NCBI GenBank assembly: GCA_018650645.1
Contig: JABIFP010000025.1
Span: forward strand, 7,976-71,975
From: Candidatus Magasanikiibacteriota bacterium
Lineage (GTDB): Bacteria; Patescibacteriota; Patescibacteriia; Magasanikbacterales; UBA922
DNA length: 64,000 nt
Direction of reading: 5' to 3'
A program made the translations under genes and the position numbers. The notes beneath the pieces were generated by a model. It had not been told where the DNA came from, did not search any database, and saw only the letters and a list, made by a program, of their open reading frames with translations. Of this stretch, positions 1 to 64,000 are shown in pieces (position 1 is the first letter of the stretch; each line of letters begins with the position of its first letter).

Positions 1-1518
1 TCTATAAAAGGTCTGCGCTTCATGAATTTCTTGATCTAGGATGGCGTCAACTTGCGCCAACTGCTCATCTACCGTAGGACCAATATCTTCTACTACCGGT
101 TCAGGAGCGACTTCTTCCGTTGTTGTTGCTGTTTCTTCGTCTTCATTTTCTTCAACCTGCGCTACTTCTGCAGTTGACGTAACAATACCACGCTCTTGTA
201 TTAATGCAGCTCTTCGCTGTTTTCTATACTCTTCAGCAGACAGTCTATCATATTTTTCGTCTAATAGCTCATTTGCTTTTACAATAGAATATGGTGTTGT
301 TGTAACCGATTCGGTATACCCAGGGAAGCCTGCCAAAATTGGCCCTTCAATAATTTCGCCTTCGCCTTGCAAACTTTCTCGTAAAATTCTGCGTTTATCA
401 ATGGCTAGCGCAAGTGCTTCTCTTAAATCGTCTTCTTCAAGAATCGATTGATGTGATGGGTTGAAAAAAAGTGCTGTATATTGTGGTAATTGCAACGTAT
501 GCACGGTAATATGTTTGCGTTCAACTTTTGAAGCAAGATGCGCTGGGACAAAATGAATCCCATCAACTTTTTGACTTCGGAGTGCCTGAATGGCCCCAAC
601 ATCTGGATCATCATACACGCCAAAAAACTGGAATATGACCTCGTCAATATATGGAGTACCCAAATGATACTGTTCGTTTTTTTCTAATTCATACCGAGAA
701 ATAAATCCTGTCTGATCTTTGATCAATTTTTTAAAGACGTATGGTCCAGAACCAACCGGTTGCAAATTACTTTGTGCTAATCGAATTCGTTCAGCTGGAA
801 TATTTTCCCAAATATGTGCAGGTAAAATACCCACAGTTAAAGAACTCAAAAATGGTTGGAACGGTTCCTGAAGAGTAAACGAAATGGTCTGCTCATCAAT
901 CACTTCTACCAGAACACCTTGGAAACTCACATACAAAGGACTTCCCACATCCTGATTTTGGATCAAATCAATGGTAAATGCAATATCGCTAGCAGTGATT
1001 GGAGGACCGACCTCTTTTTTTGTTCCGCTATGCCAAGAAATATCTTGCCGCAGTTTGAATGTGTATACTTTTTTGTCTTCACTCAATTCATACGAGTCGG
1101 CTAAATCCGCTACTAATTCCTGATTCGCATCAAATCGCATAAGCCCACTGTACATAAGACGAGCTAAATCCACATCTACATCATTCAGACTCGCAAAGAG
1201 CGGGTTAATAAGTTGTGGAGCACCCACAACAGCTTCTACATATCGTCCACCTTCTTTTGGCACCTGTACTCGATTCCCATCGATAACATTTACCCCCAGC
1301 CAAAGACATCCGGCCAGAAGCCCCCAAATAGCTAAAGTAAAGATTCGCCTTTCTTTATCACCAAGAACTTTTTTTACATGTCTGAGTTGGTGCCACGTTG
1401 GTCTTTTCTTCCCGTGGATACCACGAAGAACCGTAAGATCATGATTTGAACCAACTAAAGGCTTTGCTTTTTTTGTCGTTTTCGCAAGATGCTGCGAAAA
1501 AAATGATTTGAAGGACAC
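1..1518 (-). CDS. ABC transporter substrate-binding protein, family 5 (peptide/nickel, OppA/DppA-like). It is partial: the C-terminus lies beyond the window start.
   Basis: The minus-strand frame is open from the window edge up to ~1518. It is absent from the ORF track because there is no in-window stop. Hand translation gives an N-terminal cytoplasmic stretch, a TM anchor (IFTLAIWGLLAGCLWLG), then SBP_bac_5-like motifs (LQPVGSGPYVFKKLI...). The putative GTG start at 1518 is uncertain. Confidence 0.65.
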   Translation of the reverse strand, partial: MSFKSFFSQHLAKTTKKAKPLVGSNHDLTVLRGIHGKKRPTWHQLRHVKKVLGDKERRIFTLAIWGLLAGCLWLGVNVIDGNRVQVPKEGGRYVEAVVGAPQLINPLFASLNDVDVDLARLMYSGLMRFDANQELVADLADSYELSEDKKVYTFKLRQDISWHSGTKKEVGPPITASDIAFTIDLIQNQDVGSPLYVSFQGVLVEVIDEQTISFTLQEPFQPFLSSLTVGILPAHIWENIPAERIRLAQSNLQPVGSGPYVFKKLIKDQTGFISRYELEKNEQYHLGTPYIDEVIFQFFGVYDDPDVGAIQALRSQKVDGIHFVPAHLASKVERKHITVHTLQLPQYTALFFNPSHQSILEEDDLREALALAIDKRRILRESLQGEGEIIEGPILAGFPGYTESVTTTPYSIVKANELLDEKYDRLSAEEYRKQRRAALIQERGIVTSTAEVAQVEENEDEETATTTEEVAPEPVVEDIGPTVDEQLAQVDAILDQEIHEAQTFYR

Positions 1519-1558
1519 AAGAATTGCTCAAGAGTTAATCTCCCCTGAGAATAACAGA

Positions 1559-1777
1559 CTAGATGAAGAAACTTGATGCAGCAAGGGCAAAAAAGATAAT
1601 CGCCAATGCAATAGTTACTTTGTGAAGAAAAAGGTCTACCCCTCTTCTTGTTGAAACTACTTGCCCACCAGATCCACCGAATCCAGCACCAAGCCCAGCT
1701 CCTTTTTGTTGAATCAAAATTACCGCAACCAATGCGACAGATACAATCATTTGTACAATATTCAATATAGCTTCCAT
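1559..1777 (-). CDS. secG: preprotein translocase subunit SecG
   Basis: The 72-aa product MEAILNIVQMIVSVALVAVILIQQKGAGLGAGFGG has the typical SecG TM-G-rich-TM layout. Confidence 0.85.
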   Translation of the reverse strand: MEAILNIVQMIVSVALVAVILIQQKGAGLGAGFGGSGGQVVSTRRGVDLFLHKVTIALAIIFFALAASSFFI

Positions 1778-1958
1778 ACTAACATTAAGGAAAATAAATC
1801 TTTCGTGAGGAAAGTATAGGCAATAACCCTAAATTAATCAAGAGAAAACCCTTATACTTGGCTTATTTTAGCAAAATATTAGGGGCATCCGGTTGATTTC
1901 TTTACACTTCAGAATATATGACCTCCATTTTCCACAGTACTCCTGTCCCCTCATTCTA

Positions 1959-1987
1959 TTGACATCCCCACATTCTTTTGGTATATT
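1959..1987 (+). promoter_or_regulatory. sigma70-type promoter (TTGACA-N17-TATATT) upstream of rpmE
   Basis: An exact TTGACA at 1959-1964, a 17-nt spacer, then TATATT at 1982-1987, about 30 nt upstream of the rpmE ATG. Confidence 0.5.
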
Positions 1988-2017
1988 TTGCCCACTTTAG
2001 AAACTGATTTCATTGAT

Positions 2018-2500
2018 ATGAAAAGCGACATCCACCCACAAGTAAATAATGTAGTATTTGTTGACACCTCTTGCGGTGCTGAATTTATTACTACTTCAAC
2101 CCTCAAAAGCGACGAAACTCGCGTTGTTGATGGTGTTGAGCACATGGTTATCAATGTAGAAATTTCATCTGCATCTCACCCGTTCTATACTGGTAAGCAA
2201 GTACTTCTTGATACTGCTCGTCGTGTAGAGAAATTTGAAAAACGTGCAGCAAAGCAAGCAGAAGCAGCAGAAGTAAGAAAAGGAAAGAGAGCAAAGGCTG
2301 CTAAGCGCGCAGAAGACACGGCTGAAGAAACTACTGAAGCGCCAAAGGCTAAAAAGAAAAAAGCTCCAGCTGCAGAAGTTGCAACTGAGGAGGCTCCTGT
2401 AGTGGAAGAAGCAAAAGTAGAAGAAGCGCCAGCTGAAACTACTGAAGCAGAAACTCCAGCAGTAGAAGAACCTAAGGCTGAGGAAGAAAAGCAAGCGTAG
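2018..2500 (+). CDS. rpmE: 50S ribosomal protein L31 with a long A/E/K/P-rich C-terminal extension
   Basis: MKSDIHPQ...C..C...HPFYTGKQ is the L31 core (the first ~70 aa). An ~85-aa low-complexity tail (AAEVRKGKRAKAAK...EEPKAEEEKQA) follows. The ATG at 2018 is preferred over the TTG at 1988. Confidence 0.85.
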   Translation: MKSDIHPQVNNVVFVDTSCGAEFITTSTLKSDETRVVDGVEHMVINVEISSASHPFYTGKQVLLDTARRVEKFEKRAAKQAEAAEVRKGKRAKAAKRAEDTAEETTEAPKAKKKKAPAAEVATEEAPVVEEAKVEEAPAETTEAETPAVEEPKAEEEKQA

Positions 2501-2514
2501 CGACGCACATATAA

Positions 2515-2545
2515 AGGCAGTCCTCATTTGGGCTGTTTTTATTTA
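2515..2545 (+). terminator. rho-independent terminator after rpmE
   Basis: A hairpin ggcagtcc/tcattt/gggctg (one G-U wobble) followed by tttttattt. Confidence 0.45.
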
Positions 2546-2588
2546 CTCTTGCCGATTACCAGAATACTTAGTACACTGACAGCATCAT

Positions 2589-3647
2589 ATGCTTCCAAAA
2601 TATTCAAACATTTTAGAAATATTTCGCCAATTCGAAGCTGATTTACAAAATCCAGCTATTATTAGTGATGTAAAAAAATTGACCAAGATATCTCAAGACT
2701 ATGCAGAGATGAAAGATACCGCGGCACATATCATGCAGCTTGAAAAAGCAGAAAAGAATCTTGCAGAAACAACTGAAATGCTCGCAAGCGATATTGATGA
2801 TGAGATGAAAGCAATGGCAAAAGAAGAATTGCAAACATTGAAAACGCATATTGAGAAACTCGAAGAAGTGCTTCGCCTTCAGACAAGACCTACAGATCCT
2901 CTGGACAAAAAAGATGTCATTATTGAGATTAGAGCAGGTGCCGGTGGAGATGAGGCAGCCCTTTTTGCAGGAGATCTGATGCGCATGTACATGAAGTACG
3001 CGGAATCACAAAAATGGAAGACTGAATTGATGAGTGAAAATCAAATTGGTATTGGTGGCTATAAAGAAGTCATTTTTGCTGTACGCGGACGCAATGTATA
3101 TAAGGATTATAAGTATGAATCTGGAGTACACAGAGTACAACGTGTGCCAGAAACTGAAAAACAAGGACGTATTCATACGTCAACAGCAAGTGTGGCTATC
3201 ATGCCAGAGGTTGAGGAAGAAGAAATAGAGATTAGACAGCAAGACCTGCGCGTTGATACATACTGCGCGAGTGGAAATGGTGGGCAAAGTGTAAACACCA
3301 CATATTCAGCGGTGCGCATTACGCATACCCCAACAGGAGTAGTAGCACAATGCCAAGATGAAAAATCCCAAATCCAAAATCGTATTAAAGCCATGAGTGT
3401 GCTGCGCGCAAGAATTTTTGAAGCGCAAGAAGCAAAAAGAAAAGCTGAAGAATCTGAAATGAGAAACAGCCAAATCGGATCAGGAGACAGAAGTGAAAAA
3501 ATTAGAACTTATAACTATCCGCAAGATCGTATTACGGATCATCGGATTAAACAAAGCTGGAATAATATCCCCGATATCCTGAGTGGAAACTTGGAGCCAC
3601 TTATTACGGCAATTAGAAATGAAGATTACGCAAAGATGGATGCATAA
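2589..3647 (+). CDS. prfA: peptide chain release factor 1
   Basis: The 352-aa product has a GGQ motif (SGNGGQSVN), an RF1-type PxT region ([14 protein letters not shown]) and full-length RF1 similarity. Confidence 0.95.
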
Positions 3648-3649
3648 AA

Positions 3650-3678
3650 AAACGGACCAATTGGTCCGTTTTTTTATT
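3650..3678. terminator. bidirectional rho-independent terminator between prfA (+) and the histidine kinase (-)
   Basis: aaaaacggaccaattggtccgttttttt is a perfect 7-bp stem with an AATT loop, flanked by A-run and T-run. Confidence 0.8.
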
Positions 3679-6151
3679 ACTCGTGTGTATCAGTTTCTGC
3701 ATTCAGTTTTTTACTCCCCTTTCTTTTTTTCATCCCAGCCTTTGGAATCTGCACATGAAACGAAGTACCCTTGTTTATAACGGACTCAAACCAAATTTTT
3801 CCACCAATCTGTTCCACAATTTCTTTAATAATATACAGCCCAAGGCCTGTTCCTTCAGTATCCTTTTCTCGCACATTATCTGCTCGGAATAGTTTTTCAA
3901 ATACCCGTTCATGCTGGCGCTTTGGAATTCCATATCCTGTATCGGTGATATCAAACTGCAACATATCCTTATTCATTTGCAGCAAGATCATAACACTCCC
4001 TTTAGCTGGCGTGTATTTAACTGCGTTATTCACCAAATTATGCAGTATAATTCGTAGTAAGGTTGGATCAGCTTGAATACTTGCCTTATGCTTAAACAAC
4101 GTTTTGACTAATAATTTCTTTGCCTTTATTTGTGGCGCCATTTCTTTTATTACCATCTTTATTTCTTCAACTACATCCATAAGCTTTGGATCGACAGAGA
4201 ATGTTCCCAATTCTAACCTTGATACATTAAGCAGAGAATTTACAAGCGATACCATACGCTGATTTCCTGCATATATTTCTTCAATATATACTTTTTGATC
4301 TTTAGACAACTTTCCAACGTCCCCGGCCAGCAGCATTTCGGTATACCAATTAATGGTAGACAGGGGTGTTCTAAGCTGATGAGAAGCAAGTGAAACAAAT
4401 TCCGTTTTCACCTTATCAACTTCTTTTTCTTTCGTAATATCACGAAGGACAATAATGCCACCAACAACTCCATTCTCTAATACAACAGGCGATGCAGTTA
4501 CGGCACCAGGGAACGTAGACTTGTCTTTACGTACAAATCTACTCACAAGCGAAACTCGTTCTTGCTTTATTAATGCTTGTGCCAATGCAGATTTGTTTTT
4601 TGGTACACGGACTCCCTTTTCGTCTATAGATACAAGTACATTAGACCAAGCCTTCCCTACTAATGAGGCTGTCTTATACCCCAAAATTTGCCTTGCCGCA
4701 TCATTTGCTAGAATAATACCCCCTTTCATATCAATAGCCAGTAACCCATCACCAATACTGCTTAAAATTGCTTCATCTTTTGCTTTCGCAGATGCTAAAC
4801 GATTTTTTTCCTCTTCTAAATCGTCCATAATATTGATGGTAGCAGAACGCGCCTGACGAAGCGATGCCGTTTGTACCTGTGTATCTTCTAAAATATTTAG
4901 CACCGCAAGTTTTGTTTGTTTTGCCAGTTGAAGTTGCTGATCGAGCTCTTTCGTTTTATGTTCTACCTGTTCTTCTAAAGAAGACTGTGCACCAATTATT
5001 GTATCTGCCAAGCTATTAAACGCCTGTGCTAGCGCTCCCACTTCATCTTTTGATGTAATTTTTGCGCGCGCTAGGTAATTTCCATTTTGAAGCGCTAATG
5101 CCATTTGTTTTAATCGAACAATTGGGTGTGCTAAACTTTCTGATATAAATAAGGCAACAATAATTGCGATAATACCAAATATGAGGATGAAAATAATAAG
5201 CTGATTTCTCGTACTGGTCACAACACCCAAGGCCTCATCTTCAGGAACTATTTCAAAAAACACCCATCGACGCTGTTGCTCACCTGCATCAACTTCCACT
5301 GATTGATATGCTATCGCGGCATTAATTTCTGGAACAAACTGTGCCCCTCCATTATTATTCTTAAATAGATCAGTTACGTCCTTTGAAAATTCTTTATGCA
5401 CAGAAAAACCCGTGTTTAAATCTGACTGTCCACCCCACTGTTTTGAGATATCTGGATGCAAAAAATAATATCCATCTTCGCTTATAAAATAATGCTTTCC
5501 TTTTTTGAGATTTGTATCATCAGTCTCCGATATAAACTGCAATAATATATCTGCTCGAATGTTAAGCACAATCAATCCAATTTGTTCACCGCTACCCTCG
5601 TCAAATACTGATGTACCATACCTAATGACGGGCTGCAGCGGAATTTGTAGTGTGGGTGGCACCCCTTCTTTGTTTAGGTCTAACTGTGATATATATAATT
5701 CTCCCTTTGCTTTTAAAAGAGTATCCTCAACATAGTACCTATCCCCCTTATACTGCAACTCTTGTTTATTAACGATATGCACGGACTCCCCATCAGAATC
5801 AACACGCACTACTTCATTTCCCTCTAGATCAATGAACCGAATCTGCGCATAGGCCTCATTAATCTCTGCGAGTGCAACAAACTGCTGTTCGAGAAGCTGC
5901 GTCCAGACGTCTACTTCCTCGGTAGTACTCTCAGCATTGCTATTGGAGCGAGCCTTATACAGTTCTTGCACTGCAGGATTTGAAGCAAGGTACAACGTAT
6001 CATGTTCAAACCCCATAAGAATTTGTTCAACTTCAAATTTATGAGAAGCCGTTTCAACCATCAAGTCTGAAAGTATAGATTCGAGCACAAGACCCTTTGT
6101 TATTCGAAATCCAAAAAAACCCGAGACCATCAAAGGCACAATCGTGATCAA
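3677..6151 (-). CDS. multi-domain sensor histidine kinase (TM, periplasmic dCache-like domain, TM, HAMP, coiled coil, PAS, HisKA, HATPase_c)
   Basis: H-box LASHQLRTPLSTINWYTEML. ATPase motifs NLVNNAVKYT, DTGYGIP and GTGLGLYI. A HAMP-like segment after the second TM. The start is ambiguous: TTG at 6151, or ATG at 6130. Confidence 0.9.
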   Translation of the reverse strand: MITIVPLMVSGFFGFRITKGLVLESILSDLMVETASHKFEVEQILMGFEHDTLYLASNPAVQELYKARSNSNAESTTEEVDVWTQLLEQQFVALAEINEAYAQIRFIDLEGNEVVRVDSDGESVHIVNKQELQYKGDRYYVEDTLLKAKGELYISQLDLNKEGVPPTLQIPLQPVIRYGTSVFDEGSGEQIGLIVLNIRADILLQFISETDDTNLKKGKHYFISEDGYYFLHPDISKQWGGQSDLNTGFSVHKEFSKDVTDLFKNNNGGAQFVPEINAAIAYQSVEVDAGEQQRRWVFFEIVPEDEALGVVTSTRNQLIIFILIFGIIAIIVALFISESLAHPIVRLKQMALALQNGNYLARAKITSKDEVGALAQAFNSLADTIIGAQSSLEEQVEHKTKELDQQLQLAKQTKLAVLNILEDTQVQTASLRQARSATINIMDDLEEEKNRLASAKAKDEAILSSIGDGLLAIDMKGGIILANDAARQILGYKTASLVGKAWSNVLVSIDEKGVRVPKNKSALAQALIKQERVSLVSRFVRKDKSTFPGAVTASPVVLENGVVGGIIVLRDITKEKEVDKVKTEFVSLASHQLRTPLSTINWYTEMLLAGDVGKLSKDQKVYIEEIYAGNQRMVSLVNSLLNVSRLELGTFSVDPKLMDVVEEIKMVIKEMAPQIKAKKLLVKTLFKHKASIQADPTLLRIILHNLVNNAVKYTPAKGSVMILLQMNKDMLQFDITDTGYGIPKRQHERVFEKLFRADNVREKDTEGTGLGLYIIKEIVEQIGGKIWFESVINKGTSFHVQIPKAGMKKRKGSKKLNAETDTHE

Positions 6152-6220
6152 AAAAATGATAACTGAAATTTTCGTTGATATCTTTCGAGAGAAAATCTGA
6201 GTCTCACCTTTTTTTGTGTC

Positions 6221-7543
6221 TTATGTTTTTTTATCATCTTTTTTACGTTTAACTGAAGATTTTTTCTTTATCTTAAGATCCTGGTTCTCCTTCTTCAGCT
6301 GAATCATACGAAGCTCTCTCTCAATCATAGTATCATTTAGCAATTCTGCTTCTTTCAATGCTTTCTGCGTTTTTTTCCTTTCTTCAACAAGTGTTTTTGT
6401 TTGCTGCTCTACCTTTGCGTCAATATTTACTCTTGCCTGGAACAATGCTTCAGTAAAACTATCTAATAAGTTACCTAGCCCTTCAATTTCATGTTCATTA
6501 TCATTATCAGATACCGGATGTGTTCCTCCACTCAAAATGTTTTTTCCTGTATGAATGATTTGTCGCAAATCTTTTCCAAGCAGTGTTCCTACAACATAGG
6601 AAACCCCTCCAAAAAAGAATATGATAAGCAAAGCCACAAGCAGAAGCTGAGAAATAAGAAATTGCGCTTGCTGGCTTATCTCATCCTTATTATATTCTGC
6701 CAAAAGACACCAGTCCATAGACGCAACATATGAATGCACACCGACAACAGGCACACCTCGATAACCTAAAAAGGTTTGTAATTTTGAATGTTGTTGTTCA
6801 AAATTATTTCTTTTAGAAAAGCAATCTTTTGCATTTTTAGTGGCTGATTCTTGAGACAAAATTGTAAGCTGATCGGGTTGAAATCTAGACGGACTAATCA
6901 TTAATAAACTGCTATTCACCAAATATGTTTCCCCTGTCACCCCCCATCCTTTACGCTCTTCAAGAATATCAAATAACTCCTGCTCTTTTAATTTTCCAAC
7001 AAGTACACCGACCACTTCATTATTACTATATATAGGCGTAGAGGCAAAAAGTGCTATATCAGCATCAAATTGCGTTTCTGAAATAGTATGTATATATGTG
7101 TTTTTTATCCCGTTTTCAAAAAGCTTTGTGTCAGCAAAGTCTCCTCCAAGGCTACCTACCACCGTCCCTGCAATCATTTGACCATCAGTGCTTAAAACAT
7201 ATAGTTCCTCGGCCAATGAAAATGTTGCAATTTTTTCTCGCCGTAAATAAGTTGATAATGCCCCTGAAGCACAATCCTCATTTTTGCTCGTTTCATCTAG
7301 TAAACACGATACTATTTTTGCATCTGCCGCTTGATCACCCATGCGCCCACGCACCAATGAAAAAAATGTTTGAATATGTTCATTTTTTACATGTGCCCCA
7401 AATGATAATTGTTCAAACGTTTTTCCTTCTATGTAATCCATCACTAATGTATAAAAAATTCCAGCACCACCAATAGTGAACACAGCCGTAAGTAAAACAA
7501 ACGGAATCATTATTTTTGCGCGAACACTGAACCCTCTTTTCAT
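6221..7543 (-). CDS. membrane sensor-like protein (TM, periplasmic Cache-like domain, TM, HAMP-like, coiled-coil tail). No output domain.
   Basis: N-terminal TM, then a Cache-like segment (GETYLVNSSLLMISP), a second TM and a HAMP-like linker. A C-terminal coiled coil ends in LNDTMIERELRMIQLKKENQ, then a K-rich tail. No kinase, GGDEF or MCP domain is present. Confidence 0.7.
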   Translation of the reverse strand: MKRGFSVRAKIMIPFVLLTAVFTIGGAGIFYTLVMDYIEGKTFEQLSFGAHVKNEHIQTFFSLVRGRMGDQAADAKIVSCLLDETSKNEDCASGALSTYLRREKIATFSLAEELYVLSTDGQMIAGTVVGSLGGDFADTKLFENGIKNTYIHTISETQFDADIALFASTPIYSNNEVVGVLVGKLKEQELFDILEERKGWGVTGETYLVNSSLLMISPSRFQPDQLTILSQESATKNAKDCFSKRNNFEQQHSKLQTFLGYRGVPVVGVHSYVASMDWCLLAEYNKDEISQQAQFLISQLLLVALLIIFFFGGVSYVVGTLLGKDLRQIIHTGKNILSGGTHPVSDNDNEHEIEGLGNLLDSFTEALFQARVNIDAKVEQQTKTLVEERKKTQKALKEAELLNDTMIERELRMIQLKKENQDLKIKKKSSVKRKKDDKKT

Positions 7544-7547
7544 ACAA

Positions 7548-8864
7548 TCACTTCTTTATATTTTTTTTGAAATCGGACAATCGTTTTTTCAACTCAATCA
7601 TTTTCAGCTCACGGCCAACCATAGTTTCATTAAGCCGTTCTGTCTCAAGTGATTTCTCTTCAATAACATGTCGATCCTTATCAGCTCTTTTCAATGCACG
7701 CTCTAATCGTTCTTTGTGCCCTTCCGCTTCCCTACGCAAATGATCCGCCTCTTCTTTGGCATGCTCAAGATCAAGTGTTTTAATTCTAAGTTCTGCAGTA
7801 ATATCACCCGCAAGTAACACAGCATTTGCCTTTGTTCTTGTAAATATATATAGAATACTCCCCACCAAAGATGCTACAAGCATTCCTGCTATAAATAACC
7901 ATATGGGTACCATTAATCCCTGTCTTCCTACCCAAAATTGCGGGGCCTCAAGAAATGTTATCTGCCATTCTCGTCCCCCCACATCGATTGACTGTTCGCT
8001 AACATATTGTGATACATATGCTCCATAATCTACAGAGGAATATACACTGCTATTAACAATAGCATCTAAACCTAAATCATTTACTTGCAACTTCAGCATT
8101 TTAGATACAGTATCTTGCTGCATCACTCCCTGAATAAATTCCTCCAAATGCACTATGAGTAACACATACCCATCTAATGCTTCTTTTCTTTGTTCAAGCG
8201 TATGTATTGACTTTTCTGATTGATAGACAGGAAGCGCAATCATCAGTTGCTGCTCTGAATTACCGTCTACCGAAGAAAGCATGGGCACTGTTGCTCTAGC
8301 GGTATTTGTGTCTCTTGCTTCTATAAGTGCCACTTTGCGCGCTTCATGTGTGGAAAGATCATATCCAAACTCTTCCTCCCGATTGTCTTCAGAAGAAATA
8401 TACGTCACCACATAATGAATATCGCTGCGAGATTCTGGATAAATTGAAAAATCTGGATATCCTTCTTCATGTAAACTGGTATCTTCTCTTACTGAAAGCT
8501 CAAACGCTTCTTTTTGTTCATTAGAAACAACTTGCACATACTCAATAGCCTGTATACCTTGTAGACGTTCATCAATAGCTAACGCTTCCACAAATGCATG
8601 CCACTCATCTCGTTCAACGGCCTCACTTGCGGCAAATAATCCCCGCAAGTTATATAACACATCCACATAATCCCCTGCCACGTTTTCTACGTGAACACGC
8701 GCTTGTGTTGCCTGCTGCTGAAACTCAAGCTGTAATATTTCATCGGCTTGCTGTTGCGCAGCACTATATAACAAAGCACTCGCCAATGCGAGCACTAAAA
8801 ACGCACCAATGGCAAGCACGTTTCCAAGTACCACGGATTGCTTTGAAGCAATACGTTTTTTCAT
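7548..8864 (-). CDS. membrane sensor-like protein (TM, periplasmic CHASE-like domain, TM, coiled-coil tail). No output domain.
   Basis: The periplasmic region resembles CHASE (EWHAFVEAL...IQAIEYVQVV...EFGYDLSTHEARKVALIEARDT). The C-terminal coiled coil ends in LNETMVGRELKMIELKKRL, paralogous to the tail of the 6221-7543 product. Confidence 0.7.
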   Translation of the reverse strand: MKKRIASKQSVVLGNVLAIGAFLVLALASALLYSAAQQQADEILQLEFQQQATQARVHVENVAGDYVDVLYNLRGLFAASEAVERDEWHAFVEALAIDERLQGIQAIEYVQVVSNEQKEAFELSVREDTSLHEEGYPDFSIYPESRSDIHYVVTYISSEDNREEEFGYDLSTHEARKVALIEARDTNTARATVPMLSSVDGNSEQQLMIALPVYQSEKSIHTLEQRKEALDGYVLLIVHLEEFIQGVMQQDTVSKMLKLQVNDLGLDAIVNSSVYSSVDYGAYVSQYVSEQSIDVGGREWQITFLEAPQFWVGRQGLMVPIWLFIAGMLVASLVGSILYIFTRTKANAVLLAGDITAELRIKTLDLEHAKEEADHLRREAEGHKERLERALKRADKDRHVIEEKSLETERLNETMVGRELKMIELKKRLSDFKKNIKK

Positions 8865-8921
8865 AAAAAAATATACTACAGTTGTTAGCAGTATATCATT
8901 TTTTTGTCACCTCTGCATGCC

Positions 8922-9164
8922 TTAATTCTTTTCTTGGTCTGTTAGTTCAACAATATGTGTATCACCAAATGTCACTTTTGTATACCAATCCTTTTGGCAA
9001 TGCGGACACCGCGACTGAAATGCGATACTCCCATTTTTTTTACAATCAATATCCTTCATAATAAAGAGTACCCCTCTGCATGCTTTGCAATGCACAAGTG
9101 GATGCTCCGGATCTATTGTGGTATACGAATGATACATACTTCTTTTTTCTACGAAAAAGCCCAC
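8922..9164 (-). CDS. small zinc-ribbon-like protein (CxxC...CxxC), hypothetical
   Basis: An 80-aa ORF with CKAC...CPHC pairs. It sits between the receiver gene and the sensor genes on the same strand. The start may be the internal M at ~9137. Confidence 0.35.
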   Translation of the reverse strand: MGFFVEKRSMYHSYTTIDPEHPLVHCKACRGVLFIMKDIDCKKNGSIAFQSRCPHCQKDWYTKVTFGDTHIVELTDQEKN

Positions 9165-9216
9165 AAAGGAACCTTTAAAAAAGGGGTTCCTTTGCGGGCC
9201 GTAGAACCGCGGTTAA

Positions 9217-9624
9217 TTATACTTGCTGAATCCCGAGCGTCTGCTTCACATCATCAATAATTTGCTCGAGTTTATTTGTTGCCTTTACATAATACTCTAC
9301 AACTCCAAGTTTTAAGTATTGCTGCACTTTGTCATCACTTGCGGTATTTGATACCACAAATATTGGAATTGCCTGATACTGTGCTCCTGAACCCTTCAGT
9401 TTGACTACCAAATCAAGCCCACTCTCCTGCCCTAATAAATAATGATCCAGCCAAATGGCCTGGATGGTCGTGTCTTCACTCAAAGCAGTCTCAGCTTCTG
9501 CCACAGAGCGTACTCCGACAGCTGTGAGTCCTGATCTTTCAAGCTTTTGTGTAATTGCCTTTTGTAGTGGAATTTCATCTTCCACAACAAGGACCTTTGG
9601 CCCCGAATGTGATTGTGTACTCAT
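9217..9624 (-). CDS. single-domain response regulator (CheY-like receiver)
   Basis: VLVVEDE is the acidic pair. IWLDHYL carries the phospho-acceptor Asp, VVSNTAS the Thr and YYVKAT the Lys. There is no output domain. Confidence 0.85.
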   Translation of the reverse strand: MSTQSHSGPKVLVVEDEIPLQKAITQKLERSGLTAVGVRSVAEAETALSEDTTIQAIWLDHYLLGQESGLDLVVKLKGSGAQYQAIPIFVVSNTASDDKVQQYLKLGVVEYYVKATNKLEQIIDDVKQTLGIQQV

Positions 9625-9713
9625 AAGAGCATTTAGCGTACTAAATTATCAGTTCTCCCCCACATCGCCTAGTGTAACATACCAGTTTAGTGCCCGCAAA
9701 TCATTTTTCAATG

Positions 9714-10019
9714 CTACCGAGGCTGCTTGCGCTCACCAAGTAATTGTAACTTCTCAGTAATTTGTGCCTCAACATCCACTCCACTTAATCGCGCTAAAAT
9801 AAGTATATCAAAGAGCGCATCAATAATTTCTTCATGCAAATTTTGCTCACTATACTTTTCAGATCCGATTGATTCATTAAATAACTGCCGAGCTATTTCC
9901 CCAATTTCCTCTTGCAGATGAATAAAAGCATCTTCCTTACGAGGCCCCTCATTTGGTGAATGTGCCCATCGCTTGTTCACGATGACCATTACTTGATCTG
10001 TAATATTTGATATATCCAT
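9714..10019 (-). CDS. MazG-like nucleotide pyrophosphohydrolase family protein
   Basis: A ~100-aa all-helical product with EExxE-type motifs (LQEEIGEIARQL; LHEEIIDALFDILILA), typical of the MazG/NTP-PPase fold. Confidence 0.6.
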   Translation of the reverse strand: MDISNITDQVMVIVNKRWAHSPNEGPRKEDAFIHLQEEIGEIARQLFNESIGSEKYSEQNLHEEIIDALFDILILARLSGVDVEAQITEKLQLLGERKQPR

Positions 10020-10088
10020 ATGTATCTACCCTATCAAATTAATTATATATTGATAAGCGCTGCCGGTTTATGGTATACATGAGTGACT

Positions 10089-10928
10089 ATGAAACATACA
10101 ACCATTCTTTCCGTCCTAAAACACGCAACAATCCATATTTCACGCACAGATGCAGAAATCCTTCTTGCCACCATTCTCAAAAAGCCCCGAGAATGGATAA
10201 TGAGCCACCCCGATTCCTCCGCTAGCTTTGTAAATAGGCAAGTAATGAAACGAATGGTTAAAAGAAGAAAGAAAGGACTTCCACTTGCGTATCTTACGGG
10301 TAAAAAAGCATTTTATGGACGCGATTTTCTTGTCACAAAAGATACGCTCATTCCGCGCCCAGAAACTGAGCAATATGTACCACTCGTGCAATCGATTTGT
10401 ACGCCAGAAGCGATTATTGTGGATGTTGGAACAGGCACAGGCTGTATTCCTATTACATTAGAGCGCGAACAAATTGGTTCTGCACATATTGGTATCGATA
10501 TTTCTGCAGCAGCACTCACCATAGCTACAAAAAATGCGACGCGATTGTCTGCAAATGTCCTTTTTCTGCAAGGAAATCTATTAGAGCCGCTTGCCATGCA
10601 TGCTGCTTCTACCGATCACCTTATTATTACGGCAAATTTACCCTACTTAACAAAAGAAGAAATCCTTGCAGAGCCTACAATTGCGCATGAACCACGTTTA
10701 GCACTTGATGGCGGAGCAAATGGTGTTGCACTCTACGAGCACCTCCTTATGCAAGTAAAGCAATATAAAGAGCGGTCATCTGTCCGCATTGACGTCATTA
10801 TGGAAATAAATCCGCACCAGGTACAAAACATGCAAGCACTCTGCAAACGCATTATTTCTACTGGCCGCATTTCCATTCATCAAGACCTTCCAAAGAAAGA
10901 TCGATTTGTTATGCTCACGGTTGCATAA
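10089..10928 (+). CDS. prmC: release factor glutamine N5-methyltransferase
   Basis: LIPRPETE is the hallmark. The product also has an SAM-binding VDVGTGTGCI motif and an NPPY-like NLPY motif. ATG at 10089 (the track lists a GTG at 10083). Confidence 0.85.
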   Translation: MKHTTILSVLKHATIHISRTDAEILLATILKKPREWIMSHPDSSASFVNRQVMKRMVKRRKKGLPLAYLTGKKAFYGRDFLVTKDTLIPRPETEQYVPLVQSICTPEAIIVDVGTGTGCIPITLEREQIGSAHIGIDISAAALTIATKNATRLSANVLFLQGNLLEPLAMHAASTDHLIITANLPYLTKEEILAEPTIAHEPRLALDGGANGVALYEHLLMQVKQYKERSSVRIDVIMEINPHQVQNMQALCKRIISTGRISIHQDLPKKDRFVMLTVA

Positions 10929-10992
10929 CTATCCCCACTATTATTGTTAGCCAAAAGACGATACAATCTATAGACTATATTATTGCCTCATT

Positions 10993-12243
10993 ATGAAAAA
11001 GACTCGTATTGTTATTGTAGGTGGAGGGTTTGGCGGTATTAATACGCTTAAAGAACTTCACAAAACGTATCACGGTGATACAAATGTGGAAATTTCTTTG
11101 GTAAATAACACCAACTATTTTTTGTTTACCCCCCTACTGCATGAAGTTGCCACAGGAGGAATCAACCCAGGAAATATTGTAGAGCCAATTAGAAAAGTAC
11201 TCGGGTGCTGCCTAAAACAGTTCGTTGTAGGAGAAGTAACTCGCATTGATACTGAAAAACAAGAAGTACACACGACCCATCGTTCGCTTCCGTATGATAT
11301 TTTGGTACTTGCTCTTGGGTCTAAAACGGTTTTTTATGGCTGCCCCGGAGCAGAGGAACATTGCTATACATTAAAATCTCTTGATGATGCACTTGCACTG
11401 AAAAGACGATTTATTTCTCAGGTAGAATGTGCAATTCATGAAAAAGACGAAGCTAAACGTAAAGCAATGCTCCATTTTTGTATTATTGGAGGCGGACCAA
11501 CAGGCGTAGAACTTGCAGCGGAAGCACAAGAACTTTTCTTCAAGACGCTTACTAGCTATTATCCGTATCACAAGGATATTATTTCTGAAATTCGCATCAG
11601 TTTAATTCAAAAAGGCAGCGCGTTACTCCCGGTGTTGTCTGAAAAAATTCAACAAAAGGCATTTTCCGTACTTACAAAAAAAGGTATTGATGTAAAACTG
11701 AGTACTGGTGTTGTGGGCGTCACAAAAGATTCAGTCGAGTTAGACTCAGGTGAAAAACTCCTCACGCAAACACCCATTTGGGTAGCTGGTGTTGGCCCAC
11801 AAACAGTAGCCTGGGACAAAGAACCCGAACTCTCTACCCGAGGAAAGATACTGGTACACCCAACACTGCAAACCAAATCGCATAAAAATATTTTTGTGAT
11901 TGGAGACATGGCCCATTGCAGTATTACGCAAGATGGCACTCCCCTGCCGGCGCTTGCCCAAGTTGCGCATAAAGAAGGAATAGCCGCAGCAAAAAATATT
12001 CATAGAATCCTGAGCGGCAAAAAAACAGAGCCAATTCGATACGTTCATTCCGGAAATTTGGTCTCCCTTGGGAGCTGGATGGCTGCCGGAGAGATCAAGG
12101 GCAGAAGTTTTTCTGGCCACCTCACTTGGTGGTTCTGGAGAACAGTATATTTGACCAAGTTGATTTCTTGGCAGAAAAAAGTTAAAGTAGCTATTGATTG
12201 GACAGTAAACCTCCTATCCCCTAGAGATATTAGTCATTTTTAA
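10993..12243 (+). CDS. ndh: type II NADH dehydrogenase (NDH-2), FAD-dependent pyridine nucleotide-disulfide oxidoreductase
   Basis: An N-terminal IVIVGGGFGG Rossmann motif, a second GGGPTG motif, and a length and architecture matching NDH-2. Confidence 0.9.
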   Translation: MKKTRIVIVGGGFGGINTLKELHKTYHGDTNVEISLVNNTNYFLFTPLLHEVATGGINPGNIVEPIRKVLGCCLKQFVVGEVTRIDTEKQEVHTTHRSLPYDILVLALGSKTVFYGCPGAEEHCYTLKSLDDALALKRRFISQVECAIHEKDEAKRKAMLHFCIIGGGPTGVELAAEAQELFFKTLTSYYPYHKDIISEIRISLIQKGSALLPVLSEKIQQKAFSVLTKKGIDVKLSTGVVGVTKDSVELDSGEKLLTQTPIWVAGVGPQTVAWDKEPELSTRGKILVHPTLQTKSHKNIFVIGDMAHCSITQDGTPLPALAQVAHKEGIAAAKNIHRILSGKKTEPIRYVHSGNLVSLGSWMAAGEIKGRSFSGHLTWWFWRTVYLTKLISWQKKVKVAIDWTVNLLSPRDISHF

Positions 12244-12253
12244 TTGCCTTTAT

Positions 12254-13039
12254 ATGAAAGCAAGACAAACACTCCTGTCACTAAGCCTCCCCTTCCTCGC
12301 AGCAGCGCTTCTGCTGAGCGGTTGTGGGAATAAAACAGCCGATACACCAGAACCTACCCCAGCAGCAGATGCTGAGCAAGCAATGGAAGCAGCGCCAGAA
12401 GATCAAGCACCACTCACATTTACACACGCAATTGTCCTCAATGAAAGCTCTCTTACATGGGCTGGTGAAAAAATTGTAGGTGGTGCACATAATGGAACAG
12501 TAGAGTTTTTGAGCGGAGGACTGTATCTTGAAGACGGCAACATTGTTGGTGGTGAGTTTGAAGTAGACATGAATACGATTACGGATCTTGACCTTACTAA
12601 AGAAGGATCAAAACTTTCTTTAGAAAATCATCTCAAAGGAACAGATTTCTTTGATGTAGAAAATTTCCCAACAGCAAAAGTTGTGATTACTTCTGCTGAA
12701 CCAACGGGAGAAGCCCCTCCAGCAGCAACTCACAATATTGTTGCAGACCTCACAATTAAGGGTGTTACTAACGAAATTACTTTCCCAGCGAACATTACAT
12801 TTGATGATGAACAAGGAGTCATTGAGTATAGCGCTGAAGCTGATATGGTACTCGACAGAACAAAATGGAACCTTACCTATGGTTCAGGAAGCTTCTTTAA
12901 AGAACTTGGCGATGGCGCGATTAGAGATGAGATGAAACTCGGATTTGATCTGCTTGTAAGACAAGGTGCTTGGCCTGATGCAAAAGCAGGCGAAGAAGCT
13001 AACGCAGATGCTGAAGAAGATGCAGAAATGAAAGGATAA
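12254..13039 (+). CDS. YceI-like family lipoprotein
   Basis: A lipobox LLLSGC, followed by YceI-like signatures (LKGTDFFDVENFPTAKV; DLTIKGVTNEITFP). Confidence 0.7.
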   Translation: MKARQTLLSLSLPFLAAALLLSGCGNKTADTPEPTPAADAEQAMEAAPEDQAPLTFTHAIVLNESSLTWAGEKIVGGAHNGTVEFLSGGLYLEDGNIVGGEFEVDMNTITDLDLTKEGSKLSLENHLKGTDFFDVENFPTAKVVITSAEPTGEAPPAATHNIVADLTIKGVTNEITFPANITFDDEQGVIEYSAEADMVLDRTKWNLTYGSGSFFKELGDGAIRDEMKLGFDLLVRQGAWPDAKAGEEANADAEEDAEMKG

Positions 13040-13054
13040 TACGTTATCCATTAA

Positions 13055-13083
13055 AAAGAACGCCAATACGGCGTTCTTTTTTT
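13055..13083. terminator. rho-independent terminator after the YceI-like gene
   Basis: gaacgcc aatac ggcgttc followed by ttttttt, preceded by an A-run, so it is bidirectional. Confidence 0.75.
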
Positions 13084-13153
13084 CATGATGCAAATGTACA
13101 ATAATACACTTGCATCATGGACCGTTCAACTCCTTTTTCCCCATGATGAACGG

Positions 13154-13549
13154 TCAGGCAACGCGCTTTACTTGCGCGCGGACAATTGTTGTACCTTCTG
13201 ATGCCTGCAGCAGATCCGTTCCGCTCGGCGCAATGAAGTACACTGCACCATTGTCGAATTGAATCTTCACAGCAGCCACCCCCCGATCAAGAAGCACCGG
13301 CCCGTGTGCAGGATTGTCTTCCTTTCTGTGAGCCTCCCAACTCACGGTGAGACAATGTACCCCCGCATCCGCCCTGAAATTAGGCATCGTGCCAAGCAGG
13401 TGATCGGGTCCCGACACGCAGACAGCGTTGAATGCCCTTGGACTGTCAGTCAACATCAGAATCCGCGCACTGACAGCAAGGTAAATTCCAGAGAACCCAC
13501 TTGCCGTAAACATGCGTCCGCTGCTGCGAATGAGCTCTGCATACGTCAT
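13154..13549 (-). CDS. hypothetical protein encoded in a GC-rich island
   Basis: A 131-aa ORF. Local GC is ~55% against ~40% in the flanks. A strong RBS aaaggagaacacaATG precedes the ATG at 13549. No recognisable domain. Confidence 0.5.
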   Translation of the reverse strand: MTYAELIRSSGRMFTASGFSGIYLAVSARILMLTDSPRAFNAVCVSGPDHLLGTMPNFRADAGVHCLTVSWEAHRKEDNPAHGPVLLDRGVAAVKIQFDNGAVYFIAPSGTDLLQASEGTTIVRAQVKRVA

Positions 13550-13677
13550 TGTGTTCTCCTTTCCCATGCATATAAGCATATATATGCCCCTACGTCAATC
13601 TGCTGAACACCAAAACTATTCACAATTGTTCAATAAAATGGTCAAGTGGTATACTCATTCCACTTAATCAATTTCTT

Positions 13678-14538
13678 ATGCCAAGACCCGAAACGCTCCA
13701 GTCGCTTATCTATGTAGATGGCAGCGATCTATCAGAAACAGCACAGATGATGGATGCCCTTGGATTTGTTGATGGTCAAACAACCAACCCAAGTAATTTT
13801 GTAAAAGCGCTGAAAAAAGAGCTTGGAACAGAAGATATTACCTTTTCTAAGGAAGAACTACTGGCTACATACAAAACTCGCGTAGAAGAAATTTCAAAGG
13901 CGCTGCCAAACGGCTCAGTATCTGTTGAAGTGTATGCAGATAAAGATACAACGGCGGCAGACATGATTACCCAAGGAACAGAAATGTATAGTTGGATTCC
14001 AAACGCACATATTAAGCTCCCCATTACCGCAGCAGGATTGGAAGCGGCAGAACATTTTGTGGCAAACGGCATGCGTGTAAATATGACACTTTGCTTTACC
14101 CAAGAACAAGCTGCAGCCGTATTTGCAGCAACAAAAGGCGCAAAACGCGGTGACGTCTATATTTCTCCTTTTATTGGCAGAGTAAATGATAAAGGGCTGA
14201 ATGGTATGGATATTGTAAGTAACATTGTCCGCATGTATAAACAGGCCGATGATCATGTCATGATTTTAGCAGCGAGTATTAGAGACGCTAACCAGCTGGC
14301 AGAGGCAATAGCAGTAGGATCTGACATTACAACAAGCTATCTGAAAGCAATATTAGAATGGAATGAGCAAGGCATGCCCGTAAATGACCCATCTACCTAT
14401 TCACATCCTGATTTAGCGCCTATTGCGTATAAAGAAATCGATCTATCTGAAGACTGGCGAAGTTATGACATCTCTCACCCAATGACGGATGATGGATTAG
14501 TGCGATTTGCGCAGGACTGGAACGCGCTCATAGCATAA
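13678..14538 (+). CDS. tal: transaldolase
   Basis: A DGQTTNPS motif and a Schiff-base Lys in HIKLPIT, on a TIM-barrel transaldolase/Fsa-family layout. Confidence 0.85.
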   Translation: MPRPETLQSLIYVDGSDLSETAQMMDALGFVDGQTTNPSNFVKALKKELGTEDITFSKEELLATYKTRVEEISKALPNGSVSVEVYADKDTTAADMITQGTEMYSWIPNAHIKLPITAAGLEAAEHFVANGMRVNMTLCFTQEQAAAVFAATKGAKRGDVYISPFIGRVNDKGLNGMDIVSNIVRMYKQADDHVMILAASIRDANQLAEAIAVGSDITTSYLKAILEWNEQGMPVNDPSTYSHPDLAPIAYKEIDLSEDWRSYDISHPMTDDGLVRFAQDWNALIA

Positions 14539-14593
14539 AGGGATACTTCTCTGCAGCTGGCACACGCAAGCTGCATAATAATTTTCTCTTTAT

Positions 14594-15286
14594 ATGAAAA
14601 CCTGGATTGTTTATATTTTTGCGTTTATTGGAGCCGCTCTTATTCTTACATCAATTGGAAATGCGATAAGTATTCAGCTGTTTAATCAAGATGCCGTTCC
14701 CGCGACAGGAGAAGTCGTGGAACTTCTTGAAACAGAAGGCGAAGAATACTACCTGTACGCGCCGGTAATTGAATACACGACCGCTGAAGGAGAACTAATC
14801 ACCTATTCACATAGCAGCTACACATATCCATCAAGCTATGCCATTGGAGAAACGGTACCAATGCTCTATAAAGCCAGTAAGCCGAGTAAAGCTCGTATAG
14901 ATAGTCCGACTGAAGAATGGTTTCTGGTTGGATTCATGTTTTTTATGGGCCTCCTCTTTGCCGTATTTGGATTTGCACTTCCAGTGTATAAACGATACAG
15001 AAAACGAGTTGGACAAAAGCTTAAAGAGACAGGAACTTCTGTGCAAGCAAAAATTATTGGCCTAGAAAAAAATCGAGCCATTGTTATTCAAGGCAAAAGT
15101 CCATTCCGTATTTTGGCGCAATACCACAACACACAAACAAATACTGTTTATGATTATACGAGCGACAACATTTGGTGGGACCCTACCGAATTTGTAAAAG
15201 AAGGAGCGCTTGTAACTGTATATGTAGACAGAAATAATCCAAAAAAACATTCTATGGATCTATCATTTTTACCTAAGCATAGCTAA
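14594..15286 (+). CDS. membrane protein, DUF3592-like (hypothetical)
   Basis: An N-terminal TM and a central TM flank a predicted beta-rich segment. No catalytic motifs. Confidence 0.45.
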   Translation: MKTWIVYIFAFIGAALILTSIGNAISIQLFNQDAVPATGEVVELLETEGEEYYLYAPVIEYTTAEGELITYSHSSYTYPSSYAIGETVPMLYKASKPSKARIDSPTEEWFLVGFMFFMGLLFAVFGFALPVYKRYRKRVGQKLKETGTSVQAKIIGLEKNRAIVIQGKSPFRILAQYHNTQTNTVYDYTSDNIWWDPTEFVKEGALVTVYVDRNNPKKHSMDLSFLPKHS

Positions 15287-15303
15287 TAATTAATAGCACT
15301 CGT

Positions 15304-15558
15304 ATGAAAAAAGTTACTATCTACACTAAACAATCATGTCCGTACTGTGTCCATGCTAAAGAATTGCTTCAAAGCATTGGCGCTGAGTATGAAGAAATTG
15401 ATGTGCTGCAGCACCCAGAGAAGCGAGCTGAGGCGGCAGAAAAATATAACTGGATGAGCGTACCCATGATTCTTATTGGTGAAGAATTTATTGGTGGCTA
15501 CGATGACATGGCAGCACTTCACCAAAAAGGCGAACTTATGCCAAAACTTGCTGACTAA
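15304..15558 (+). CDS. grxC: glutaredoxin
   Basis: An 84-aa thioredoxin fold with a CPYC active site (KQSCPYCVHAK) and the GGYDD motif. Confidence 0.85.
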   Translation: MKKVTIYTKQSCPYCVHAKELLQSIGAEYEEIDVLQHPEKRAEAAEKYNWMSVPMILIGEEFIGGYDDMAALHQKGELMPKLAD

Positions 15559-15566
15559 TTTTGTAT

Positions 15567-16868
15567 ATGATTACCCTATTAACCAAACAATTACACAAAG
15601 TGCAAGCAGCTCACGGTCTTTCTAAAAAGGAACTTGCTGTATCAAAAAAAATATTGCAAAAACATATTGCAGGAGCACTTGCGCGTGACCAACACTTTCA
15701 TAACATTGTAGATGATACTGAAACGGTTCGTATTATTGAGCAGTATGCAGCAAGTGTGAAAGGAAGTTATGACCATGTTGTCCTTTGCGGCATTGGTGGA
15801 TCTGCACTTGGTCCGATTTGTCTGAAAGAAGCGCTCACTCACCTGTACGCTGCTGAGCAAAAAGAGAGAAATCACCCAATACTTCATGTTATTGATAATG
15901 TAGACCCTGCAATGATCGCAGAGGTTGAAAGCATTCTGAATTTCAAGCGAACACTGTTCCTCTTTATTTCAAAATCTGGAAATACTGCAGAAGTACTCAG
16001 CATGTATTTATATTTCAAAGCACGCTGTATTAAAGAAGGAGTTCCCTTTTCTGATCATGCACTCATGGTTACGCATGCAGGAAAAGGAAAACTCTATGAA
16101 CTTGGAACAAAAGACGAGCTACCTATTATTGAACATGGGCCAGTTGGAGGTCGATTTGCGGTGCTCAGCTCTGTTGGACTACTACCAGCTGCGCTCCTTG
16201 GCATAAATATCAAAAAACTTCTCAAGGGAGCAAAGCAAATGCGAGACAAATTCCTCTCAATAGATCCAAAACAAAATCTCCCCTTCCAAATGGCCAACAT
16301 GCAGTATTTGCTCACAAAAAAAGGCAAACATATTCATGTCATGATGCCGTATTCTCAAAAACTTTTCCGATTTGCAGACTGGTACAGACAACTTCTTGCT
16401 GAAAGTATTGGAAAAGAAGTAAATGATAAGGGAAAAAAAGTGAATATTGGAATTACCCCCGTCAAAGCGCTTGGAACAACCGATCAACACTCACAATCAC
16501 AACTCTATAATGAAGGACCGAACAATAAATTCATCATGCTTGTGCATGCAAAGTCACTCCATAAGACTATCCGAATTCCTTCATTATATAAAGGTGACAA
16601 ATCGCTTGCCTACTTGCAAGGAGCAACCTTTAATCAGCTTATTGATGCAGAAAGAGAAGGTACAGCTGATTCGTATACGGCTTATAACAAACCAAACATA
16701 ACTATTCAAATAGATAAAGTAGATGAGGTGCATCTTGGTGGACTGTTCATGCTATTTGAAGGAGCTACCGCATTCCTTGGGGAGCTCTTTGGCATCAATG
16801 CCTATAACCAACCAGGGGTTGAACTTGCAAAAAAACGCACAGTAACGTATTTAAAGAAAAAGAGATAA
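15567..16868 (+). CDS. pgi: glucose-6-phosphate isomerase
   Basis: A SIS-domain motif VLCGIGGSALG, ISKSGNTAE, and full-length PGI architecture. ATG at 15567. Confidence 0.85.
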   Translation: MITLLTKQLHKVQAAHGLSKKELAVSKKILQKHIAGALARDQHFHNIVDDTETVRIIEQYAASVKGSYDHVVLCGIGGSALGPICLKEALTHLYAAEQKERNHPILHVIDNVDPAMIAEVESILNFKRTLFLFISKSGNTAEVLSMYLYFKARCIKEGVPFSDHALMVTHAGKGKLYELGTKDELPIIEHGPVGGRFAVLSSVGLLPAALLGINIKKLLKGAKQMRDKFLSIDPKQNLPFQMANMQYLLTKKGKHIHVMMPYSQKLFRFADWYRQLLAESIGKEVNDKGKKVNIGITPVKALGTTDQHSQSQLYNEGPNNKFIMLVHAKSLHKTIRIPSLYKGDKSLAYLQGATFNQLIDAEREGTADSYTAYNKPNITIQIDKVDEVHLGGLFMLFEGATAFLGELFGINAYNQPGVELAKKRTVTYLKKKR

Positions 16869-16872
16869 GCAT

Positions 16873-18285
16873 ATGCAGCAATCACTATCGCAGTTTGGAA
16901 TGATTGGCCTTGGTGTCATGGGAGCAGCGCTCGCAAAAAATGTAGAGAGCCGCGGGTATCAGGTCAGTGTCTATAACAGAAGCAAAGATAAGCGAGATGC
17001 CTTCATGAAAACTTATGGTGATGGTAATTTTGTATGCACAGAATCGATTGAAAAATTTACAGCTTCACTTGAACGACCCAGAAAATTCATGCTGCTAGTG
17101 CAAGCTGGAAAAGCTGTTGATGCCGTCATTGAATCACTTCTCCCCCATCTAGAAGAAGGAGACATTATTATTGATGGAGGAAATTCTTTTTACAAAGATA
17201 CACAGCGAAGAGAACTCGCTTTAAAAGAAAAAGGTATTCATTTTGTAGGCTGCGGTGTAAGTGGCGGAGAAGAAGGAGCGCTAAAAGGGCCAAGTATCAT
17301 GCCTGGCGGATCGGCTGAATCATGGAAACAAATTCAACCAATTTTAGAAGCAATTGCTGCAAAAGATTTTTCTGGAGGCCCCTGTGTTACCCATGTAGGT
17401 GAAAACGGTGCAGGACATTACGTAAAAATGGTGCACAACGGTATTGAATACGGCATCATGCAACTCATTGCTGAATCCTACGACATTTTGCGAACAGGAT
17501 ACGGCATGCAAGCGTCAGAAATTGCCGATGTGTTTGCTGGATTCACCAAAGGAAAACTCAGTTCATACTTATTTGATATCGCAGTACCAGTACTACGAAA
17601 ACAAGATGACCAAGACGGTAAAACCGGAGCACTTATTGATGCAATTTTAGATCAAGCAAGCAATAAAGGAACCGGTAAATGGACATCCGTTGATGCACTG
17701 GACCGCGGGCAAGCAATTCCTACCATTACGGCAGCTGTGTACGCAAGATACACCTCCACAAATAAAGATGTGCGGACAGCCCTCTCTTCAGTATATCCAA
17801 AATCAGAATATTCACCAGCACTTGATCAAAGCGACATGATAGCAGCGCTTGAAGATGCGCTTTATGCTGGAGTACTCAGCTGTTTTGCGCAAGGATATGA
17901 TCTTATTGTGCAAGTAGCAGAAGCAGAAAAGTGGGATATCGATCTTGCTGAGGTTTCTAGAATATGGGAAGGCGGTTGTATCATTAGAGCAACACTGCTT
18001 TCTGAATTCCAAGAAGGATTCAAGGAATCTTCAGCACACCTGCTGAGTCACTCACACATTGTTGAAAAAATCACTACATCTGTACCACACCTGCGAGCGC
18101 TTATTGCACAAACTGTGCAGCTTGGTATTGCCCTTCCAGCATTTTATAGTGCCCTTGGGTATATCGATGCAATGACGACAGCAAACAGTAGTGCAAACAT
18201 GATTCAAGGACTCCGAGATTATTTTGGAGCACATACATACAAACGCAATGATATGGAGGGAACCTTCCATTCTCATTGGGATTAA
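16873..18285 (+). CDS. gnd: 6-phosphogluconate dehydrogenase, decarboxylating
   Basis: An N-terminal GMIGLGVMG NADP-binding motif, a conserved 6PGD core and C-terminal domain, 470 aa. Confidence 0.95.
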   Translation: MQQSLSQFGMIGLGVMGAALAKNVESRGYQVSVYNRSKDKRDAFMKTYGDGNFVCTESIEKFTASLERPRKFMLLVQAGKAVDAVIESLLPHLEEGDIIIDGGNSFYKDTQRRELALKEKGIHFVGCGVSGGEEGALKGPSIMPGGSAESWKQIQPILEAIAAKDFSGGPCVTHVGENGAGHYVKMVHNGIEYGIMQLIAESYDILRTGYGMQASEIADVFAGFTKGKLSSYLFDIAVPVLRKQDDQDGKTGALIDAILDQASNKGTGKWTSVDALDRGQAIPTITAAVYARYTSTNKDVRTALSSVYPKSEYSPALDQSDMIAALEDALYAGVLSCFAQGYDLIVQVAEAEKWDIDLAEVSRIWEGGCIIRATLLSEFQEGFKESSAHLLSHSHIVEKITTSVPHLRALIAQTVQLGIALPAFYSALGYIDAMTTANSSANMIQGLRDYFGAHTYKRNDMEGTFHSHWD

Positions 18286-18295
18286 TCATATACCT

Positions 18296-19747
18296 ATGGT
18301 AGAAACCATTGAGACCTCATTCATCATTTCCATTTTCGGCGCATCTGGAGATTTGGCAAAGATAAAAATCTTTCCGTCACTTTATGCTCTCGCAAAACAA
18401 AACAGACTGCCCAAAGATTACTTAATGGTTGGTTTTGCGCGTACACAGATGTCGCATGATGAATTCAAAAAAACCGTGCGGCAAGCGGTAAAAAAATATT
18501 CTAAATTGTCAGTCGATGAAACCATTCTTAATAAAATGCTAAAGCATGTATTTTATTTTTCAGGACAATATAGTTCTTTAGAAGATTTTGTATCGTATCG
18601 TCAATTCTTAAAAGATACATTTACTTCTCACTGCGGAGCGCCACTGCGATTACAAAAAATACCGCATATCGCTTATTTTTCCATTCCTCCTGTTGTGTTT
18701 AAGGATGTGGTAAAAAATCTTGGTGAATCAAGAACAAATAAGCATGAAGACCTGCGTTTGGTAATAGAAAAACCATTTGGTGATTGTGAAAAAAGTGCAA
18801 AAGCACTCTTTCACTTTATTTCTCAGCATTTTCACGAAGACCAATTCTACCTCCTGGATCATTATCTTGGAAAAGCTTCCGTCCAAAGTATCTTAAACAT
18901 GCGACAGAGTAATCGTGTACTGAATAATATTATTAGAGGCTCTGAAATAGCAAATATTCAGATTACCGCAGCTGAATCGGTTGGTGTTGGTCACCGAATT
19001 GGGTATTTTGAACAAGTTGGTATTGTAAAAGACATTATCCAATCACATTTATTGCAGGTACTAGCACTGGTAACTATGAATATTCCAAATCATAGAAATG
19101 CAGCGAGTTTGCAAAGAGAAAAAGGAAATATTTTGGAGGCTATTGACTGCCCATGTGATGCCCCAAATGTTGTGTTAGGCCAATACGAGTCTTATAAAAA
19201 GGCCAAAGGTGTGGCACCAAAGAGTAGAACAGAAACGTATGCTGCCGTTCGCCTGTTTCTTGACTCACAGCAATGGTATAACGTGCCTATATATTTGCGC
19301 ACAGGAAAACGCCTGAGTAAAAAACATACGTACGCAGTAATTGAACTTAAAAAATTCCCTTTTCAAGGAAAAGATGAAGCGCCAAATAGAATAGTTATTG
19401 AATTTCACCCAGAACCGCGCATTGGGATTTCACTGATTAATTTTCAGGAAGGTGCGCAGCGCTATCAAACGGTAAGCACCTCAGCATCAATCGCCTGTAA
19501 TATTGAAGGATGTCTTCCTGAACACGGAGAACTCCTCCTTGATGTACTCAAAAAGGAACGTATGCACTTCCTTAGCTTTAACGAGATACTCGCGTCATGG
19601 AAAATTGTAGATCGGATTACGCAAAACATGAAGGAAAAGAAAATTAAGCTCAATATCTATAAAGATGGAAGCCGCGGACCTGAATCGCAACATTCTCTAC
19701 CTAAAAAAGATGGATACACCTGGTTTGATCCAAATGAAATTAGATAA
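18296..19747 (+). CDS. zwf: glucose-6-phosphate 1-dehydrogenase
   Basis: IFGASGDLAKIKIFPSLY NADP motif, an EKPFG motif and a DHYLGK motif. ATG at 18296, in the track ORF frame. Confidence 0.9.
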   Translation: MVETIETSFIISIFGASGDLAKIKIFPSLYALAKQNRLPKDYLMVGFARTQMSHDEFKKTVRQAVKKYSKLSVDETILNKMLKHVFYFSGQYSSLEDFVSYRQFLKDTFTSHCGAPLRLQKIPHIAYFSIPPVVFKDVVKNLGESRTNKHEDLRLVIEKPFGDCEKSAKALFHFISQHFHEDQFYLLDHYLGKASVQSILNMRQSNRVLNNIIRGSEIANIQITAAESVGVGHRIGYFEQVGIVKDIIQSHLLQVLALVTMNIPNHRNAASLQREKGNILEAIDCPCDAPNVVLGQYESYKKAKGVAPKSRTETYAAVRLFLDSQQWYNVPIYLRTGKRLSKKHTYAVIELKKFPFQGKDEAPNRIVIEFHPEPRIGISLINFQEGAQRYQTVSTSASIACNIEGCLPEHGELLLDVLKKERMHFLSFNEILASWKIVDRITQNMKEKKIKLNIYKDGSRGPESQHSLPKKDGYTWFDPNEIR

Positions 19748-19748
19748 T

Positions 19749-20423
19749 ATGACACACGTGCAGCAATTTGAATCAATGGATGAGCTAGTTTCTGCCCTCT
19801 TACCCGCGTTTAAAGCTGATAAGGAACTTCATATAGGTCTTTCGGGTGGAAACTCCCCTGTGGCACTCTACAAAGCTATCGCACAATTTCAGACATCACA
19901 TCAATCACAATTTTTTTATCAGGTTGATGAGAGATACGTACCAGCAGAGAGTGATGAATCAAATCAACGAATGATCCGGGAAACACTTATTGACCCAATC
20001 CGCCATAATTTAGGTGGATTCTTCTCTATAGACACATCCCTTCCGATTAATGAAGCAGTATACAAATATTCACAGGCCATTGAAACGATTCCTAATCAAT
20101 CATTTGATATTATTGTGCTAGGGCTTGGAACTGATGGTCACACAGCATCACTTTTTAGAGGCGATACAACACTTGGTGACTCTAATGCGTTGGTTCGCCA
20201 TACCATTAACCCTACGGCGCCAAACCCTCCAGTAAAAGATCGAATCACCTTAAGCTTGCATACTATTATGCGTGCAAAAAAAATAGTGCTACTGGTCACT
20301 AGTGCAGCTAAATGGCAACTAGTTGAATCCATGTTAAACGACCAGCCCAATACCACCACCCTACCAATCCACGCACTCCTTCCTCATCCAAATCTAGAGA
20401 TTATGTATGCCAAAACCGTATAG
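19749..20423 (+). CDS. pgl: 6-phosphogluconolactonase
   Basis: GLSGGNSP, LGLGTDGHTASLF and a 1-nt gap after the zwf stop. ATG at 19749. Confidence 0.8.
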   Translation: MTHVQQFESMDELVSALLPAFKADKELHIGLSGGNSPVALYKAIAQFQTSHQSQFFYQVDERYVPAESDESNQRMIRETLIDPIRHNLGGFFSIDTSLPINEAVYKYSQAIETIPNQSFDIIVLGLGTDGHTASLFRGDTTLGDSNALVRHTINPTAPNPPVKDRITLSLHTIMRAKKIVLLVTSAAKWQLVESMLNDQPNTTTLPIHALLPHPNLEIMYAKTV

Positions 20424-21057
20424 TTCAACAGACACACCCAGCCACAAAAGGCTCATAATTTTAGATTTTGATCATACTGTTTTTAATACCACCGCGTTTG
20501 TTGCCGCACAGCAGCAGCAATTAGAAAAAAAATTTAATATTGATAAAGAAACATTCACATCTGTAAGAAAATCCGTGAAAGACTGCTGCACCGTAATTGA
20601 TATCGATACGTTTGTGGCCTCACTACCACATGAAGATAAATCCGGACTCCATGCCGCAATTCATGAAACTGCTAAGCGTGCAGCCGAGTGGATTTTTTCT
20701 GATGTAGAAGCGTTTTTGTCAGCACACGCATCGCATTTTGACATACTTATTCAGACTCATGGCGATAAAGAACTCCAGACTGAAAAAATAATGCATGCAA
20801 ACCTGCCTGATGATATCCGTTTTCTCATTTCTACTAAACCAAAGGAAAAAGTCATTGCGGATTTTGTTCATCAATATGAACACATCTATATAATAGAGGA
20901 TAAACAAACTAATATTGATGCCATAAAGCAGACATTTCCAGAAGTGACCGCCTATTTCATTGCAAGAAAGGAAGACCATCCATATAAAGATGATTGCCCC
21001 GTCTGCAAAGGAGAAGATCATGCAATTGAATCACTGAACTTCACCATTCCACAATAA
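20407..21057 (+). CDS. HAD-superfamily hydrolase
   Basis: Motif I DFDHT (ILDFDHTVF); overlaps the pgl stop. Confidence 0.6.
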   Translation: MPKPYSSTDTPSHKRLIILDFDHTVFNTTAFVAAQQQQLEKKFNIDKETFTSVRKSVKDCCTVIDIDTFVASLPHEDKSGLHAAIHETAKRAAEWIFSDVEAFLSAHASHFDILIQTHGDKELQTEKIMHANLPDDIRFLISTKPKEKVIADFVHQYEHIYIIEDKQTNIDAIKQTFPEVTAYFIARKEDHPYKDDCPVCKGEDHAIESLNFTIPQ

Positions 21058-21059
21058 AA

Positions 21060-21091
21060 CAAAAAAATCGACTGCATAAGTCGATTTTTTA
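21060..21091. terminator. bidirectional rho-independent terminator
   Basis: aaaaaaatcgact gcata agtcgatttttt lies between the HAD gene (+) and the pilus-gene operon (-). Confidence 0.75.
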
Positions 21092-21490
21092 TAGTGATGA
21101 AACGATTTGCCAGTTTGTAATGCTCACACCACTGCTTACATCCGCAGTAATTTGTAACCGCCTATATGTACTGTTTACATTTCCTTCCACATTAAGCTGC
21201 CTACTATTGCCACCAAGATCCGTCACAACCACTGAGCACGTTCCTCCGTTTAATGAAACATTTTCTGTCCCAGTATAGCCAGTATCGAGTCTGAGTTGCT
21301 CCATTCCCTCTTCCGCACACGCATCAGCAAGAGCAATAAGTGTTCCTTCATCATTCCAAGCCCCCGTCATGCGGGAAGCATCAATACTGAGTAGCGCAAG
21401 CGAAACCGTTACAGCAACACCAACACCCGCAAGAGCAAATACTGCCAGCAGTGTCATGTATCCTTTTTTATTTAACGCTTTAACACGCAT
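21089..21490 (-). CDS. type IV pilus minor pilin / PilX-like protein (putative)
   Basis: The N-terminus MRVKALNKKGYMTLLAVFALAGVGVAV resembles the PilX_N/pseudopilin hydrophobic segment. It is the last gene of the pilus operon. The start ATG at 21490 is 1 nt after the upstream stop. Confidence 0.45.
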   Translation of the reverse strand: MRVKALNKKGYMTLLAVFALAGVGVAVTVSLALLSIDASRMTGAWNDEGTLIALADACAEEGMEQLRLDTGYTGTENVSLNGGTCSVVVTDLGGNSRQLNVEGNVNSTYRRLQITADVSSGVSITNWQIVSSL

Positions 21491-21491
21491 A

Positions 21492-21986
21492 TTATCTGTG
21501 TGTAATGGTTGAAGTAAAATCTTGCGTTGCAAACTGCTGTGGTCCATCTTCTATTGATTCCCTCTCTAACGTAAATGTCATTTCTGTAGAGCTGCTTCCC
21601 CAATCTGAAATGTCTGTGGCAATAAATGAAGTAGCAATGAGTCTTCCTGTTAGTAGCGGTACCGTGTTCCCAGCAACTTCCTTTTGTACAGAATTCCCAA
21701 CAAGCGAAAATGTTGTTGTCACATTGTCATACGAGACAACTTGCAGTACAGATGTTGCCACTCCGCCTGTAGGCACCGTAATTACTGATGCTCCATGAAC
21801 TGCATTACGCATTTCGTTCATTAAATTTCCTCCCTGAAAAGATACATCACTCACCACCTCGTGTTTTCCTCTGGACTGTAAAATCTGGATGAACATACTA
21901 CTAAGCGCAAGCAAAAATACTCCAGAAATTCCAATATAGAGAATGAGTTCTACCAATGTAAATCCTTTTTTTGAAGTAGTATTCAT
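21492..21986 (-). CDS. type IV pilin-like protein (prepilin N-terminal methylation motif)
   Basis: KKGFTLVELILYIGI is a class III signal with Glu at +5. Confidence 0.8.
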   Translation of the reverse strand: MNTTSKKGFTLVELILYIGISGVFLLALSSMFIQILQSRGKHEVVSDVSFQGGNLMNEMRNAVHGASVITVPTGGVATSVLQVVSYDNVTTTFSLVGNSVQKEVAGNTVPLLTGRLIATSFIATDISDWGSSSTEMTFTLERESIEDGPQQFATQDFTSTITHR

Positions 21987-21987
21987 A

Positions 21988-24921
21988 CTATTGGTAATTA
22001 ATCGTCACATCTTGAAGGACCGGTGTGTGATCTCCATCTGAACTTAATGTGGCACGGTATTGCAGCCACTGCGATTGGTTCAAATCGGTATCAAGTAATT
22101 GCAAGGCATTGTCACTAAACGTTGTTGCAGCTCCTCCACTTCCATACCATGCAGACCAAACTCCAGGGCTTCCACCACTATCGTCAGCAGTTCGTAACTC
22201 AATTTCTATGTCACAGGCTGGTGCGCAACTCGGAATCGATTCGTTCCATGAAATCATCTGCACAGCAGCATTTTTTCCCATATCAAATGCAGAACTTGTT
22301 AGTGTTCCAGATACTTCATATCCACCAGCTACCTGCTCTCCATTTCCCCACTCAATAGACACACTATCTAGCTGTACTTGTACCGTTCCATCACTTTCCA
22401 AATTTGCGCGGAACAAAAATTGCCCACTAGAGGTTGGGAATGATGAAAAATTATCGTGAATATCTGTGGCTATTGAATAATCAGACGCCCCAGCTGCGGC
22501 CCAGGCTGCACCAGTCCAGTAATACCACGATGTACCATTATTATCTGATACCTGATAGTAAATTTCACCTGTATTTTTTGTTGCTACTTCTGTAAAGCCA
22601 ACATAGTTTCCTAATCCGCTGACAGCTAAAAATGATGACGGGGTAATTGTTGGTACCGTATCAGGATATGACGCAGCTCCAGCAGAAACGCCAATTGTAG
22701 TCACATACCCATCATTCCCCGTTCCACTATATACAATGGCAATCATACTATTAGAAAGAATATATGCCATTGGATCAATTCCCTGCGTAGCATCAAACTC
22801 CTCTGAATCGATAAATGCCGCAGGTAGTGTTCCGTTATCTTCAATTGTGAGTAGTGCCAAAATACCATTATTAGTAGCATCCTCATACACTAAGGCATAA
22901 GTGGTTCCATCAAACGGGTACAGCTTCATCTCATATGCGCCACTCGTCTCAAACTCCCAAGAATCTACAATCGCATTAGTAATATCTCCCGCGGCATCAA
23001 TTTCAACTGTAGTTATAGTTCCATCATTTCCGGCCCCTTCATATGAAATTGCATAAATATCGCCACTAATTGGAATAAGATTAGGCGTATTAGCTGAGCT
23101 TGTATCAAATTCTAATGAATCGATAATACTATTCGTAATATTTCCACTTGTATCGATATCAACGGTTACTAGCCAGCCATCACTTCCAGCCCCTTGATAC
23201 GCAATTGCATATATGTCTCCTGAAATTGCTGTAATTGATGGATATTTTCCACTTGCGGTATCATATTCATATGAATCTACCTCTGTGATGGCTCCCGCAC
23301 CATTAACCGAAAATGTTTGTATAAATCCATCGCTCTTGTTTCCTTCATAAACGACTGCAAATACTCCATTGGCCAGCTCAATAAGAGAAGAAAATCGTCC
23401 ACTCTTATTATCAAATTCTGTTGAATCAATCACTGCCCCAATATTCCCAGCAGCATCAATATCTACGGTGACTGCATACCCGTCATTTTTATCTCCCGAA
23501 TAGGTGATCAAGTAGTTGTCTCCGGAAACATGTATTATCTCTACCTCTTTTCCCTGCTTTGTATCAAATTCATAAGTATCAATCACAGCACCACCAATAT
23601 CTCCCGCAGCGTCAACTGATACTGTTTTAATAAAACCATCGTTTCCTGATCCTGTGTATGCAATCGCAAAAATGTCATTTCCCAATGACAAAACATATGG
23701 CATGGTGGTGTTACTTGTATCAAATTCAAATGTTTCTGTTACTGCACCATTGATATCTGAGCCGCCACCACCTGCTGATACGAGTTGTGCCTGACCACCA
23801 GTCACTTCAATATCCGCTGCATTAAAGGTGTAACTTGTTGATGCAGAAAATGGCCACTGATACTGATTTCCACATCGAATACTGATCTCATCAAGAAGCA
23901 CATCATGCGTTCCGTCACTGGAAAGGAATGCCTGAAAAGAAATCCGCCCACTTGAAGTTGTAAATGACCCGATATTTGTATTTATATCTGCCGCTGTATT
24001 ATAGTCTGCTCCGCCAGCGGCTCCCCAAGCAGCTCCCGTCCAATATTCCCAGTTGGATCCATTATCACTTGAAATTTGATAATAAATTTCTCCGGCATTT
24101 TTTGTAGCAGTTTCAGAAAACTGCGTCCACTCATCTACATCTCCAGTTACAATAAAATCTACTAATGGTGCAATTGCAGGCTCATCATTTGGATAATTTG
24201 TGTCCCCTGGCCCAGCAGGAATAAGTACAGCTTCCCCTCCAGTTATTTCAATATCATCACTATCAAATGAGTAGCTTGTTGAAGCCGTAAAGCTCCATGA
24301 TTTTGTTCCACACTGTTCATTTAGTCGATTTAATTGCAATTGCCCTCCGGTAGTTACATCTACATCTCCTGAATCGCTATCATACGCTGCCGTGTCAGCC
24401 CAAATTGCTTGCCCGTCGCCGCTAGACCAATCTGTTTGCGTCCAATTGTCTGACTGCCAATTTGTGAGTAGTACTGATCTGTTTACTGCAAGCGATCTTC
24501 CTGCAATTGTCGTTCTTGTCACCGCAATCGTAGCCATGTGTGATGACATATCAACCGTTCCCGCAGGGCAGGTCACAATCACATCGGTTCCATCTCTACA
24601 TACATCAGTAAACGTAATTGTCCTTGTAAATTCTCCGATTGTTTCACTTGTTCCCTCTCCGCTTAGCGTCCACGCTCCTGTTGAAGAAGTGACCGCAGAC
24701 TGAGAATACGTAAATTCATTTACCGCCCTATCACGAATTGCTCTTACAGCCTCAACGCCTTCTTGAGCGAGATGTTCAGCAGTGATTCTATGCTTAGCCA
24801 CAATACTCGATTCATGCGCAAGGCTAATTGTGCTTATAAACATAAGCGCAAAGATAGCAAAAAGAGCCACAGCGAGTATGATCTCCATTATGCTAAATCC
24901 TTCCTTGCGCAACCTTTGCAT
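21988..24921 (-). CDS. giant pilin-like protein (977 aa): prepilin-type N-terminus, ~7-blade beta-propeller repeat region and three Asp-box-containing modules. Putative pilus-tip adhesin.
   Basis: N-terminus KEGFSIMEIILAVALFAIFAL. About seven tandem ~50-aa repeats with the pattern (I/V)DSxEFDT..G.....ISGD.YAI.Y.G.GNDG...TV.ID..G. Three ~80-aa modules with S-x-D-x-G-x-x-W (e.g. ISSDNGSNWEYWTGAAW). Confidence 0.85.
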   Translation of the reverse strand: MQRLRKEGFSIMEIILAVALFAIFALMFISTISLAHESSIVAKHRITAEHLAQEGVEAVRAIRDRAVNEFTYSQSAVTSSTGAWTLSGEGTSETIGEFTRTITFTDVCRDGTDVIVTCPAGTVDMSSHMATIAVTRTTIAGRSLAVNRSVLLTNWQSDNWTQTDWSSGDGQAIWADTAAYDSDSGDVDVTTGGQLQLNRLNEQCGTKSWSFTASTSYSFDSDDIEITGGEAVLIPAGPGDTNYPNDEPAIAPLVDFIVTGDVDEWTQFSETATKNAGEIYYQISSDNGSNWEYWTGAAWGAAGGADYNTAADINTNIGSFTTSSGRISFQAFLSSDGTHDVLLDEISIRCGNQYQWPFSASTSYTFNAADIEVTGGQAQLVSAGGGGSDINGAVTETFEFDTSNTTMPYVLSLGNDIFAIAYTGSGNDGFIKTVSVDAAGDIGGAVIDTYEFDTKQGKEVEIIHVSGDNYLITYSGDKNDGYAVTVDIDAAGNIGAVIDSTEFDNKSGRFSSLIELANGVFAVVYEGNKSDGFIQTFSVNGAGAITEVDSYEYDTASGKYPSITAISGDIYAIAYQGAGSDGWLVTVDIDTSGNITNSIIDSLEFDTSSANTPNLIPISGDIYAISYEGAGNDGTITTVEIDAAGDITNAIVDSWEFETSGAYEMKLYPFDGTTYALVYEDATNNGILALLTIEDNGTLPAAFIDSEEFDATQGIDPMAYILSNSMIAIVYSGTGNDGYVTTIGVSAGAASYPDTVPTITPSSFLAVSGLGNYVGFTEVATKNTGEIYYQVSDNNGTSWYYWTGAAWAAAGASDYSIATDIHDNFSSFPTSSGQFLFRANLESDGTVQVQLDSVSIEWGNGEQVAGGYEVSGTLTSSAFDMGKNAAVQMISWNESIPSCAPACDIEIELRTADDSGGSPGVWSAWYGSGGAATTFSDNALQLLDTDLNQSQWLQYRATLSSDGDHTPVLQDVTINYQ
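22700..23790 (-). repeat. coding tandem repeats (~7 x ~150 nt) encoding propeller-blade-like units inside the giant pilin gene
   Basis: Periodicity seen in the translated protein (aa ~380-740). The repeats have diverged at nucleotide level. Confidence 0.55.
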
Positions 24922-24922
24922 A

Positions 24923-25354
24923 TTACTGGTAGCTTATCGTTGAACTTGATATTAATACGGTTTGCGGATCATGTCCTGCTTTGGTTATACGAATTGTTCC
25001 ACTTACTGAAGACGCTCCTGTACTTTTACTAAAAATCACGTCTGACTCTCCGGTAATAATGAGCTGTTCATCTAATATAATAATTTCATCATATGAAGCA
25101 TCTCGTAATGCGTAATCATTTCCTCTAAAAAGTGTCATATTTGTATCAGCCATATGCACCCCCCAATCGGTATCGTATTTCATGGTGTGTGCGTATACCT
25201 TTGCAAGCCGCAATGTAGAAACAACATGTTGCCGCGCTACAATAGTAGAGCTTTTTTCTTGTATTGATGTAAAAAGAGGTAACGTAAATGCCGAAACAAG
25301 GGCAATGATAGCAATCACCAGAATGAGTTCTACTAATGTAAACCCTTTTTTCAT
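24923..25354 (-). CDS. type IV pilin-like protein (prepilin N-terminal motif)
   Basis: KKGFTLVELILVIAIIALVSA. It ends 1 nt before the start of the giant pilin-like gene. Confidence 0.8.
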   Translation of the reverse strand: MKKGFTLVELILVIAIIALVSAFTLPLFTSIQEKSSTIVARQHVVSTLRLAKVYAHTMKYDTDWGVHMADTNMTLFRGNDYALRDASYDEIIILDEQLIITGESDVIFSKSTGASSVSGTIRITKAGHDPQTVLISSSTISYQ

Positions 25355-25366
25355 ATGTACCCGGTA

Positions 25367-26617
25367 TTACCCAACACTTCCAACCAGTGTATAGATTGGG
25401 AGAATGATTCCAATCGCTAACCCCGCAACAATAAGTGAAACAAAGAGAAGTAATAACGGTTCAAGTACAACCGAAATATTTTTTGCAGAGACTTCTGTTC
25501 TTTCTTCATACCGCTGACCAATTTGTACCAAAATAGAAGATAATTTTCCGGTTCGTTCACCCGTAACAATAAGCTGCTGCACTGCGCCAGGAATAAGAAA
25601 GGATGATTTCTTTTTGTTTTCTGCAAAGGCATCTGAAAATGACTGTCCTCTTCCTATTTGCATCTCTAAATCGGCATATAGCCTTCCGTATTGCCGTACA
25701 AGTGTGGCTTCAGAGAGTGATTTAAGTGCTTGCAAAATTGGTAACCCTGCACCGAGCAGCGTTCCCAAAATAAATCCAAATCGAGCGAGTTCTACTTCTT
25801 GAATCAATTTTTTTAGTAGCGGTGTATGTAAAATGATCCACTGTCCCATGAATTTTGTTTTTCTGCTCAGGAAAAGTACATAAACAGTTGTAATAATCGA
25901 AGCGACAATAGTTGGGATGAGCCAGTGACCGTACGCTTTTACCACCATACCTATCCACATGAGTACGCGAGTAATCCATGGTAAATCAACATCTAAAGAA
26001 ACAAACAAGTTGGTAATTTTAGGAAGAATGAACCATGTTAATCCAAGACCAATGATTGATGCCAGAGACAATACCAATACAGGATACATCATGGCACTAC
26101 GGAGCCTATCTTTAAATGCTCGTTCCTTTTCTTGCTGCTGCAATACAATAATTAAATTCTCTCCGAGGCGTCCTGATTGCTCCCCCACATCAATGAGCGT
26201 AATGACATGATCTTTAAAGAGCTTCGTTTTCCTCAGCGCTTCAGTCAAAGAAGACCCATCCTGAATATCATCTCTCATTTGCATCAGCAAGGCCTTCATA
26301 GAAGCCCCTTTTAGCTCAGAATGGACCGCTTCAAGTGCGGCAACAACATCCATTCCAGAAGAAAGTAGCAGTGCTAGTTGATCAATAACAAAATCTCTTT
26401 CTTTTCCAACAAAAAGGTACCCAAACCGAGAATGAAAAGATTGCTTTTCAGCCTTTGGTGCAGGTTCTTTTTTTGCGCGAGGTGCCGGAGAGGGTGCAGT
26501 CTTTTCTTTTTTTGGTTTAGAAACCTTTTTTGCGGCAGGCTTCTTTTTTTCTTGCGTATGTGCAAGTACCTCTGCTGCCTCATGCGCATTTGTTGTTTTT
26601 TTCTTTGCAGGAGGCAT
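25367..26617 (-). CDS. pilC: type IV pilus assembly platform protein PilC (GspF family) with a K/P/A-rich N-terminal extension
   Basis: Two GspF-like repeats with three TM segments. The N-terminal ~60 aa is low-complexity (PAKKKTTNAHEAAE...KKEPAPKAEK). Confidence 0.9.
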   Translation of the reverse strand: MPPAKKKTTNAHEAAEVLAHTQEKKKPAAKKVSKPKKEKTAPSPAPRAKKEPAPKAEKQSFHSRFGYLFVGKERDFVIDQLALLLSSGMDVVAALEAVHSELKGASMKALLMQMRDDIQDGSSLTEALRKTKLFKDHVITLIDVGEQSGRLGENLIIVLQQQEKERAFKDRLRSAMMYPVLVLSLASIIGLGLTWFILPKITNLFVSLDVDLPWITRVLMWIGMVVKAYGHWLIPTIVASIITTVYVLFLSRKTKFMGQWIILHTPLLKKLIQEVELARFGFILGTLLGAGLPILQALKSLSEATLVRQYGRLYADLEMQIGRGQSFSDAFAENKKKSSFLIPGAVQQLIVTGERTGKLSSILVQIGQRYEERTEVSAKNISVVLEPLLLLFVSLIVAGLAIGIILPIYTLVGSVG

Positions 26618-26620
26618 AGA

Positions 26621-28300
26621 TTATGATTTTTTCTTTTTACTTTTTGTTCGAACTGGCTTCACAGGTGGGGTAGCTATACGCATAAGTTCTTGCAAGGTGG
26701 TGACACCCTGCGTTACTTTTGAAAGACCATCTTCAAACAGTGTATGCGCACCCTCTTTCATTGCAAGTGCCCAAATTTCTTGTGCTGAAGGATTCGTCAT
26801 AACGAGTTCCCTCATCGCAGATGTCATTGAAATGAATTCAAAAATCGCAACTCGCCCTTTATAACCTGTTCCCCCGCAATTACCACAACCAGTTCCATGA
26901 TAAAGTGTTATTTTCTTTTTTCCGAGTAGCGGCTTTACATTAGCTGGAATTTGTTTTACTGCTTGAGCGGCAGGAATCGATGTTCTACAACTTTCGCAAA
27001 TCTTTCTTACCAGTCGCTGCGCCATAATCAATTCAAGAGTGGAAGCAAGTAAAAATGGTTCTGCTCCCATATCAAGAAGACGCGGAATGGCCGTTGCTGC
27101 ATCGTTTGCATGGAATGTAGAGAACAAAAGATGACCCGTAAGTGCCGCATTCACTGCAATTTCTACTGTTTCTGTATCACGAATTTCTCCTACTAAAATC
27201 ACATCCGGATCCTGCCTAACAATTGATCTGAGTCCTTTAGAAAACGTAATCCCCTTTTCTTCATTAACCTGAATCTGATTAAGCCCAGAAATGCGATACT
27301 CAACAGGATCTTCAATAGTTGTGATGTTTACATCTGGGTTATTTAAAATGCGCAACAGTGAATACAGTGTTGTTGATTTTCCAGACCCCGTTGGCCCCAC
27401 AACAAGCACCATTCCAAATGGTTTTTTAGAAGCGGCCATGAGCAGTTCCTGATCATGATCATCTAATCCCAAATCTCCTAACCCGAATCCTTCAATATAA
27501 CTAGAGAGTAAACGAATAACAATCTTTTCTCCTGAAATTACTGGCGCAATAGAGACACGCATATCAATATGCACGCGCTCGTTTTTAAATCTAATTGCTC
27601 CATCTTGCGTAGCAAAGTGTTCATCAATTCTAAGATGCGCCATGACTTTAATCAGGTTCACCATGTGCTGATAATTCACTGTCGGAATTCTTCCTGCTTC
27701 TTGCAACACCCCATCAACCCTGAAACGAACAATCGCTTCGTCTTCATGTGGTTCAAAGTGAATGTCAGATGATTTATGCACTAAAGCATCTTCAAAAATG
27801 GCATCAATAATCGTTGGTGCAACGTGTTTTTCTTTTTCTAAAATTTTCTGAAAGCGCGTATTCAGTGTTTGCCTATACTGATTGAGTACTTTATCAATAT
27901 CTTCAGTAAGACCATATGCCACAATCGCTTTTTTCTTCTTTGCTAAAGATTTTGTAAGCGTTTTCAGTGATGCATTTTTAGGCGTATCAGTTGCAAATAC
28001 AATCTCCTTGTCTGTTTCTTTATACGCAATCAAGCGATGCTTTTTTGCTGAAGCAGCAGGAACAAGTGCCCGTAAATCGGCACCAGGCATGTTTGAATTG
28101 ATGTCTGCATAGGTTAGCTTAAACGATTCAGCAAGTGCCTGACCAATCAAATCAGCTGACACTTCCCCACTTTCTTTCAGCATGGCTAACACGGTCTTTT
28201 TACTTTTCTTTGCTTTCGCTTGTGCCGCCTTAACATCAGAAGCATCAACATACGCTCCATCGATGAGCGCGGTTAATATATTTGCTTCGCTGACAGGCAT
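26621..28300 (-). CDS. pilB: type IV pilus assembly ATPase PilB (GspE family)
   Basis: Walker A GPTGSGKST, Asp/His boxes, and a tetracysteine CESC...CGNCGGTGYKGR. Confidence 0.95.
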   Translation of the reverse strand: MPVSEANILTALIDGAYVDASDVKAAQAKAKKSKKTVLAMLKESGEVSADLIGQALAESFKLTYADINSNMPGADLRALVPAASAKKHRLIAYKETDKEIVFATDTPKNASLKTLTKSLAKKKKAIVAYGLTEDIDKVLNQYRQTLNTRFQKILEKEKHVAPTIIDAIFEDALVHKSSDIHFEPHEDEAIVRFRVDGVLQEAGRIPTVNYQHMVNLIKVMAHLRIDEHFATQDGAIRFKNERVHIDMRVSIAPVISGEKIVIRLLSSYIEGFGLGDLGLDDHDQELLMAASKKPFGMVLVVGPTGSGKSTTLYSLLRILNNPDVNITTIEDPVEYRISGLNQIQVNEEKGITFSKGLRSIVRQDPDVILVGEIRDTETVEIAVNAALTGHLLFSTFHANDAATAIPRLLDMGAEPFLLASTLELIMAQRLVRKICESCRTSIPAAQAVKQIPANVKPLLGKKKITLYHGTGCGNCGGTGYKGRVAIFEFISMTSAMRELVMTNPSAQEIWALAMKEGAHTLFEDGLSKVTQGVTTLQELMRIATPPVKPVRTKSKKKKS

Positions 28301-28314
28301 AGCGGTTGGTTAGA

Positions 28315-28686
28315 CTATTTCTTAAGTGCTTTTTCTACATGTACGATTACTTCCGTAATTGGCGTGTTAGATTTTACAAAATAATCTACAGCTCCCAATT
28401 TTTTACACTTATCTTGATCTTCTGTTTGGCTCAAATTTGTAGACACAATAACGGGTGTTTTGTCACCACGTTTTTGTTTTTCTTCTAGTACGCCAAATCC
28501 ATCTACTTTCGGCATCATTAAATCAAGCAATACTAAATCGAATTTTCCATTTTTTAAATATACCAAAGCTTCTTCTCCGTCGTATGCATTCTCTACTGCA
28601 TACCCAGCTTTTGATAGCTTCAGCGCGAGCGCTTTTGCCATTGGTTTTTCGTCTTCAGCAATAAGGATTTTCTTTTTTGCGGCCAT
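28315..28686 (-). CDS. single-domain response regulator (CheY/PilH-like receiver) leading the pilus operon
   Basis: ILIAEDE, LVLLDLMMPKVDG, VIVSTNLS and DYFVKS receiver signatures in a 123-aa product. Confidence 0.85.
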   Translation of the reverse strand: MAAKKKILIAEDEKPMAKALALKLSKAGYAVENAYDGEEALVYLKNGKFDLVLLDLMMPKVDGFGVLEEKQKRGDKTPVIVSTNLSQTEDQDKCKKLGAVDYFVKSNTPITEVIVHVEKALKK

Positions 28687-28760
28687 AACAAAAAGGTCAA
28701 GAAAAAAATAGTTCTCTTTAGGTGCAGTATAGCATAAGAGTTTCTCTCAACCAAGCATTT

Positions 28761-29825
28761 TTATTCAAAAATCACATCACCATTTTGCGGCACAACTTCT
28801 ATCCAAATAGTTCCGCCTTGAATATGCATCGGTTGCCCATCTTTTGCTGTGAAAACAGTTGGTGTATCCTTTGCCGTTTTACTCCACGTTCCCTCTTGTA
28901 TGTTCCCTGCTGCAAAGATATATGCGTCGCCAGTACCAATGGTTTCCATGCCTAACCTTCCTTTATTATCTAACACTTGTGTTTGTACTTTTTGCACCAC
29001 AATGGTATCTGCTTCATACCGCGGCCCAGACGCATCAATATGTGGCCGCGAGAATTGATCACGCTCATACTTGTTGGTGCTACTCACGTAATACCAATCT
29101 GGTGCGTAAATTCCTTGAGAAAAAATAATTTCAAGATGTGTTATGCACTCTTCTGTACACGGTTCACTTGCCTGCACACTCCACCGTGGTTGCAGCTCTG
29201 ATATTTCTTTTGGTGCGTATTTTTCATGTGCACTCCTAAAAAGTTCTGCAGAAGTATATGCATTGTGCGGGGCAAATCGCCCCTGATCTCTCCAAAAATA
29301 CCATCCTCTAGAAAACTCGTTCATATCAAAGACATCTTCCGCTGCAATTCTCTCTAGCGCATCAGGCGAGCCGCCAACATGCATGTACATTGTCCCCGGG
29401 TATTCAGCAAGCCAGTCTAAATAGTATGGACGAGCAGACCGAATAGGGCCAATCTTTTTTACATCAGTATCAAGCGGAAAAAGTGCCATAAACCGTGGGA
29501 TATTCCCTTCTACCGGCGCTTCATACACCACAGCTGCCTTATTTAATCCAGAAAGTGGATTTGCCTCAATATGATTTTCAATCATGACTGCAACAAGTGG
29601 TTGTTCTTGATGCTCTCCATCATCCAAACACACACCATCAAACGACCTTGTCACCGCGCAATCACCATTATGTGCATATTGATCTTCTACCTGCACTATT
29701 TCTCCCGGCACAGGCGCACTGCCGCGTGGAATAAAAAACCATCCGGCAAGGATAAGTGCTACAGCTATGGTAATTACTGAAATATGCTGCATTGTTTTGG
29801 GTAAATCGATGTTGTATTTTGGCAT
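28761..29825 (-). CDS. DUF3048 (YerB-like) family membrane-anchored/lipoprotein
   Basis: PLVAVMIENH...SGL..A.VVYEAPVEG...RFMALF...IGPIRSARPYY...GGSP...APHNAYTS matches the DUF3048 N- and C-domain pattern. An N-terminal TM follows the probable start MPKYN (29825). Confidence 0.7.
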   Translation of the reverse strand: MPKYNIDLPKTMQHISVITIAVALILAGWFFIPRGSAPVPGEIVQVEDQYAHNGDCAVTRSFDGVCLDDGEHQEQPLVAVMIENHIEANPLSGLNKAAVVYEAPVEGNIPRFMALFPLDTDVKKIGPIRSARPYYLDWLAEYPGTMYMHVGGSPDALERIAAEDVFDMNEFSRGWYFWRDQGRFAPHNAYTSAELFRSAHEKYAPKEISELQPRWSVQASEPCTEECITHLEIIFSQGIYAPDWYYVSSTNKYERDQFSRPHIDASGPRYEADTIVVQKVQTQVLDNKGRLGMETIGTGDAYIFAAGNIQEGTWSKTAKDTPTVFTAKDGQPMHIQGGTIWIEVVPQNGDVIFE

Positions 29826-29973
29826 ACACGAGGTTCTTTTTGAAATATACGATGACTCAAGTATACCTTGGCTGGGCAAAAAAAAGAACTCGCGCATATT
29901 GACAGAGAGCAAAAGCTATGCTACGTTGCGTGAAGAACACTAACTGCCGCAACGCGGCTAAGGGAGGACGGCC

Positions 29974-30579
29974 ATGGGAAGGCCAAAGAAGAAGGATGCG
30001 TGGTGCAAGACCCGGTACGGGCGGATTGGCCGCCTGATGGCCGATCCGGAAACTACTCATGACCAGAGACTGTTCCTGTTGCAGCTCGAAGAGTACCTGT
30101 CGATGAACGTCGATCAGGCACTCGATATCCTCGAGTGGCGCGGTGAAGCGCACGTCATCACCTCGCGACTTCACGGCATGGTCGACGGCATCGACCCGAT
30201 CGCTGCCAGGCATGGGCTGAAGCTGCCGTTCACTGCGGAGGGCGAGGGCGTGAACACCACCTGGACGTGGATCGAGTGGCAGATGATCACGCCGATGGAC
30301 CTGTTCTGGCGGAGAACGGGGAAAGGGAACGCCCCTCTACTCCTTCAGCTACAGGAGGGAGGCAACCCCGAACAAATTGCGTGCGCGCTCTACAAATATC
30401 CCAAAGGTACCAAAATGGTGGGTTGGACACCGACTGATCTGCGCGAAGCTGCCGCAGATGCAATCGAGGCACTTTTGCAGACGGCCGAACGTGCGGGTCT
30501 CGGCAACGTCATTCAGACATCGACTGCCGACGGCGAACCCTACTACCGCTGGGTCGGCCCCCAGATCCCGCCCGCCTAG
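29974..30579 (+). CDS. hypothetical protein encoded in a GC-rich island
   Basis: A 201-aa ORF in a ~60% GC segment. A strong RBS taagggaggacggccATG precedes it. No recognisable domain. Confidence 0.5.
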   Translation: MGRPKKKDAWCKTRYGRIGRLMADPETTHDQRLFLLQLEEYLSMNVDQALDILEWRGEAHVITSRLHGMVDGIDPIAARHGLKLPFTAEGEGVNTTWTWIEWQMITPMDLFWRRTGKGNAPLLLQLQEGGNPEQIACALYKYPKGTKMVGWTPTDLREAAADAIEALLQTAERAGLGNVIQTSTADGEPYYRWVGPQIPPA

Positions 30580-30702
30580 CCCACACTCAAAGGGCGCGAC
30601 AAGAGACTACCGAGTAGCCCGGTTCCTGGCTACAACCGATTGCGGGGCGCACGTCGCCCCCAATCACTTTACTACGGCATATACTGCCTTTTTATTTTAC
30701 AA

Positions 30703-30740
30703 AAAAAGAACCCGCGTTCACGGATTCTTTTTTCTTCTGC
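30703..30740. terminator. rho-independent terminator downstream of rplY (minus strand), usable in both directions
   Basis: Plus strand: aaaaaaagaacccgcg ttcac ggattctttttt. The stem pairs with one G-U wobble. Confidence 0.5.
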
Positions 30741-30744
30741 GCTA

Positions 30745-31383
30745 TTACGCTGCAGCTTCTTCTTCAGTTTTTCCTTTCTTTTCAACTTCAATGTCTTCAA
30801 TACTTGGAGCTGCTGTTTCTTCTTCATCTTCTTCAACAGCAATTCGAGGAGCATTCACTTTTGCGACAAGAATTTCCTTGTCTTCCGTTGTTACCATTCC
30901 TTCTGGAAGTGGAATATCTTTTACATGGATTGAATCTTCAAATGTTGCAAGAACAGAAATGTCTACATCGAGTTGGTCAACCAAATCTTTTGGAAGTGAT
31001 TGTACACCAATCGAATCTAACATGCTCATAAGTGTACCACCGAGTTTCACTGCGTGAGATTCACCAATGAAGTTGAGGTGTACAGTTGAATCAACCATTT
31101 GACCGGCAACAACTTGGTAAAAATCGAGGTGTGAAAATCTGTGTGATGTTGGCACAAGTTGCCAATCTTTGATAAGTACATCATATTTCTCGCCTCCTTC
31201 AATAGAAAGCTCAATAATTGATGATGTTCCCGCTGCTTTATACAACTTTTCAAATTGGTTGTAATCAACTGAAAGTGTTACAGGAGCTAACTCTCTTCCG
31301 TAAATCACTGCTGGGATACGACCGCTCTCTCGGATAGCGTCTGGCTTTCCTTCTCGGGCAGTTGCTGAAATTGAATGCGACAT
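30745..31383 (-). CDS. rplY: 50S ribosomal protein L25 / general stress protein Ctc, with an acidic C-terminal tail
   Basis: The N-terminus AREGKPDAIRESGRIPAVIYG matches the L25 signature. The C-terminal tail is EEDEEETAAPSIEDIEVEKKGKTEEEAAA. Confidence 0.85.
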   Translation of the reverse strand: MSHSISATAREGKPDAIRESGRIPAVIYGRELAPVTLSVDYNQFEKLYKAAGTSSIIELSIEGGEKYDVLIKDWQLVPTSHRFSHLDFYQVVAGQMVDSTVHLNFIGESHAVKLGGTLMSMLDSIGVQSLPKDLVDQLDVDISVLATFEDSIHVKDIPLPEGMVTTEDKEILVAKVNAPRIAVEEDEEETAAPSIEDIEVEKKGKTEEEAAA

Positions 31384-31392
31384 ATTTGGGTA

Positions 31393-31752
31393 TTACTGCA
31401 ATATATGTTGAATAAATTGTGATGATTCTTGACGGAGCATTCTAGAAAACGACAGTAATGTGTCTTCTGTGATTGGTTCAGCTGCCCGCAAACGCTCTGC
31501 GTCTGATAAGTTCAGGTCTGTGACCATCCCTATGGAGCTGATACTCCCTCTTGATTTCACCACTAAGGCAAAAATAGCTTGATGACAACCACCACACGTG
31601 ACGTGCAGAAGCTGTGTCCCTTCTTCTTCCTCTAAAACGGCCACATGTTCTCCCTCATAAGAGGCGTCACATATTGGACATTCTTGAAGAAGCTGTTTTT
31701 GGGTTAACTGCTCATCTGAAGATGGCAATTTTGGACTCTTTTTGCTCTTCAT
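31393..31752 (-). CDS. small zinc-ribbon-containing hypothetical protein
   Basis: CPIC...CGGC motifs; probable start MKSKKSPK. No homology recognised. Confidence 0.4.
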   Translation of the reverse strand: MKSKKSPKLPSSDEQLTQKQLLQECPICDASYEGEHVAVLEEEEGTQLLHVTCGGCHQAIFALVVKSRGSISSIGMVTDLNLSDAERLRAAEPITEDTLLSFSRMLRQESSQFIQHILQ

Positions 31753-31845
31753 ATTAGCGGTGGCTATTGTAGTAAATAAGAGGAGGTTTGTCAAGGGCAG
31801 TTATGCTTCATAAACGAGACCTATCCCTATGGTAAAAGTATACCA

Positions 31846-32949
31846 CTAATACTGGTGATGCGCATGTCTATAGACACTTTGGACCACACCCAAAAGGAAC
31901 ATATTGATGATAAGAGAAGATCCACCATAACTCACAAAGGGTAGGGTTACCCCTGTAACAGGGAGCATTCCCGTGGCCCCTCCTACGTTAATGAGCAAAT
32001 GCACCGCAAACAAGAGGGCTATCCCTAACACCACATAGGCATCAAAATCGTCTTTTGCCAGCTTTGCCGTGGCTATCAGCCGCCAACACATCAGCACATA
32101 CAGTACCAAAAGGAGCGAAGTCCCTATAAACCCTAATTCTTCCCCAATAACCGCAAAAATAAAGTCCGTCTGGGCCTCTGGCAAAAAATGGAGCTGGCTT
32201 TGCGAACCAAACCCAAGTCCCCTACCATAGAACTGCCCGGCTCCAATAGCAATAATCGACTGGCGCACATTATATCCATATTCACTAGTTTCTGGGTCCA
32301 AAAAGGCCATAAACCGACCACGCTGATAATCTTGAAAAAAGAACATCCACCCAAGCACTAAAAGCGTTATAAACACCATCACCAGTCCTAATAAATACCG
32401 TTTTTTGGCACCCGTTAAATACAATAATCCAAACCAAATGGCAAATAAAATTGCAGCCGATCCAAGATCTGGTTGCAGCAAAATAAGCCCACCCAAAAAG
32501 GCCGTGGCAAGACCGCTAGAGACTACAAATTGCCATTCATCAAATCGCCTACCCTGCCGGGCAATAAGCCACCCCATTAAAAAAATCAGTGATACTTTTG
32601 CAAATTCTGCGGGCTGAAAAGAAAACCCGGCAAGCCGGAACCACCCTCTGGTACCGTTCACCGTCACACCAAAGATGAGTACCCCAACAAGCGCCAGTAG
32701 TGATCCTAAATACGCAATACGCGCAAGCGATTCATATCGCGAAACATGAATCGATCCGGCAATAAAAAAAACTGCAAGCGCAATGGCCGCAGACATGAGT
32801 TGTCTTGGTACAAACGTCAGCTCGGTTCCTTTAGACAAATCCACGCTATACACCGCAGAAAGTCCAATCATCATCAAAATTAAAACAACGATTGTAAGAA
32901 ACCAATCGTATGAACGAAGGACAGTAAATATTCTCCGCAAAAAGTTCAT
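31846..32949 (-). CDS. rodA: SEDS-family peptidoglycan glycosyltransferase (RodA/FtsW)
   Basis: A polytopic membrane protein, 367 aa. It carries a conserved SEDS motif (AEFAK) and a second SEDS signature (PFVSYGGSS). Confidence 0.85.
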   Translation of the reverse strand: MNFLRRIFTVLRSYDWFLTIVVLILMMIGLSAVYSVDLSKGTELTFVPRQLMSAAIALAVFFIAGSIHVSRYESLARIAYLGSLLALVGVLIFGVTVNGTRGWFRLAGFSFQPAEFAKVSLIFLMGWLIARQGRRFDEWQFVVSSGLATAFLGGLILLQPDLGSAAILFAIWFGLLYLTGAKKRYLLGLVMVFITLLVLGWMFFFQDYQRGRFMAFLDPETSEYGYNVRQSIIAIGAGQFYGRGLGFGSQSQLHFLPEAQTDFIFAVIGEELGFIGTSLLLVLYVLMCWRLIATAKLAKDDFDAYVVLGIALLFAVHLLINVGGATGMLPVTGVTLPFVSYGGSSLIINMFLLGVVQSVYRHAHHQY

Positions 32950-32958
32950 AGCCAGCTA

Positions 32959-33840
32959 TTACGATCCCACTGGCATGTAGATACTTCTATCAAATACATC
33001 CATTGCAGGAATCAATCGAATATTAGTCACCCTATCAAGGTTCACAAATGGACGCAAGTCAATGGCACGCTCTTCTTGTGCGCGCAGTGTTGGTACAGAC
33101 AATGGAAATACGCCAACAATGGCCTTCCCTCTTCTCATTTCAACAAGAAAATCTGCATGCCAATAATCAAATACAGTTTCATTTGTTAAGGTAAATGTGA
33201 TTTTAGAGGTTCCTTCTTCTGTCTCTGCCCCAATGGCAGTATCGGCTGTCATAAAATCGAGTCGATCAGCTACATATGCAGGCACATCTGATACAAAATG
33301 AGCATTAATACGTTCCCAACGAATTCTATCTATTGCAAGCTTCACTGAAGACGGTCGTTTAGGCGATTCAATACCAAGAATACTCACCGCAGCACGTTGC
33401 CCAGGCAAAACTACCACCTCTTTCATTTCAGTTGGCCCAGTTGAAGCTTCATAATGATATGTCACATACGCCACATACCATGCATTTTCATTGGTAAACG
33501 CAGAATGGATGTCATACTTTCCTGGAGAACTCGCAAATACTTGAATTTTTTCTTCTTGAAGCGGGTCTGCCGCAAAAAGCTGCGTTGCTGTTGGAGAAGA
33601 AAGGTCTGCTACTTGCCGCAGTCGCGTATCTTTATCTTGCCAAAGCCCTCTAAACAGATATTCCCCAATCACAAACGTACTAAACGCGATGGTAATAACA
33701 CCCCACGCAATGAGCAGCCCAAAAGAAAGCCGTCGCAAAAATATTTTGTGCCGTACAAACCAATCTCCAACAGCGAGTTCTTTGTTTGTGAACTCCCCCG
33801 TTGGATCAATGTATTGTTCAAAACCGCTTTTCTTTGTCAT
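32959..33840 (-). CDS. membrane-anchored hypothetical protein (single TM)
   Basis: A TM segment LSFGLLIAWGVITIAFSTFVIG, then a soluble domain with no recognised motifs. Probable start MTKKSG (33840). It lies immediately upstream of rodA on the same strand. Confidence 0.45.
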   Translation of the reverse strand: MTKKSGFEQYIDPTGEFTNKELAVGDWFVRHKIFLRRLSFGLLIAWGVITIAFSTFVIGEYLFRGLWQDKDTRLRQVADLSSPTATQLFAADPLQEEKIQVFASSPGKYDIHSAFTNENAWYVAYVTYHYEASTGPTEMKEVVVLPGQRAAVSILGIESPKRPSSVKLAIDRIRWERINAHFVSDVPAYVADRLDFMTADTAIGAETEEGTSKITFTLTNETVFDYWHADFLVEMRRGKAIVGVFPLSVPTLRAQEERAIDLRPFVNLDRVTNIRLIPAMDVFDRSIYMPVGS

Positions 33841-34018
33841 ACTGATAATAGTGAGAATAGTATACACTATTTTTTAGAAAAATTCTTCTTATCCATGAGC
33901 AAAAAACATAAAAAAAGAATCATAATTGCGCTGATTGTGATTGCCCTACTTCTTTTGTGGGGAGAAATGGGTGTTGGGCTTTTTGGTTCACCTATTGCGG
34001 GGGATTAATAAAAAAACA

Positions 34019-34514
34019 TATGCAAAAGAAAAGTGAAATAACCGATATTAACGGTACAAAAAAAGATATTGCTTGTCTTTCTTGTGCCATCGTTAATAGA
34101 AACGTCACTCCGCCAGGAGCATTACCCGTTTCAGATTTTTTTGATGCGCATCAAGACTATGAGGTTCCAATCCCGGGATTTATTATTCTTGCATCAAAAC
34201 GACACATTCAAAGTGTTGATGAATTCACAAAAGAAGAACAACAAGACTTCATACAATTTCTTTCCCGCCTGCGTAAGGCTATGAGAGAATCATTAGGGAT
34301 AGAAAAAGTAGAACTTATCCAAGATGAAGATACGCGACACCACTTTCATATGTGGCTTTTTCCTCGATACGATTGGATGGAAGAAAAATTTGGAAGAAAA
34401 ATTGAGTCCATCCGCCCTGCCATGAAATATGCCCAAGAAAATATGAAGACTGAAGAAAATCTTGCAACAATTAAAGAATCTGTACAAAAATTAAAGACAT
34501 TTTTAGAACAATAG
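34019..34514 (+). CDS. HIT-family (histidine triad-like) nucleotide hydrolase/transferase
   Basis: An N-terminal CxxC (CLSCAI) and a degenerate His-triad (RHHFHMWLF). ATG at ~34019; the track lists an earlier TTG at 33957. Confidence 0.6.
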
Positions 34515-34524
34515 CCCTCAATCC

Positions 34525-35052
34525 ATGAAAAAAGCTGGAACAATAAAAAAATTGGCTGTATATCGCCTCACTCAAGAACTTGCCAAAGAACATGCTACAG
34601 CTCTAGCGGCAATAGCCAATCAGATTCCTCTGATAGATTATTCTGCAGCTGACATCCTTGCCGAGCATAAGGGTGACCGAATCTTTCATGGAAAATGGGA
34701 GCACAGTTTACTAGTACTGGATGAAAATATCCCTGTCAGCTTTATCATGGCATATGAACGCGAAGCAGAAAGAAATGAGCAATACCTTAAACATTCCTTG
34801 TACATCAGCGAGCTTCTTGTTGCTGAGCAGTACCAGCGTCAGGGTATAGGCAGTGCCTTGATTACAAAATTTCTTGAAATAAACAAGTCATTTCACCACC
34901 TTGAAGGCACGCTTTTATACAGCACACAGACAAATTCAGCCGCCTGGAATCAACATGTCCAAAATCTATATATATCGCATGGTTTTAAGCACACGGGGAA
35001 TAAAATTTACCCCAATAGAAACGATATTATTTTAACCAAAACCTCTGACTGA
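34525..35052 (+). CDS. GNAT-family N-acetyltransferase
   Basis: Motif A QRQGIGSAL; 175 aa. Confidence 0.7.
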   Translation: MKKAGTIKKLAVYRLTQELAKEHATALAAIANQIPLIDYSAADILAEHKGDRIFHGKWEHSLLVLDENIPVSFIMAYEREAERNEQYLKHSLYISELLVAEQYQRQGIGSALITKFLEINKSFHHLEGTLLYSTQTNSAAWNQHVQNLYISHGFKHTGNKIYPNRNDIILTKTSD

Positions 35053-35054
35053 TC

Positions 35055-35100
35055 ATTCGTCTCCCCCTTCCCCTCTCCCTTGCTCCCCCTCTCTCCCCAT
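35055..35100 (+). repeat. polypyrimidine (C/T-only) tract
   Basis: tctcccccttcccctctcccttgctccccctctctcccc is ~45 nt with almost no purines, immediately upstream of a TACAAT box (35104-35109) and gyrB. Confidence 0.6.
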
Positions 35101-35130
35101 GCTACAATGGATCCGTACTTATAGCACTGA

Positions 35131-37194
<2,064 letters not shown>

Positions 37195-37210
37195 AAAGCA
37201 ACAATAAAAA

Positions 37211-37238
37211 AAGACCCTACGCAAGGGTCTTTTTTTAT
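37211..37238. terminator. bidirectional rho-independent terminator
   Basis: aaaaaaagaccct acgca agggtcttttttt lies between gyrB (+) and the TrmB-like gene (-). Confidence 0.8.
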
Positions 37239-37999
37239 TTATCAAGCTGCTGCCACAAGTTCTTCCACAAAATCATTTGCGACTGTGCAAAGTCGAAACT
37301 TTTTATGCGCATGCCGTAAAGCTCTGGTAAAAATGAAATAATGTATACCGTATCCCCAATTATTTCAATTGAAGATTTCATTGCACCAAACTTTGCAACT
37401 GGTGCATACCGCAATTCACGGTTAAGTGCTTTGTGATCAGAAAGCGATGTGTCTTTGGGATCATCTTGCCAAATAGTATATGTTTGAATACCACGTTTTG
37501 CTCGCTCATTCAAATATGTTTCCCCATACCCCGCATCTAAAAATTGCTCCACAACAGCAAATGATGGCGTAATTCCATACAACTTTTTGCTGTTACTCAT
37601 CAATATTTTTTCAGCAACGGTTTTTATTCCGTCCTTTCCTTTAAAGAATTCCACCTGTGGCATTCCTTTATGCACCGAATCTTCTTGAATAGGAAAAAAT
37701 GGAAGTGCTTTATCTAATGTTTTGCTCATGGTACTGAGCTCCCGTTGCTTTCTTTCAATAATATTCTTTAACTGCGCAGGCGGCTCTGCTCTATATCTTG
37801 CCACACGAGTTGATCCGGTGAGATGAACAATTCCCTTTTGCTGAAGCGTTTCGAGTGCATGATATACGGTTGGACGCTTGATCTGCGTTTTTTTAGCAAG
37901 CTCTGAACCGCTAAAATGAGTTCCGCTAAGAAGGGCCAGGTACACCAGCACTTCATTTTCTGTAAAACCAAATTGTTTTAACAATGCCGATATATTCAT
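37235..37999 (-). CDS. TrmB-family transcriptional regulator
   Basis: An N-terminal winged HTH (LKQFGFTENEVLVYLALLSGTHFSGSELAKKTQIKRPTVYHALETLQQKGIV) and a TrmB-like C-terminal domain. Probable start MNISALL. Confidence 0.65.
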   Translation of the reverse strand: MNISALLKQFGFTENEVLVYLALLSGTHFSGSELAKKTQIKRPTVYHALETLQQKGIVHLTGSTRVARYRAEPPAQLKNIIERKQRELSTMSKTLDKALPFFPIQEDSVHKGMPQVEFFKGKDGIKTVAEKILMSNSKKLYGITPSFAVVEQFLDAGYGETYLNERAKRGIQTYTIWQDDPKDTSLSDHKALNRELRYAPVAKFGAMKSSIEIIGDTVYIISFLPELYGMRIKSFDFAQSQMILWKNLWQQLDK

Positions 38000-38108
38000 A
38001 TATATGTATAGTACCCTGTGCATTGACTGTTGTCAACACTGTCTTGACAGACTACTTATTTAACTCTATTTAGCTATTTTACATAAGGAAGATACTGTCT
38101 ACACCATA

Positions 38109-38137
38109 TTGACAAAATGCTTTTTCTATGCTATAGA
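38109..38137 (+). promoter_or_regulatory. putative sigma70-type promoter (TTGACA-N17-TATAGA)
   Basis: catATTGACAaaat, then a 17-nt spacer, then TATAGA. The same catattgacaaaat motif recurs at 46380. Confidence 0.35.
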
Positions 38138-38169
38138 TAGTGTAGTTCTTTCACAAAGAAAGAGGTCCC

Positions 38170-39210
38170 ATGAGCTCTATTTCACTTTCCACAGAATTCC
38201 GTCTGGCGCGCGAGTACCCTGGTAAAACTCTCCGAGACCTTGCCTTGCACGGCTTTCGTTTGGAGCAGCTTGAAAAATTTGAAGCTGGCGAAATGAATGA
38301 GGACGGCAATCCCTTGATCCAAGGTGCTCACCTACTACGCCTTGAAAAGCACCTCGGTAGTGCGCTGTACCACTTTGCTCCAGACAGTACCCGTTCCAGC
38401 CGATTGCTCCATGAAGTGTACCTCGCGCTGGCGCAGTTGAGTACGACGCCTCTTAAGTTGGCAGACATAGCAACCACACTGCAGCTGAAGACTGAAGACC
38501 TCTACGACGTCTGGAGAGGAAAACGAGCACTTGACCTTGAGGCGGGTAAGGCACTGCTCGGTTTGATCTCTCGTCTGCAAAACTGCGAATTTGCACTACC
38601 TGCGGCATACGGAAGGAGGATCTCCGCCGCAAGAAAGCGAGAAGGCCTTTCTCGAGAGGAACTTGCTCAAGCCGTACGAACACACCACTCCGTTGTGGAA
38701 ATGTGGGAGACTGATGAACTCTACCTAGCCGACGACCAGCATGCCGCGCTTGAATCGGTGTTAGGGCCGATGGAGAAAAGCCCAGCACACTGCAACGTGG
38801 ATCTCACGGCGCTCCTCAAGTCGCAGAGACATCTCAAGTCGAGGAGGCTCCAATTTTGGATCAGCGCAGCAAAGACAATCCGCATCGTGCGAGATGAAGG
38901 AGCCCCGCAGAGTGCTGACTGCCTTACGTGCACAACAGGTGACCCCATCAGAAAGTCTCCCCGCATAGGTAGGCCTCCAAAGATAGAACCTCCAAAAGAA
39001 CCCTGCAATTGGCCCCACATGCGTGATTGCACGCACCAACCAGCGGAAAGCCTCGCCATTCTCAGTAGCGACGAATCACAGCGACTGATGGTGGTATCCG
39101 AACCCAGCGGAGAATTGTGGGCACAGTACCTTTTTGAGAATCTGCACGCAACCGATTCCTACACACAATCCCTTCAATCCTTCCTCCGTGATTTCAAACC
39201 GCTCCGTTGA
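38170..39210 (+). CDS. XRE-type helix-turn-helix protein encoded in a GC-rich island (hypothetical regulator)
   Basis: Cro/C1-type HTH (RRISAARKREGLSREELAQAVRTHHSVVEMWE). ~60% GC. RBS aagaggtcccATG. Confidence 0.55.
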   Translation: MSSISLSTEFRLAREYPGKTLRDLALHGFRLEQLEKFEAGEMNEDGNPLIQGAHLLRLEKHLGSALYHFAPDSTRSSRLLHEVYLALAQLSTTPLKLADIATTLQLKTEDLYDVWRGKRALDLEAGKALLGLISRLQNCEFALPAAYGRRISAARKREGLSREELAQAVRTHHSVVEMWETDELYLADDQHAALESVLGPMEKSPAHCNVDLTALLKSQRHLKSRRLQFWISAAKTIRIVRDEGAPQSADCLTCTTGDPIRKSPRIGRPPKIEPPKEPCNWPHMRDCTHQPAESLAILSSDESQRLMVVSEPSGELWAQYLFENLHATDSYTQSLQSFLRDFKPLR

Positions 39211-39349
39211 GCCCAGCTCCGGAGCACCCCCCTTTTTTTAAAGGGATTTTTTTATAGAAAAAACTGCATACCAATTGATATGCAGTTTCCTATGGTGGAG
39301 CCATAACAGCTCCACCGGTCATGCCGCATTACTGCGGCGCTCCTTATGT

Positions 39350-40036
39350 TCAGTCAGGACTCAGGCGCACCAGCCGGAAGCCCACCGTCGGCGTGAGTGT
39401 GTTCGGGTCGAAGCATGAGAAGTCCTTGAACCCATGCCCCGGCATCGTCATGAAGTTCCGTTGCCCGTGCACGTAGTTGCAGCGGCCCTCGCCATCCGCA
39501 CTCCACTCAGAGACGTTCCCCCAGGGGCCGCGAATGCGACCCGCAGCAAGCTGCGGTACCGGCGTTGGCTTGTTCTTCAAGCAACGTGGGACCTCCCTCC
39601 ACGGACATCCCACCGCCCCATCAGGACCGTCCGTCAGGTGGATGGCAGCCGCCGCCCACTGCACGCGTGAAGCCATGGCGTAGGTACCCTTGTGTGTCCG
39701 CGAGTACCACTCTGCGTAGATCTTCGCATCGTACCAGCTGAGCCGCATCGGTGCGTCGAGCACCTGGTTCAGCTGAGTGAGATGACGCGGATACGGCCGG
39801 CTCGAACTGTTCACGAACTGCGCGTACTCACGCACCGTGACTGGATCACGCGCGATGGCGAAGGCCTTCTTGACCTCCACACGCTGATACCCGTCTGGCA
39901 ACCACCTATCGGTGGACGTTCCCATCTGCGCCTTATAGACGCCGGCCGGAACCGTTTCAAACCGCGGGAGTTCTTCAACTCCCGCCAGTGCGCTGCCGCC
40001 AAGCAGCACACTACATATCGTCATCCAAAAGCGCAT
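39350..40036 (-). CDS. secreted FGE-sulfatase (SUMF1/formylglycine-generating-enzyme-like) domain protein, GC-rich island
   Basis: A signal peptide, then WGNVSEWSADGEG, GHGFKDFSCFDP and GFRLVR signatures of PF03781. RBS gggaggaaagccATG. Confidence 0.7.
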   Translation of the reverse strand: MRFWMTICSVLLGGSALAGVEELPRFETVPAGVYKAQMGTSTDRWLPDGYQRVEVKKAFAIARDPVTVREYAQFVNSSSRPYPRHLTQLNQVLDAPMRLSWYDAKIYAEWYSRTHKGTYAMASRVQWAAAAIHLTDGPDGAVGCPWREVPRCLKNKPTPVPQLAAGRIRGPWGNVSEWSADGEGRCNYVHGQRNFMTMPGHGFKDFSCFDPNTLTPTVGFRLVRLSPD

Positions 40037-40158
40037 GGCTTTCCTCCCTGTTGAGTCTCAAGAAAACATGTATTCTGATATGCTATAGATATCAGATTTG
40101 TGCGGTTTCGTCAATGGGAGGGTTGAAAAAAAGCATGTTTTACGCTACACTCATGCAT

Positions 40159-40440
40159 ATGAAAAAAATACTAGATCAAAAACGACAATCACTCGCCAAT
40201 GTAGATGCAGGACTCCTTGCACTCCTTGAACGGCGTGTTGAACTTGCCAGAGAGTTTGCAACTATCAAAAAAGAACTCGACCTCTCTACTTTTTTACCAG
40301 GAGTTGAACAACAAAAGATTGCTTCGCTCAAAGAAAAGACCCATGATCCGTTTGTAAAAAATGCAATCGAAATTTTATGGCCGGTACTTTTTGGTGTCTC
40401 AAAAAAACTACAAGACGAGGTACGCGCAGAACATAAGTAA
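40159..40440 (+). CDS. chorismate mutase (AroQ class, ~93 aa)
   Basis: LDQKRQSLANVDAGLLALLERRVELAREFATIKKE matches the AroQ helix-1 pattern. The start is ambiguous (ATG at 40135, 40153 or 40159). Confidence 0.6.
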   Translation: MKKILDQKRQSLANVDAGLLALLERRVELAREFATIKKELDLSTFLPGVEQQKIASLKEKTHDPFVKNAIEILWPVLFGVSKKLQDEVRAEHK

Positions 40441-40476
40441 AAAAAAGCGGCCAACCCAAGGGTTGGCGCGCAAAGG
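40441..40476 (-). terminator. rho-independent terminator for the minus-strand GC-rich lipoprotein gene
   Basis: On the minus strand: gccaaccc tt gggttggc, then cgcttttttttac. Confidence 0.5.
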
Positions 40477-40493
40477 TCATGAGGCGTCAGCCC

Positions 40494-40928
40494 CTACTGC
40501 GAAGCGCAGTACAAGAGCCGAACGGCGTAGCGCTGAGGTGCGAAGCCGATGTCGACGACCTGACGGTTGTCATAGTCGCCCTCCGGCATCTCTTCCTCAG
40601 TCTTCATGACGTCGTGGTCGTCCATGGCGATGAACTCAGCGTCGTCGCGTTCCCCCAGCAGCAAGTCCACAGAGGACCCGTTCTGAGAGAGCAGGTGAAA
40701 CTGCAGCGGCTGACTGACATGAATCCGGAGATTCGTGCTACCCCCCGCCGGAACGCTGAGCAGATCACCCCCATCGAGGACGATGATCAGCGGCTCACTA
40801 CCGGCCTGCAGCCTGAGATCAGTGCTTTCGCACGCCCCCTCGCCGCCGTTGACTTCTTCTTCAGCGCCAGGATCACACCCGGCAACCCCGCCAGCCAAGA
40901 TAGCCAGCACCAACACATATCGTTTCAT
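40494..40928 (-). CDS. putative lipoprotein, GC-rich island (hypothetical)
   Basis: MKRYVLVLAILAGGVAGC has a lipobox. RBS ttggaggggaccATG. ~62% GC. Confidence 0.5.
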   Translation of the reverse strand: MKRYVLVLAILAGGVAGCDPGAEEEVNGGEGACESTDLRLQAGSEPLIIVLDGGDLLSVPAGGSTNLRIHVSQPLQFHLLSQNGSSVDLLLGERDDAEFIAMDDHDVMKTEEEMPEGDYDNRQVVDIGFAPQRYAVRLLYCASQ

Positions 40929-41307
40929 GGTCCCCTCCAAGGATCATTTTTGTTATGCAGCATTTGGCCGCATCTGAACAGTGTAGGGTCAAATGAGCAA
41001 TTTGTCAATGATGATATAGGCATTTTTCAGGAGGCCACCCTATTGACAAAAGCCCATTTTTATGGTATAGTTCTGCGTCGAATTGGTGACCTGATTTCAG
41101 CCTAGTTGAGATGAGTTCATCAGTGGTATTTGGCTAATTTTAGCGAAATATCCAATTGACTCACCAGTAGAGACGGAGCTGAGAAGCCACTCTTGTTACC
41201 TCTGTGACAACAGCGGTTTCTCAGTTCCATACATCAACCACCTCTCCTTCACACCTACCTTTGGAGAGGTATTGCTTCCCGCCAATGGCGGGTGATCGGA
41301 GAGCCGC

Positions 41308-42123
41308 ATGGCTCGCCTTTTCGTTCTGTTCCTGCTCGCCGCCCTGTCCACCGCCTGCGGCGGGAGCTGGGAGAACAGCTACGCCACCAAGAACTACGCG
41401 TGGGGTGAGAGCGATGTCACCCCGAAGCTGAACCCCAAGCAGCTCCAGACCTGGAGCAGCCTGACGGGGAAGATCTCCCGGTCCTACTACCCGGACGGCG
41501 TGGCGTTCTCGAAGTACCAGAACGTCGACACCTGGGATGCCAACCCGAATAAGGAAGGATATCACCCGCCCAAGCGGATCTCTTCCAGTACGGACATGCA
41601 GACAACGGAGAAGGCGCTTCTGACCAAAAAGATCCTCAGGATCTGTATGCCGAGCGCCCCGAAGAAGTGCAACAGGTCCACGACCATTCGCCTCTTCGTT
41701 CCCTTCGAGCAGCCGGACTGGAAGGTACACCCGGAGGGCCTCGTCGCCCATCATCTGATGGGCGACGTGCTCACGCAGCAGGATACCTACACGCTGCTGC
41801 TCCACATCGCCACTCAAATCCGGCAGATTCGCCAACGTAGGTTCCAGCAGTCCTGCAACGAGCAGGGCACGCCTGAGAACCTGCGACGAGTGTGCACGTC
41901 AAACATGAAAGAACATGGCTTCCTCCGCGACTTGAAGCCGCAGATCAACCGGTTGAAGAAGTCCCTATCCATCGGAAGGACGATCTCTGGCCCCTACCTG
42001 CCAATCCAGGAACTCCGAAAGGCGGACAGCGCTCTTGGCGACTACCTGGCCTACCAAAAGGGCGGCACCAAGCTGCACAACCACAAGGAGATGATGGCCC
42101 TCGCCGAGAGCCTCCTCCGTTAA
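41308..42123 (+). CDS. putative lipoprotein, GC-rich island (hypothetical)
   Basis: MARLFVLFLLAALSTACGG carries a lipobox and an upstream GGAGAG RBS. It is preferred over the antisense ORF 41221..41835. Confidence 0.5.
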   Translation: MARLFVLFLLAALSTACGGSWENSYATKNYAWGESDVTPKLNPKQLQTWSSLTGKISRSYYPDGVAFSKYQNVDTWDANPNKEGYHPPKRISSSTDMQTTEKALLTKKILRICMPSAPKKCNRSTTIRLFVPFEQPDWKVHPEGLVAHHLMGDVLTQQDTYTLLLHIATQIRQIRQRRFQQSCNEQGTPENLRRVCTSNMKEHGFLRDLKPQINRLKKSLSIGRTISGPYLPIQELRKADSALGDYLAYQKGGTKLHNHKEMMALAESLLR

Positions 42124-42142
42124 TCACTCTCTACTGGCATCA

Positions 42143-42168
42143 GGCCCGCTCCGGCGGGCCTTTGTCTT
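42143..42168 (+). terminator. GC-rich rho-independent terminator ending island 4
   Basis: ggcccgc tccg gcgggcc followed by tttgtctt. Confidence 0.6.
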
Positions 42169-42226
42169 ATACGCAATATCCGCCAAAGCCATAGCGTAGG
42201 AGGACCCAAAGATATCCCCAATCCTC

Positions 42227-42255
42227 TTGACAAAACCACCAAAATTCGGTATATT
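42227..42255 (+). promoter_or_regulatory. sigma70-type promoter (TTGACA-N17-TATATT) for secE-nusG
   Basis: An exact -35 TTGACA at 42227-42232, a 17-nt spacer, TATATT at 42250-42255, ~40 nt upstream of secE. Confidence 0.55.
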
Positions 42256-42295
42256 CTGAATACATCGGCCTAGGGCCGTTTTTAAATACATTCGT

Positions 42296-42475
42296 ATGAA
42301 TGCTTTGGCAAATTACTTCAAAGAAGCCATCAGCGAACTCAAGAAAGTCGTGTGGCCAACGAAGACGCAAACCAAGAACTATTCACTGATTGTGATCGCC
42401 ATGAGTATTGGTGTTGCCCTCTTTTTCGGAATTTTAGACTTCATCTTAAAACAAGGAGTGACTGCACTTATCTAA
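42296..42475 (+). CDS. secE: preprotein translocase subunit SecE (59 aa, below the ORF-track length cutoff)
   Basis: Hand translation: MNALANYFKEAISELKKVVWPTKTQTKNYSLIVIAMSIGVALFFGILDFILKQGVTALI. It has the canonical KV.WP motif and a single TM, and lies immediately upstream of nusG. Confidence 0.7.
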   Translation: MNALANYFKEAISELKKVVWPTKTQTKNYSLIVIAMSIGVALFFGILDFILKQGVTALI

Positions 42476-42509
42476 GTGCTCCACTCGCCTGTCTCCTTAT
42501 CTTACTTCT

Positions 42510-43055
42510 ATGGCTAAACAGACCCTCGACCTTGGAAAACGTTGGTACGTCCTCCACACATATAGTGGATATGAAGAAAACGTAAAGCGAAATCTGGAAC
42601 AACGTATTGATACCTTCGACATGCATGACAAGATTTGTGCTGTTATGGTGCCCAAAGAAAAGAAAATTAAAATCAAAGCAGGAAAGCGTGTCACTGTTGA
42701 AGAAAAAGTTTTTCCAGGATATGTACTTGTAGAAATGGTAGTAACAGATGATTCTTGGTACGTAGTACGTAATACACCAAACGTAACAGGATTTGTAGGA
42801 GCAGGAACAACACCAGTACCAATCGATCCAAAAGAAATGCTTTCACTCCAAAAACGTGTAAGCGATGATGAACCACTGCACAAAATCGACCTTGATGTTA
42901 ACGATTCGATTCAAATCATTGATGGACCATTTAAAGGATTTGAAGGAAAAGTTAGCGACGTGGATGATGCACGTGGAAAGATCAAGGTACTTGTGAGCAT
43001 GTTCGGAAGAGAAACTCCGGTAGAACTCGATGCACTCCAAGTAAAAAAAGTATAA
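42510..43055 (+). CDS. nusG: transcription termination/antitermination factor NusG
   Basis: NGN domain WYVLHTYSGYEENV and a KOW domain with FKGFEGKV. Confidence 0.95.
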   Translation: MAKQTLDLGKRWYVLHTYSGYEENVKRNLEQRIDTFDMHDKICAVMVPKEKKIKIKAGKRVTVEEKVFPGYVLVEMVVTDDSWYVVRNTPNVTGFVGAGTTPVPIDPKEMLSLQKRVSDDEPLHKIDLDVNDSIQIIDGPFKGFEGKVSDVDDARGKIKVLVSMFGRETPVELDALQVKKV

Positions 43056-43166
43056 CCCACTCCCCTGTGTGGGGAGCCTAGTACATGCATGTGTGCTGCG
43101 CTCACCACATACGGTGACAACATGCCTATCACTATAGGGCTTCTCATGTTACAAATTTGAATCTAT

Positions 43167-43592
43167 ATGGCAAAAGCAATTAAGGCTCAGATCAAATTGC
43201 AGATCAGAGGTGGCGCTGCTAACCCAGCACCTCCAGTTGGTCCAGCTCTTGGTCAACATGGGCTCAACATTCAAGACTTTTGTACGCAGTTCAACAATGC
43301 AACTGCAGACAAACGTGGAGAAGTAGTACCAGTTGTTATCGACGTGTACGACGACAGAACATTTACCTTCATCATGAAGGTTGCGCCAGCAAGCGCACTC
43401 ATCAAGTCTGCTCTTAACCTAAAGAGTGGATCTGGAAATCCTTTGAAAGAAAAAGTTGCAAAGCTTTCTAAAAAACAATTGCAAGAAATCGCAGAAAAGA
43501 AGATGCCAGACCTCAATGCAAATGACATTGAAGCAGCGATGAAAATTATTGCTGGAACAGCACGACAAATGGGAGTTACTATTGAAGAATAA
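43167..43592 (+). CDS. rplK: 50S ribosomal protein L11
   Basis: The N-terminal [11 protein letters not shown] motif is present, over 141 aa. Confidence 0.95.
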
Positions 43593-43608
43593 ACACTCCG
43601 CACATACA

Positions 43609-43637
43609 AAACTCGCCTCAATAGGCGAGTTTTGTTA
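43609..43637 (+). terminator. rho-independent terminator after rplK
   Basis: aaactcgcct caat aggcgagttttgtt. Confidence 0.75.
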
Positions 43638-43668
43638 TACTTGTGATATATTTTTCTTCGCATAGCAT

Positions 43669-44610
43669 ATGCCATCAGTAGTTTCTCGTATTCACTCGCC
43701 AACAGTCGCTATTATTGGCGCTGGTTTTGTTGGCTCTACCATTGCATATGCGCTCGCTATAAAAAATATCGCTTCAGAATTATTACTGATCGATATAAAT
43801 AAAGACAAACAAGAAGGAGAAGTCATGGACATTTCAGATGCCATGTGTTTTTTAGAAACAGGATGTGTCAGAAGCGCTACATATAAAGAAGCGCGCAAAG
43901 CAGATATCATTATTGTTACCGCTGGGGTCAATCAAAAACCTGGTGATACTCGATTAGATTTATTAGAAAAAAATGCCGGCATCATGCAATCGATTTTTTC
44001 TTCGATTGGAAAGCTGAGTAAAGATACAATTGTTATTGTCGTCTCAAATCCAGTAGATGTTTTAACGCAGCTTATTACCAAACTTACCAAGCTTCCAGCC
44101 GGACAAGTATTTGGTACAGGAACAACGCTTGATAGCGCACGACTCACATCGATTGTAGGACAGGAACTTGGAGTAAGTCCACAAAGTGTTCGTGGATTTG
44201 TATTAGGCGAACACGGCAACTCACAATTTGTTGCATGGAGCACGGTAACTATTGGCGGCGTACCTGCAAAAGATATTAAGGCGCTTAACGCTAAAGTAAA
44301 AAAGCGCATTGAAAAACGCGTGAAGCAAGAAGCCTATACTATTATTGAAAAAAAGGGAGCAACGTATTACGGCATCGGTCTTACTGTGGCAGACATTGTA
44401 GAAGCTGTCCTCTTTGATCAAAAAAAGATTATGCCAATTTCAGCGCCGCTAAAAAAATGGAATGGGGTGTCTGGAACATCGCTTGGATCCCCGCACGTGG
44501 TAGGAAGAAATGGGGCGGAAAGACAATGGCCAATGACACTTCCACCGCAAGAAAAAAAACAATTTGTGGCTTCAGCAAAATTGCTTCAATCAATGTATAA
44601 CTCGCTATGA
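43669..44610 (+). CDS. ldh: L-lactate dehydrogenase (LDH/MDH family)
   Basis: VAIIGAGFVGS NAD motif, a GEHGNS motif and a catalytic His region. Confidence 0.85.
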   Translation: MPSVVSRIHSPTVAIIGAGFVGSTIAYALAIKNIASELLLIDINKDKQEGEVMDISDAMCFLETGCVRSATYKEARKADIIIVTAGVNQKPGDTRLDLLEKNAGIMQSIFSSIGKLSKDTIVIVVSNPVDVLTQLITKLTKLPAGQVFGTGTTLDSARLTSIVGQELGVSPQSVRGFVLGEHGNSQFVAWSTVTIGGVPAKDIKALNAKVKKRIEKRVKQEAYTIIEKKGATYYGIGLTVADIVEAVLFDQKKIMPISAPLKKWNGVSGTSLGSPHVVGRNGAERQWPMTLPPQEKKQFVASAKLLQSMYNSL

Positions 44611-45470
44611 AATACCTGAAATACACCGCACTGTTTGCTAGTCTTTTGCTGGTGTTTGGATTTGGATGCTCATCAAAGACGCCCGCAGAAACACGCGTTG
44701 CGCAAAATGATGACATTGTTTCAAGCACGCCAATGCAAGAAGCATATTTGTTTTGTACAACACAAGGATACTCGGTTCACATTGAACGTTCTGCGGAATC
44801 TTTAAGTGGACATGTGTATTGTCAGTTTGACGAGGCGCGCAGTTGCCCAGCATTTGAATTCCTTTCTGGCGATTGTGATGTAGAAAATGCTGACGGTCAA
44901 TTACCAGCAGAAACAGCCGCAATTATTGATGAATCAGATCTTTCTATTTCTACTGGGCCAAGATTTTGCCCATCCGTTGCGGAACCGGTGTGTGGAGAAG
45001 ACAGCCGCACGTATGTAAATGATTGTGTAGCAGAACTGCAAGGCGTAGAAATTATTCATGAAGGTGCTTGTGAAAATCCGGTGATTTTAGACGACCCGGC
45101 ATCAGAAACTGACGCATCCGGAAGAAAAAGACGAACAGTTCGGAGTACAAATACATCCAGAAAGACTTCTAGCGGCAGTTCTTCATCAGGATCAACCAGC
45201 CAGTCTACTGACCGAGAGGTCACTCCTGAATCCCCAGATTGGATTGATAGCTTAATTGCTTTACTCCGAGCTGATGCGTCACTCAGCACGGCATCTATTG
45301 ATAGCTGCAAAGCTGGAAGCCGTACGTATTACCTGCAACGAGGAAATTTCTCTGCGCTGTACGATACACGAGGGCAAGTAATTTGTTACCCTGGTAGAGA
45401 CGTGCATGACACATGTCCGGAAAGTTACCGAGATGGCGAATTCAGGTGTCAGGAGATTTGGAAAAAATAG
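44607..45470 (+). CDS. lipoprotein with a DUF333 domain and a Kazal-type protease-inhibitor-like domain
   Basis: Lipobox VFGFGCSS. DUF333-like FCTTQGYS...YCQFDEARSC..EF.SGDC. Kazal signature EPVCGEDSRTYVNDC...EGAC. Translationally coupled to ldh (ATGA overlap). Confidence 0.6.
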   Translation: MKYLKYTALFASLLLVFGFGCSSKTPAETRVAQNDDIVSSTPMQEAYLFCTTQGYSVHIERSAESLSGHVYCQFDEARSCPAFEFLSGDCDVENADGQLPAETAAIIDESDLSISTGPRFCPSVAEPVCGEDSRTYVNDCVAELQGVEIIHEGACENPVILDDPASETDASGRKRRTVRSTNTSRKTSSGSSSSGSTSQSTDREVTPESPDWIDSLIALLRADASLSTASIDSCKAGSRTYYLQRGNFSALYDTRGQVICYPGRDVHDTCPESYRDGEFRCQEIWKK

Positions 45471-45482
45471 CATACAAAAGAA

Positions 45483-45512
45483 AAGAATCGCCAATGGCGA
45501 TTCTTTTTATAT
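45483..45512. terminator. bidirectional rho-independent terminator
   Basis: agaatcgcc aat ggcgattct then ttttat, with an A-rich stretch before it. Confidence 0.7.
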
Positions 45513-45601
45513 ACAAAAAAGCCGCACCAAGGTAACGAGCTTTCTCGTCCGCTTGTGTGCGGCGGTGCACGCGGTTGCATGCGTCCCTCCTTGTTGTGTG
45601 G

Positions 45602-45928
45602 TCAGCCCGGGGGGCCGATGATGATGATCTTGGGAGCAAAGCCGAACCTCTGTCCCGGGTGTCCCAGGATGACTCCACGACTGCCTTCCAAGGTGTCTTG
45701 GACAAACCAGCTCTTGGGGTCACGAAGCTCAAGCTCGCTGACACCCCAGTTCAAGATCAGACCGGTAGCCCCCTCTTCGACCCAATCAAGCCGCTGCTGG
45801 TGCCACGTACTCACATCCTCCGGCGGATAGTAGCGATTCGTGACAAGATCAATGCCAACATGTATCCCGCCATGACGGAAACATACCGTGCCCCCTACGA
45901 AGCGCTTCAACATCTCGAGTGTAACCAT
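45602..45928 (-). CDS. hypothetical protein, GC-rich island (strand assignment uncertain)
   Basis: A 108-aa ORF in tandem (12-nt gap) with the 45940-46299 ORF. The overlapping plus-strand ORF 45557..45958 cannot be excluded. Confidence 0.3.
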   Translation of the reverse strand: MVTLEMLKRFVGGTVCFRHGGIHVGIDLVTNRYYPPEDVSTWHQQRLDWVEEGATGLILNWGVSELELRDPKSWFVQDTLEGSRGVILGHPGQRFGFAPKIIIIGPPG

Positions 45929-45939
45929 CTACCCCTCCT

Positions 45940-46299
45940 CTACTGGTATTCGCACTGATCTCGCAGCGCTTGCCACTGAGTAAACGGCGGTTTCCAGATC
46001 TGGATACGCCGTACGACCAACCGTTTGAGATGGTCTGCGTCGTCCAGCTCGATTCTTCCGCCCTGCTCATGCAGCTTGCAAGAATCCATCAGGATATACG
46101 AGCCGTAGCGATCCGTGGCGACCCGCACAACTCGATACACCCGCACCTCAGCACTAAAAGCCTCTGTCCGAACCGAGACAAAATCCCCGATCTGGAGCAG
46201 GCTCAGCGCAGCGCTCAGTGCGGGCACCGAATCCGGCCGCTGCTGCGCAGAGGCGGTAACCGTCAGCAGAAGAGACACCAAAATCCACAGAACCTTCAT
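45940..46299 (-). CDS. secreted hypothetical protein, GC-rich island
   Basis: A signal peptide MKVLWILVSLLLTVTASAQQ. A strong RBS ctgggaggtcaatATG. Confidence 0.45.
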   Translation of the reverse strand: MKVLWILVSLLLTVTASAQQRPDSVPALSAALSLLQIGDFVSVRTEAFSAEVRVYRVVRVATDRYGSYILMDSCKLHEQGGRIELDDADHLKRLVVRRIQIWKPPFTQWQALRDQCEYQ

Positions 46300-46382
46300 A
46301 TTGACCTCCCAGTCAGTTTTTGCGATATCTGCTCTAGTTGTAGCATACATTCCCAAATATTTCAATACCAGCGCCCCTCATA

Positions 46383-46412
46383 TTGACAAAATCGCCATAA
46401 TATAATAGTATA
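46383..46412 (+). promoter_or_regulatory. putative promoter upstream of rplA (TTGACA ... TAGTAT / TATAAT)
   Basis: catATTGACAaaatcgccataaTATAATagtat. The spacing to TATAAT is short (12 nt), and 18 nt to TAGTAT. Confidence 0.3.
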
Positions 46413-46474
46413 CGCCCACTTAATACATGTGGGACTTCCGTCTAGGAAGGCTATCACCACGTAACCCTATTGCT

Positions 46475-47155
46475 ATGAGCAAGAGAATGAACGAAGCAAA
46501 CGCACAAGTTGAAGCAATTCGCGTATACTCACTTACTGAAGCTGTAGAACTTGTAAAGAAAACAAGCACAGTAAAGTTTGATGCTTCTGTAGAAGTACAT
46601 GTACGACTTGGAATCAACACCAAAAAAGGTGACCAACAAGTACGATCAACTGTGGTTCTTCCACACGGAACAGGAAAAACGAAACGCGTTGCAGCATTTG
46701 TTGCACCGAATGATGAAGAAGCTGCAAAAGCAGCAGGAGCGGACTTGGTACTTGGAGAAGAAGAAATCAAGACATTAAAAACAACAGGAAAAATCGATTT
46801 TGATGTAGCCGTTGCTACACCAGAAATGATGCCAAAGATTGCAGTAGCAGCAAGAGTGCTTGGACCCCGTGGTCTTATGCCAAATCCAAAAACTGATACT
46901 GTAGGAAAAGATTTTGCAAAAATGATTGGTGACCTGAAAAAAGGAAAAGCTGCATTTAAAAATGATGACACAGCAAATGTGCATCAGCTCGTTGGAAAAG
47001 TAAGTTTTTCTGAAGAGCAACTTGTAGAAAACATCACCGCATTCATGGATGCACTGAAAAAAGTAAAACCAGCAACAATGAAAGGAGTTTACTTCAAGTC
47101 ACTCACACTTACGAGTGCTATGGGACCTGGAGTAAAATTCTCTGTAGACGCGTAA
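46475..47155 (+). CDS. rplA: 50S ribosomal protein L1
   Basis: N-terminal MSKRMNEANAQVEAIRVYSLTEAVELVK..., a central DFDVAVATPEMMPKI segment and C-terminal GVYFKSLTLTSAMGPGVKF match L1 over 226 aa. ATG at 46475 in the track ORF frame. Confidence 0.95.
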   Translation: MSKRMNEANAQVEAIRVYSLTEAVELVKKTSTVKFDASVEVHVRLGINTKKGDQQVRSTVVLPHGTGKTKRVAAFVAPNDEEAAKAAGADLVLGEEEIKTLKTTGKIDFDVAVATPEMMPKIAVAARVLGPRGLMPNPKTDTVGKDFAKMIGDLKKGKAAFKNDDTANVHQLVGKVSFSEEQLVENITAFMDALKKVKPATMKGVYFKSLTLTSAMGPGVKFSVDA

Positions 47156-47170
47156 TACCGTTTACAAACA

Positions 47171-47200
47171 AAAACAGCGCATACATGCGCTGTTTTTGTT
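47171..47200. terminator. rho-independent terminator after rplA (copy 1 of a duplicated hairpin)
   Basis: aaaaacagcgcat acat gcgctgtttttgttttt. Confidence 0.8.
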
Positions 47201-47263
47201 TTTCTCCAACGCAGCTAAGAAGCGTTGTTGGGGTTTGTGGTGCCTCTACCCGATCTGACTCCT

Positions 47264-47554
47264 TCAGGTCTCTGCGTCTTGAGGCGAGATAGAATACACG
47301 GAAACACCAATTCCCTCTTTCTGAATCTTCTGCGCGTCCACCAACTCCTCAAGCGCAAACCTGACAGCTGCCAAATTACATGCTGGCAGCGCAGCAAGAA
47401 TTGCTGCGGAAGCAAGAGGCCTCTCACTGCGCTCGAGAACCCTGAGTACGCGTTGACGCACCCTATGCCCAGCCCAGCTTGTCATGGCACCAAACAGCAA
47501 GAACAGCAGCATGACCCCAGCCATCACATACATGATCATGAATATCCCACCCAT
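47264..47554 (-). CDS. small hypothetical membrane / winged-helix-like protein, GC-rich island
   Basis: An N-terminal TM (MGGIFMIMYVMAGVMLLFLLFGAM) followed by a helical segment. The start is ambiguous (ATG at 47554 or TTG at 47596) and there is no clear RBS. Confidence 0.3.
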   Translation of the reverse strand: MGGIFMIMYVMAGVMLLFLLFGAMTSWAGHRVRQRVLRVLERSERPLASAAILAALPACNLAAVRFALEELVDAQKIQKEGIGVSVYSISPQDAET

Positions 47555-47632
47555 TTTGTACTGGCTGAAATTACCAAATGCAGAAGGTATTGTCAATGCT
47601 ACCCACTATCCCGAGTGAATCTAACGAAAACA

Positions 47633-47664
47633 AAAACAGCGCATGTATGCGCTGTTTTTGTTTT
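47633..47664. terminator. rho-independent terminator after rpsA (minus strand; copy 2, inverted, of the same hairpin)
   Basis: aaaaacagcgcat gtat gcgctgtttttgtttt is the exact reverse complement of the 47171-47200 element. Confidence 0.75.
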
Positions 47665-47672
47665 CTGCATGA

Positions 47673-48950
47673 TTACTCAGCAGCTTCTTCTTTTGCCTCT
47701 TCTTCCTTAGGAGCCTCCTCTACCTTTGGCGCTTCTTCCGCCTTAGGTGATTCTTCTTCCTTAGGTTCTTCTTCAACTTTTGGCTCCTCTTCTTTTGGTG
47801 CCTCTTCTACCTTAGGTTCTTCTGCTTTTGGCGCTTCTTCAGTAGACTTTTCAGCCTTCTTCTTAAGTCCACCAAGGCGAAGTCCCAATCGGTGCTCTGC
47901 AGCATCAATGTTGAGAATTTCAAATGTTGTTTTTTGTCCAAGAGTGAACATATCTTCAAGTTCTTTCACGTCGCGAATTGCTCGGTTTGAAACTTCAGAA
48001 ATGTGCGCAAGCCCATGAATATCTTCATCAAGCTTTACCATCAAACCAAATGGTTCGATTTTGTGGATTTCTCCTTCCACTTCTTGTCCAATTTTGTATG
48101 TTTCTTTCACACTCTTCCATGGATCGTCTACAAGACGCTTCATTGAAAGATAGATTTTTGATTTGTTGAGATCAATAATTTGCGCTTTTACGTTGTCACC
48201 AACCTTGAGCACATCTTTTGGATGATCAATTCGTTGCCAAACAATCTCTGAGATATGGATAAGTCCTTCAAGACCTTGTCCAAATTTCATGAACGCACCA
48301 AAACTGGTAAGCGCACTGATTTGTCCTTCAACAATATCTCCAATAGAGTATGAGTCAAGTACCGCTTTTTGATCGTCTTCCCAAACAGCCTTTTCTGACA
48401 CAATCAATTTTTCATCTTGTTCGTTGAGGTCAAGAACTTTTACATCCATTCCCATTCCAACAAAACTGCGGAGGTGTTCTAAAATACGATTTTTGTCACC
48501 ACCTTGTACACGAGGGTAATGTTCTGGAGCAAGTTGACTTACTGGCATAAATCCTACCAATGCGTCTACCTTGATCATCAAACCACCCTTGTTGGCAGCA
48601 ATAACTTTTCCTTTCACAACAAGTTCATCATCACAATACTTTTGCATTGTTTTCCAAACGCGTTGTTGTCCAGCAATACGGAATGATAATTCCATTTCAC
48701 CAGTTTCGTTTTCTTGTTCAACTACTGTTGCTTCAACAGCGTCTCCAACGTTAATGTCAGAATATTCACTTGATTCTGAAAACAGTTCATATCCACGGAC
48801 AAGTCCAGTGATAAGTCCATTTACATCAAGTCGAACGGCTCCGTTATCAATAGAGATAACTGTTCCGCTTACCAACTCTCCAACCTTTGGAAGTTGTGCA
48901 AAATAATCTTCTAACAGCGTTGCAAAGTCGCTTTGTGTTGTATTTGCCAT
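47673..48950 (-). CDS. rpsA: 30S ribosomal protein S1 (four S1 domains) with a C-terminal (E/A/P/K) repeat tail
   Basis: Four S1 repeats (e.g. GQEVEGEIHKIEPFGLMVKL). The tail is EEAPKAEEPKVEEAPKEEEPKVEEEPKEEESPKAEEAPKVEEAPKEEEAKEEAAE. Confidence 0.9.
   Translation of the reverse strand: MANTTQSDFATLLEDYFAQLPKVGELVSGTVISIDNGAVRLDVNGLITGLVRGYELFSESSEYSDINVGDAVEATVVEQENETGEMELSFRIAGQQRVWKTMQKYCDDELVVKGKVIAANKGGLMIKVDALVGFMPVSQLAPEHYPRVQGGDKNRILEHLRSFVGMGMDVKVLDLNEQDEKLIVSEKAVWEDDQKAVLDSYSIGDIVEGQISALTSFGAFMKFGQGLEGLIHISEIVWQRIDHPKDVLKVGDNVKAQIIDLNKSKIYLSMKRLVDDPWKSVKETYKIGQEVEGEIHKIEPFGLMVKLDEDIHGLAHISEVSNRAIRDVKELEDMFTLGQKTTFEILNIDAAEHRLGLRLGGLKKKAEKSTEEAPKAEEPKVEEAPKEEEPKVEEEPKEEESPKAEEAPKVEEAPKEEEAKEEAAE
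47690..47860 (-). repeat. in-frame nucleotide tandem repeats (~15-27 nt units) encoding the EAPK/EEPKV tail of S1
   Basis: Recurring cttcttc..ttagg..cttcttc..cctttgg units on the plus strand. Confidence 0.5.
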
Positions 48951-49215
48951 AAGCAATTACGATTTAACCCAGTTTTTTAGCTGAGCCTGGCCAAAAAGCC
49001 AGTTATTTAACGTGGGCGCATTATATCAGCAGCTTCTGAAAAAAGCAAGCCCCCCGCTGGGGATTGCCGGACCCTCCATTTTTAGCTTGAAATAGCACTA
49101 AATGAGGGTGATTTGCCCTCTATAAATCCCTTGCGCACCCCATCGTAATACGCTATAATAGCTTGGCAACGAATGCATTTCAGATGCACCGTATTAATCT
49201 TGTTATAACGCGAAT

Positions 49216-49830
49216 ATGCATATCTCATGGCTCGGAAACACGGCTGTAAAGATTCAAGAAAAGATTGGAGGAAAGGACGTCACCCTAGTCATCGATCCGT
49301 ATAAACCAGAGGTTGGGACCTTTCCACGGAGTTTAACAGCAGATATTGCTCTCTATACCCGCGGATCTAAAGGATCTGTCACTATCTCAGGGAACCCATT
49401 TACCCTAGACCACGCCGGAGAATGTGAGACACACGGCATCCTTATCACCGCTCCTCCTGCAGAAGCAAAGGGAGAGGCGCTTCTACGTATAGATGTAGAC
49501 CGTCTTTCGGTTGGGCATCTTGGAATGAGTAACACGCCGCTTACAGACCAGCAAATCGATATGCTTGGTAATATTGATATTCTGCTAGTACCAACGGGAG
49601 GCACCGATTGCTACGCGCCTGATCAGGCAAAGAAAGCAATACAACTCATTGAGCCTTCGATTGTTATCCCAATGGCCTATAAATGCGACACAGATCCAAA
49701 AGCAATGCCGGTTGAAGACTTCCTAAAAGTCATTGGTACGGTCCCAGAACAACACGAAAAGAAAGTTATCATCAAGAAAAAGGATATAAATGCTGAAGAA
49801 ATGAAAGTGTTTGTCCTCTCAAAAGAGTAA
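49216..49830 (+). CDS. MBL-fold metal-dependent hydrolase (UPF0173-like)
   Basis: MHISWLGNTAVKIQ...VIDPY with downstream His/Asp clusters, typical of the small beta-lactamase-fold hydrolases. Confidence 0.65.
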   Translation: MHISWLGNTAVKIQEKIGGKDVTLVIDPYKPEVGTFPRSLTADIALYTRGSKGSVTISGNPFTLDHAGECETHGILITAPPAEAKGEALLRIDVDRLSVGHLGMSNTPLTDQQIDMLGNIDILLVPTGGTDCYAPDQAKKAIQLIEPSIVIPMAYKCDTDPKAMPVEDFLKVIGTVPEQHEKKVIIKKKDINAEEMKVFVLSKE

Positions 49831-49839
49831 TCACCCCCT

Positions 49840-50331
49840 ATGGCAAAAAAGCGCCTTTCAAAACAAGACAAAGAGCATATTCGAGCTGCGGCTGCGAATA
49901 TTCCTGACCTTCTTGCAAAAGAAACGCGCGCACACACGCACAAAAAAGTGCCATATCACTCTGCACACTACCAAAAAAGAAAAAAACTTATGCTGTTTGC
50001 TGTACTTATTCTCAGTATTGGCCTTCTCGGTATTTGGGGATTAAGCATGCAATCAAAGTTTTACGATTATAAAACGGCAGACAAAACAGAAAAGGCAATG
50101 TTTGATGAAGCACGCAAAGATATTGGAGAAATTTTTGCAACGCTCCAAGAACAAGATGCTGCAAAAGAGGCAGCCGCAGCGGCGGCGAGTAGTTCTGTGC
50201 AAGCAGTCGTTACATCAACACCAGCAACCTCCACTAAAAATATTTCATCGTTTTTTTCTGATGTTGCAGCGGCTATTACATCAACAACCGCAACAAGCAC
50301 AAAAAAAACAAGTACAACCACCGTTGAGTAA
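49840..50331 (+). CDS. hypothetical membrane protein with a Thr/Ser/Ala-rich tail
   Basis: A single TM (LMLFAVLILSIGLLGIWGL) and an internal repeat VVTSTPATSTK / ITSTTATSTKK. It lies immediately upstream of gyrA. Confidence 0.45.
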   Translation: MAKKRLSKQDKEHIRAAAANIPDLLAKETRAHTHKKVPYHSAHYQKRKKLMLFAVLILSIGLLGIWGLSMQSKFYDYKTADKTEKAMFDEARKDIGEIFATLQEQDAAKEAAAAAASSSVQAVVTSTPATSTKNISSFFSDVAAAITSTTATSTKKTSTTTVE

Positions 50332-50411
50332 TAATGTAGCGGCCATTCGCGTGGCTGTCCATTACTTCTGAACAAGAAGCATAGAATTATTTGTCAGTAT
50401 TTATTGAACGT

Positions 50412-52889
50412 ATGCCAACAAGCACCAAGCAAGGAAAGCTGATTGAAAATCCAGGAGATAAAAATCTTATACCAATTCAGTTGGTTGATGAAATGAAAGC
50501 GTCGTATCTTGATTATGCCATGAGTGTTATCGTTGCTCGTGCTCTTCCCGATGTTCGCGACGGACTCAAGCCCGTACATAGAAGAATTTTGTACGCGATG
50601 TGGAAAATTGGACTAAAGCACAACGCAAAGTTTAGAAAATCAGCCCACGTGGTTGGTGAAGTGATGGCAAAATACCATCCGCACGGAGACAGCGCAATTT
50701 ACGACTCTATGGTACGTATGGCGCAAGACTTCGCCATGAGAAATCCACTTGTAAAAGGACAAGGAAACTTCGGTTCCATGGATGGAGACAATGCCGCTGC
50801 GATGCGTTATACGGAAGCGAAACTGCAAGCGATTACAGAAGAATTACTCTCTGATATTGAAAAAAATACCGTTGATTTTGTAGCCAACTACGACGGGTCT
50901 TCTCATGAGCCGCGTGTACTACCAAGTAAACTCCCTAACCTTCTCTTAAACGGAAGTATGGGTATTGCGGTTGGTATGGCAACAAACATTCCACCACATA
51001 ATCTTGGAGAACTGTGTGATGGGATTATTCATCTTATTGAAAATCCAAAAGCAGAGACTGAGGACTTAATGGAATTCATTAAAGGACCTGACTTCCCTAC
51101 CGGAGGGCTTGTTTACAACAAACAAGACATTGCTACAGCATTTGCAACAGGACGCGGTGGAATGGTGATGCGTGGAAAAGCAACTATTGAAGAAGTGAAC
51201 AATAAATATCGTATTGTTATTACGGAAGTTCCGTATCAAGTAAACAAAGCAACGTTTATTGAAAAAATTGCTCGACTTGTACAAGAAAAAAAGATTGTTG
51301 GTATCCGCGATTTACGTGATGAGTCTAATAAAGATGGTGTACGCGTAGTTGCAGAACTAAAAAAAGATGCGTACCCACAAAAGGTACTCAACAAATTGTA
51401 CAAACTTACGGATTTACAAAAAACGTTCCATGTAAATTTGATTGCGCTTATTGATGGTATTCAACCACGACTTCTAAATCTAAAAATTGTTTTAGAAGAG
51501 CACGTCAAACACAGAAAAGAAGTTATTCGCAGAAGAACACAATTCGATTTAGATAAAGCTGCAGAGCGCGCGCACATTTTGGAAGGATTAAAGATGGCGC
51601 TTGATAAAATCGATTTAGTTATTGCAACAATTAGAAAATCAAAAGATAAAGAAGAAGCAAAAGCGAACTTGATGAAACAATTCAAGTTCACAGAAAGACA
51701 AACCGTGGCAATTTTAGAAATGAAGTTGCAACAACTTGCGAATTTGGAAAGAAAGAAAATTGAAAACGAACTTGCAGCACTGGTTACGCTCATTAAAGAG
51801 TTAAAAGCGATTCTTGCAAGTGACAAAAAGATTCTAGAAATTATTAAAACAGAAATTGCAGAAACAAAAGCAAAGTATGCTGAACCGCGAAGAACAAAAG
51901 TGATTGCCCGCGGTGTAAAAGATTTCTCTTTGGAAGATTTGATTCCAAACGAGCCAACAATTATCATGGCAACAAAGGGTGGATATATTAAACGACTCCC
52001 AATCGATACATTCAAAGCCCAAGCACGCGGAGGAAAGGGTGTTATTGGACTCACCACCAAACAAGAAGATGTGGTAGAGCATTTGCGTTCTACAAATACA
52101 CATGACAACATGCTCTTCTTCACAAATCGTGGACGAGTATTCCAATTACGCGCGTATGACATTCCAGAAGCAAGTCGCACCAGTAAAGGACAGGCGCTTG
52201 TGAACTTCTTGCAACTCGCGCCAAATGAACAAGTAAATGCCATTCTTTCTATGGCTGATATGGGCAAATATGAATACTTGGTCATGGTTACCAATAAAGG
52301 AACCATTAAAAAGACCAAGATTGAAGACTTTAAGAACGTTCGTCGTTCAGGACTCATTGCCCTTAAACTGAAGAGTGATGACAACTTGCAATGGGTGCGC
52401 CCATCAACAGGAAAGGACCACATTATGTTGGTTACTTCCCTTGGGCAAGCTATCCGCTTTAAAGAAGAAGGTGTGCGAGCAATGGGTAGAACAGCAGCAG
52501 GTGTTCGTGGAATAAAACTCAAGAGTAGCGACGAAATTGTTGGTATGGGTATTGTTCAACCAAAACTGCTTAAGCAAAAAGTATTAGAACTCCTCGTCAT
52601 TTCTGAAAAAGGACTTGGAAAACGAACTGATGTAATTGAATACAAAGTGCAAGGAAGAGGTGGAAGTGGTATTAAAACCATGAACATCACTGATAAAACT
52701 GGAAAAATTATCAATGCACGAATTGTGAACAATTCAGAAGAGCGTGATGTACTACTGATCTCAAAAAATGGGCAGGTAGTGCGCACATCTATCAAGTCTG
52801 TTTCAAGACTTGGCCGAGCAACGCAAGGTGTTCGCGTTATGCGGTTCAAAAAAGATAATGATTCTGTTGTAAGTATTGCAATCATGTAA
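50412..52889 (+). CDS. gyrA: DNA gyrase subunit A
   Basis: An active-site Tyr region, a QRRGGKG-like GyrA box ([10 protein letters not shown]) and C-terminal beta-pinwheel repeats. ATG at 50412 (the track lists a TTG at 50391). Confidence 0.95.
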
Positions 52890-52911
52890 TGCGAGCAACA
52901 ATAGACAAACA

Positions 52912-52938
52912 AAAAAAGCGCGTTATGCGCTTTTTTTG
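52912..52938. terminator. bidirectional rho-independent terminator
   Basis: aaaaaaagcgcg ttat gcgctttttttg. Confidence 0.75.
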
Positions 52939-52950
52939 TTTGGTATGGGT

Positions 52951-54198
52951 TTATGCTCCTTTTTCAATTATATCTGCAACTTTATGCACATGCGGAATCA
53001 CATCATCCTTTGCATACTTACTTCCTCCGGCTAAATTATCTGCATACGCGCGAAGCCCCGTAACAACCTCTTCCTTTTGCACTGCTGGCAGTGTCCAAAG
53101 TGTCTCATAATCTGCCGTAAGCTCTCCCATCTGGCGATAGAGTTCCGCGTCATCAGAGTCTACGTTCCGAGTAAACGCACCTCGCTCTACCCACCTATCC
53201 ATTGCCTGTTCTTGCTGTTCTGAAAGTTCTTGAGGTGCTTCACGTGCAGATTCTTTATCAGCAACACGTTCTGTTATTTTTGCAGGTTTTGTTTCTCTTG
53301 GTATTTCAGATACTTTTTTTGATTGCTCTACAAGAGCCGGTGATTCGCTGCGAATATCTTCTGTCAAACGATTTGCTTTGTCCACTAAGTCTAGCGGATC
53401 ATAGGAACCAGAATCCACATAATTATTAATTCCCTGAGCTCTTCTCACAACATCTTCCGAATACCCCTTTGCTTGCAGTTGTTCCGCAAGCTCTTGCCAA
53501 TATGTAGCATCTTCTAGCCTACCACTCTCTGCAGGTAATACCACCTCTATAGATGCGTGCACTAATTTCAACTCCAGTTTTGCCCCTTTTTCCGCCCCAA
53601 TGGCAGGATTTACCTCCTGCGCCGCAGCATGACGCTCACGTGATTCACGCTTTTTCTCTGCTCGCTCCATTGCTGCAGCATCACCAATTGCCTCAACATC
53701 CCTATCAAGCGCCAATTCTCTTGCATCCATCGTTGTTTCATACCGACTCTTTCCAATTCCTTCTACCCCTCTGTCCGCTTGCAGCCGGGCAACTTCCGTT
53801 TTGAACTGTGCAAGTGCGTCAGTATACGCTTCAATATGCTGATGACTATCATTTTCAGCAGGACGATCAACTCCCCTCGCTAACAACTCCTGCCGAACAC
53901 CTTTTGCTACGTCAGCCGCAGTCATTTTTCCTTTCAGCGCTGCTGCGACGGCTTCCGCATGTTCTTTGGCTGCGCTCATTTCCGGAAAATCCAAAGTCTG
54001 AGCAATTTCTTCCCACCCTTGAAGCAATTGTGCATCAGAGCCTCCTTCACTCGTTGGCAATTTTGCCTCCATCACACGTCCAATAAGCATTTTTCCATCT
54101 AAAAACTGTTCTTTTGCAGCACTCGCAATATCTTGCTCTGAACGTTCCGGAACACTCTGCAATTCAAATGATTCTGATTGTGTAGGTTCCATAACCAT
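52951..54198 (-). CDS. hypothetical acidic soluble protein (415 aa), co-directional with and abutting ruvA
   Basis: No recognisable domain. Native-like composition with no SD. Its start lies 1 nt after the ruvA stop. Confidence 0.5.
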   Translation of the reverse strand: MVMEPTQSESFELQSVPERSEQDIASAAKEQFLDGKMLIGRVMEAKLPTSEGGSDAQLLQGWEEIAQTLDFPEMSAAKEHAEAVAAALKGKMTAADVAKGVRQELLARGVDRPAENDSHQHIEAYTDALAQFKTEVARLQADRGVEGIGKSRYETTMDARELALDRDVEAIGDAAAMERAEKKRESRERHAAAQEVNPAIGAEKGAKLELKLVHASIEVVLPAESGRLEDATYWQELAEQLQAKGYSEDVVRRAQGINNYVDSGSYDPLDLVDKANRLTEDIRSESPALVEQSKKVSEIPRETKPAKITERVADKESAREAPQELSEQQEQAMDRWVERGAFTRNVDSDDAELYRQMGELTADYETLWTLPAVQKEEVVTGLRAYADNLAGGSKYAKDDVIPHVHKVADIIEKGA

Positions 54199-54199
54199 A

Positions 54200-54778
54200 T
54201 TATTTGGAAGATAAAAATTGAAGTGATTGTTTTAATACATCTTCTACTGAGGCTCCTTCAACATATGCGTGCTGCACTGCGGCAAATGCATCCTGCTCAG
54301 AATATCCCATACTCACAAGTGCACCAACAACATCGCCAGAAACACCTGTTTGCTGCATTTGCGCTGACGCTTGCACACTTCCAACCTTACTTTTTAATTC
54401 TACCACCAATCGATCTGCAGTTTTTTTTCCTAAACCTGGCACGCTTCGCAAATATGCAGCATCTCCGCGCCCAATGGCTTCTTGAATCTGATCTAAACTT
54501 CCAAGCCCTAAAATATTTAAAGCTCCTTTGGGTCCAACTCCTTTTACCGTAAGCAGTAGCTCAAAAAAAGCTCTGTCGCTACTTTCAGTAAACCCATACA
54601 AATCTAACGCTGAATCGCTTACCTTTAAATACGTCATCAGTGTAACCGTAGTCCCTTCTGGCAATGCCGTAAGATCTTTTACGCTTACTCGCACATCATA
54701 CCCAACACCACCGCTTGTCATTAACACAATCGATCCGGCAGTTCTATGTGCAACGGTTCCTTTTAATAATGCAATCAT
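54200..54778 (-). CDS. ruvA: Holliday junction DNA helicase subunit RuvA
   Basis: MIALLKGTV...GVGYDV, then HhH motifs (LLTVKGVGPKGAL; LRSVPGLGKKTADR) and a C-terminal domain III. Confidence 0.9.
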   Translation of the reverse strand: MIALLKGTVAHRTAGSIVLMTSGGVGYDVRVSVKDLTALPEGTTVTLMTYLKVSDSALDLYGFTESSDRAFFELLLTVKGVGPKGALNILGLGSLDQIQEAIGRGDAAYLRSVPGLGKKTADRLVVELKSKVGSVQASAQMQQTGVSGDVVGALVSMGYSEQDAFAAVQHAYVEGASVEDVLKQSLQFLSSK

Positions 54779-54781
54779 AAC

Positions 54782-56269
54782 CTATCGGAGTAAATCAACA
54801 AATGTTTGAATACCAAATCCGTTGGCTCCACTTTTAATGTAGCTTTTTGCCTTGCCATAATACGAGCAAGACAAATCAATATGTGCCCATGGGTACGCCG
54901 GTTCATCTTCTTTATCTTTTGTAAAAAATTCTAAAAATGCAGCAGCCGTACTTGCGCCACCATATCTTGATCCATTTACTCCACCAATATTTTTTATATC
55001 AGCGATATCACTTTTCATAGCTTCACTATACTCTTCTCCCACGGGTAGTCGCCATAAACGCTCTCCACTTTTTTCAGTGGCCGATACAATCGTGTTTACA
55101 AGTGAATCTACCGGAGAAAAGAGTCCGGATCGTTCTTCCCCAAGAGCAACAAGACAAGCACCTGTCAGTGTGGCAAAGTCAATTACCTGTTTTGGAGATA
55201 ATGATTGTGCATACACAAGTGCATCAGCCAAAATGAGTCGTCCTTCCGCATCAGTATTCTTAATAAGTACTGTTTTTCCATTGCTTGCCGTTAAAATATC
55301 ATCGGGTCTATATGATTGACCACTTGGCATGTTTTCACACGTCGGGATAAGTCCCACAACATGCACAGGTGCATCAAGCGCTGCAAGCGCCTGAACAATA
55401 CCAATGACCGTTGCGCCACCCAGCATGTCGAATTTCATGTCACACATGTAATCCCCTGTTTTAATAGAAAGACCACCTGAGTCAAACGTAATACCTTTTC
55501 CAACAAGTACTGTTGGCGCACCTTCAGCCCCTTTATACTCCATAACAATAAAGCGCGGATCCTGCTCAGATCCTTGTGCCACTCCCAAAAAGCATCCCAT
55601 TTTTTCTGACTCGATTTTTTCTCTCTCCCACACAGCCACTGTCAGCTTATCACTTACTGAAGCCACAGCCTGTGCCTCTTCTGCGAGTAATTTGGGTGTC
55701 ATAATGCTCGGTGGCGTATTACCTAAACGTCGAGCGTTGTTTATTGCCTGCGCAATCAGACTTCCCGCTTGTGCACCCTGCTGCACCTCTTCATTTTTGT
55801 TTGTCACGAGCGTGATCATGTGCATAGGCGTAACTTTTGCTTTTTCTTCTTTATGCTCCTCAAAAGTATATACCGCCATTTCTGCCGCAATCACTGTCTC
55901 CTGTGCGATTCTATCAGCTCCCCACTTTGTAATAAGCGGCTCTAACATATGCACGCTGGGTGAATTGACTTTTTTCTTTTGCGCAACCATAACTCCCGCA
56001 CCAATTGCATGCTTGTACTGCCGAATAGTTACGGTTTTTTCTTTTCCAAGCCCAACTAATACCACACGCTGTAGACGTTCACTCCCAGTTACAAGCATAA
56101 GCACCTCCCCGGCTTTTCCTTCAAAATCTTTTAGCTCTTTTGCCTTTGTAATAAGGCCTTGCACCTCTTCATCAATTTTTTTCACTGAGTCAGATAGTTC
56201 TCCATCTTTAAATAACGGAATAATGTGACAAGCGGAAACGTCAATCTGCTGCTTTATTGTGATCTTCAT
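54782..56269 (-). CDS. pepA: leucyl aminopeptidase (M17 family)
   Basis: NTDAEGRL signature and the metal-binding residues. Probable start MMKITIK (56269-56272), inside a longer track ORF. Confidence 0.9.
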   Translation of the reverse strand: MKITIKQQIDVSACHIIPLFKDGELSDSVKKIDEEVQGLITKAKELKDFEGKAGEVLMLVTGSERLQRVVLVGLGKEKTVTIRQYKHAIGAGVMVAQKKKVNSPSVHMLEPLITKWGADRIAQETVIAAEMAVYTFEEHKEEKAKVTPMHMITLVTNKNEEVQQGAQAGSLIAQAINNARRLGNTPPSIMTPKLLAEEAQAVASVSDKLTVAVWEREKIESEKMGCFLGVAQGSEQDPRFIVMEYKGAEGAPTVLVGKGITFDSGGLSIKTGDYMCDMKFDMLGGATVIGIVQALAALDAPVHVVGLIPTCENMPSGQSYRPDDILTASNGKTVLIKNTDAEGRLILADALVYAQSLSPKQVIDFATLTGACLVALGEERSGLFSPVDSLVNTIVSATEKSGERLWRLPVGEEYSEAMKSDIADIKNIGGVNGSRYGGASTAAAFLEFFTKDKEDEPAYPWAHIDLSCSYYGKAKSYIKSGANGFGIQTFVDLLR

Positions 56270-56366
56270 CATATACATATCATTACAAACAATATATCCA
56301 TTGTACTCAATCGCTGCGGCCTGGTCAATTTGCTGCTTTTTTATAGCTTTGATACAATGCGGACGT

Positions 56367-56909
56367 ATGAAAATTGCAATCATAGGAACACATTCTACAG
56401 GAAAAACCACGCTGTGTAAGCTGCTCCATGCAAAACTCACACTGCAACAAAAGGAAGCCTATTTAATGCCCGAATATGTCCGCATGTGCCCGTTTCCTAT
56501 TAACGAAGGAACCACGTTAGAGGCGCAGCAGTGGATTTTAAATCAGCAAATGATGCAAGAAGGCATGTATCATACGAATGATGATAAGATTATCATCTGC
56601 GACAGGGCGACTATAGATAATTTTGCCTACATGCATACGGCCTTTGCGGATTCAGAGCACGACATTGCTCCGCATGAAGCTGACGCCGTACGATTTATGC
56701 AGACGTACGACTACGTTTTTAAAACACATCGATTACCTATTGCGGCAAAGGCGGACGGCATACGCACAACAAATGAAGCGTTCCGCGAAACAATCGATAC
56801 TAATTTACAGAAGCTTTTACAAAAACATTCTATTGCTACTGTCCCCCTGCAAAAGACCATTGACTACGATATACACCTCAAAGACATCCTCGCTCTCATA
56901 AGCGCTTAA
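56367..56909 (+). CDS. P-loop NTPase, AAA_28-like (putative nucleoside/nucleotide kinase)
   Basis: MKIAIIGTHSTGKTTLCKLL Walker A; ~180 aa. Confidence 0.55.
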   Translation: MKIAIIGTHSTGKTTLCKLLHAKLTLQQKEAYLMPEYVRMCPFPINEGTTLEAQQWILNQQMMQEGMYHTNDDKIIICDRATIDNFAYMHTAFADSEHDIAPHEADAVRFMQTYDYVFKTHRLPIAAKADGIRTTNEAFRETIDTNLQKLLQKHSIATVPLQKTIDYDIHLKDILALISA

Positions 56910-56912
56910 AAA

Positions 56913-56937
56913 TACGGAAACGTATTTTTTTGTTTGG
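56913..56937 (+). terminator. rho-independent terminator
   Basis: aaaatacg gaaa cgtattttttt. Confidence 0.55.
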
Positions 56938-56996
56938 CGTATTGACGAGAGGCCCTATGTGTGGTTGTATGACCAGGAATCAAAAGGGGTACATTC

Positions 56997-57839
56997 ATGA
57001 AAATACGATTTGATGCAGGAGTCAGCCGAATTGTTGGCTGGAAGGTTGATCCGAGAGGGGAGAAAATTCCCCAATCTCAGCAAGACAGCTTCATTGTCAG
57101 CGAGAAGCTCGGTCTGTTCGTTGTCTTTGACGGCGTGGGTGGGCATGCAGGCGGAGAAGTTGCCAGCGCCATGGCGGCGACGCTTTTGGAAGAGAGCTTC
57201 ACGCTGCTGATACAAGTACTTGAGGTGGAAGCAGCACAGCGCGAACCCTACCGAATCCAATCGGAGATAGAAGCTGCGCTCAGGCGGGCCAGTAGAGCAA
57301 TCTACCACGCCGGCCGCAGAGATCCTGCGCTTGATTACATGGCCACCACAGTCAGCGGCGTCTTCTTCTACGAAGGAACCGCCTACTACTTCAACGTCGG
57401 CGACAGCCGCTGCTACAGGGAGCAAAACGGCGAGTTTGAGCAGATGACGCGGGATCACTCCTATGTGGCTGACCAGCTCTATGAGGGACTCATCACCGCA
57501 GAAGAGGCGCGAAACCACCCAGATCGAGGTGGGATGCACGCGGCACTTGGATTCCGCGACATTTCCGATTATGTCGATGTCCGCTACACACCCTCGCAGC
57601 CCGGCGACGGCTGGATCATCTGCACGGACGGCCTGGTGGACTACGCCGACCCGGACCGATGGGAAGTTGTAGCGTCTTCCCAACTACGCCGTGGCATCTG
57701 CACCGACGAGATCGCTACGACGCTGACCAACCTGACCACCGCAGAAGCCGGTATTCCACTGGGGTCTTTCCCCGGCGAGTACTACGACTACAACAGGTGC
57801 GACAACACCACGGTGATTGCACTGCGCATTTGCCGATGA
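56997..57839 (+). CDS. PP2C-family (PPM) serine/threonine protein phosphatase, GC-rich island
   Basis: VVFDGVGGHAGGEVAS, NVGDSR, TDGL and DNTTV motifs. ~62% GC. RBS aaaaggggtacattcATG. Confidence 0.8.
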   Translation: MKIRFDAGVSRIVGWKVDPRGEKIPQSQQDSFIVSEKLGLFVVFDGVGGHAGGEVASAMAATLLEESFTLLIQVLEVEAAQREPYRIQSEIEAALRRASRAIYHAGRRDPALDYMATTVSGVFFYEGTAYYFNVGDSRCYREQNGEFEQMTRDHSYVADQLYEGLITAEEARNHPDRGGMHAALGFRDISDYVDVRYTPSQPGDGWIICTDGLVDYADPDRWEVVASSQLRRGICTDEIATTLTNLTTAEAGIPLGSFPGEYYDYNRCDNTTVIALRICR

Positions 57840-57865
57840 ACAACCGAGGAGACGACAAAAAAACG

Positions 57866-57897
57866 ACCGGGGCTAGGGGCCCGGTCGTATTTTTTTT
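57866..57897. terminator. GC-rich rho-independent terminator after the PP2C gene; also downstream of valS
   Basis: acgaccgggg ctagggg cccggtcgt then attttttttg. Confidence 0.7.
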
Positions 57898-57899
57898 GC

Positions 57900-60794
57900 T
57901 TACTTTGTGACACTAATGTGCAATCTTTCTCCATTCAATACTTCTTCTTCAGCATCTGCGTCACCAAGCGTAATACTGTCTGCTAATACCGCAGAGGCAA
58001 AAGCATCTTTATATGTATCTACAACCTCTTGCACCATTGCGCTTTCCGTTTGCACCGTCACGTGCACACGCGCGTCTCTTGTTAATCCCTGCGCTTTTCT
58101 TTTTCCATTCACACTTCTAATTAACTCCCGGAGTAGTCCCTCTTTTTTCAATTCTTCAGTCATAGTAAGGTCGAGAGCAACATGCATATCAACTTCTTCG
58201 CGGATTTCCCAACCTGATTGCAATTCAGTAGCATGCGCTACTTTTTTTACATTTAACTCCTCAGCAATAATCGATTCGTAGGCAGTATCAAGCGCTTCCC
58301 CTGTGTATACAAATTGCCCAAGCGGCTGACGCACTTTTACTTTTGCATCTTTTCTTAATGACAATCCATACTCAACCATTTTTCTAACACGAGTCATCTG
58401 CAGTAATGCCGCAGAATCGACTTTTGGCATTTCGTTAGGCCAACGTTCCAAATGGACGCTTTCCGCTTCATCTTCGGCATGCACTTTCTGCCATACTTGC
58501 TCAGCAATAAAGGGTGTGAATGGCGCCATGAGTACGGCAAGTCGTTTCAATACTGTTTCAAGTGTCCCTAAACATGCTGCAGCATCTGCTTTATCACTTC
58601 CCTTCATGCGGTCTCTACTTCTTCGCACATACCACTGAGAAAGATCTAAAATGAAATCCATAATTGGCCGACTCGCTTCCGCCAAGCGGTACGCATCCAT
58701 CTCTGTTGTTACAGTAACCGTAAGCTCATCAAGTCGCGTAATAATCCATGCATCTAACACATGCGTAGAATCTGCTGCCGGAGTAATCTCTCCTGCAAAC
58801 AGTTCATAAAACACAACAACATTGGAAAGTGTATTCACTACTTTGTTAAATACTTCTCGTACTCCAACCTCAGAAAAACTCAAGTTTTCTGCAGAAACAA
58901 TCGGAGAAGACATCAAATAATAACGCAGTGCATCTGCTCCATATTTTTCTAGTACTCCCATTGGGTCTGGATAGTTTCGCAATTTTTTACTCATCTTTTT
59001 TCCATCTTCCGCCAAAGCAATACCGTTAACAATCACGTTTTCATATGCCGGCGTTCCTTTGATGGCCGTAGAAAGGACATGCAAGTAGTAAAACCACGCA
59101 CGTGTTTGATCATCTCCCTCTGCAATAAACTTAGCCGGAAATCCAGCTTCAAATTTTTCTTCATTTTCAAATGGATAATGCACCTGTGCATATGGCATGG
59201 ATCCAGAATCGAACCAAGTATCCAATACATCTGGAATACGTTTCATTTCTCCACCACAATCACATGCAAATACTACCTCATCTACAATATGTTTATGCAA
59301 GTCATCCACTTTTACTCCAGAAGCTGCTTCAAGCTCTGCAATAGATCCCATGACTTTACGTTCACACTTTTCAGGATTCTCTGTGCACTCCCAAACAGGC
59401 ATCACAGATGCCCAAAATCGCTGTCTTGAAATTGACCAGTCGCGTGCACCTGCTAACCAATTACCAAACCGTCCTTCTTTCATGTGTGAAGGAGACCAAT
59501 TGATTTTTTTTGCTTGTTCTAACGCATCTGCTTTTACTTTCGTCACCGCAACAAACCAACTACTCGTTGCGTAGTTTATAAGTGGCGTATCACAACGCCA
59601 ACAATGCGGATAACTATGTTCGTATTTCTTTTTGCTAAATAATTTTCCGTTATGTGCTAGCCATTTAATGATTTCAATATCCGTTTTCATGTGATCATCT
59701 TGCGGCTTCACATGCATGCCAGCAAAATCCGTTACATCATCTGTAAATCTTCCATTCATTTTTACATGCTGAATAAATGGCACGTTTTCTTGTTTGAAAA
59801 CTTCGTAATCATCCGTTCCAAATGCCGGTGCAAGATGTACCAGTCCAGTTCCGTCTTCTGTAGTGACAAAATCAGCTGTCACCACGCGAAATGAATTTTC
59901 TGAGTCTGCAAAATATGGGAACAGTGGTTCATACACCATACCAACCAAATCTGATCCGCTCGCATGCCCCATAACTTCAAATTCTTTTCCTTCAAAATTT
60001 TTCATTACCAAATCTTTGGCAACAATATAATGTGCATCTTCTAATTTCACCACCGCATATTCAACATCTGCCCCAACGGCTATGAGCACATTCCCCGGAA
60101 GCGTCCACGGTGTCGTTGTCCACGCTAAAAAGTAAATATCACCCTCAATATCTTGCAGTGCTTCTTTTTTATCAACCACTTTAAACTGCGCCGTTACAGA
60201 TAAATCTTTTACATCTTTATATCCTTCAGAAACTTCCTGCTGAGAAAGCGTGGTCTCACACCGCGGACAGATATGCATTGGCTTATAGCCTTTGTAAATC
60301 AAATCTTTTTCCCAAAGCTGCTTAAACACCCACCAAATCGATTCCATATATGGTGTATCCATGGTTCGGTAAGCGTTTTTCATATCCACCCAACGCCCAA
60401 GTCGAGTTACGACTTTTTCCCAATCATCAACATAACTCAAAATTTTTGTTCGGCACTTTTCATTAAAAACATCCACACCAAGTTCTTCAATTTCTTGTTT
60501 ACTTTTTGTGCCGAGTTCTTTTTCTACAATATTTTCAATTGGTAATCCGTGACAATCCCAACCCCAAACACGTTCAACTCTGTGTCCTTTCATTGTTTGG
60601 TATCTTGGCACCACATCTTTCATCACAGACCCAACAATGTGGCCATAATGTGGCAATCCTGTCGCAAACGGTGGCCCATCATAAAAAACATACGGTTTAT
60701 CTGCTGGCCGCTCACTTACTGATCTATTAAATACATCTTTGTCCTTCCAATATTTTAGGACATCGAGTTCATGTTCTTGAGGATTGTATGGCAT
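57900..60794 (-). CDS. valS: valine--tRNA ligase
   Basis: HIGH-region PFATGLPHYGH, KMSKKLRN, an editing domain and a C-terminal coiled coil. Probable start MPYNPQEHE at 60794; the track ORF extends to 60899 through the leader. Confidence 0.95.
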   Translation of the reverse strand: MPYNPQEHELDVLKYWKDKDVFNRSVSERPADKPYVFYDGPPFATGLPHYGHIVGSVMKDVVPRYQTMKGHRVERVWGWDCHGLPIENIVEKELGTKSKQEIEELGVDVFNEKCRTKILSYVDDWEKVVTRLGRWVDMKNAYRTMDTPYMESIWWVFKQLWEKDLIYKGYKPMHICPRCETTLSQQEVSEGYKDVKDLSVTAQFKVVDKKEALQDIEGDIYFLAWTTTPWTLPGNVLIAVGADVEYAVVKLEDAHYIVAKDLVMKNFEGKEFEVMGHASGSDLVGMVYEPLFPYFADSENSFRVVTADFVTTEDGTGLVHLAPAFGTDDYEVFKQENVPFIQHVKMNGRFTDDVTDFAGMHVKPQDDHMKTDIEIIKWLAHNGKLFSKKKYEHSYPHCWRCDTPLINYATSSWFVAVTKVKADALEQAKKINWSPSHMKEGRFGNWLAGARDWSISRQRFWASVMPVWECTENPEKCERKVMGSIAELEAASGVKVDDLHKHIVDEVVFACDCGGEMKRIPDVLDTWFDSGSMPYAQVHYPFENEEKFEAGFPAKFIAEGDDQTRAWFYYLHVLSTAIKGTPAYENVIVNGIALAEDGKKMSKKLRNYPDPMGVLEKYGADALRYYLMSSPIVSAENLSFSEVGVREVFNKVVNTLSNVVVFYELFAGEITPAADSTHVLDAWIITRLDELTVTVTTEMDAYRLAEASRPIMDFILDLSQWYVRRSRDRMKGSDKADAAACLGTLETVLKRLAVLMAPFTPFIAEQVWQKVHAEDEAESVHLERWPNEMPKVDSAALLQMTRVRKMVEYGLSLRKDAKVKVRQPLGQFVYTGEALDTAYESIIAEELNVKKVAHATELQSGWEIREEVDMHVALDLTMTEELKKEGLLRELIRSVNGKRKAQGLTRDARVHVTVQTESAMVQEVVDTYKDAFASAVLADSITLGDADAEEEVLNGERLHISVTK

Positions 60795-61000
60795 AGGAAA
60801 AATAAAAAAAACACCTGTAAAATGAGGACTCCATTGGAGCGGTACCACCTCAATTCCACACGTGTGGCGCTTGATTACAGCTGTACTGGGCTTACCCATG
60901 GGATTCTACTTGGCTGTTTGCCGTTCTTTCCCTTGCGCATCGATTCGATTCCCGGTTGATTGCCGGTATGGCGCTTGTTTTTATTGTGGATTTACTATAG
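60795..61000 (-). promoter_or_regulatory. putative T-box riboswitch leader of valS
   Basis: The minus strand reads AATTGAGGTGGTACCGCT, ~45 nt upstream of the start (T-box consensus AATTAGGGTGGNACCGCG). Downstream is ...ACAGGTGTTTTTTTT. Upstream is a TTGACT-N16-TATAGT promoter. Confidence 0.5.
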
Positions 61001-61054
61001 CAGATGCAAGTTATTAGTCAAGAACAAACACCTCTATATATAGTATGTATTAAA

Positions 61055-61098
61055 AAAGGCGCCGCCGGGTGATCCCCGGTCGACGCCATGTTCTTGGT
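61055..61098 (-). terminator. GC-rich rho-independent terminator for the minus-strand island gene
   Basis: Minus strand: ggcgtcgaccgggg atcac cccggcggcgcc then ttttttaat. Confidence 0.5.
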
Positions 61099-61111
61099 TC
61101 CCCCCGAATGG

Positions 61112-61888
61112 TCAGCTCAGATGACCTGCTTGCTGAAGCAGCGTCACTAGAGCCTTGGGATCCACGGCAAGCTTGGCAAGCTCGCTCTCTGCGCGAAGCC
61201 GCTGCACTTGTAGCTCACCAGCCTCAATAGCGGTGGCGAGCGCCTCTTTCCTGGCATGCGAGAGGGCCTTCTCCGCCTGACGCTCCCCTTCCGTCCGCTT
61301 CATGGACTGCAGTTCATCATAGGCGCGACCACACTCAGCCTGAGCAGCCTCATACGCGGTGACAGCGCTCTGAAGAGTACGCTGGAGCTGACGCACCTCA
61401 CCAGCGTGAATCTCCACACCCGCCTGATGAGCCAATAGAAGTTGTTCAGCCTCAGCCATCGGTGTCATGCCGCCGACGAGTAGTCCGCTGACCATGCCGA
61501 TCTCACTCTCGACCTGCGCTCGCTCTGTTTGGTGCCCGCGTAGGTTCTTCTTCGCCACCGCCAGCTCGTACCCGTCCCCCACAACGGCGGCCAGCCTGTC
61601 GCGAAGCGCTGATGGCTTCATCCCTTTCAGCGATAGCTTGAGCTCCGTTCGCGTGGAGTTGTTGCCCGGCTGCACCGTGACCGTCACGCCGCTCGAGTCG
61701 ATATCCCCGATCTTGGCGTTCTGGAGACCCTTGGTGTGTCCCGTACCTCTCGGCATCCCGCTCGTAAGCTTCACCGATAGCTCCCCTGCGAGCTGAGCAA
61801 GCTCGGCCCACTCGCGAAGAATCCTCTCCAAGAGCCTCTTGAGCTTTGAGTCGGGATCATGCCCCTTAAACTCAATTTGCAAACTCAT
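61112..61888 (-). CDS. hypothetical coiled-coil protein, GC-rich island
   Basis: A 258-aa ORF, ~62% GC, whose C-terminal half is Ala/Glu/Gln-rich heptad-like sequence. No recognisable domain. Confidence 0.5.
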   Translation of the reverse strand: MSLQIEFKGHDPDSKLKRLLERILREWAELAQLAGELSVKLTSGMPRGTGHTKGLQNAKIGDIDSSGVTVTVQPGNNSTRTELKLSLKGMKPSALRDRLAAVVGDGYELAVAKKNLRGHQTERAQVESEIGMVSGLLVGGMTPMAEAEQLLLAHQAGVEIHAGEVRQLQRTLQSAVTAYEAAQAECGRAYDELQSMKRTEGERQAEKALSHARKEALATAIEAGELQVQRLRAESELAKLAVDPKALVTLLQQAGHLS

Positions 61889-62021
61889 CCTTTACTCTAC
61901 TTTCAACCACGGTAGTAAAGATGTGGTCCCTCACTAATACCACTTTTATTACCAAATAGTCAAGCCTCCTTGCCCCTCCGCGCCTACCTGCTATAATGGC
62001 TACACATATATAAAAGACTCT

Positions 62022-62492
62022 ATGACAACACAGCAACTGTTTATCGCGTCAGATCACGGCGGGTATCAACTTAAAAAGCGCCTCATTCGCTATATTGAAA
62101 ATGAACTCAAACTCAGCATTACAGACATGGGGCCAAAAGAATATGATGAAACGGATGATTACCCTGACTACGTCATTCCGCTAACAAAAAAAGTGTTAGA
62201 AACAAAAGGGCGCGGTATTGTTATTTGTAAAAATGGGATTGGCGTCTGTATTGATGCCAATAAAGTTGCTGGTATTCGTTGTGGTATCGGCTACAACTTA
62301 ATGGCTGCAGAAACTATGATGAAGGATGACAACACCAATGTCCTTGCTCTTGCGGCAAAAACACTCAGTGACGATCACGCAATGGCCGTAACCGAAAAAT
62401 GGCTAGAGACAAAATTTTCTGAAGCAAAGCGGCATGAACGCAGACTTAAAAAAATCGCGGCAATTGAATGTGATAACACTGATAAGCTATGA
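62022..62492 (+). CDS. rpiB: ribose-5-phosphate isomerase B
   Basis: LFIASDHGGYQLK, GIVICKNGIGVCI and RpiB/LacAB family length. Confidence 0.9.
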   Translation: MTTQQLFIASDHGGYQLKKRLIRYIENELKLSITDMGPKEYDETDDYPDYVIPLTKKVLETKGRGIVICKNGIGVCIDANKVAGIRCGIGYNLMAAETMMKDDNTNVLALAAKTLSDDHAMAVTEKWLETKFSEAKRHERRLKKIAAIECDNTDKL

Positions 62493-63133
62493 TTCGTATT
62501 ATTCCATCAGTACTCGTACATTCTGCTGAAGAATTTGATGCGCAAGTACAAACAATGAAAGAAGTGACAAATTTTGTCCAAATCGATATTGCTGACGGCG
62601 AATTTGTAGAAGGTAAAACGTGGATTGATGCTGCGTATGTTGCTGCAAATATGCCAATCGATTTTGAACTGCACATGATGGTGGCAAACCCACTAGAAGT
62701 AGCAGAGCAATGGAAAAACCAAGCACACCTCAAGCGATTTATTGTGCATTACGAATCACTCAAGAACCCAACCGAAGAATTAACAGCGCTCAAAGCACAT
62801 GGCAAAGAAGTGGCGCTCTGCATTAACCCAGAAACGCCCATTGCCGTAGTCAGCGATGTGGTTACTCTTATAGATGGGCTGCAGCTGATGAGTGTGCACC
62901 CAGGAAAACAAGGGCAAGCCTTTATTACGGATACAATTGATCGCGCGCACGCCCTGCATCAGCAATTTCCAGAACTTGAACTTGCTGCAGACGGGCATAT
63001 TAATGCAGAAACTATTCCCCCACTCGCAGCAGCTGGGGTAACTCGATTTGGCCCAGGTAGCGCTATTTGGAAAGGTGCGCCAAAAGATAATTATGAAGCG
63101 CTTGTGGCACTTACCCACACGTTGCCGCAATAG
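62489..63133 (+). CDS. rpe: ribulose-phosphate 3-epimerase
   Basis: Full-length Rpe-like TIM-barrel profile; it overlaps the rpiB stop (ATGA). Confidence 0.85.
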   Translation: MIRIIPSVLVHSAEEFDAQVQTMKEVTNFVQIDIADGEFVEGKTWIDAAYVAANMPIDFELHMMVANPLEVAEQWKNQAHLKRFIVHYESLKNPTEELTALKAHGKEVALCINPETPIAVVSDVVTLIDGLQLMSVHPGKQGQAFITDTIDRAHALHQQFPELELAADGHINAETIPPLAAAGVTRFGPGSAIWKGAPKDNYEALVALTHTLPQ

Positions 63134-63174
63134 TGCATCACTGTTATAGTGCAATCACATTAACCAATATTTAT

Positions 63175-64000
63175 ATGGATGAACAATGTTACGACGTAGT
63201 CATCATTGGAGCAGCTGCGGCTGGTTCTGCAGCAGGCGTATACTGTGCAAGAAGAAATCTGAACACGATTATTGTCAGCATGGACATTGGAGGAGAGGTT
63301 GCCCTCTCTGGTGAAGTAGAAAACTGGCCAGGAATTATCAACATTACTGGATTTGAGTTGGCGCAAAATTTCAATAAACATGTACTCAGTTACAATGTGC
63401 CAATTGATCAAGGATTTAAAGTAGAAGCAATCAAGCAAGAAAAAAATTACCATATTGTTGAAGCAAAAAATCTTTCAGGAGAAGAAAGATCGTATAAAAC
63501 AAAAGCAGTTATTATTGCGAGCGGTATCCACCCAAGAGAACTCGGATTACCTGGAGAAAAAGAACTCAAAGGACGCGGTGTCACCTATTGTACCGTTTGT
63601 GACGGACCCCTTTTTAAAGGAAAAACAACCATTACCATTGGAGCGGGTAGTGCAGCGCTAGAATCAGCACTCATGATGGGAGAGATTGCAGAAAAAGTGT
63701 ACTTAGTCACTAAATATGGACCAGAAGATGGCAAAGACGGCTTTCCAAAAGGTGAAGATGTCCTTATTGAGAAAGTAAAAGCAAATGCCAAAATTGAAAT
63801 CATCCATAATGCTATCACCACAAAGATTAATGGTGAACAAAAGGTTGCTGGTATTACGTATAAAGATAAAAAAACAGATGCAGAAAGCACTATTGAAGCC
63901 GATGGAGTGATGGTACACATTGGTGCCATTCCAAATTCTGACTATATTGAGTGCGCAAGCAAAAATGCAGCAGGAGAAGTTGAGGTTGATATGCTCTGCA
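63175..64000 (+). CDS. trxB: thioredoxin-disulfide reductase, partial (3' end beyond the window)
   Basis: Hand translation: MDEQCYDVVIIGAAAAGSAAGVYCARRNL...CTVCDGP...GAGSAALE. FAD and NADPH Rossmann motifs and a CxxC redox centre. Not in the ORF track because there is no in-window stop. Confidence 0.85.
   Translation, partial: MDEQCYDVVIIGAAAAGSAAGVYCARRNLNTIIVSMDIGGEVALSGEVENWPGIINITGFELAQNFNKHVLSYNVPIDQGFKVEAIKQEKNYHIVEAKNLSGEERSYKTKAVIIASGIHPRELGLPGEKELKGRGVTYCTVCDGPLFKGKTTITIGAGSAALESALMMGEIAEKVYLVTKYGPEDGKDGFPKGEDVLIEKVKANAKIEIIHNAITTKINGEQKVAGITYKDKKTDAESTIEADGVMVHIGAIPNSDYIECASKNAAGEVEVDMLC

Follow-up and report, generated by a model that had tools for sequence, protein, structure and literature searches.

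A rare PP2C-family phosphatase gene of GC-rich composition lying between an AAA_28 NTPase gene and ileS in a Magasanikbacterium

A single ORF of 280 aa, located at 56997–57839 on the forward strand of the 64,000-nucleotide stretch of DNA analysed here (the window), encodes a genuine member of the PPM/PP2C Ser/Thr phosphatase family. According to the explanation that we favour, and to which, taken as a whole, we assign a probability of about 0.7, the product would be a PPM phosphatase (Stp1/PrpC/tPphA type, 'DN' in motif 11) that is soluble, cytoplasmic and dependent on Mn2+/Mg2+, and its targets would most likely be phospho-Ser/Thr proteins of Magasanikbacterium itself. The gene would be transcribed as its own unit, preceded by a promoter that looks native and by a Shine-Dalgarno sequence, with transcription ending at a bidirectional terminator in common with ileS. 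It would have been acquired, or have arisen, in an ancestor of a narrow Magasanikbacteria sub-clade and later have been inherited vertically with ileS and the AAA_28 gene, under purifying selection and with its GC-rich, C-ending codon usage kept.

As an enzyme the protein is ordinary, PP2C phosphatases being ubiquitous and this one carrying a GenBank annotation already (MBT4153784.1, Candidatus Magasanikbacteria MAG). The analysis delimits a rare subfamily whose phosphate-binding motif is altered, and presents Ser/Thr phospho-signalling components as patchy accessory genes in the ultra-small genomes of Patescibacteria.

Family, fold and active site

The first-pass annotation had described a PP2C-family Ser/Thr phosphatase within 56950–57900 and had proposed two Pfam profiles for its verification. 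Both score above cutoff on the ORF, namely PP2C_2 (PF13672, E 9.9e-15, 55.1 bits against a cutoff of 24) and PF00481 (22 bits against 20.3). The Stp1/IreP profile NF033484 is matched with an E of 6e-42, its 143.8 bits lying below the equivalog cutoff of 230, and the sequence matches in the PDB include tPphA (4e-27) and PstP (3e-21). The AF2 model of the protein (pLDDT 91.2, pTM 0.89) displays the PP2C fold, a central beta-sandwich flanked by helices; in Foldseek its best matches are tPphA, PstP, PppA, MspP and Stp1 (TMt 0.84–0.91), and a probability of 1.00 was returned for tPphA, PstP, Stp1, PppA and human PPM1A. Profiles, fold and metal-binding Asp residues thus bear out the family assignment. 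The protein consists of a single domain and shows neither a signal peptide nor a TM segment, the N-terminus not being hydrophobic and the maximum Kyte-Doolittle value over 19 residues being 1.28.

The metal site is intact. Specifically, D30, D45, G46, D136, D211 and D269 are invariant in the alignment of 40 homologues (A1), and these Asp positions correspond to those of motifs 1, 2, 5, 8 and 11 as defined in PMC12088040, where the Asp residues of motifs 1, 2, 8 and 11 are described as metal-coordinating and that of motif 5 as serving a third metal. The motifs originally quoted were all found again: FDGVGGH at residues 44–50, GDSR at 135–138, TDGL at 210–213 and DNTTV at 269–273. Motif 11 reads 'DN' and not 'DD'; this and the motif-5 Arg place the protein with Groups I–III of PMC12088040.

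The phosphate-contacting Arg of motif 1 (column R25 of A1), possessed by at least 90% of the 40 homologues, is replaced by Pro25 here and by Gly in P0002, the orthologue from a genome of another lineage (L006). In addition, the N28 column holds Gln, MGTT has become MATT, and a 15-aa insert (residues 252–266), modelled with low confidence, precedes the last metal ligand, D269. Pro25, the insert and Cys235, Cys268 and Cys279 are specific to the subfamily. With the Arg lost, the N28 and MATT substitutions and the insert in place, the protein may differ from other PP2Cs in how it binds substrate or in its activity.

One consequence could be that loss of the motif-1 Arg has left an impaired or re-purposed PP2C fold, that is, a pseudophosphatase or an enzyme for a non-protein phospho-substrate. 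Pro25 and its Gly counterpart, the Gln at N28, the subfamily insert beside D269 and the score under the Stp1/IreP cutoff are all in keeping with such a change. We nevertheless consider it unlikely: the five metal Asp, Gly46 and the motif-5 Arg are kept in both members despite their long divergence, and the retention of the metal site and of this Arg argues for selection on catalysis. Furthermore, PMC12088040, which reports conservation rather than activity, finds the residues of motif 1 unconserved in Groups IV and V, so that the Arg of this motif is not universal. We thus favour a phosphatase that is probably active, though unusually divergent, with a predicted Mn2+/Mg2+-dependent hydrolysis of phospho-Ser/Thr and with substrates that would be proteins rather than small molecules.

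Gene neighbourhood, composition and origin

Upstream of the phosphatase gene lies, as previously indicated, an AAA_28 P-loop NTPase gene (56367..56909, forward strand; 180 aa as called in L001), whose product is NadR ribosylnicotinamide-kinase-like (PF13521, E 6e-20; RNK part of TIGR01526, E 1e-6). The convergent gene downstream (57900..60899, reverse strand) had been taken for valS and proved instead to be ileS, encoding a type 2 isoleucine-tRNA ligase with DUF5915, which scores 911 bits on TIGR00392 (cutoff 621) and 451 on the valS profile (cutoff 612); its translation probably begins at Met36 (60794).

The same AAA_28–PP2C–ileS order is found in L006, where the PP2C orthologue is 55% identical, IleRS 69% identical and the AAA_28 C-terminus preceding the phosphatase gene likewise 69% identical. 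In the window, the AAA_28 stop codon is followed by a small hairpin with a T-run (56908..56931, forward strand; -7.8 kcal/mol, z -2.8), and a different hairpin with a T-run occupies the same place in L006. This element is a likely terminator, and the PP2C gene would consequently be a separate transcription unit. It is followed by a promoter-like block, TTGACG-N17-TTGTAT (56942..56970, forward strand), conserved in L006 as TTGACA-N17-TTGTAT; ATTGAC and TGGTTGTAT are invariant between the two upstream regions (alignment A3), and a -35 of the TATTGACA type recurs at 38102 and 41036. Since a generic sigma-70 scan made no call on this block, we propose a promoter function for it only by inference.

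The Shine-Dalgarno claimed for the gene was confirmed as AAGGGG (56984..56989, forward strand), 7 nt upstream of the ATG, with GGAGGGAGG as its counterpart in L006. At the opposite end, an intrinsic terminator (57863..57888) is formed by a 9-bp GC-rich stem with an A-run upstream and a T-run downstream (-23.3 kcal/mol, z -4.45), and L006 has exactly the same stem. The GC-rich terminator attributed to the phosphatase gene is therefore there, but it is not the gene's own, as the hairpin folds on both strands and is bidirectional, serving the convergent ileS as well.

The composition of the coding sequence departs sharply from that of its surroundings. Its GC content is 57.7% (56.8% over 56950–57900), below the roughly 62% first reported, since values of 61–62% are reached in 200-nt sub-windows only; the neighbours have 41–43%, with 43% for the AAA_28 gene. 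GC3 is 0.66, against 0.33 for ileS, 0.34 for pepA and about 0.33 for the neighbours, and the gene shows a C-ending codon choice and a GARP-rich amino-acid make-up. The GC excess is confined to the coding sequence and the flanks are AT-rich (41% and 35% GC). An assembly chimera could be rejected as the source of the locus, because it was assembled independently in at least five samples with identical junctions.

These compositional features, together with the lack of the gene downstream of ileS in four other Magasanikbacteria (L007, L009, L038 and L039), are what would be expected of a recent HGT island inserted between AAA_28 and ileS and not yet under host regulation. We regard such an insertion as very unlikely. 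The L006 orthologue in the same position, which at synonymous sites has diverged like ileS, largely refutes it: identity at 4-fold sites between the window and L006 is 41% for PP2C and 45% for ileS, with expected values of 31% and 30%, respectively. Moreover, the GC excess ends with the coding sequence, which is framed by a conserved native-type promoter block and terminator; no tRNA, direct or inverted flanking repeats, or integrase or transposase Pfam domains were found near the gene; and no donor lineage can be named, because the next-best relative outside the subfamily, among 1.84 billion representatives, is just 38% identical. Hence, the 'foreign' of the earlier description finds support in GC3, C-ending codons and patchy occurrence, but the island is not a fresh one. 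We interpret the gene as an old, domesticated acquisition. By IleRS distances, L038, which has no PP2C gene at this locus, may sit inside or outside the pair formed by the window and L006.

The subfamily is rare and comprises two members: in an exhaustive search of 1.84e9 representatives the score falls from 320 to 132 bits and no member beyond P0002 was found, nor did the two-sequence alignment, used as query, detect any in JGI metagenome_contigs or IMG/VR. As to other candidate origins, a phage source was rejected, since PHROGs and INPHARED gave matches to generic PP2C only (30–35% identity), and membership of a defence system was likewise dismissed, PADLOC returning only a marginal PDC-M21C (E 0.002).

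Retained GC3 values of 0.66 and 0.79 are hard to reconcile with plain vertical inheritance and neutral amelioration, which would require an ancestral 4-fold GC of 1.17 (bootstrap 95% CI 0.95–1.46). The phosphatase gene is one of about 11 GC-rich ORFs in the window, most of them ORFans. It is the only functionally recognisable and evolutionarily traceable member of this class in an AT-rich genome. With its orthologue, it could serve as a calibration point between two readings of the class, foreign DNA in slow amelioration or a GC richness maintained by selection.

Two accounts of the class as such were rejected. Against structured RNAs, the window contains neither tRNA nor tmRNA and gave no Rfam match reaching its gathering threshold; paralogy or a shared element is contradicted by the lack of mutual similarity in all-vs-all blastp, blastn and tblastx. 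A DGR around the FGE-sulfatase-like ORF was also discarded, since neither a reverse transcriptase nor a pair of template and variable repeats was found. In addition, the GC-rich ORFs of the window showed no similarity to the GC-rich ORFlets of L006, L007, L009, L038 and L039.

Partners and possible targets

The first-pass annotation had seen no cognate Ser/Thr kinase in the window, and this was upheld: no tblastn match to PknB or PrkC fell below E 0.1, no HRDxKxxN motif was detected, and Pfam scans of about 60 window ORFs yielded no Pkinase, FHA, STAS or PII domain. No kinase was found in the flanks either (-7.4 kb and +3.8 kb), so that the pairing with a Hanks kinase, often of the PASTA kind, known for Stp1/IreP was not observed over this range. 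All together, no Hanks kinase, FHA, STAS or PII gene was detected in about 75 kb (window plus flanks) of a genome of about 610 kb, and it is for these 75 kb that the description of a 'lone' phosphatase stands. The opposing kinase, we infer, is encoded outside them. The AAA_28 product offers no sign of being a protein kinase partner, as it has no informative PDB relatives and its similarity is NadR-RNK-like only. For Magasanikbacteria or CPR, a literature search returned nothing on either PP2C or Ser/Thr kinases.

The protein might alternatively be a partner-switching phosphatase like RsbU, RsbP or SpoIIE, with a STAS-domain anti-anti-sigma factor as its substrate; this would find some encouragement in a weak SpoIIE Pfam match (21.6 bits, under the cutoff of 25). 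We give this the least credence: motif 11 reads 'DN' and not the 'DD' typical of the RsbU/SpoIIE groups, the single-domain protein has no N-terminal regulatory domain, no STAS/RsbW-like genes were found in the 75 kb, and the best matches are Stp1, tPphA and PstP.

The earlier suggestion that the phosphatase could modulate host signalling obtained no support here and is a speculative possibility only. Patescibacteria are mostly episymbionts, and an epibiont might deliver the protein into or onto its host, erasing Ser/Thr phosphorylation in signalling or threat sensing. Actinobacterial hosts sense Saccharibacteria through a pathway leading from a Ser/Thr kinase to FHA phosphothreonine recognition, and epibiont counter-measures are expected by the authors of that study (PMC13622651); the gene, moreover, is restricted to its lineage, evolves fast and differs in composition from the core genome, with no cognate kinase nearby. 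Against such an effector stand the lack of a signal peptide, of a TM segment and of any domain recognisable as serving secretion or toxin delivery, a position away from the type IV pilus/secretion genes of the window (21.5–28.3 kb), and the fact that no link of Magasanikbacterium to a particular host was found. We hold it to be highly improbable; if true, it would be a first candidate for an epibiont counter-measure against kinase-based host sensing.

A broader form of the same idea, on which we would place equally little weight, is that the gene belongs to a lineage-specific set (the GC-rich ORFs described above) kept compositionally apart from the AT-rich core, taken from GC-rich hosts or adapted to them, and that the phosphatase acts on host phospho-Ser/Thr signalling (e.g. 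Esr-type threat sensing) and not on the epibiont's own proteins. The retention of GC3 would then reflect selection or repeated exchange, not history alone. We prefer targets within the Magasanikbacterium itself.

Comparison with known systems

In PMC12455944, as much as 13% of the genome length of Patescibacteria is attributed to horizontal gene transfer. The islands described there resemble the present locus in their atypical composition, patchy occurrence among relatives and accessory function, whereas the PP2C gene stands alone between native flanks, with no mobility genes, repeats or tRNA, is older than a lineage split, is GC-rich rather than AT-rich, and has no identifiable donor.

With Stp1/IreP/PrpC of monoderm bacteria and Mycoplasma (NF033484), the protein shares the domain, the 'DN' of motif 11, the GDSR of motif 5 and a cytoplasmic single-domain organisation; as in Mycoplasma, according to PMC3639085, the gene is kept in a very small genome. 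Unlike these enzymes, it scores 143.8 bits against an equivalog cutoff of 230, has no motif-1 Arg, and lies outside any stp-stk operon, with no Hanks kinase within about 75 kb.

PstP of Mycobacterium tuberculosis (PDB 1TXO/2CM1) is alike in fold (TMt 0.88–0.91) and in its three-metal-type active site. That enzyme is membrane-anchored, with an extracellular domain, and is encoded in the pknA/pknB operon, while the protein described here has neither a TM segment nor a kinase neighbour.

The closest counterpart is tPphA of Thermosynechococcus elongatus (PDB 2J82/2J86/5ITI), the best match both in sequence (E 4e-27) and in structure (Foldseek E 1e-19, TMt 0.86). In contrast to the tPphA system, the gene for its substrate PII (GlnB) was not seen near the PP2C gene. 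Identity in the structural alignment is just about 27%, Arg13 of tPphA corresponds to Pro25, and the present protein differs by an N-terminal extension of about 10 aa, the 15-aa insert before the last Asp and three extra conserved Cys. Both are single-domain soluble bacterial PP2Cs with a flap region, and D18, D34, G35, D119, D193 and D231 of tPphA are equivalent to D30, D45, G46, D136, D211 and D269, respectively.

Identity of the phosphatase gene and its transcription unit

The region 56950-57900 contains a single ORF, 56997-57839 (+), encoding a 280 aa protein in which all the motifs listed by the first-pass annotation are present: FDGVGGH (residues 44-50), GDSR (135-138), TDGL (210-213) and DNTTV (269-273). 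Pfam searches confirmed the proposed PP2C family: PP2C_2 clears its cutoff of 24 bits with 55.1, and the PP2C profile passes marginally. With 40 homologues as input, AlphaFold2 gave a model with a pLDDT of 91.2, of low confidence only in the 250-266 loop, that matched tPphA and PstP in Foldseek (TMt 0.86-0.91); the closest solved structures are tPphA, PstP, PppA and Stp1. The protein belongs to the PPM/PP2C superfamily and probably works like its members. GenBank already holds the exact protein (MBT4153784.1, 'serine/threonine-protein phosphatase [Candidatus Magasanikbacteria bacterium]') on contigs up to 614 kb, and an assembly artefact is ruled out, as at least five samples yielded the locus in separate assemblies.

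Alignment with 39 homologues showed that the metal ligands D30, D45/G46, D136, D211 and D269 are invariant; D30, D45, D136, D211 and D269 correspond to the conserved Asp of PP2C motifs 1, 2, 5, 8 and 11 (PMC12088040). This conservation of ligands and motifs, together with the lack of a TM segment or signal-peptide-like N-terminus in the protein, indicates that the product is most likely an active, cytoplasmic, metal-dependent phospho-Ser/Thr phosphatase, with activity and substrates predicted from sequence. In the same alignment, the near-invariant motif-1 Arg is replaced by Pro25 (Gly in the orthologue on L006, a contig of another Magasanikbacteria lineage) and N28 by Gln. Compared to typical members, the protein also carries MATT in place of MGTT, an N-terminal extension of ~10 aa and a 15-aa insert (residues 252-266) directly ahead of the last metal ligand. 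Contacts with the substrate phosphate are possibly altered. Cys 235, 268 and 279 (codons 57699-57701, 57798-57800 and 57831-57833) show conservation in the two-member subfamily alone and could, speculatively, signal redox- or metal-related regulation; Cys268 immediately precedes D269.

The downstream convergent gene, first read as valS, is ileS: TIGR00392 passes with 911 bits, the valS profile fails its cutoff, and DUF5915, the C-terminal domain of type-2 IleRS, is present. Within the called 999-aa ORF (57900-60899, -), the true start is probably Met36 (60794), where the alignment to the L006 IleRS begins; the preceding 35 residues resemble read-through of the upstream spacer. A GC-rich hairpin, described as the phosphatase gene's own terminator, does lie at 57863-57888, with a 5' A-run and a 3' T-run, but a stable fold is predicted for either strand (-23.3 and -21.8 kcal/mol), making it a bidirectional terminator common to PP2C and ileS. 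Because the upstream AAA_28 gene (56367-56909, +) ends in its own small hairpin and T-run, the phosphatase gene is probably monocistronic. This AAA_28 gene, encoding a NadR-RNK-like P-loop protein of near-native GC, adjoins PP2C in both PP2C-bearing lineages (1-177 in L006) and is missing from the ileS locus of PP2C-less ones. An antisense ORF overlapping PP2C (56955-57683, -; 242 aa) is most simply a by-product of stop-codon-poor GC-rich sequence and no gene.

A GC-rich class of ORFs

The ~62% GC initially attributed to the gene is reached only in sub-windows (61-62%), the ORF itself standing at 57.7%. The excess is restricted to the CDS: GC is down to 41% in the spacer upstream and, leaving aside the terminator stem, to 35% in the one downstream. 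By composition, two classes can be told apart among the ORFs of the window, ~50 mostly recognisable genes with GC3 of 0.24-0.46 and ~11 ORFs with GC3 of 0.51-0.83. PP2C belongs to the latter (GC3 0.66, C-ending codons, more G/A/R/P residues). A Pfam family above cutoff was found in 2 of 11 GC-rich ORFs versus 40 of 50 low-GC ORFs (Fisher p 2e-4), the two being PP2C and an FGE-sulfatase-like protein.

The ~10 further GC-rich ORFs or segments (13154-13579, 29974-30579, 38170-42123, 45557-46386, 47225-47710, 61112-61888; GC 49-62%, GC3 0.51-0.83, in a genome of 41-43% GC) are almost all ORFans. Among 5.8e9 proteins, orf258 (61112-61888) matched only itself; ORF 41308-42123 lacked even a self-match in the protein search, which raises the possibility that it has not been called as a gene. 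No paralogy among these ORFs was found, and they gave no phage-family (PHROG) or Rfam matches. Stop codons are scarce in GC-rich DNA, and ORFs 40479, 45557, 45970, 47225 and 41308 may for this reason not be real genes.

A promoter-like motif, CACCnTATTGACAAAA-N-TATGnTATAG, is repeated ahead of GC-rich ORFs (38037-38071, 38102-38136, 41036-41070), and the same TATTGAC -35 type precedes PP2C; TTTGACA-N17-GGTAAAT follows ileS in L007 and L009, two PP2C-less Magasanikbacteria loci. Other Magasanikbacteria have their own short, mutually non-homologous GC-rich ORFlets amid AT-rich core genes (L007 2852-3124; L009 7070-7432, 11000-11130, 16517-16822; L038 9077-9370; L039 9139-10411; L006 4434-4673). 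Their repeated occurrence right next to ileS, on its downstream or its upstream side, points to either a hot spot of turnover or a general feature of these genomes.

ORF 39350-40036 (-; 62% GC) has an FGE-sulfatase/C-type-lectin-like domain, a fold typical of CPR DGR target proteins; neither a reverse transcriptase nor a template/variable repeat pair was found within 37-43 kb. The genes rplK (L11) and rplA (L1), which usually lie side by side, are apart here (43167-47155), with ldh, a Kazal-domain protein and ~0.9 kb of GC-rich DNA between them. The GC-rich ORF that follows rplA (47225-47710) has no Pfam match, so L10 (rplJ) was not recognised at that place.

Distribution and origin

Searches of 5.8e9 and 1.84e9 proteins returned a sole close relative, P0002 on L006 (55% identity); the next reached 38% over residues 12-218 (132 vs 320 bits). 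L006 shows the same order, AAA_28, PP2C and convergent ileS, with IleRS 69% identical, and its PP2C gene is even more GC-rich (61.8%, GC3 0.785; L006 ileS 41.7%). Both the block TATTGAC[GA]-N17-TTGTAT and the terminator stem ACGACCGGG/CCCGGTCGT are kept between the two loci. Where both copies encode the same amino acid, 4-fold sites are identical to a similar extent in PP2C (41%, expected 31%) and ileS (45%, expected 30%), so the phosphatase has diverged as much as ileS. In L007, L009, L038 and L039, all with rpe-rpiB-ileS synteny and IleRS 57-67% identical to that of the window, PP2C and AAA_28 are absent at this position, which is occupied by unrelated GC-rich ORFlets or stretches in L009, L038 and L039 but not in L007.

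The suggestion of a foreign island thus agrees with composition and, in part, with distribution; neither repeats flanking the gene nor a tRNA or mobility gene was found, and recent insertion is largely rejected by the syntenic orthologue, the ileS-like divergence and the conserved regulatory flanks. From the L006 synteny, this divergence and the absence in four relatives, we therefore conclude that PP2C is an accessory gene confined to a narrow sub-clade, which probably acquired it before the lineages of the window and L006 parted. Its expression would now depend on native signals.

A simple F81 amelioration model, with ileS 4-fold sites as clock (retention 0.21), 4-fold GC of 0.65 and 0.83 for the two PP2C copies and an equilibrium of 0.36, required an ancestral 4-fold GC of 1.17 (bootstrap 95% interval 0.95-1.46; 7% of bootstraps at or below 1.0). 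As the model is crude and the sites number 83, this is only suggestive of GC retention beyond simple amelioration. Possible explanations are a donor with silent sites almost purely GC, acquisition or exchange by the two lineages later than the ileS split, or active maintenance of GC-richness in such CDSs; the remaining GC-rich ORFs of the window do not help to resolve the matter.

Signalling partners and relation to known phosphatases

The window has no Hanks kinase, in line with the reported absence of a cognate kinase: no tblastn match to PknB or PrkC fell below E 0.1, nor was an HRDxKxxN motif found. Essentially all ORFs of the window were scanned with Pfam, which recognised two-component sensor and receiver proteins, genes of the type IV pilus and of core metabolism, and no Pkinase, FHA, STAS or PII; the flanks (7.4 kb left, 3.8 kb right) added none. 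The phosphatase is therefore 'lone' within ~75 kb of a ~610 kb genome. A sensory cluster (3677-9624 and 28315-28686) comprises a dCache/HAMP/PAS histidine kinase, a second dCache protein, a CHASE-domain protein and two receiver-only response regulators; the organism thus has two-component signalling close to the phosphatase, though unlinked to it. At 10993-12243 and 13678-20423 the window encodes a type II NADH dehydrogenase (NDH-2) and the full oxidative pentose-phosphate cluster (transaldolase, PGI, 6PGD, G6PD, 6-phosphogluconolactonase), a redox and carbon core relatively rich for a ~0.6 Mb genome.

A host-directed role is conceivable in the light of a preprint in which actinobacterial hosts detect Saccharibacteria via Ser/Thr-kinase/FHA signalling, with epibiont counter-measures predicted (PMC13622651), but nothing in the present analysis backs it.

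In conclusion, the PP2C gene was correctly spotted; it is divergent, of an ordinary kind and annotated before, and lies in an interesting compositional setting. Its nearest kin are tPphA, Stp1, PrpC and PstP. Following the grouping of PMC12088040, the motif 11 'DN' and the GDSR Arg place it with the Stp1/PrpC-like groups, and an RsbU/SpoIIE-type identity, marked by 'DD', was rejected. The NCBIfam Stp1/IreP model matches with E 6e-42, but its 143.8 bits fall below the equivalog cutoff of 230; this score, the loss of the motif-1 Arg and a context without an adjacent kinase all set the protein apart from true Stp1/IreP equivalogs.
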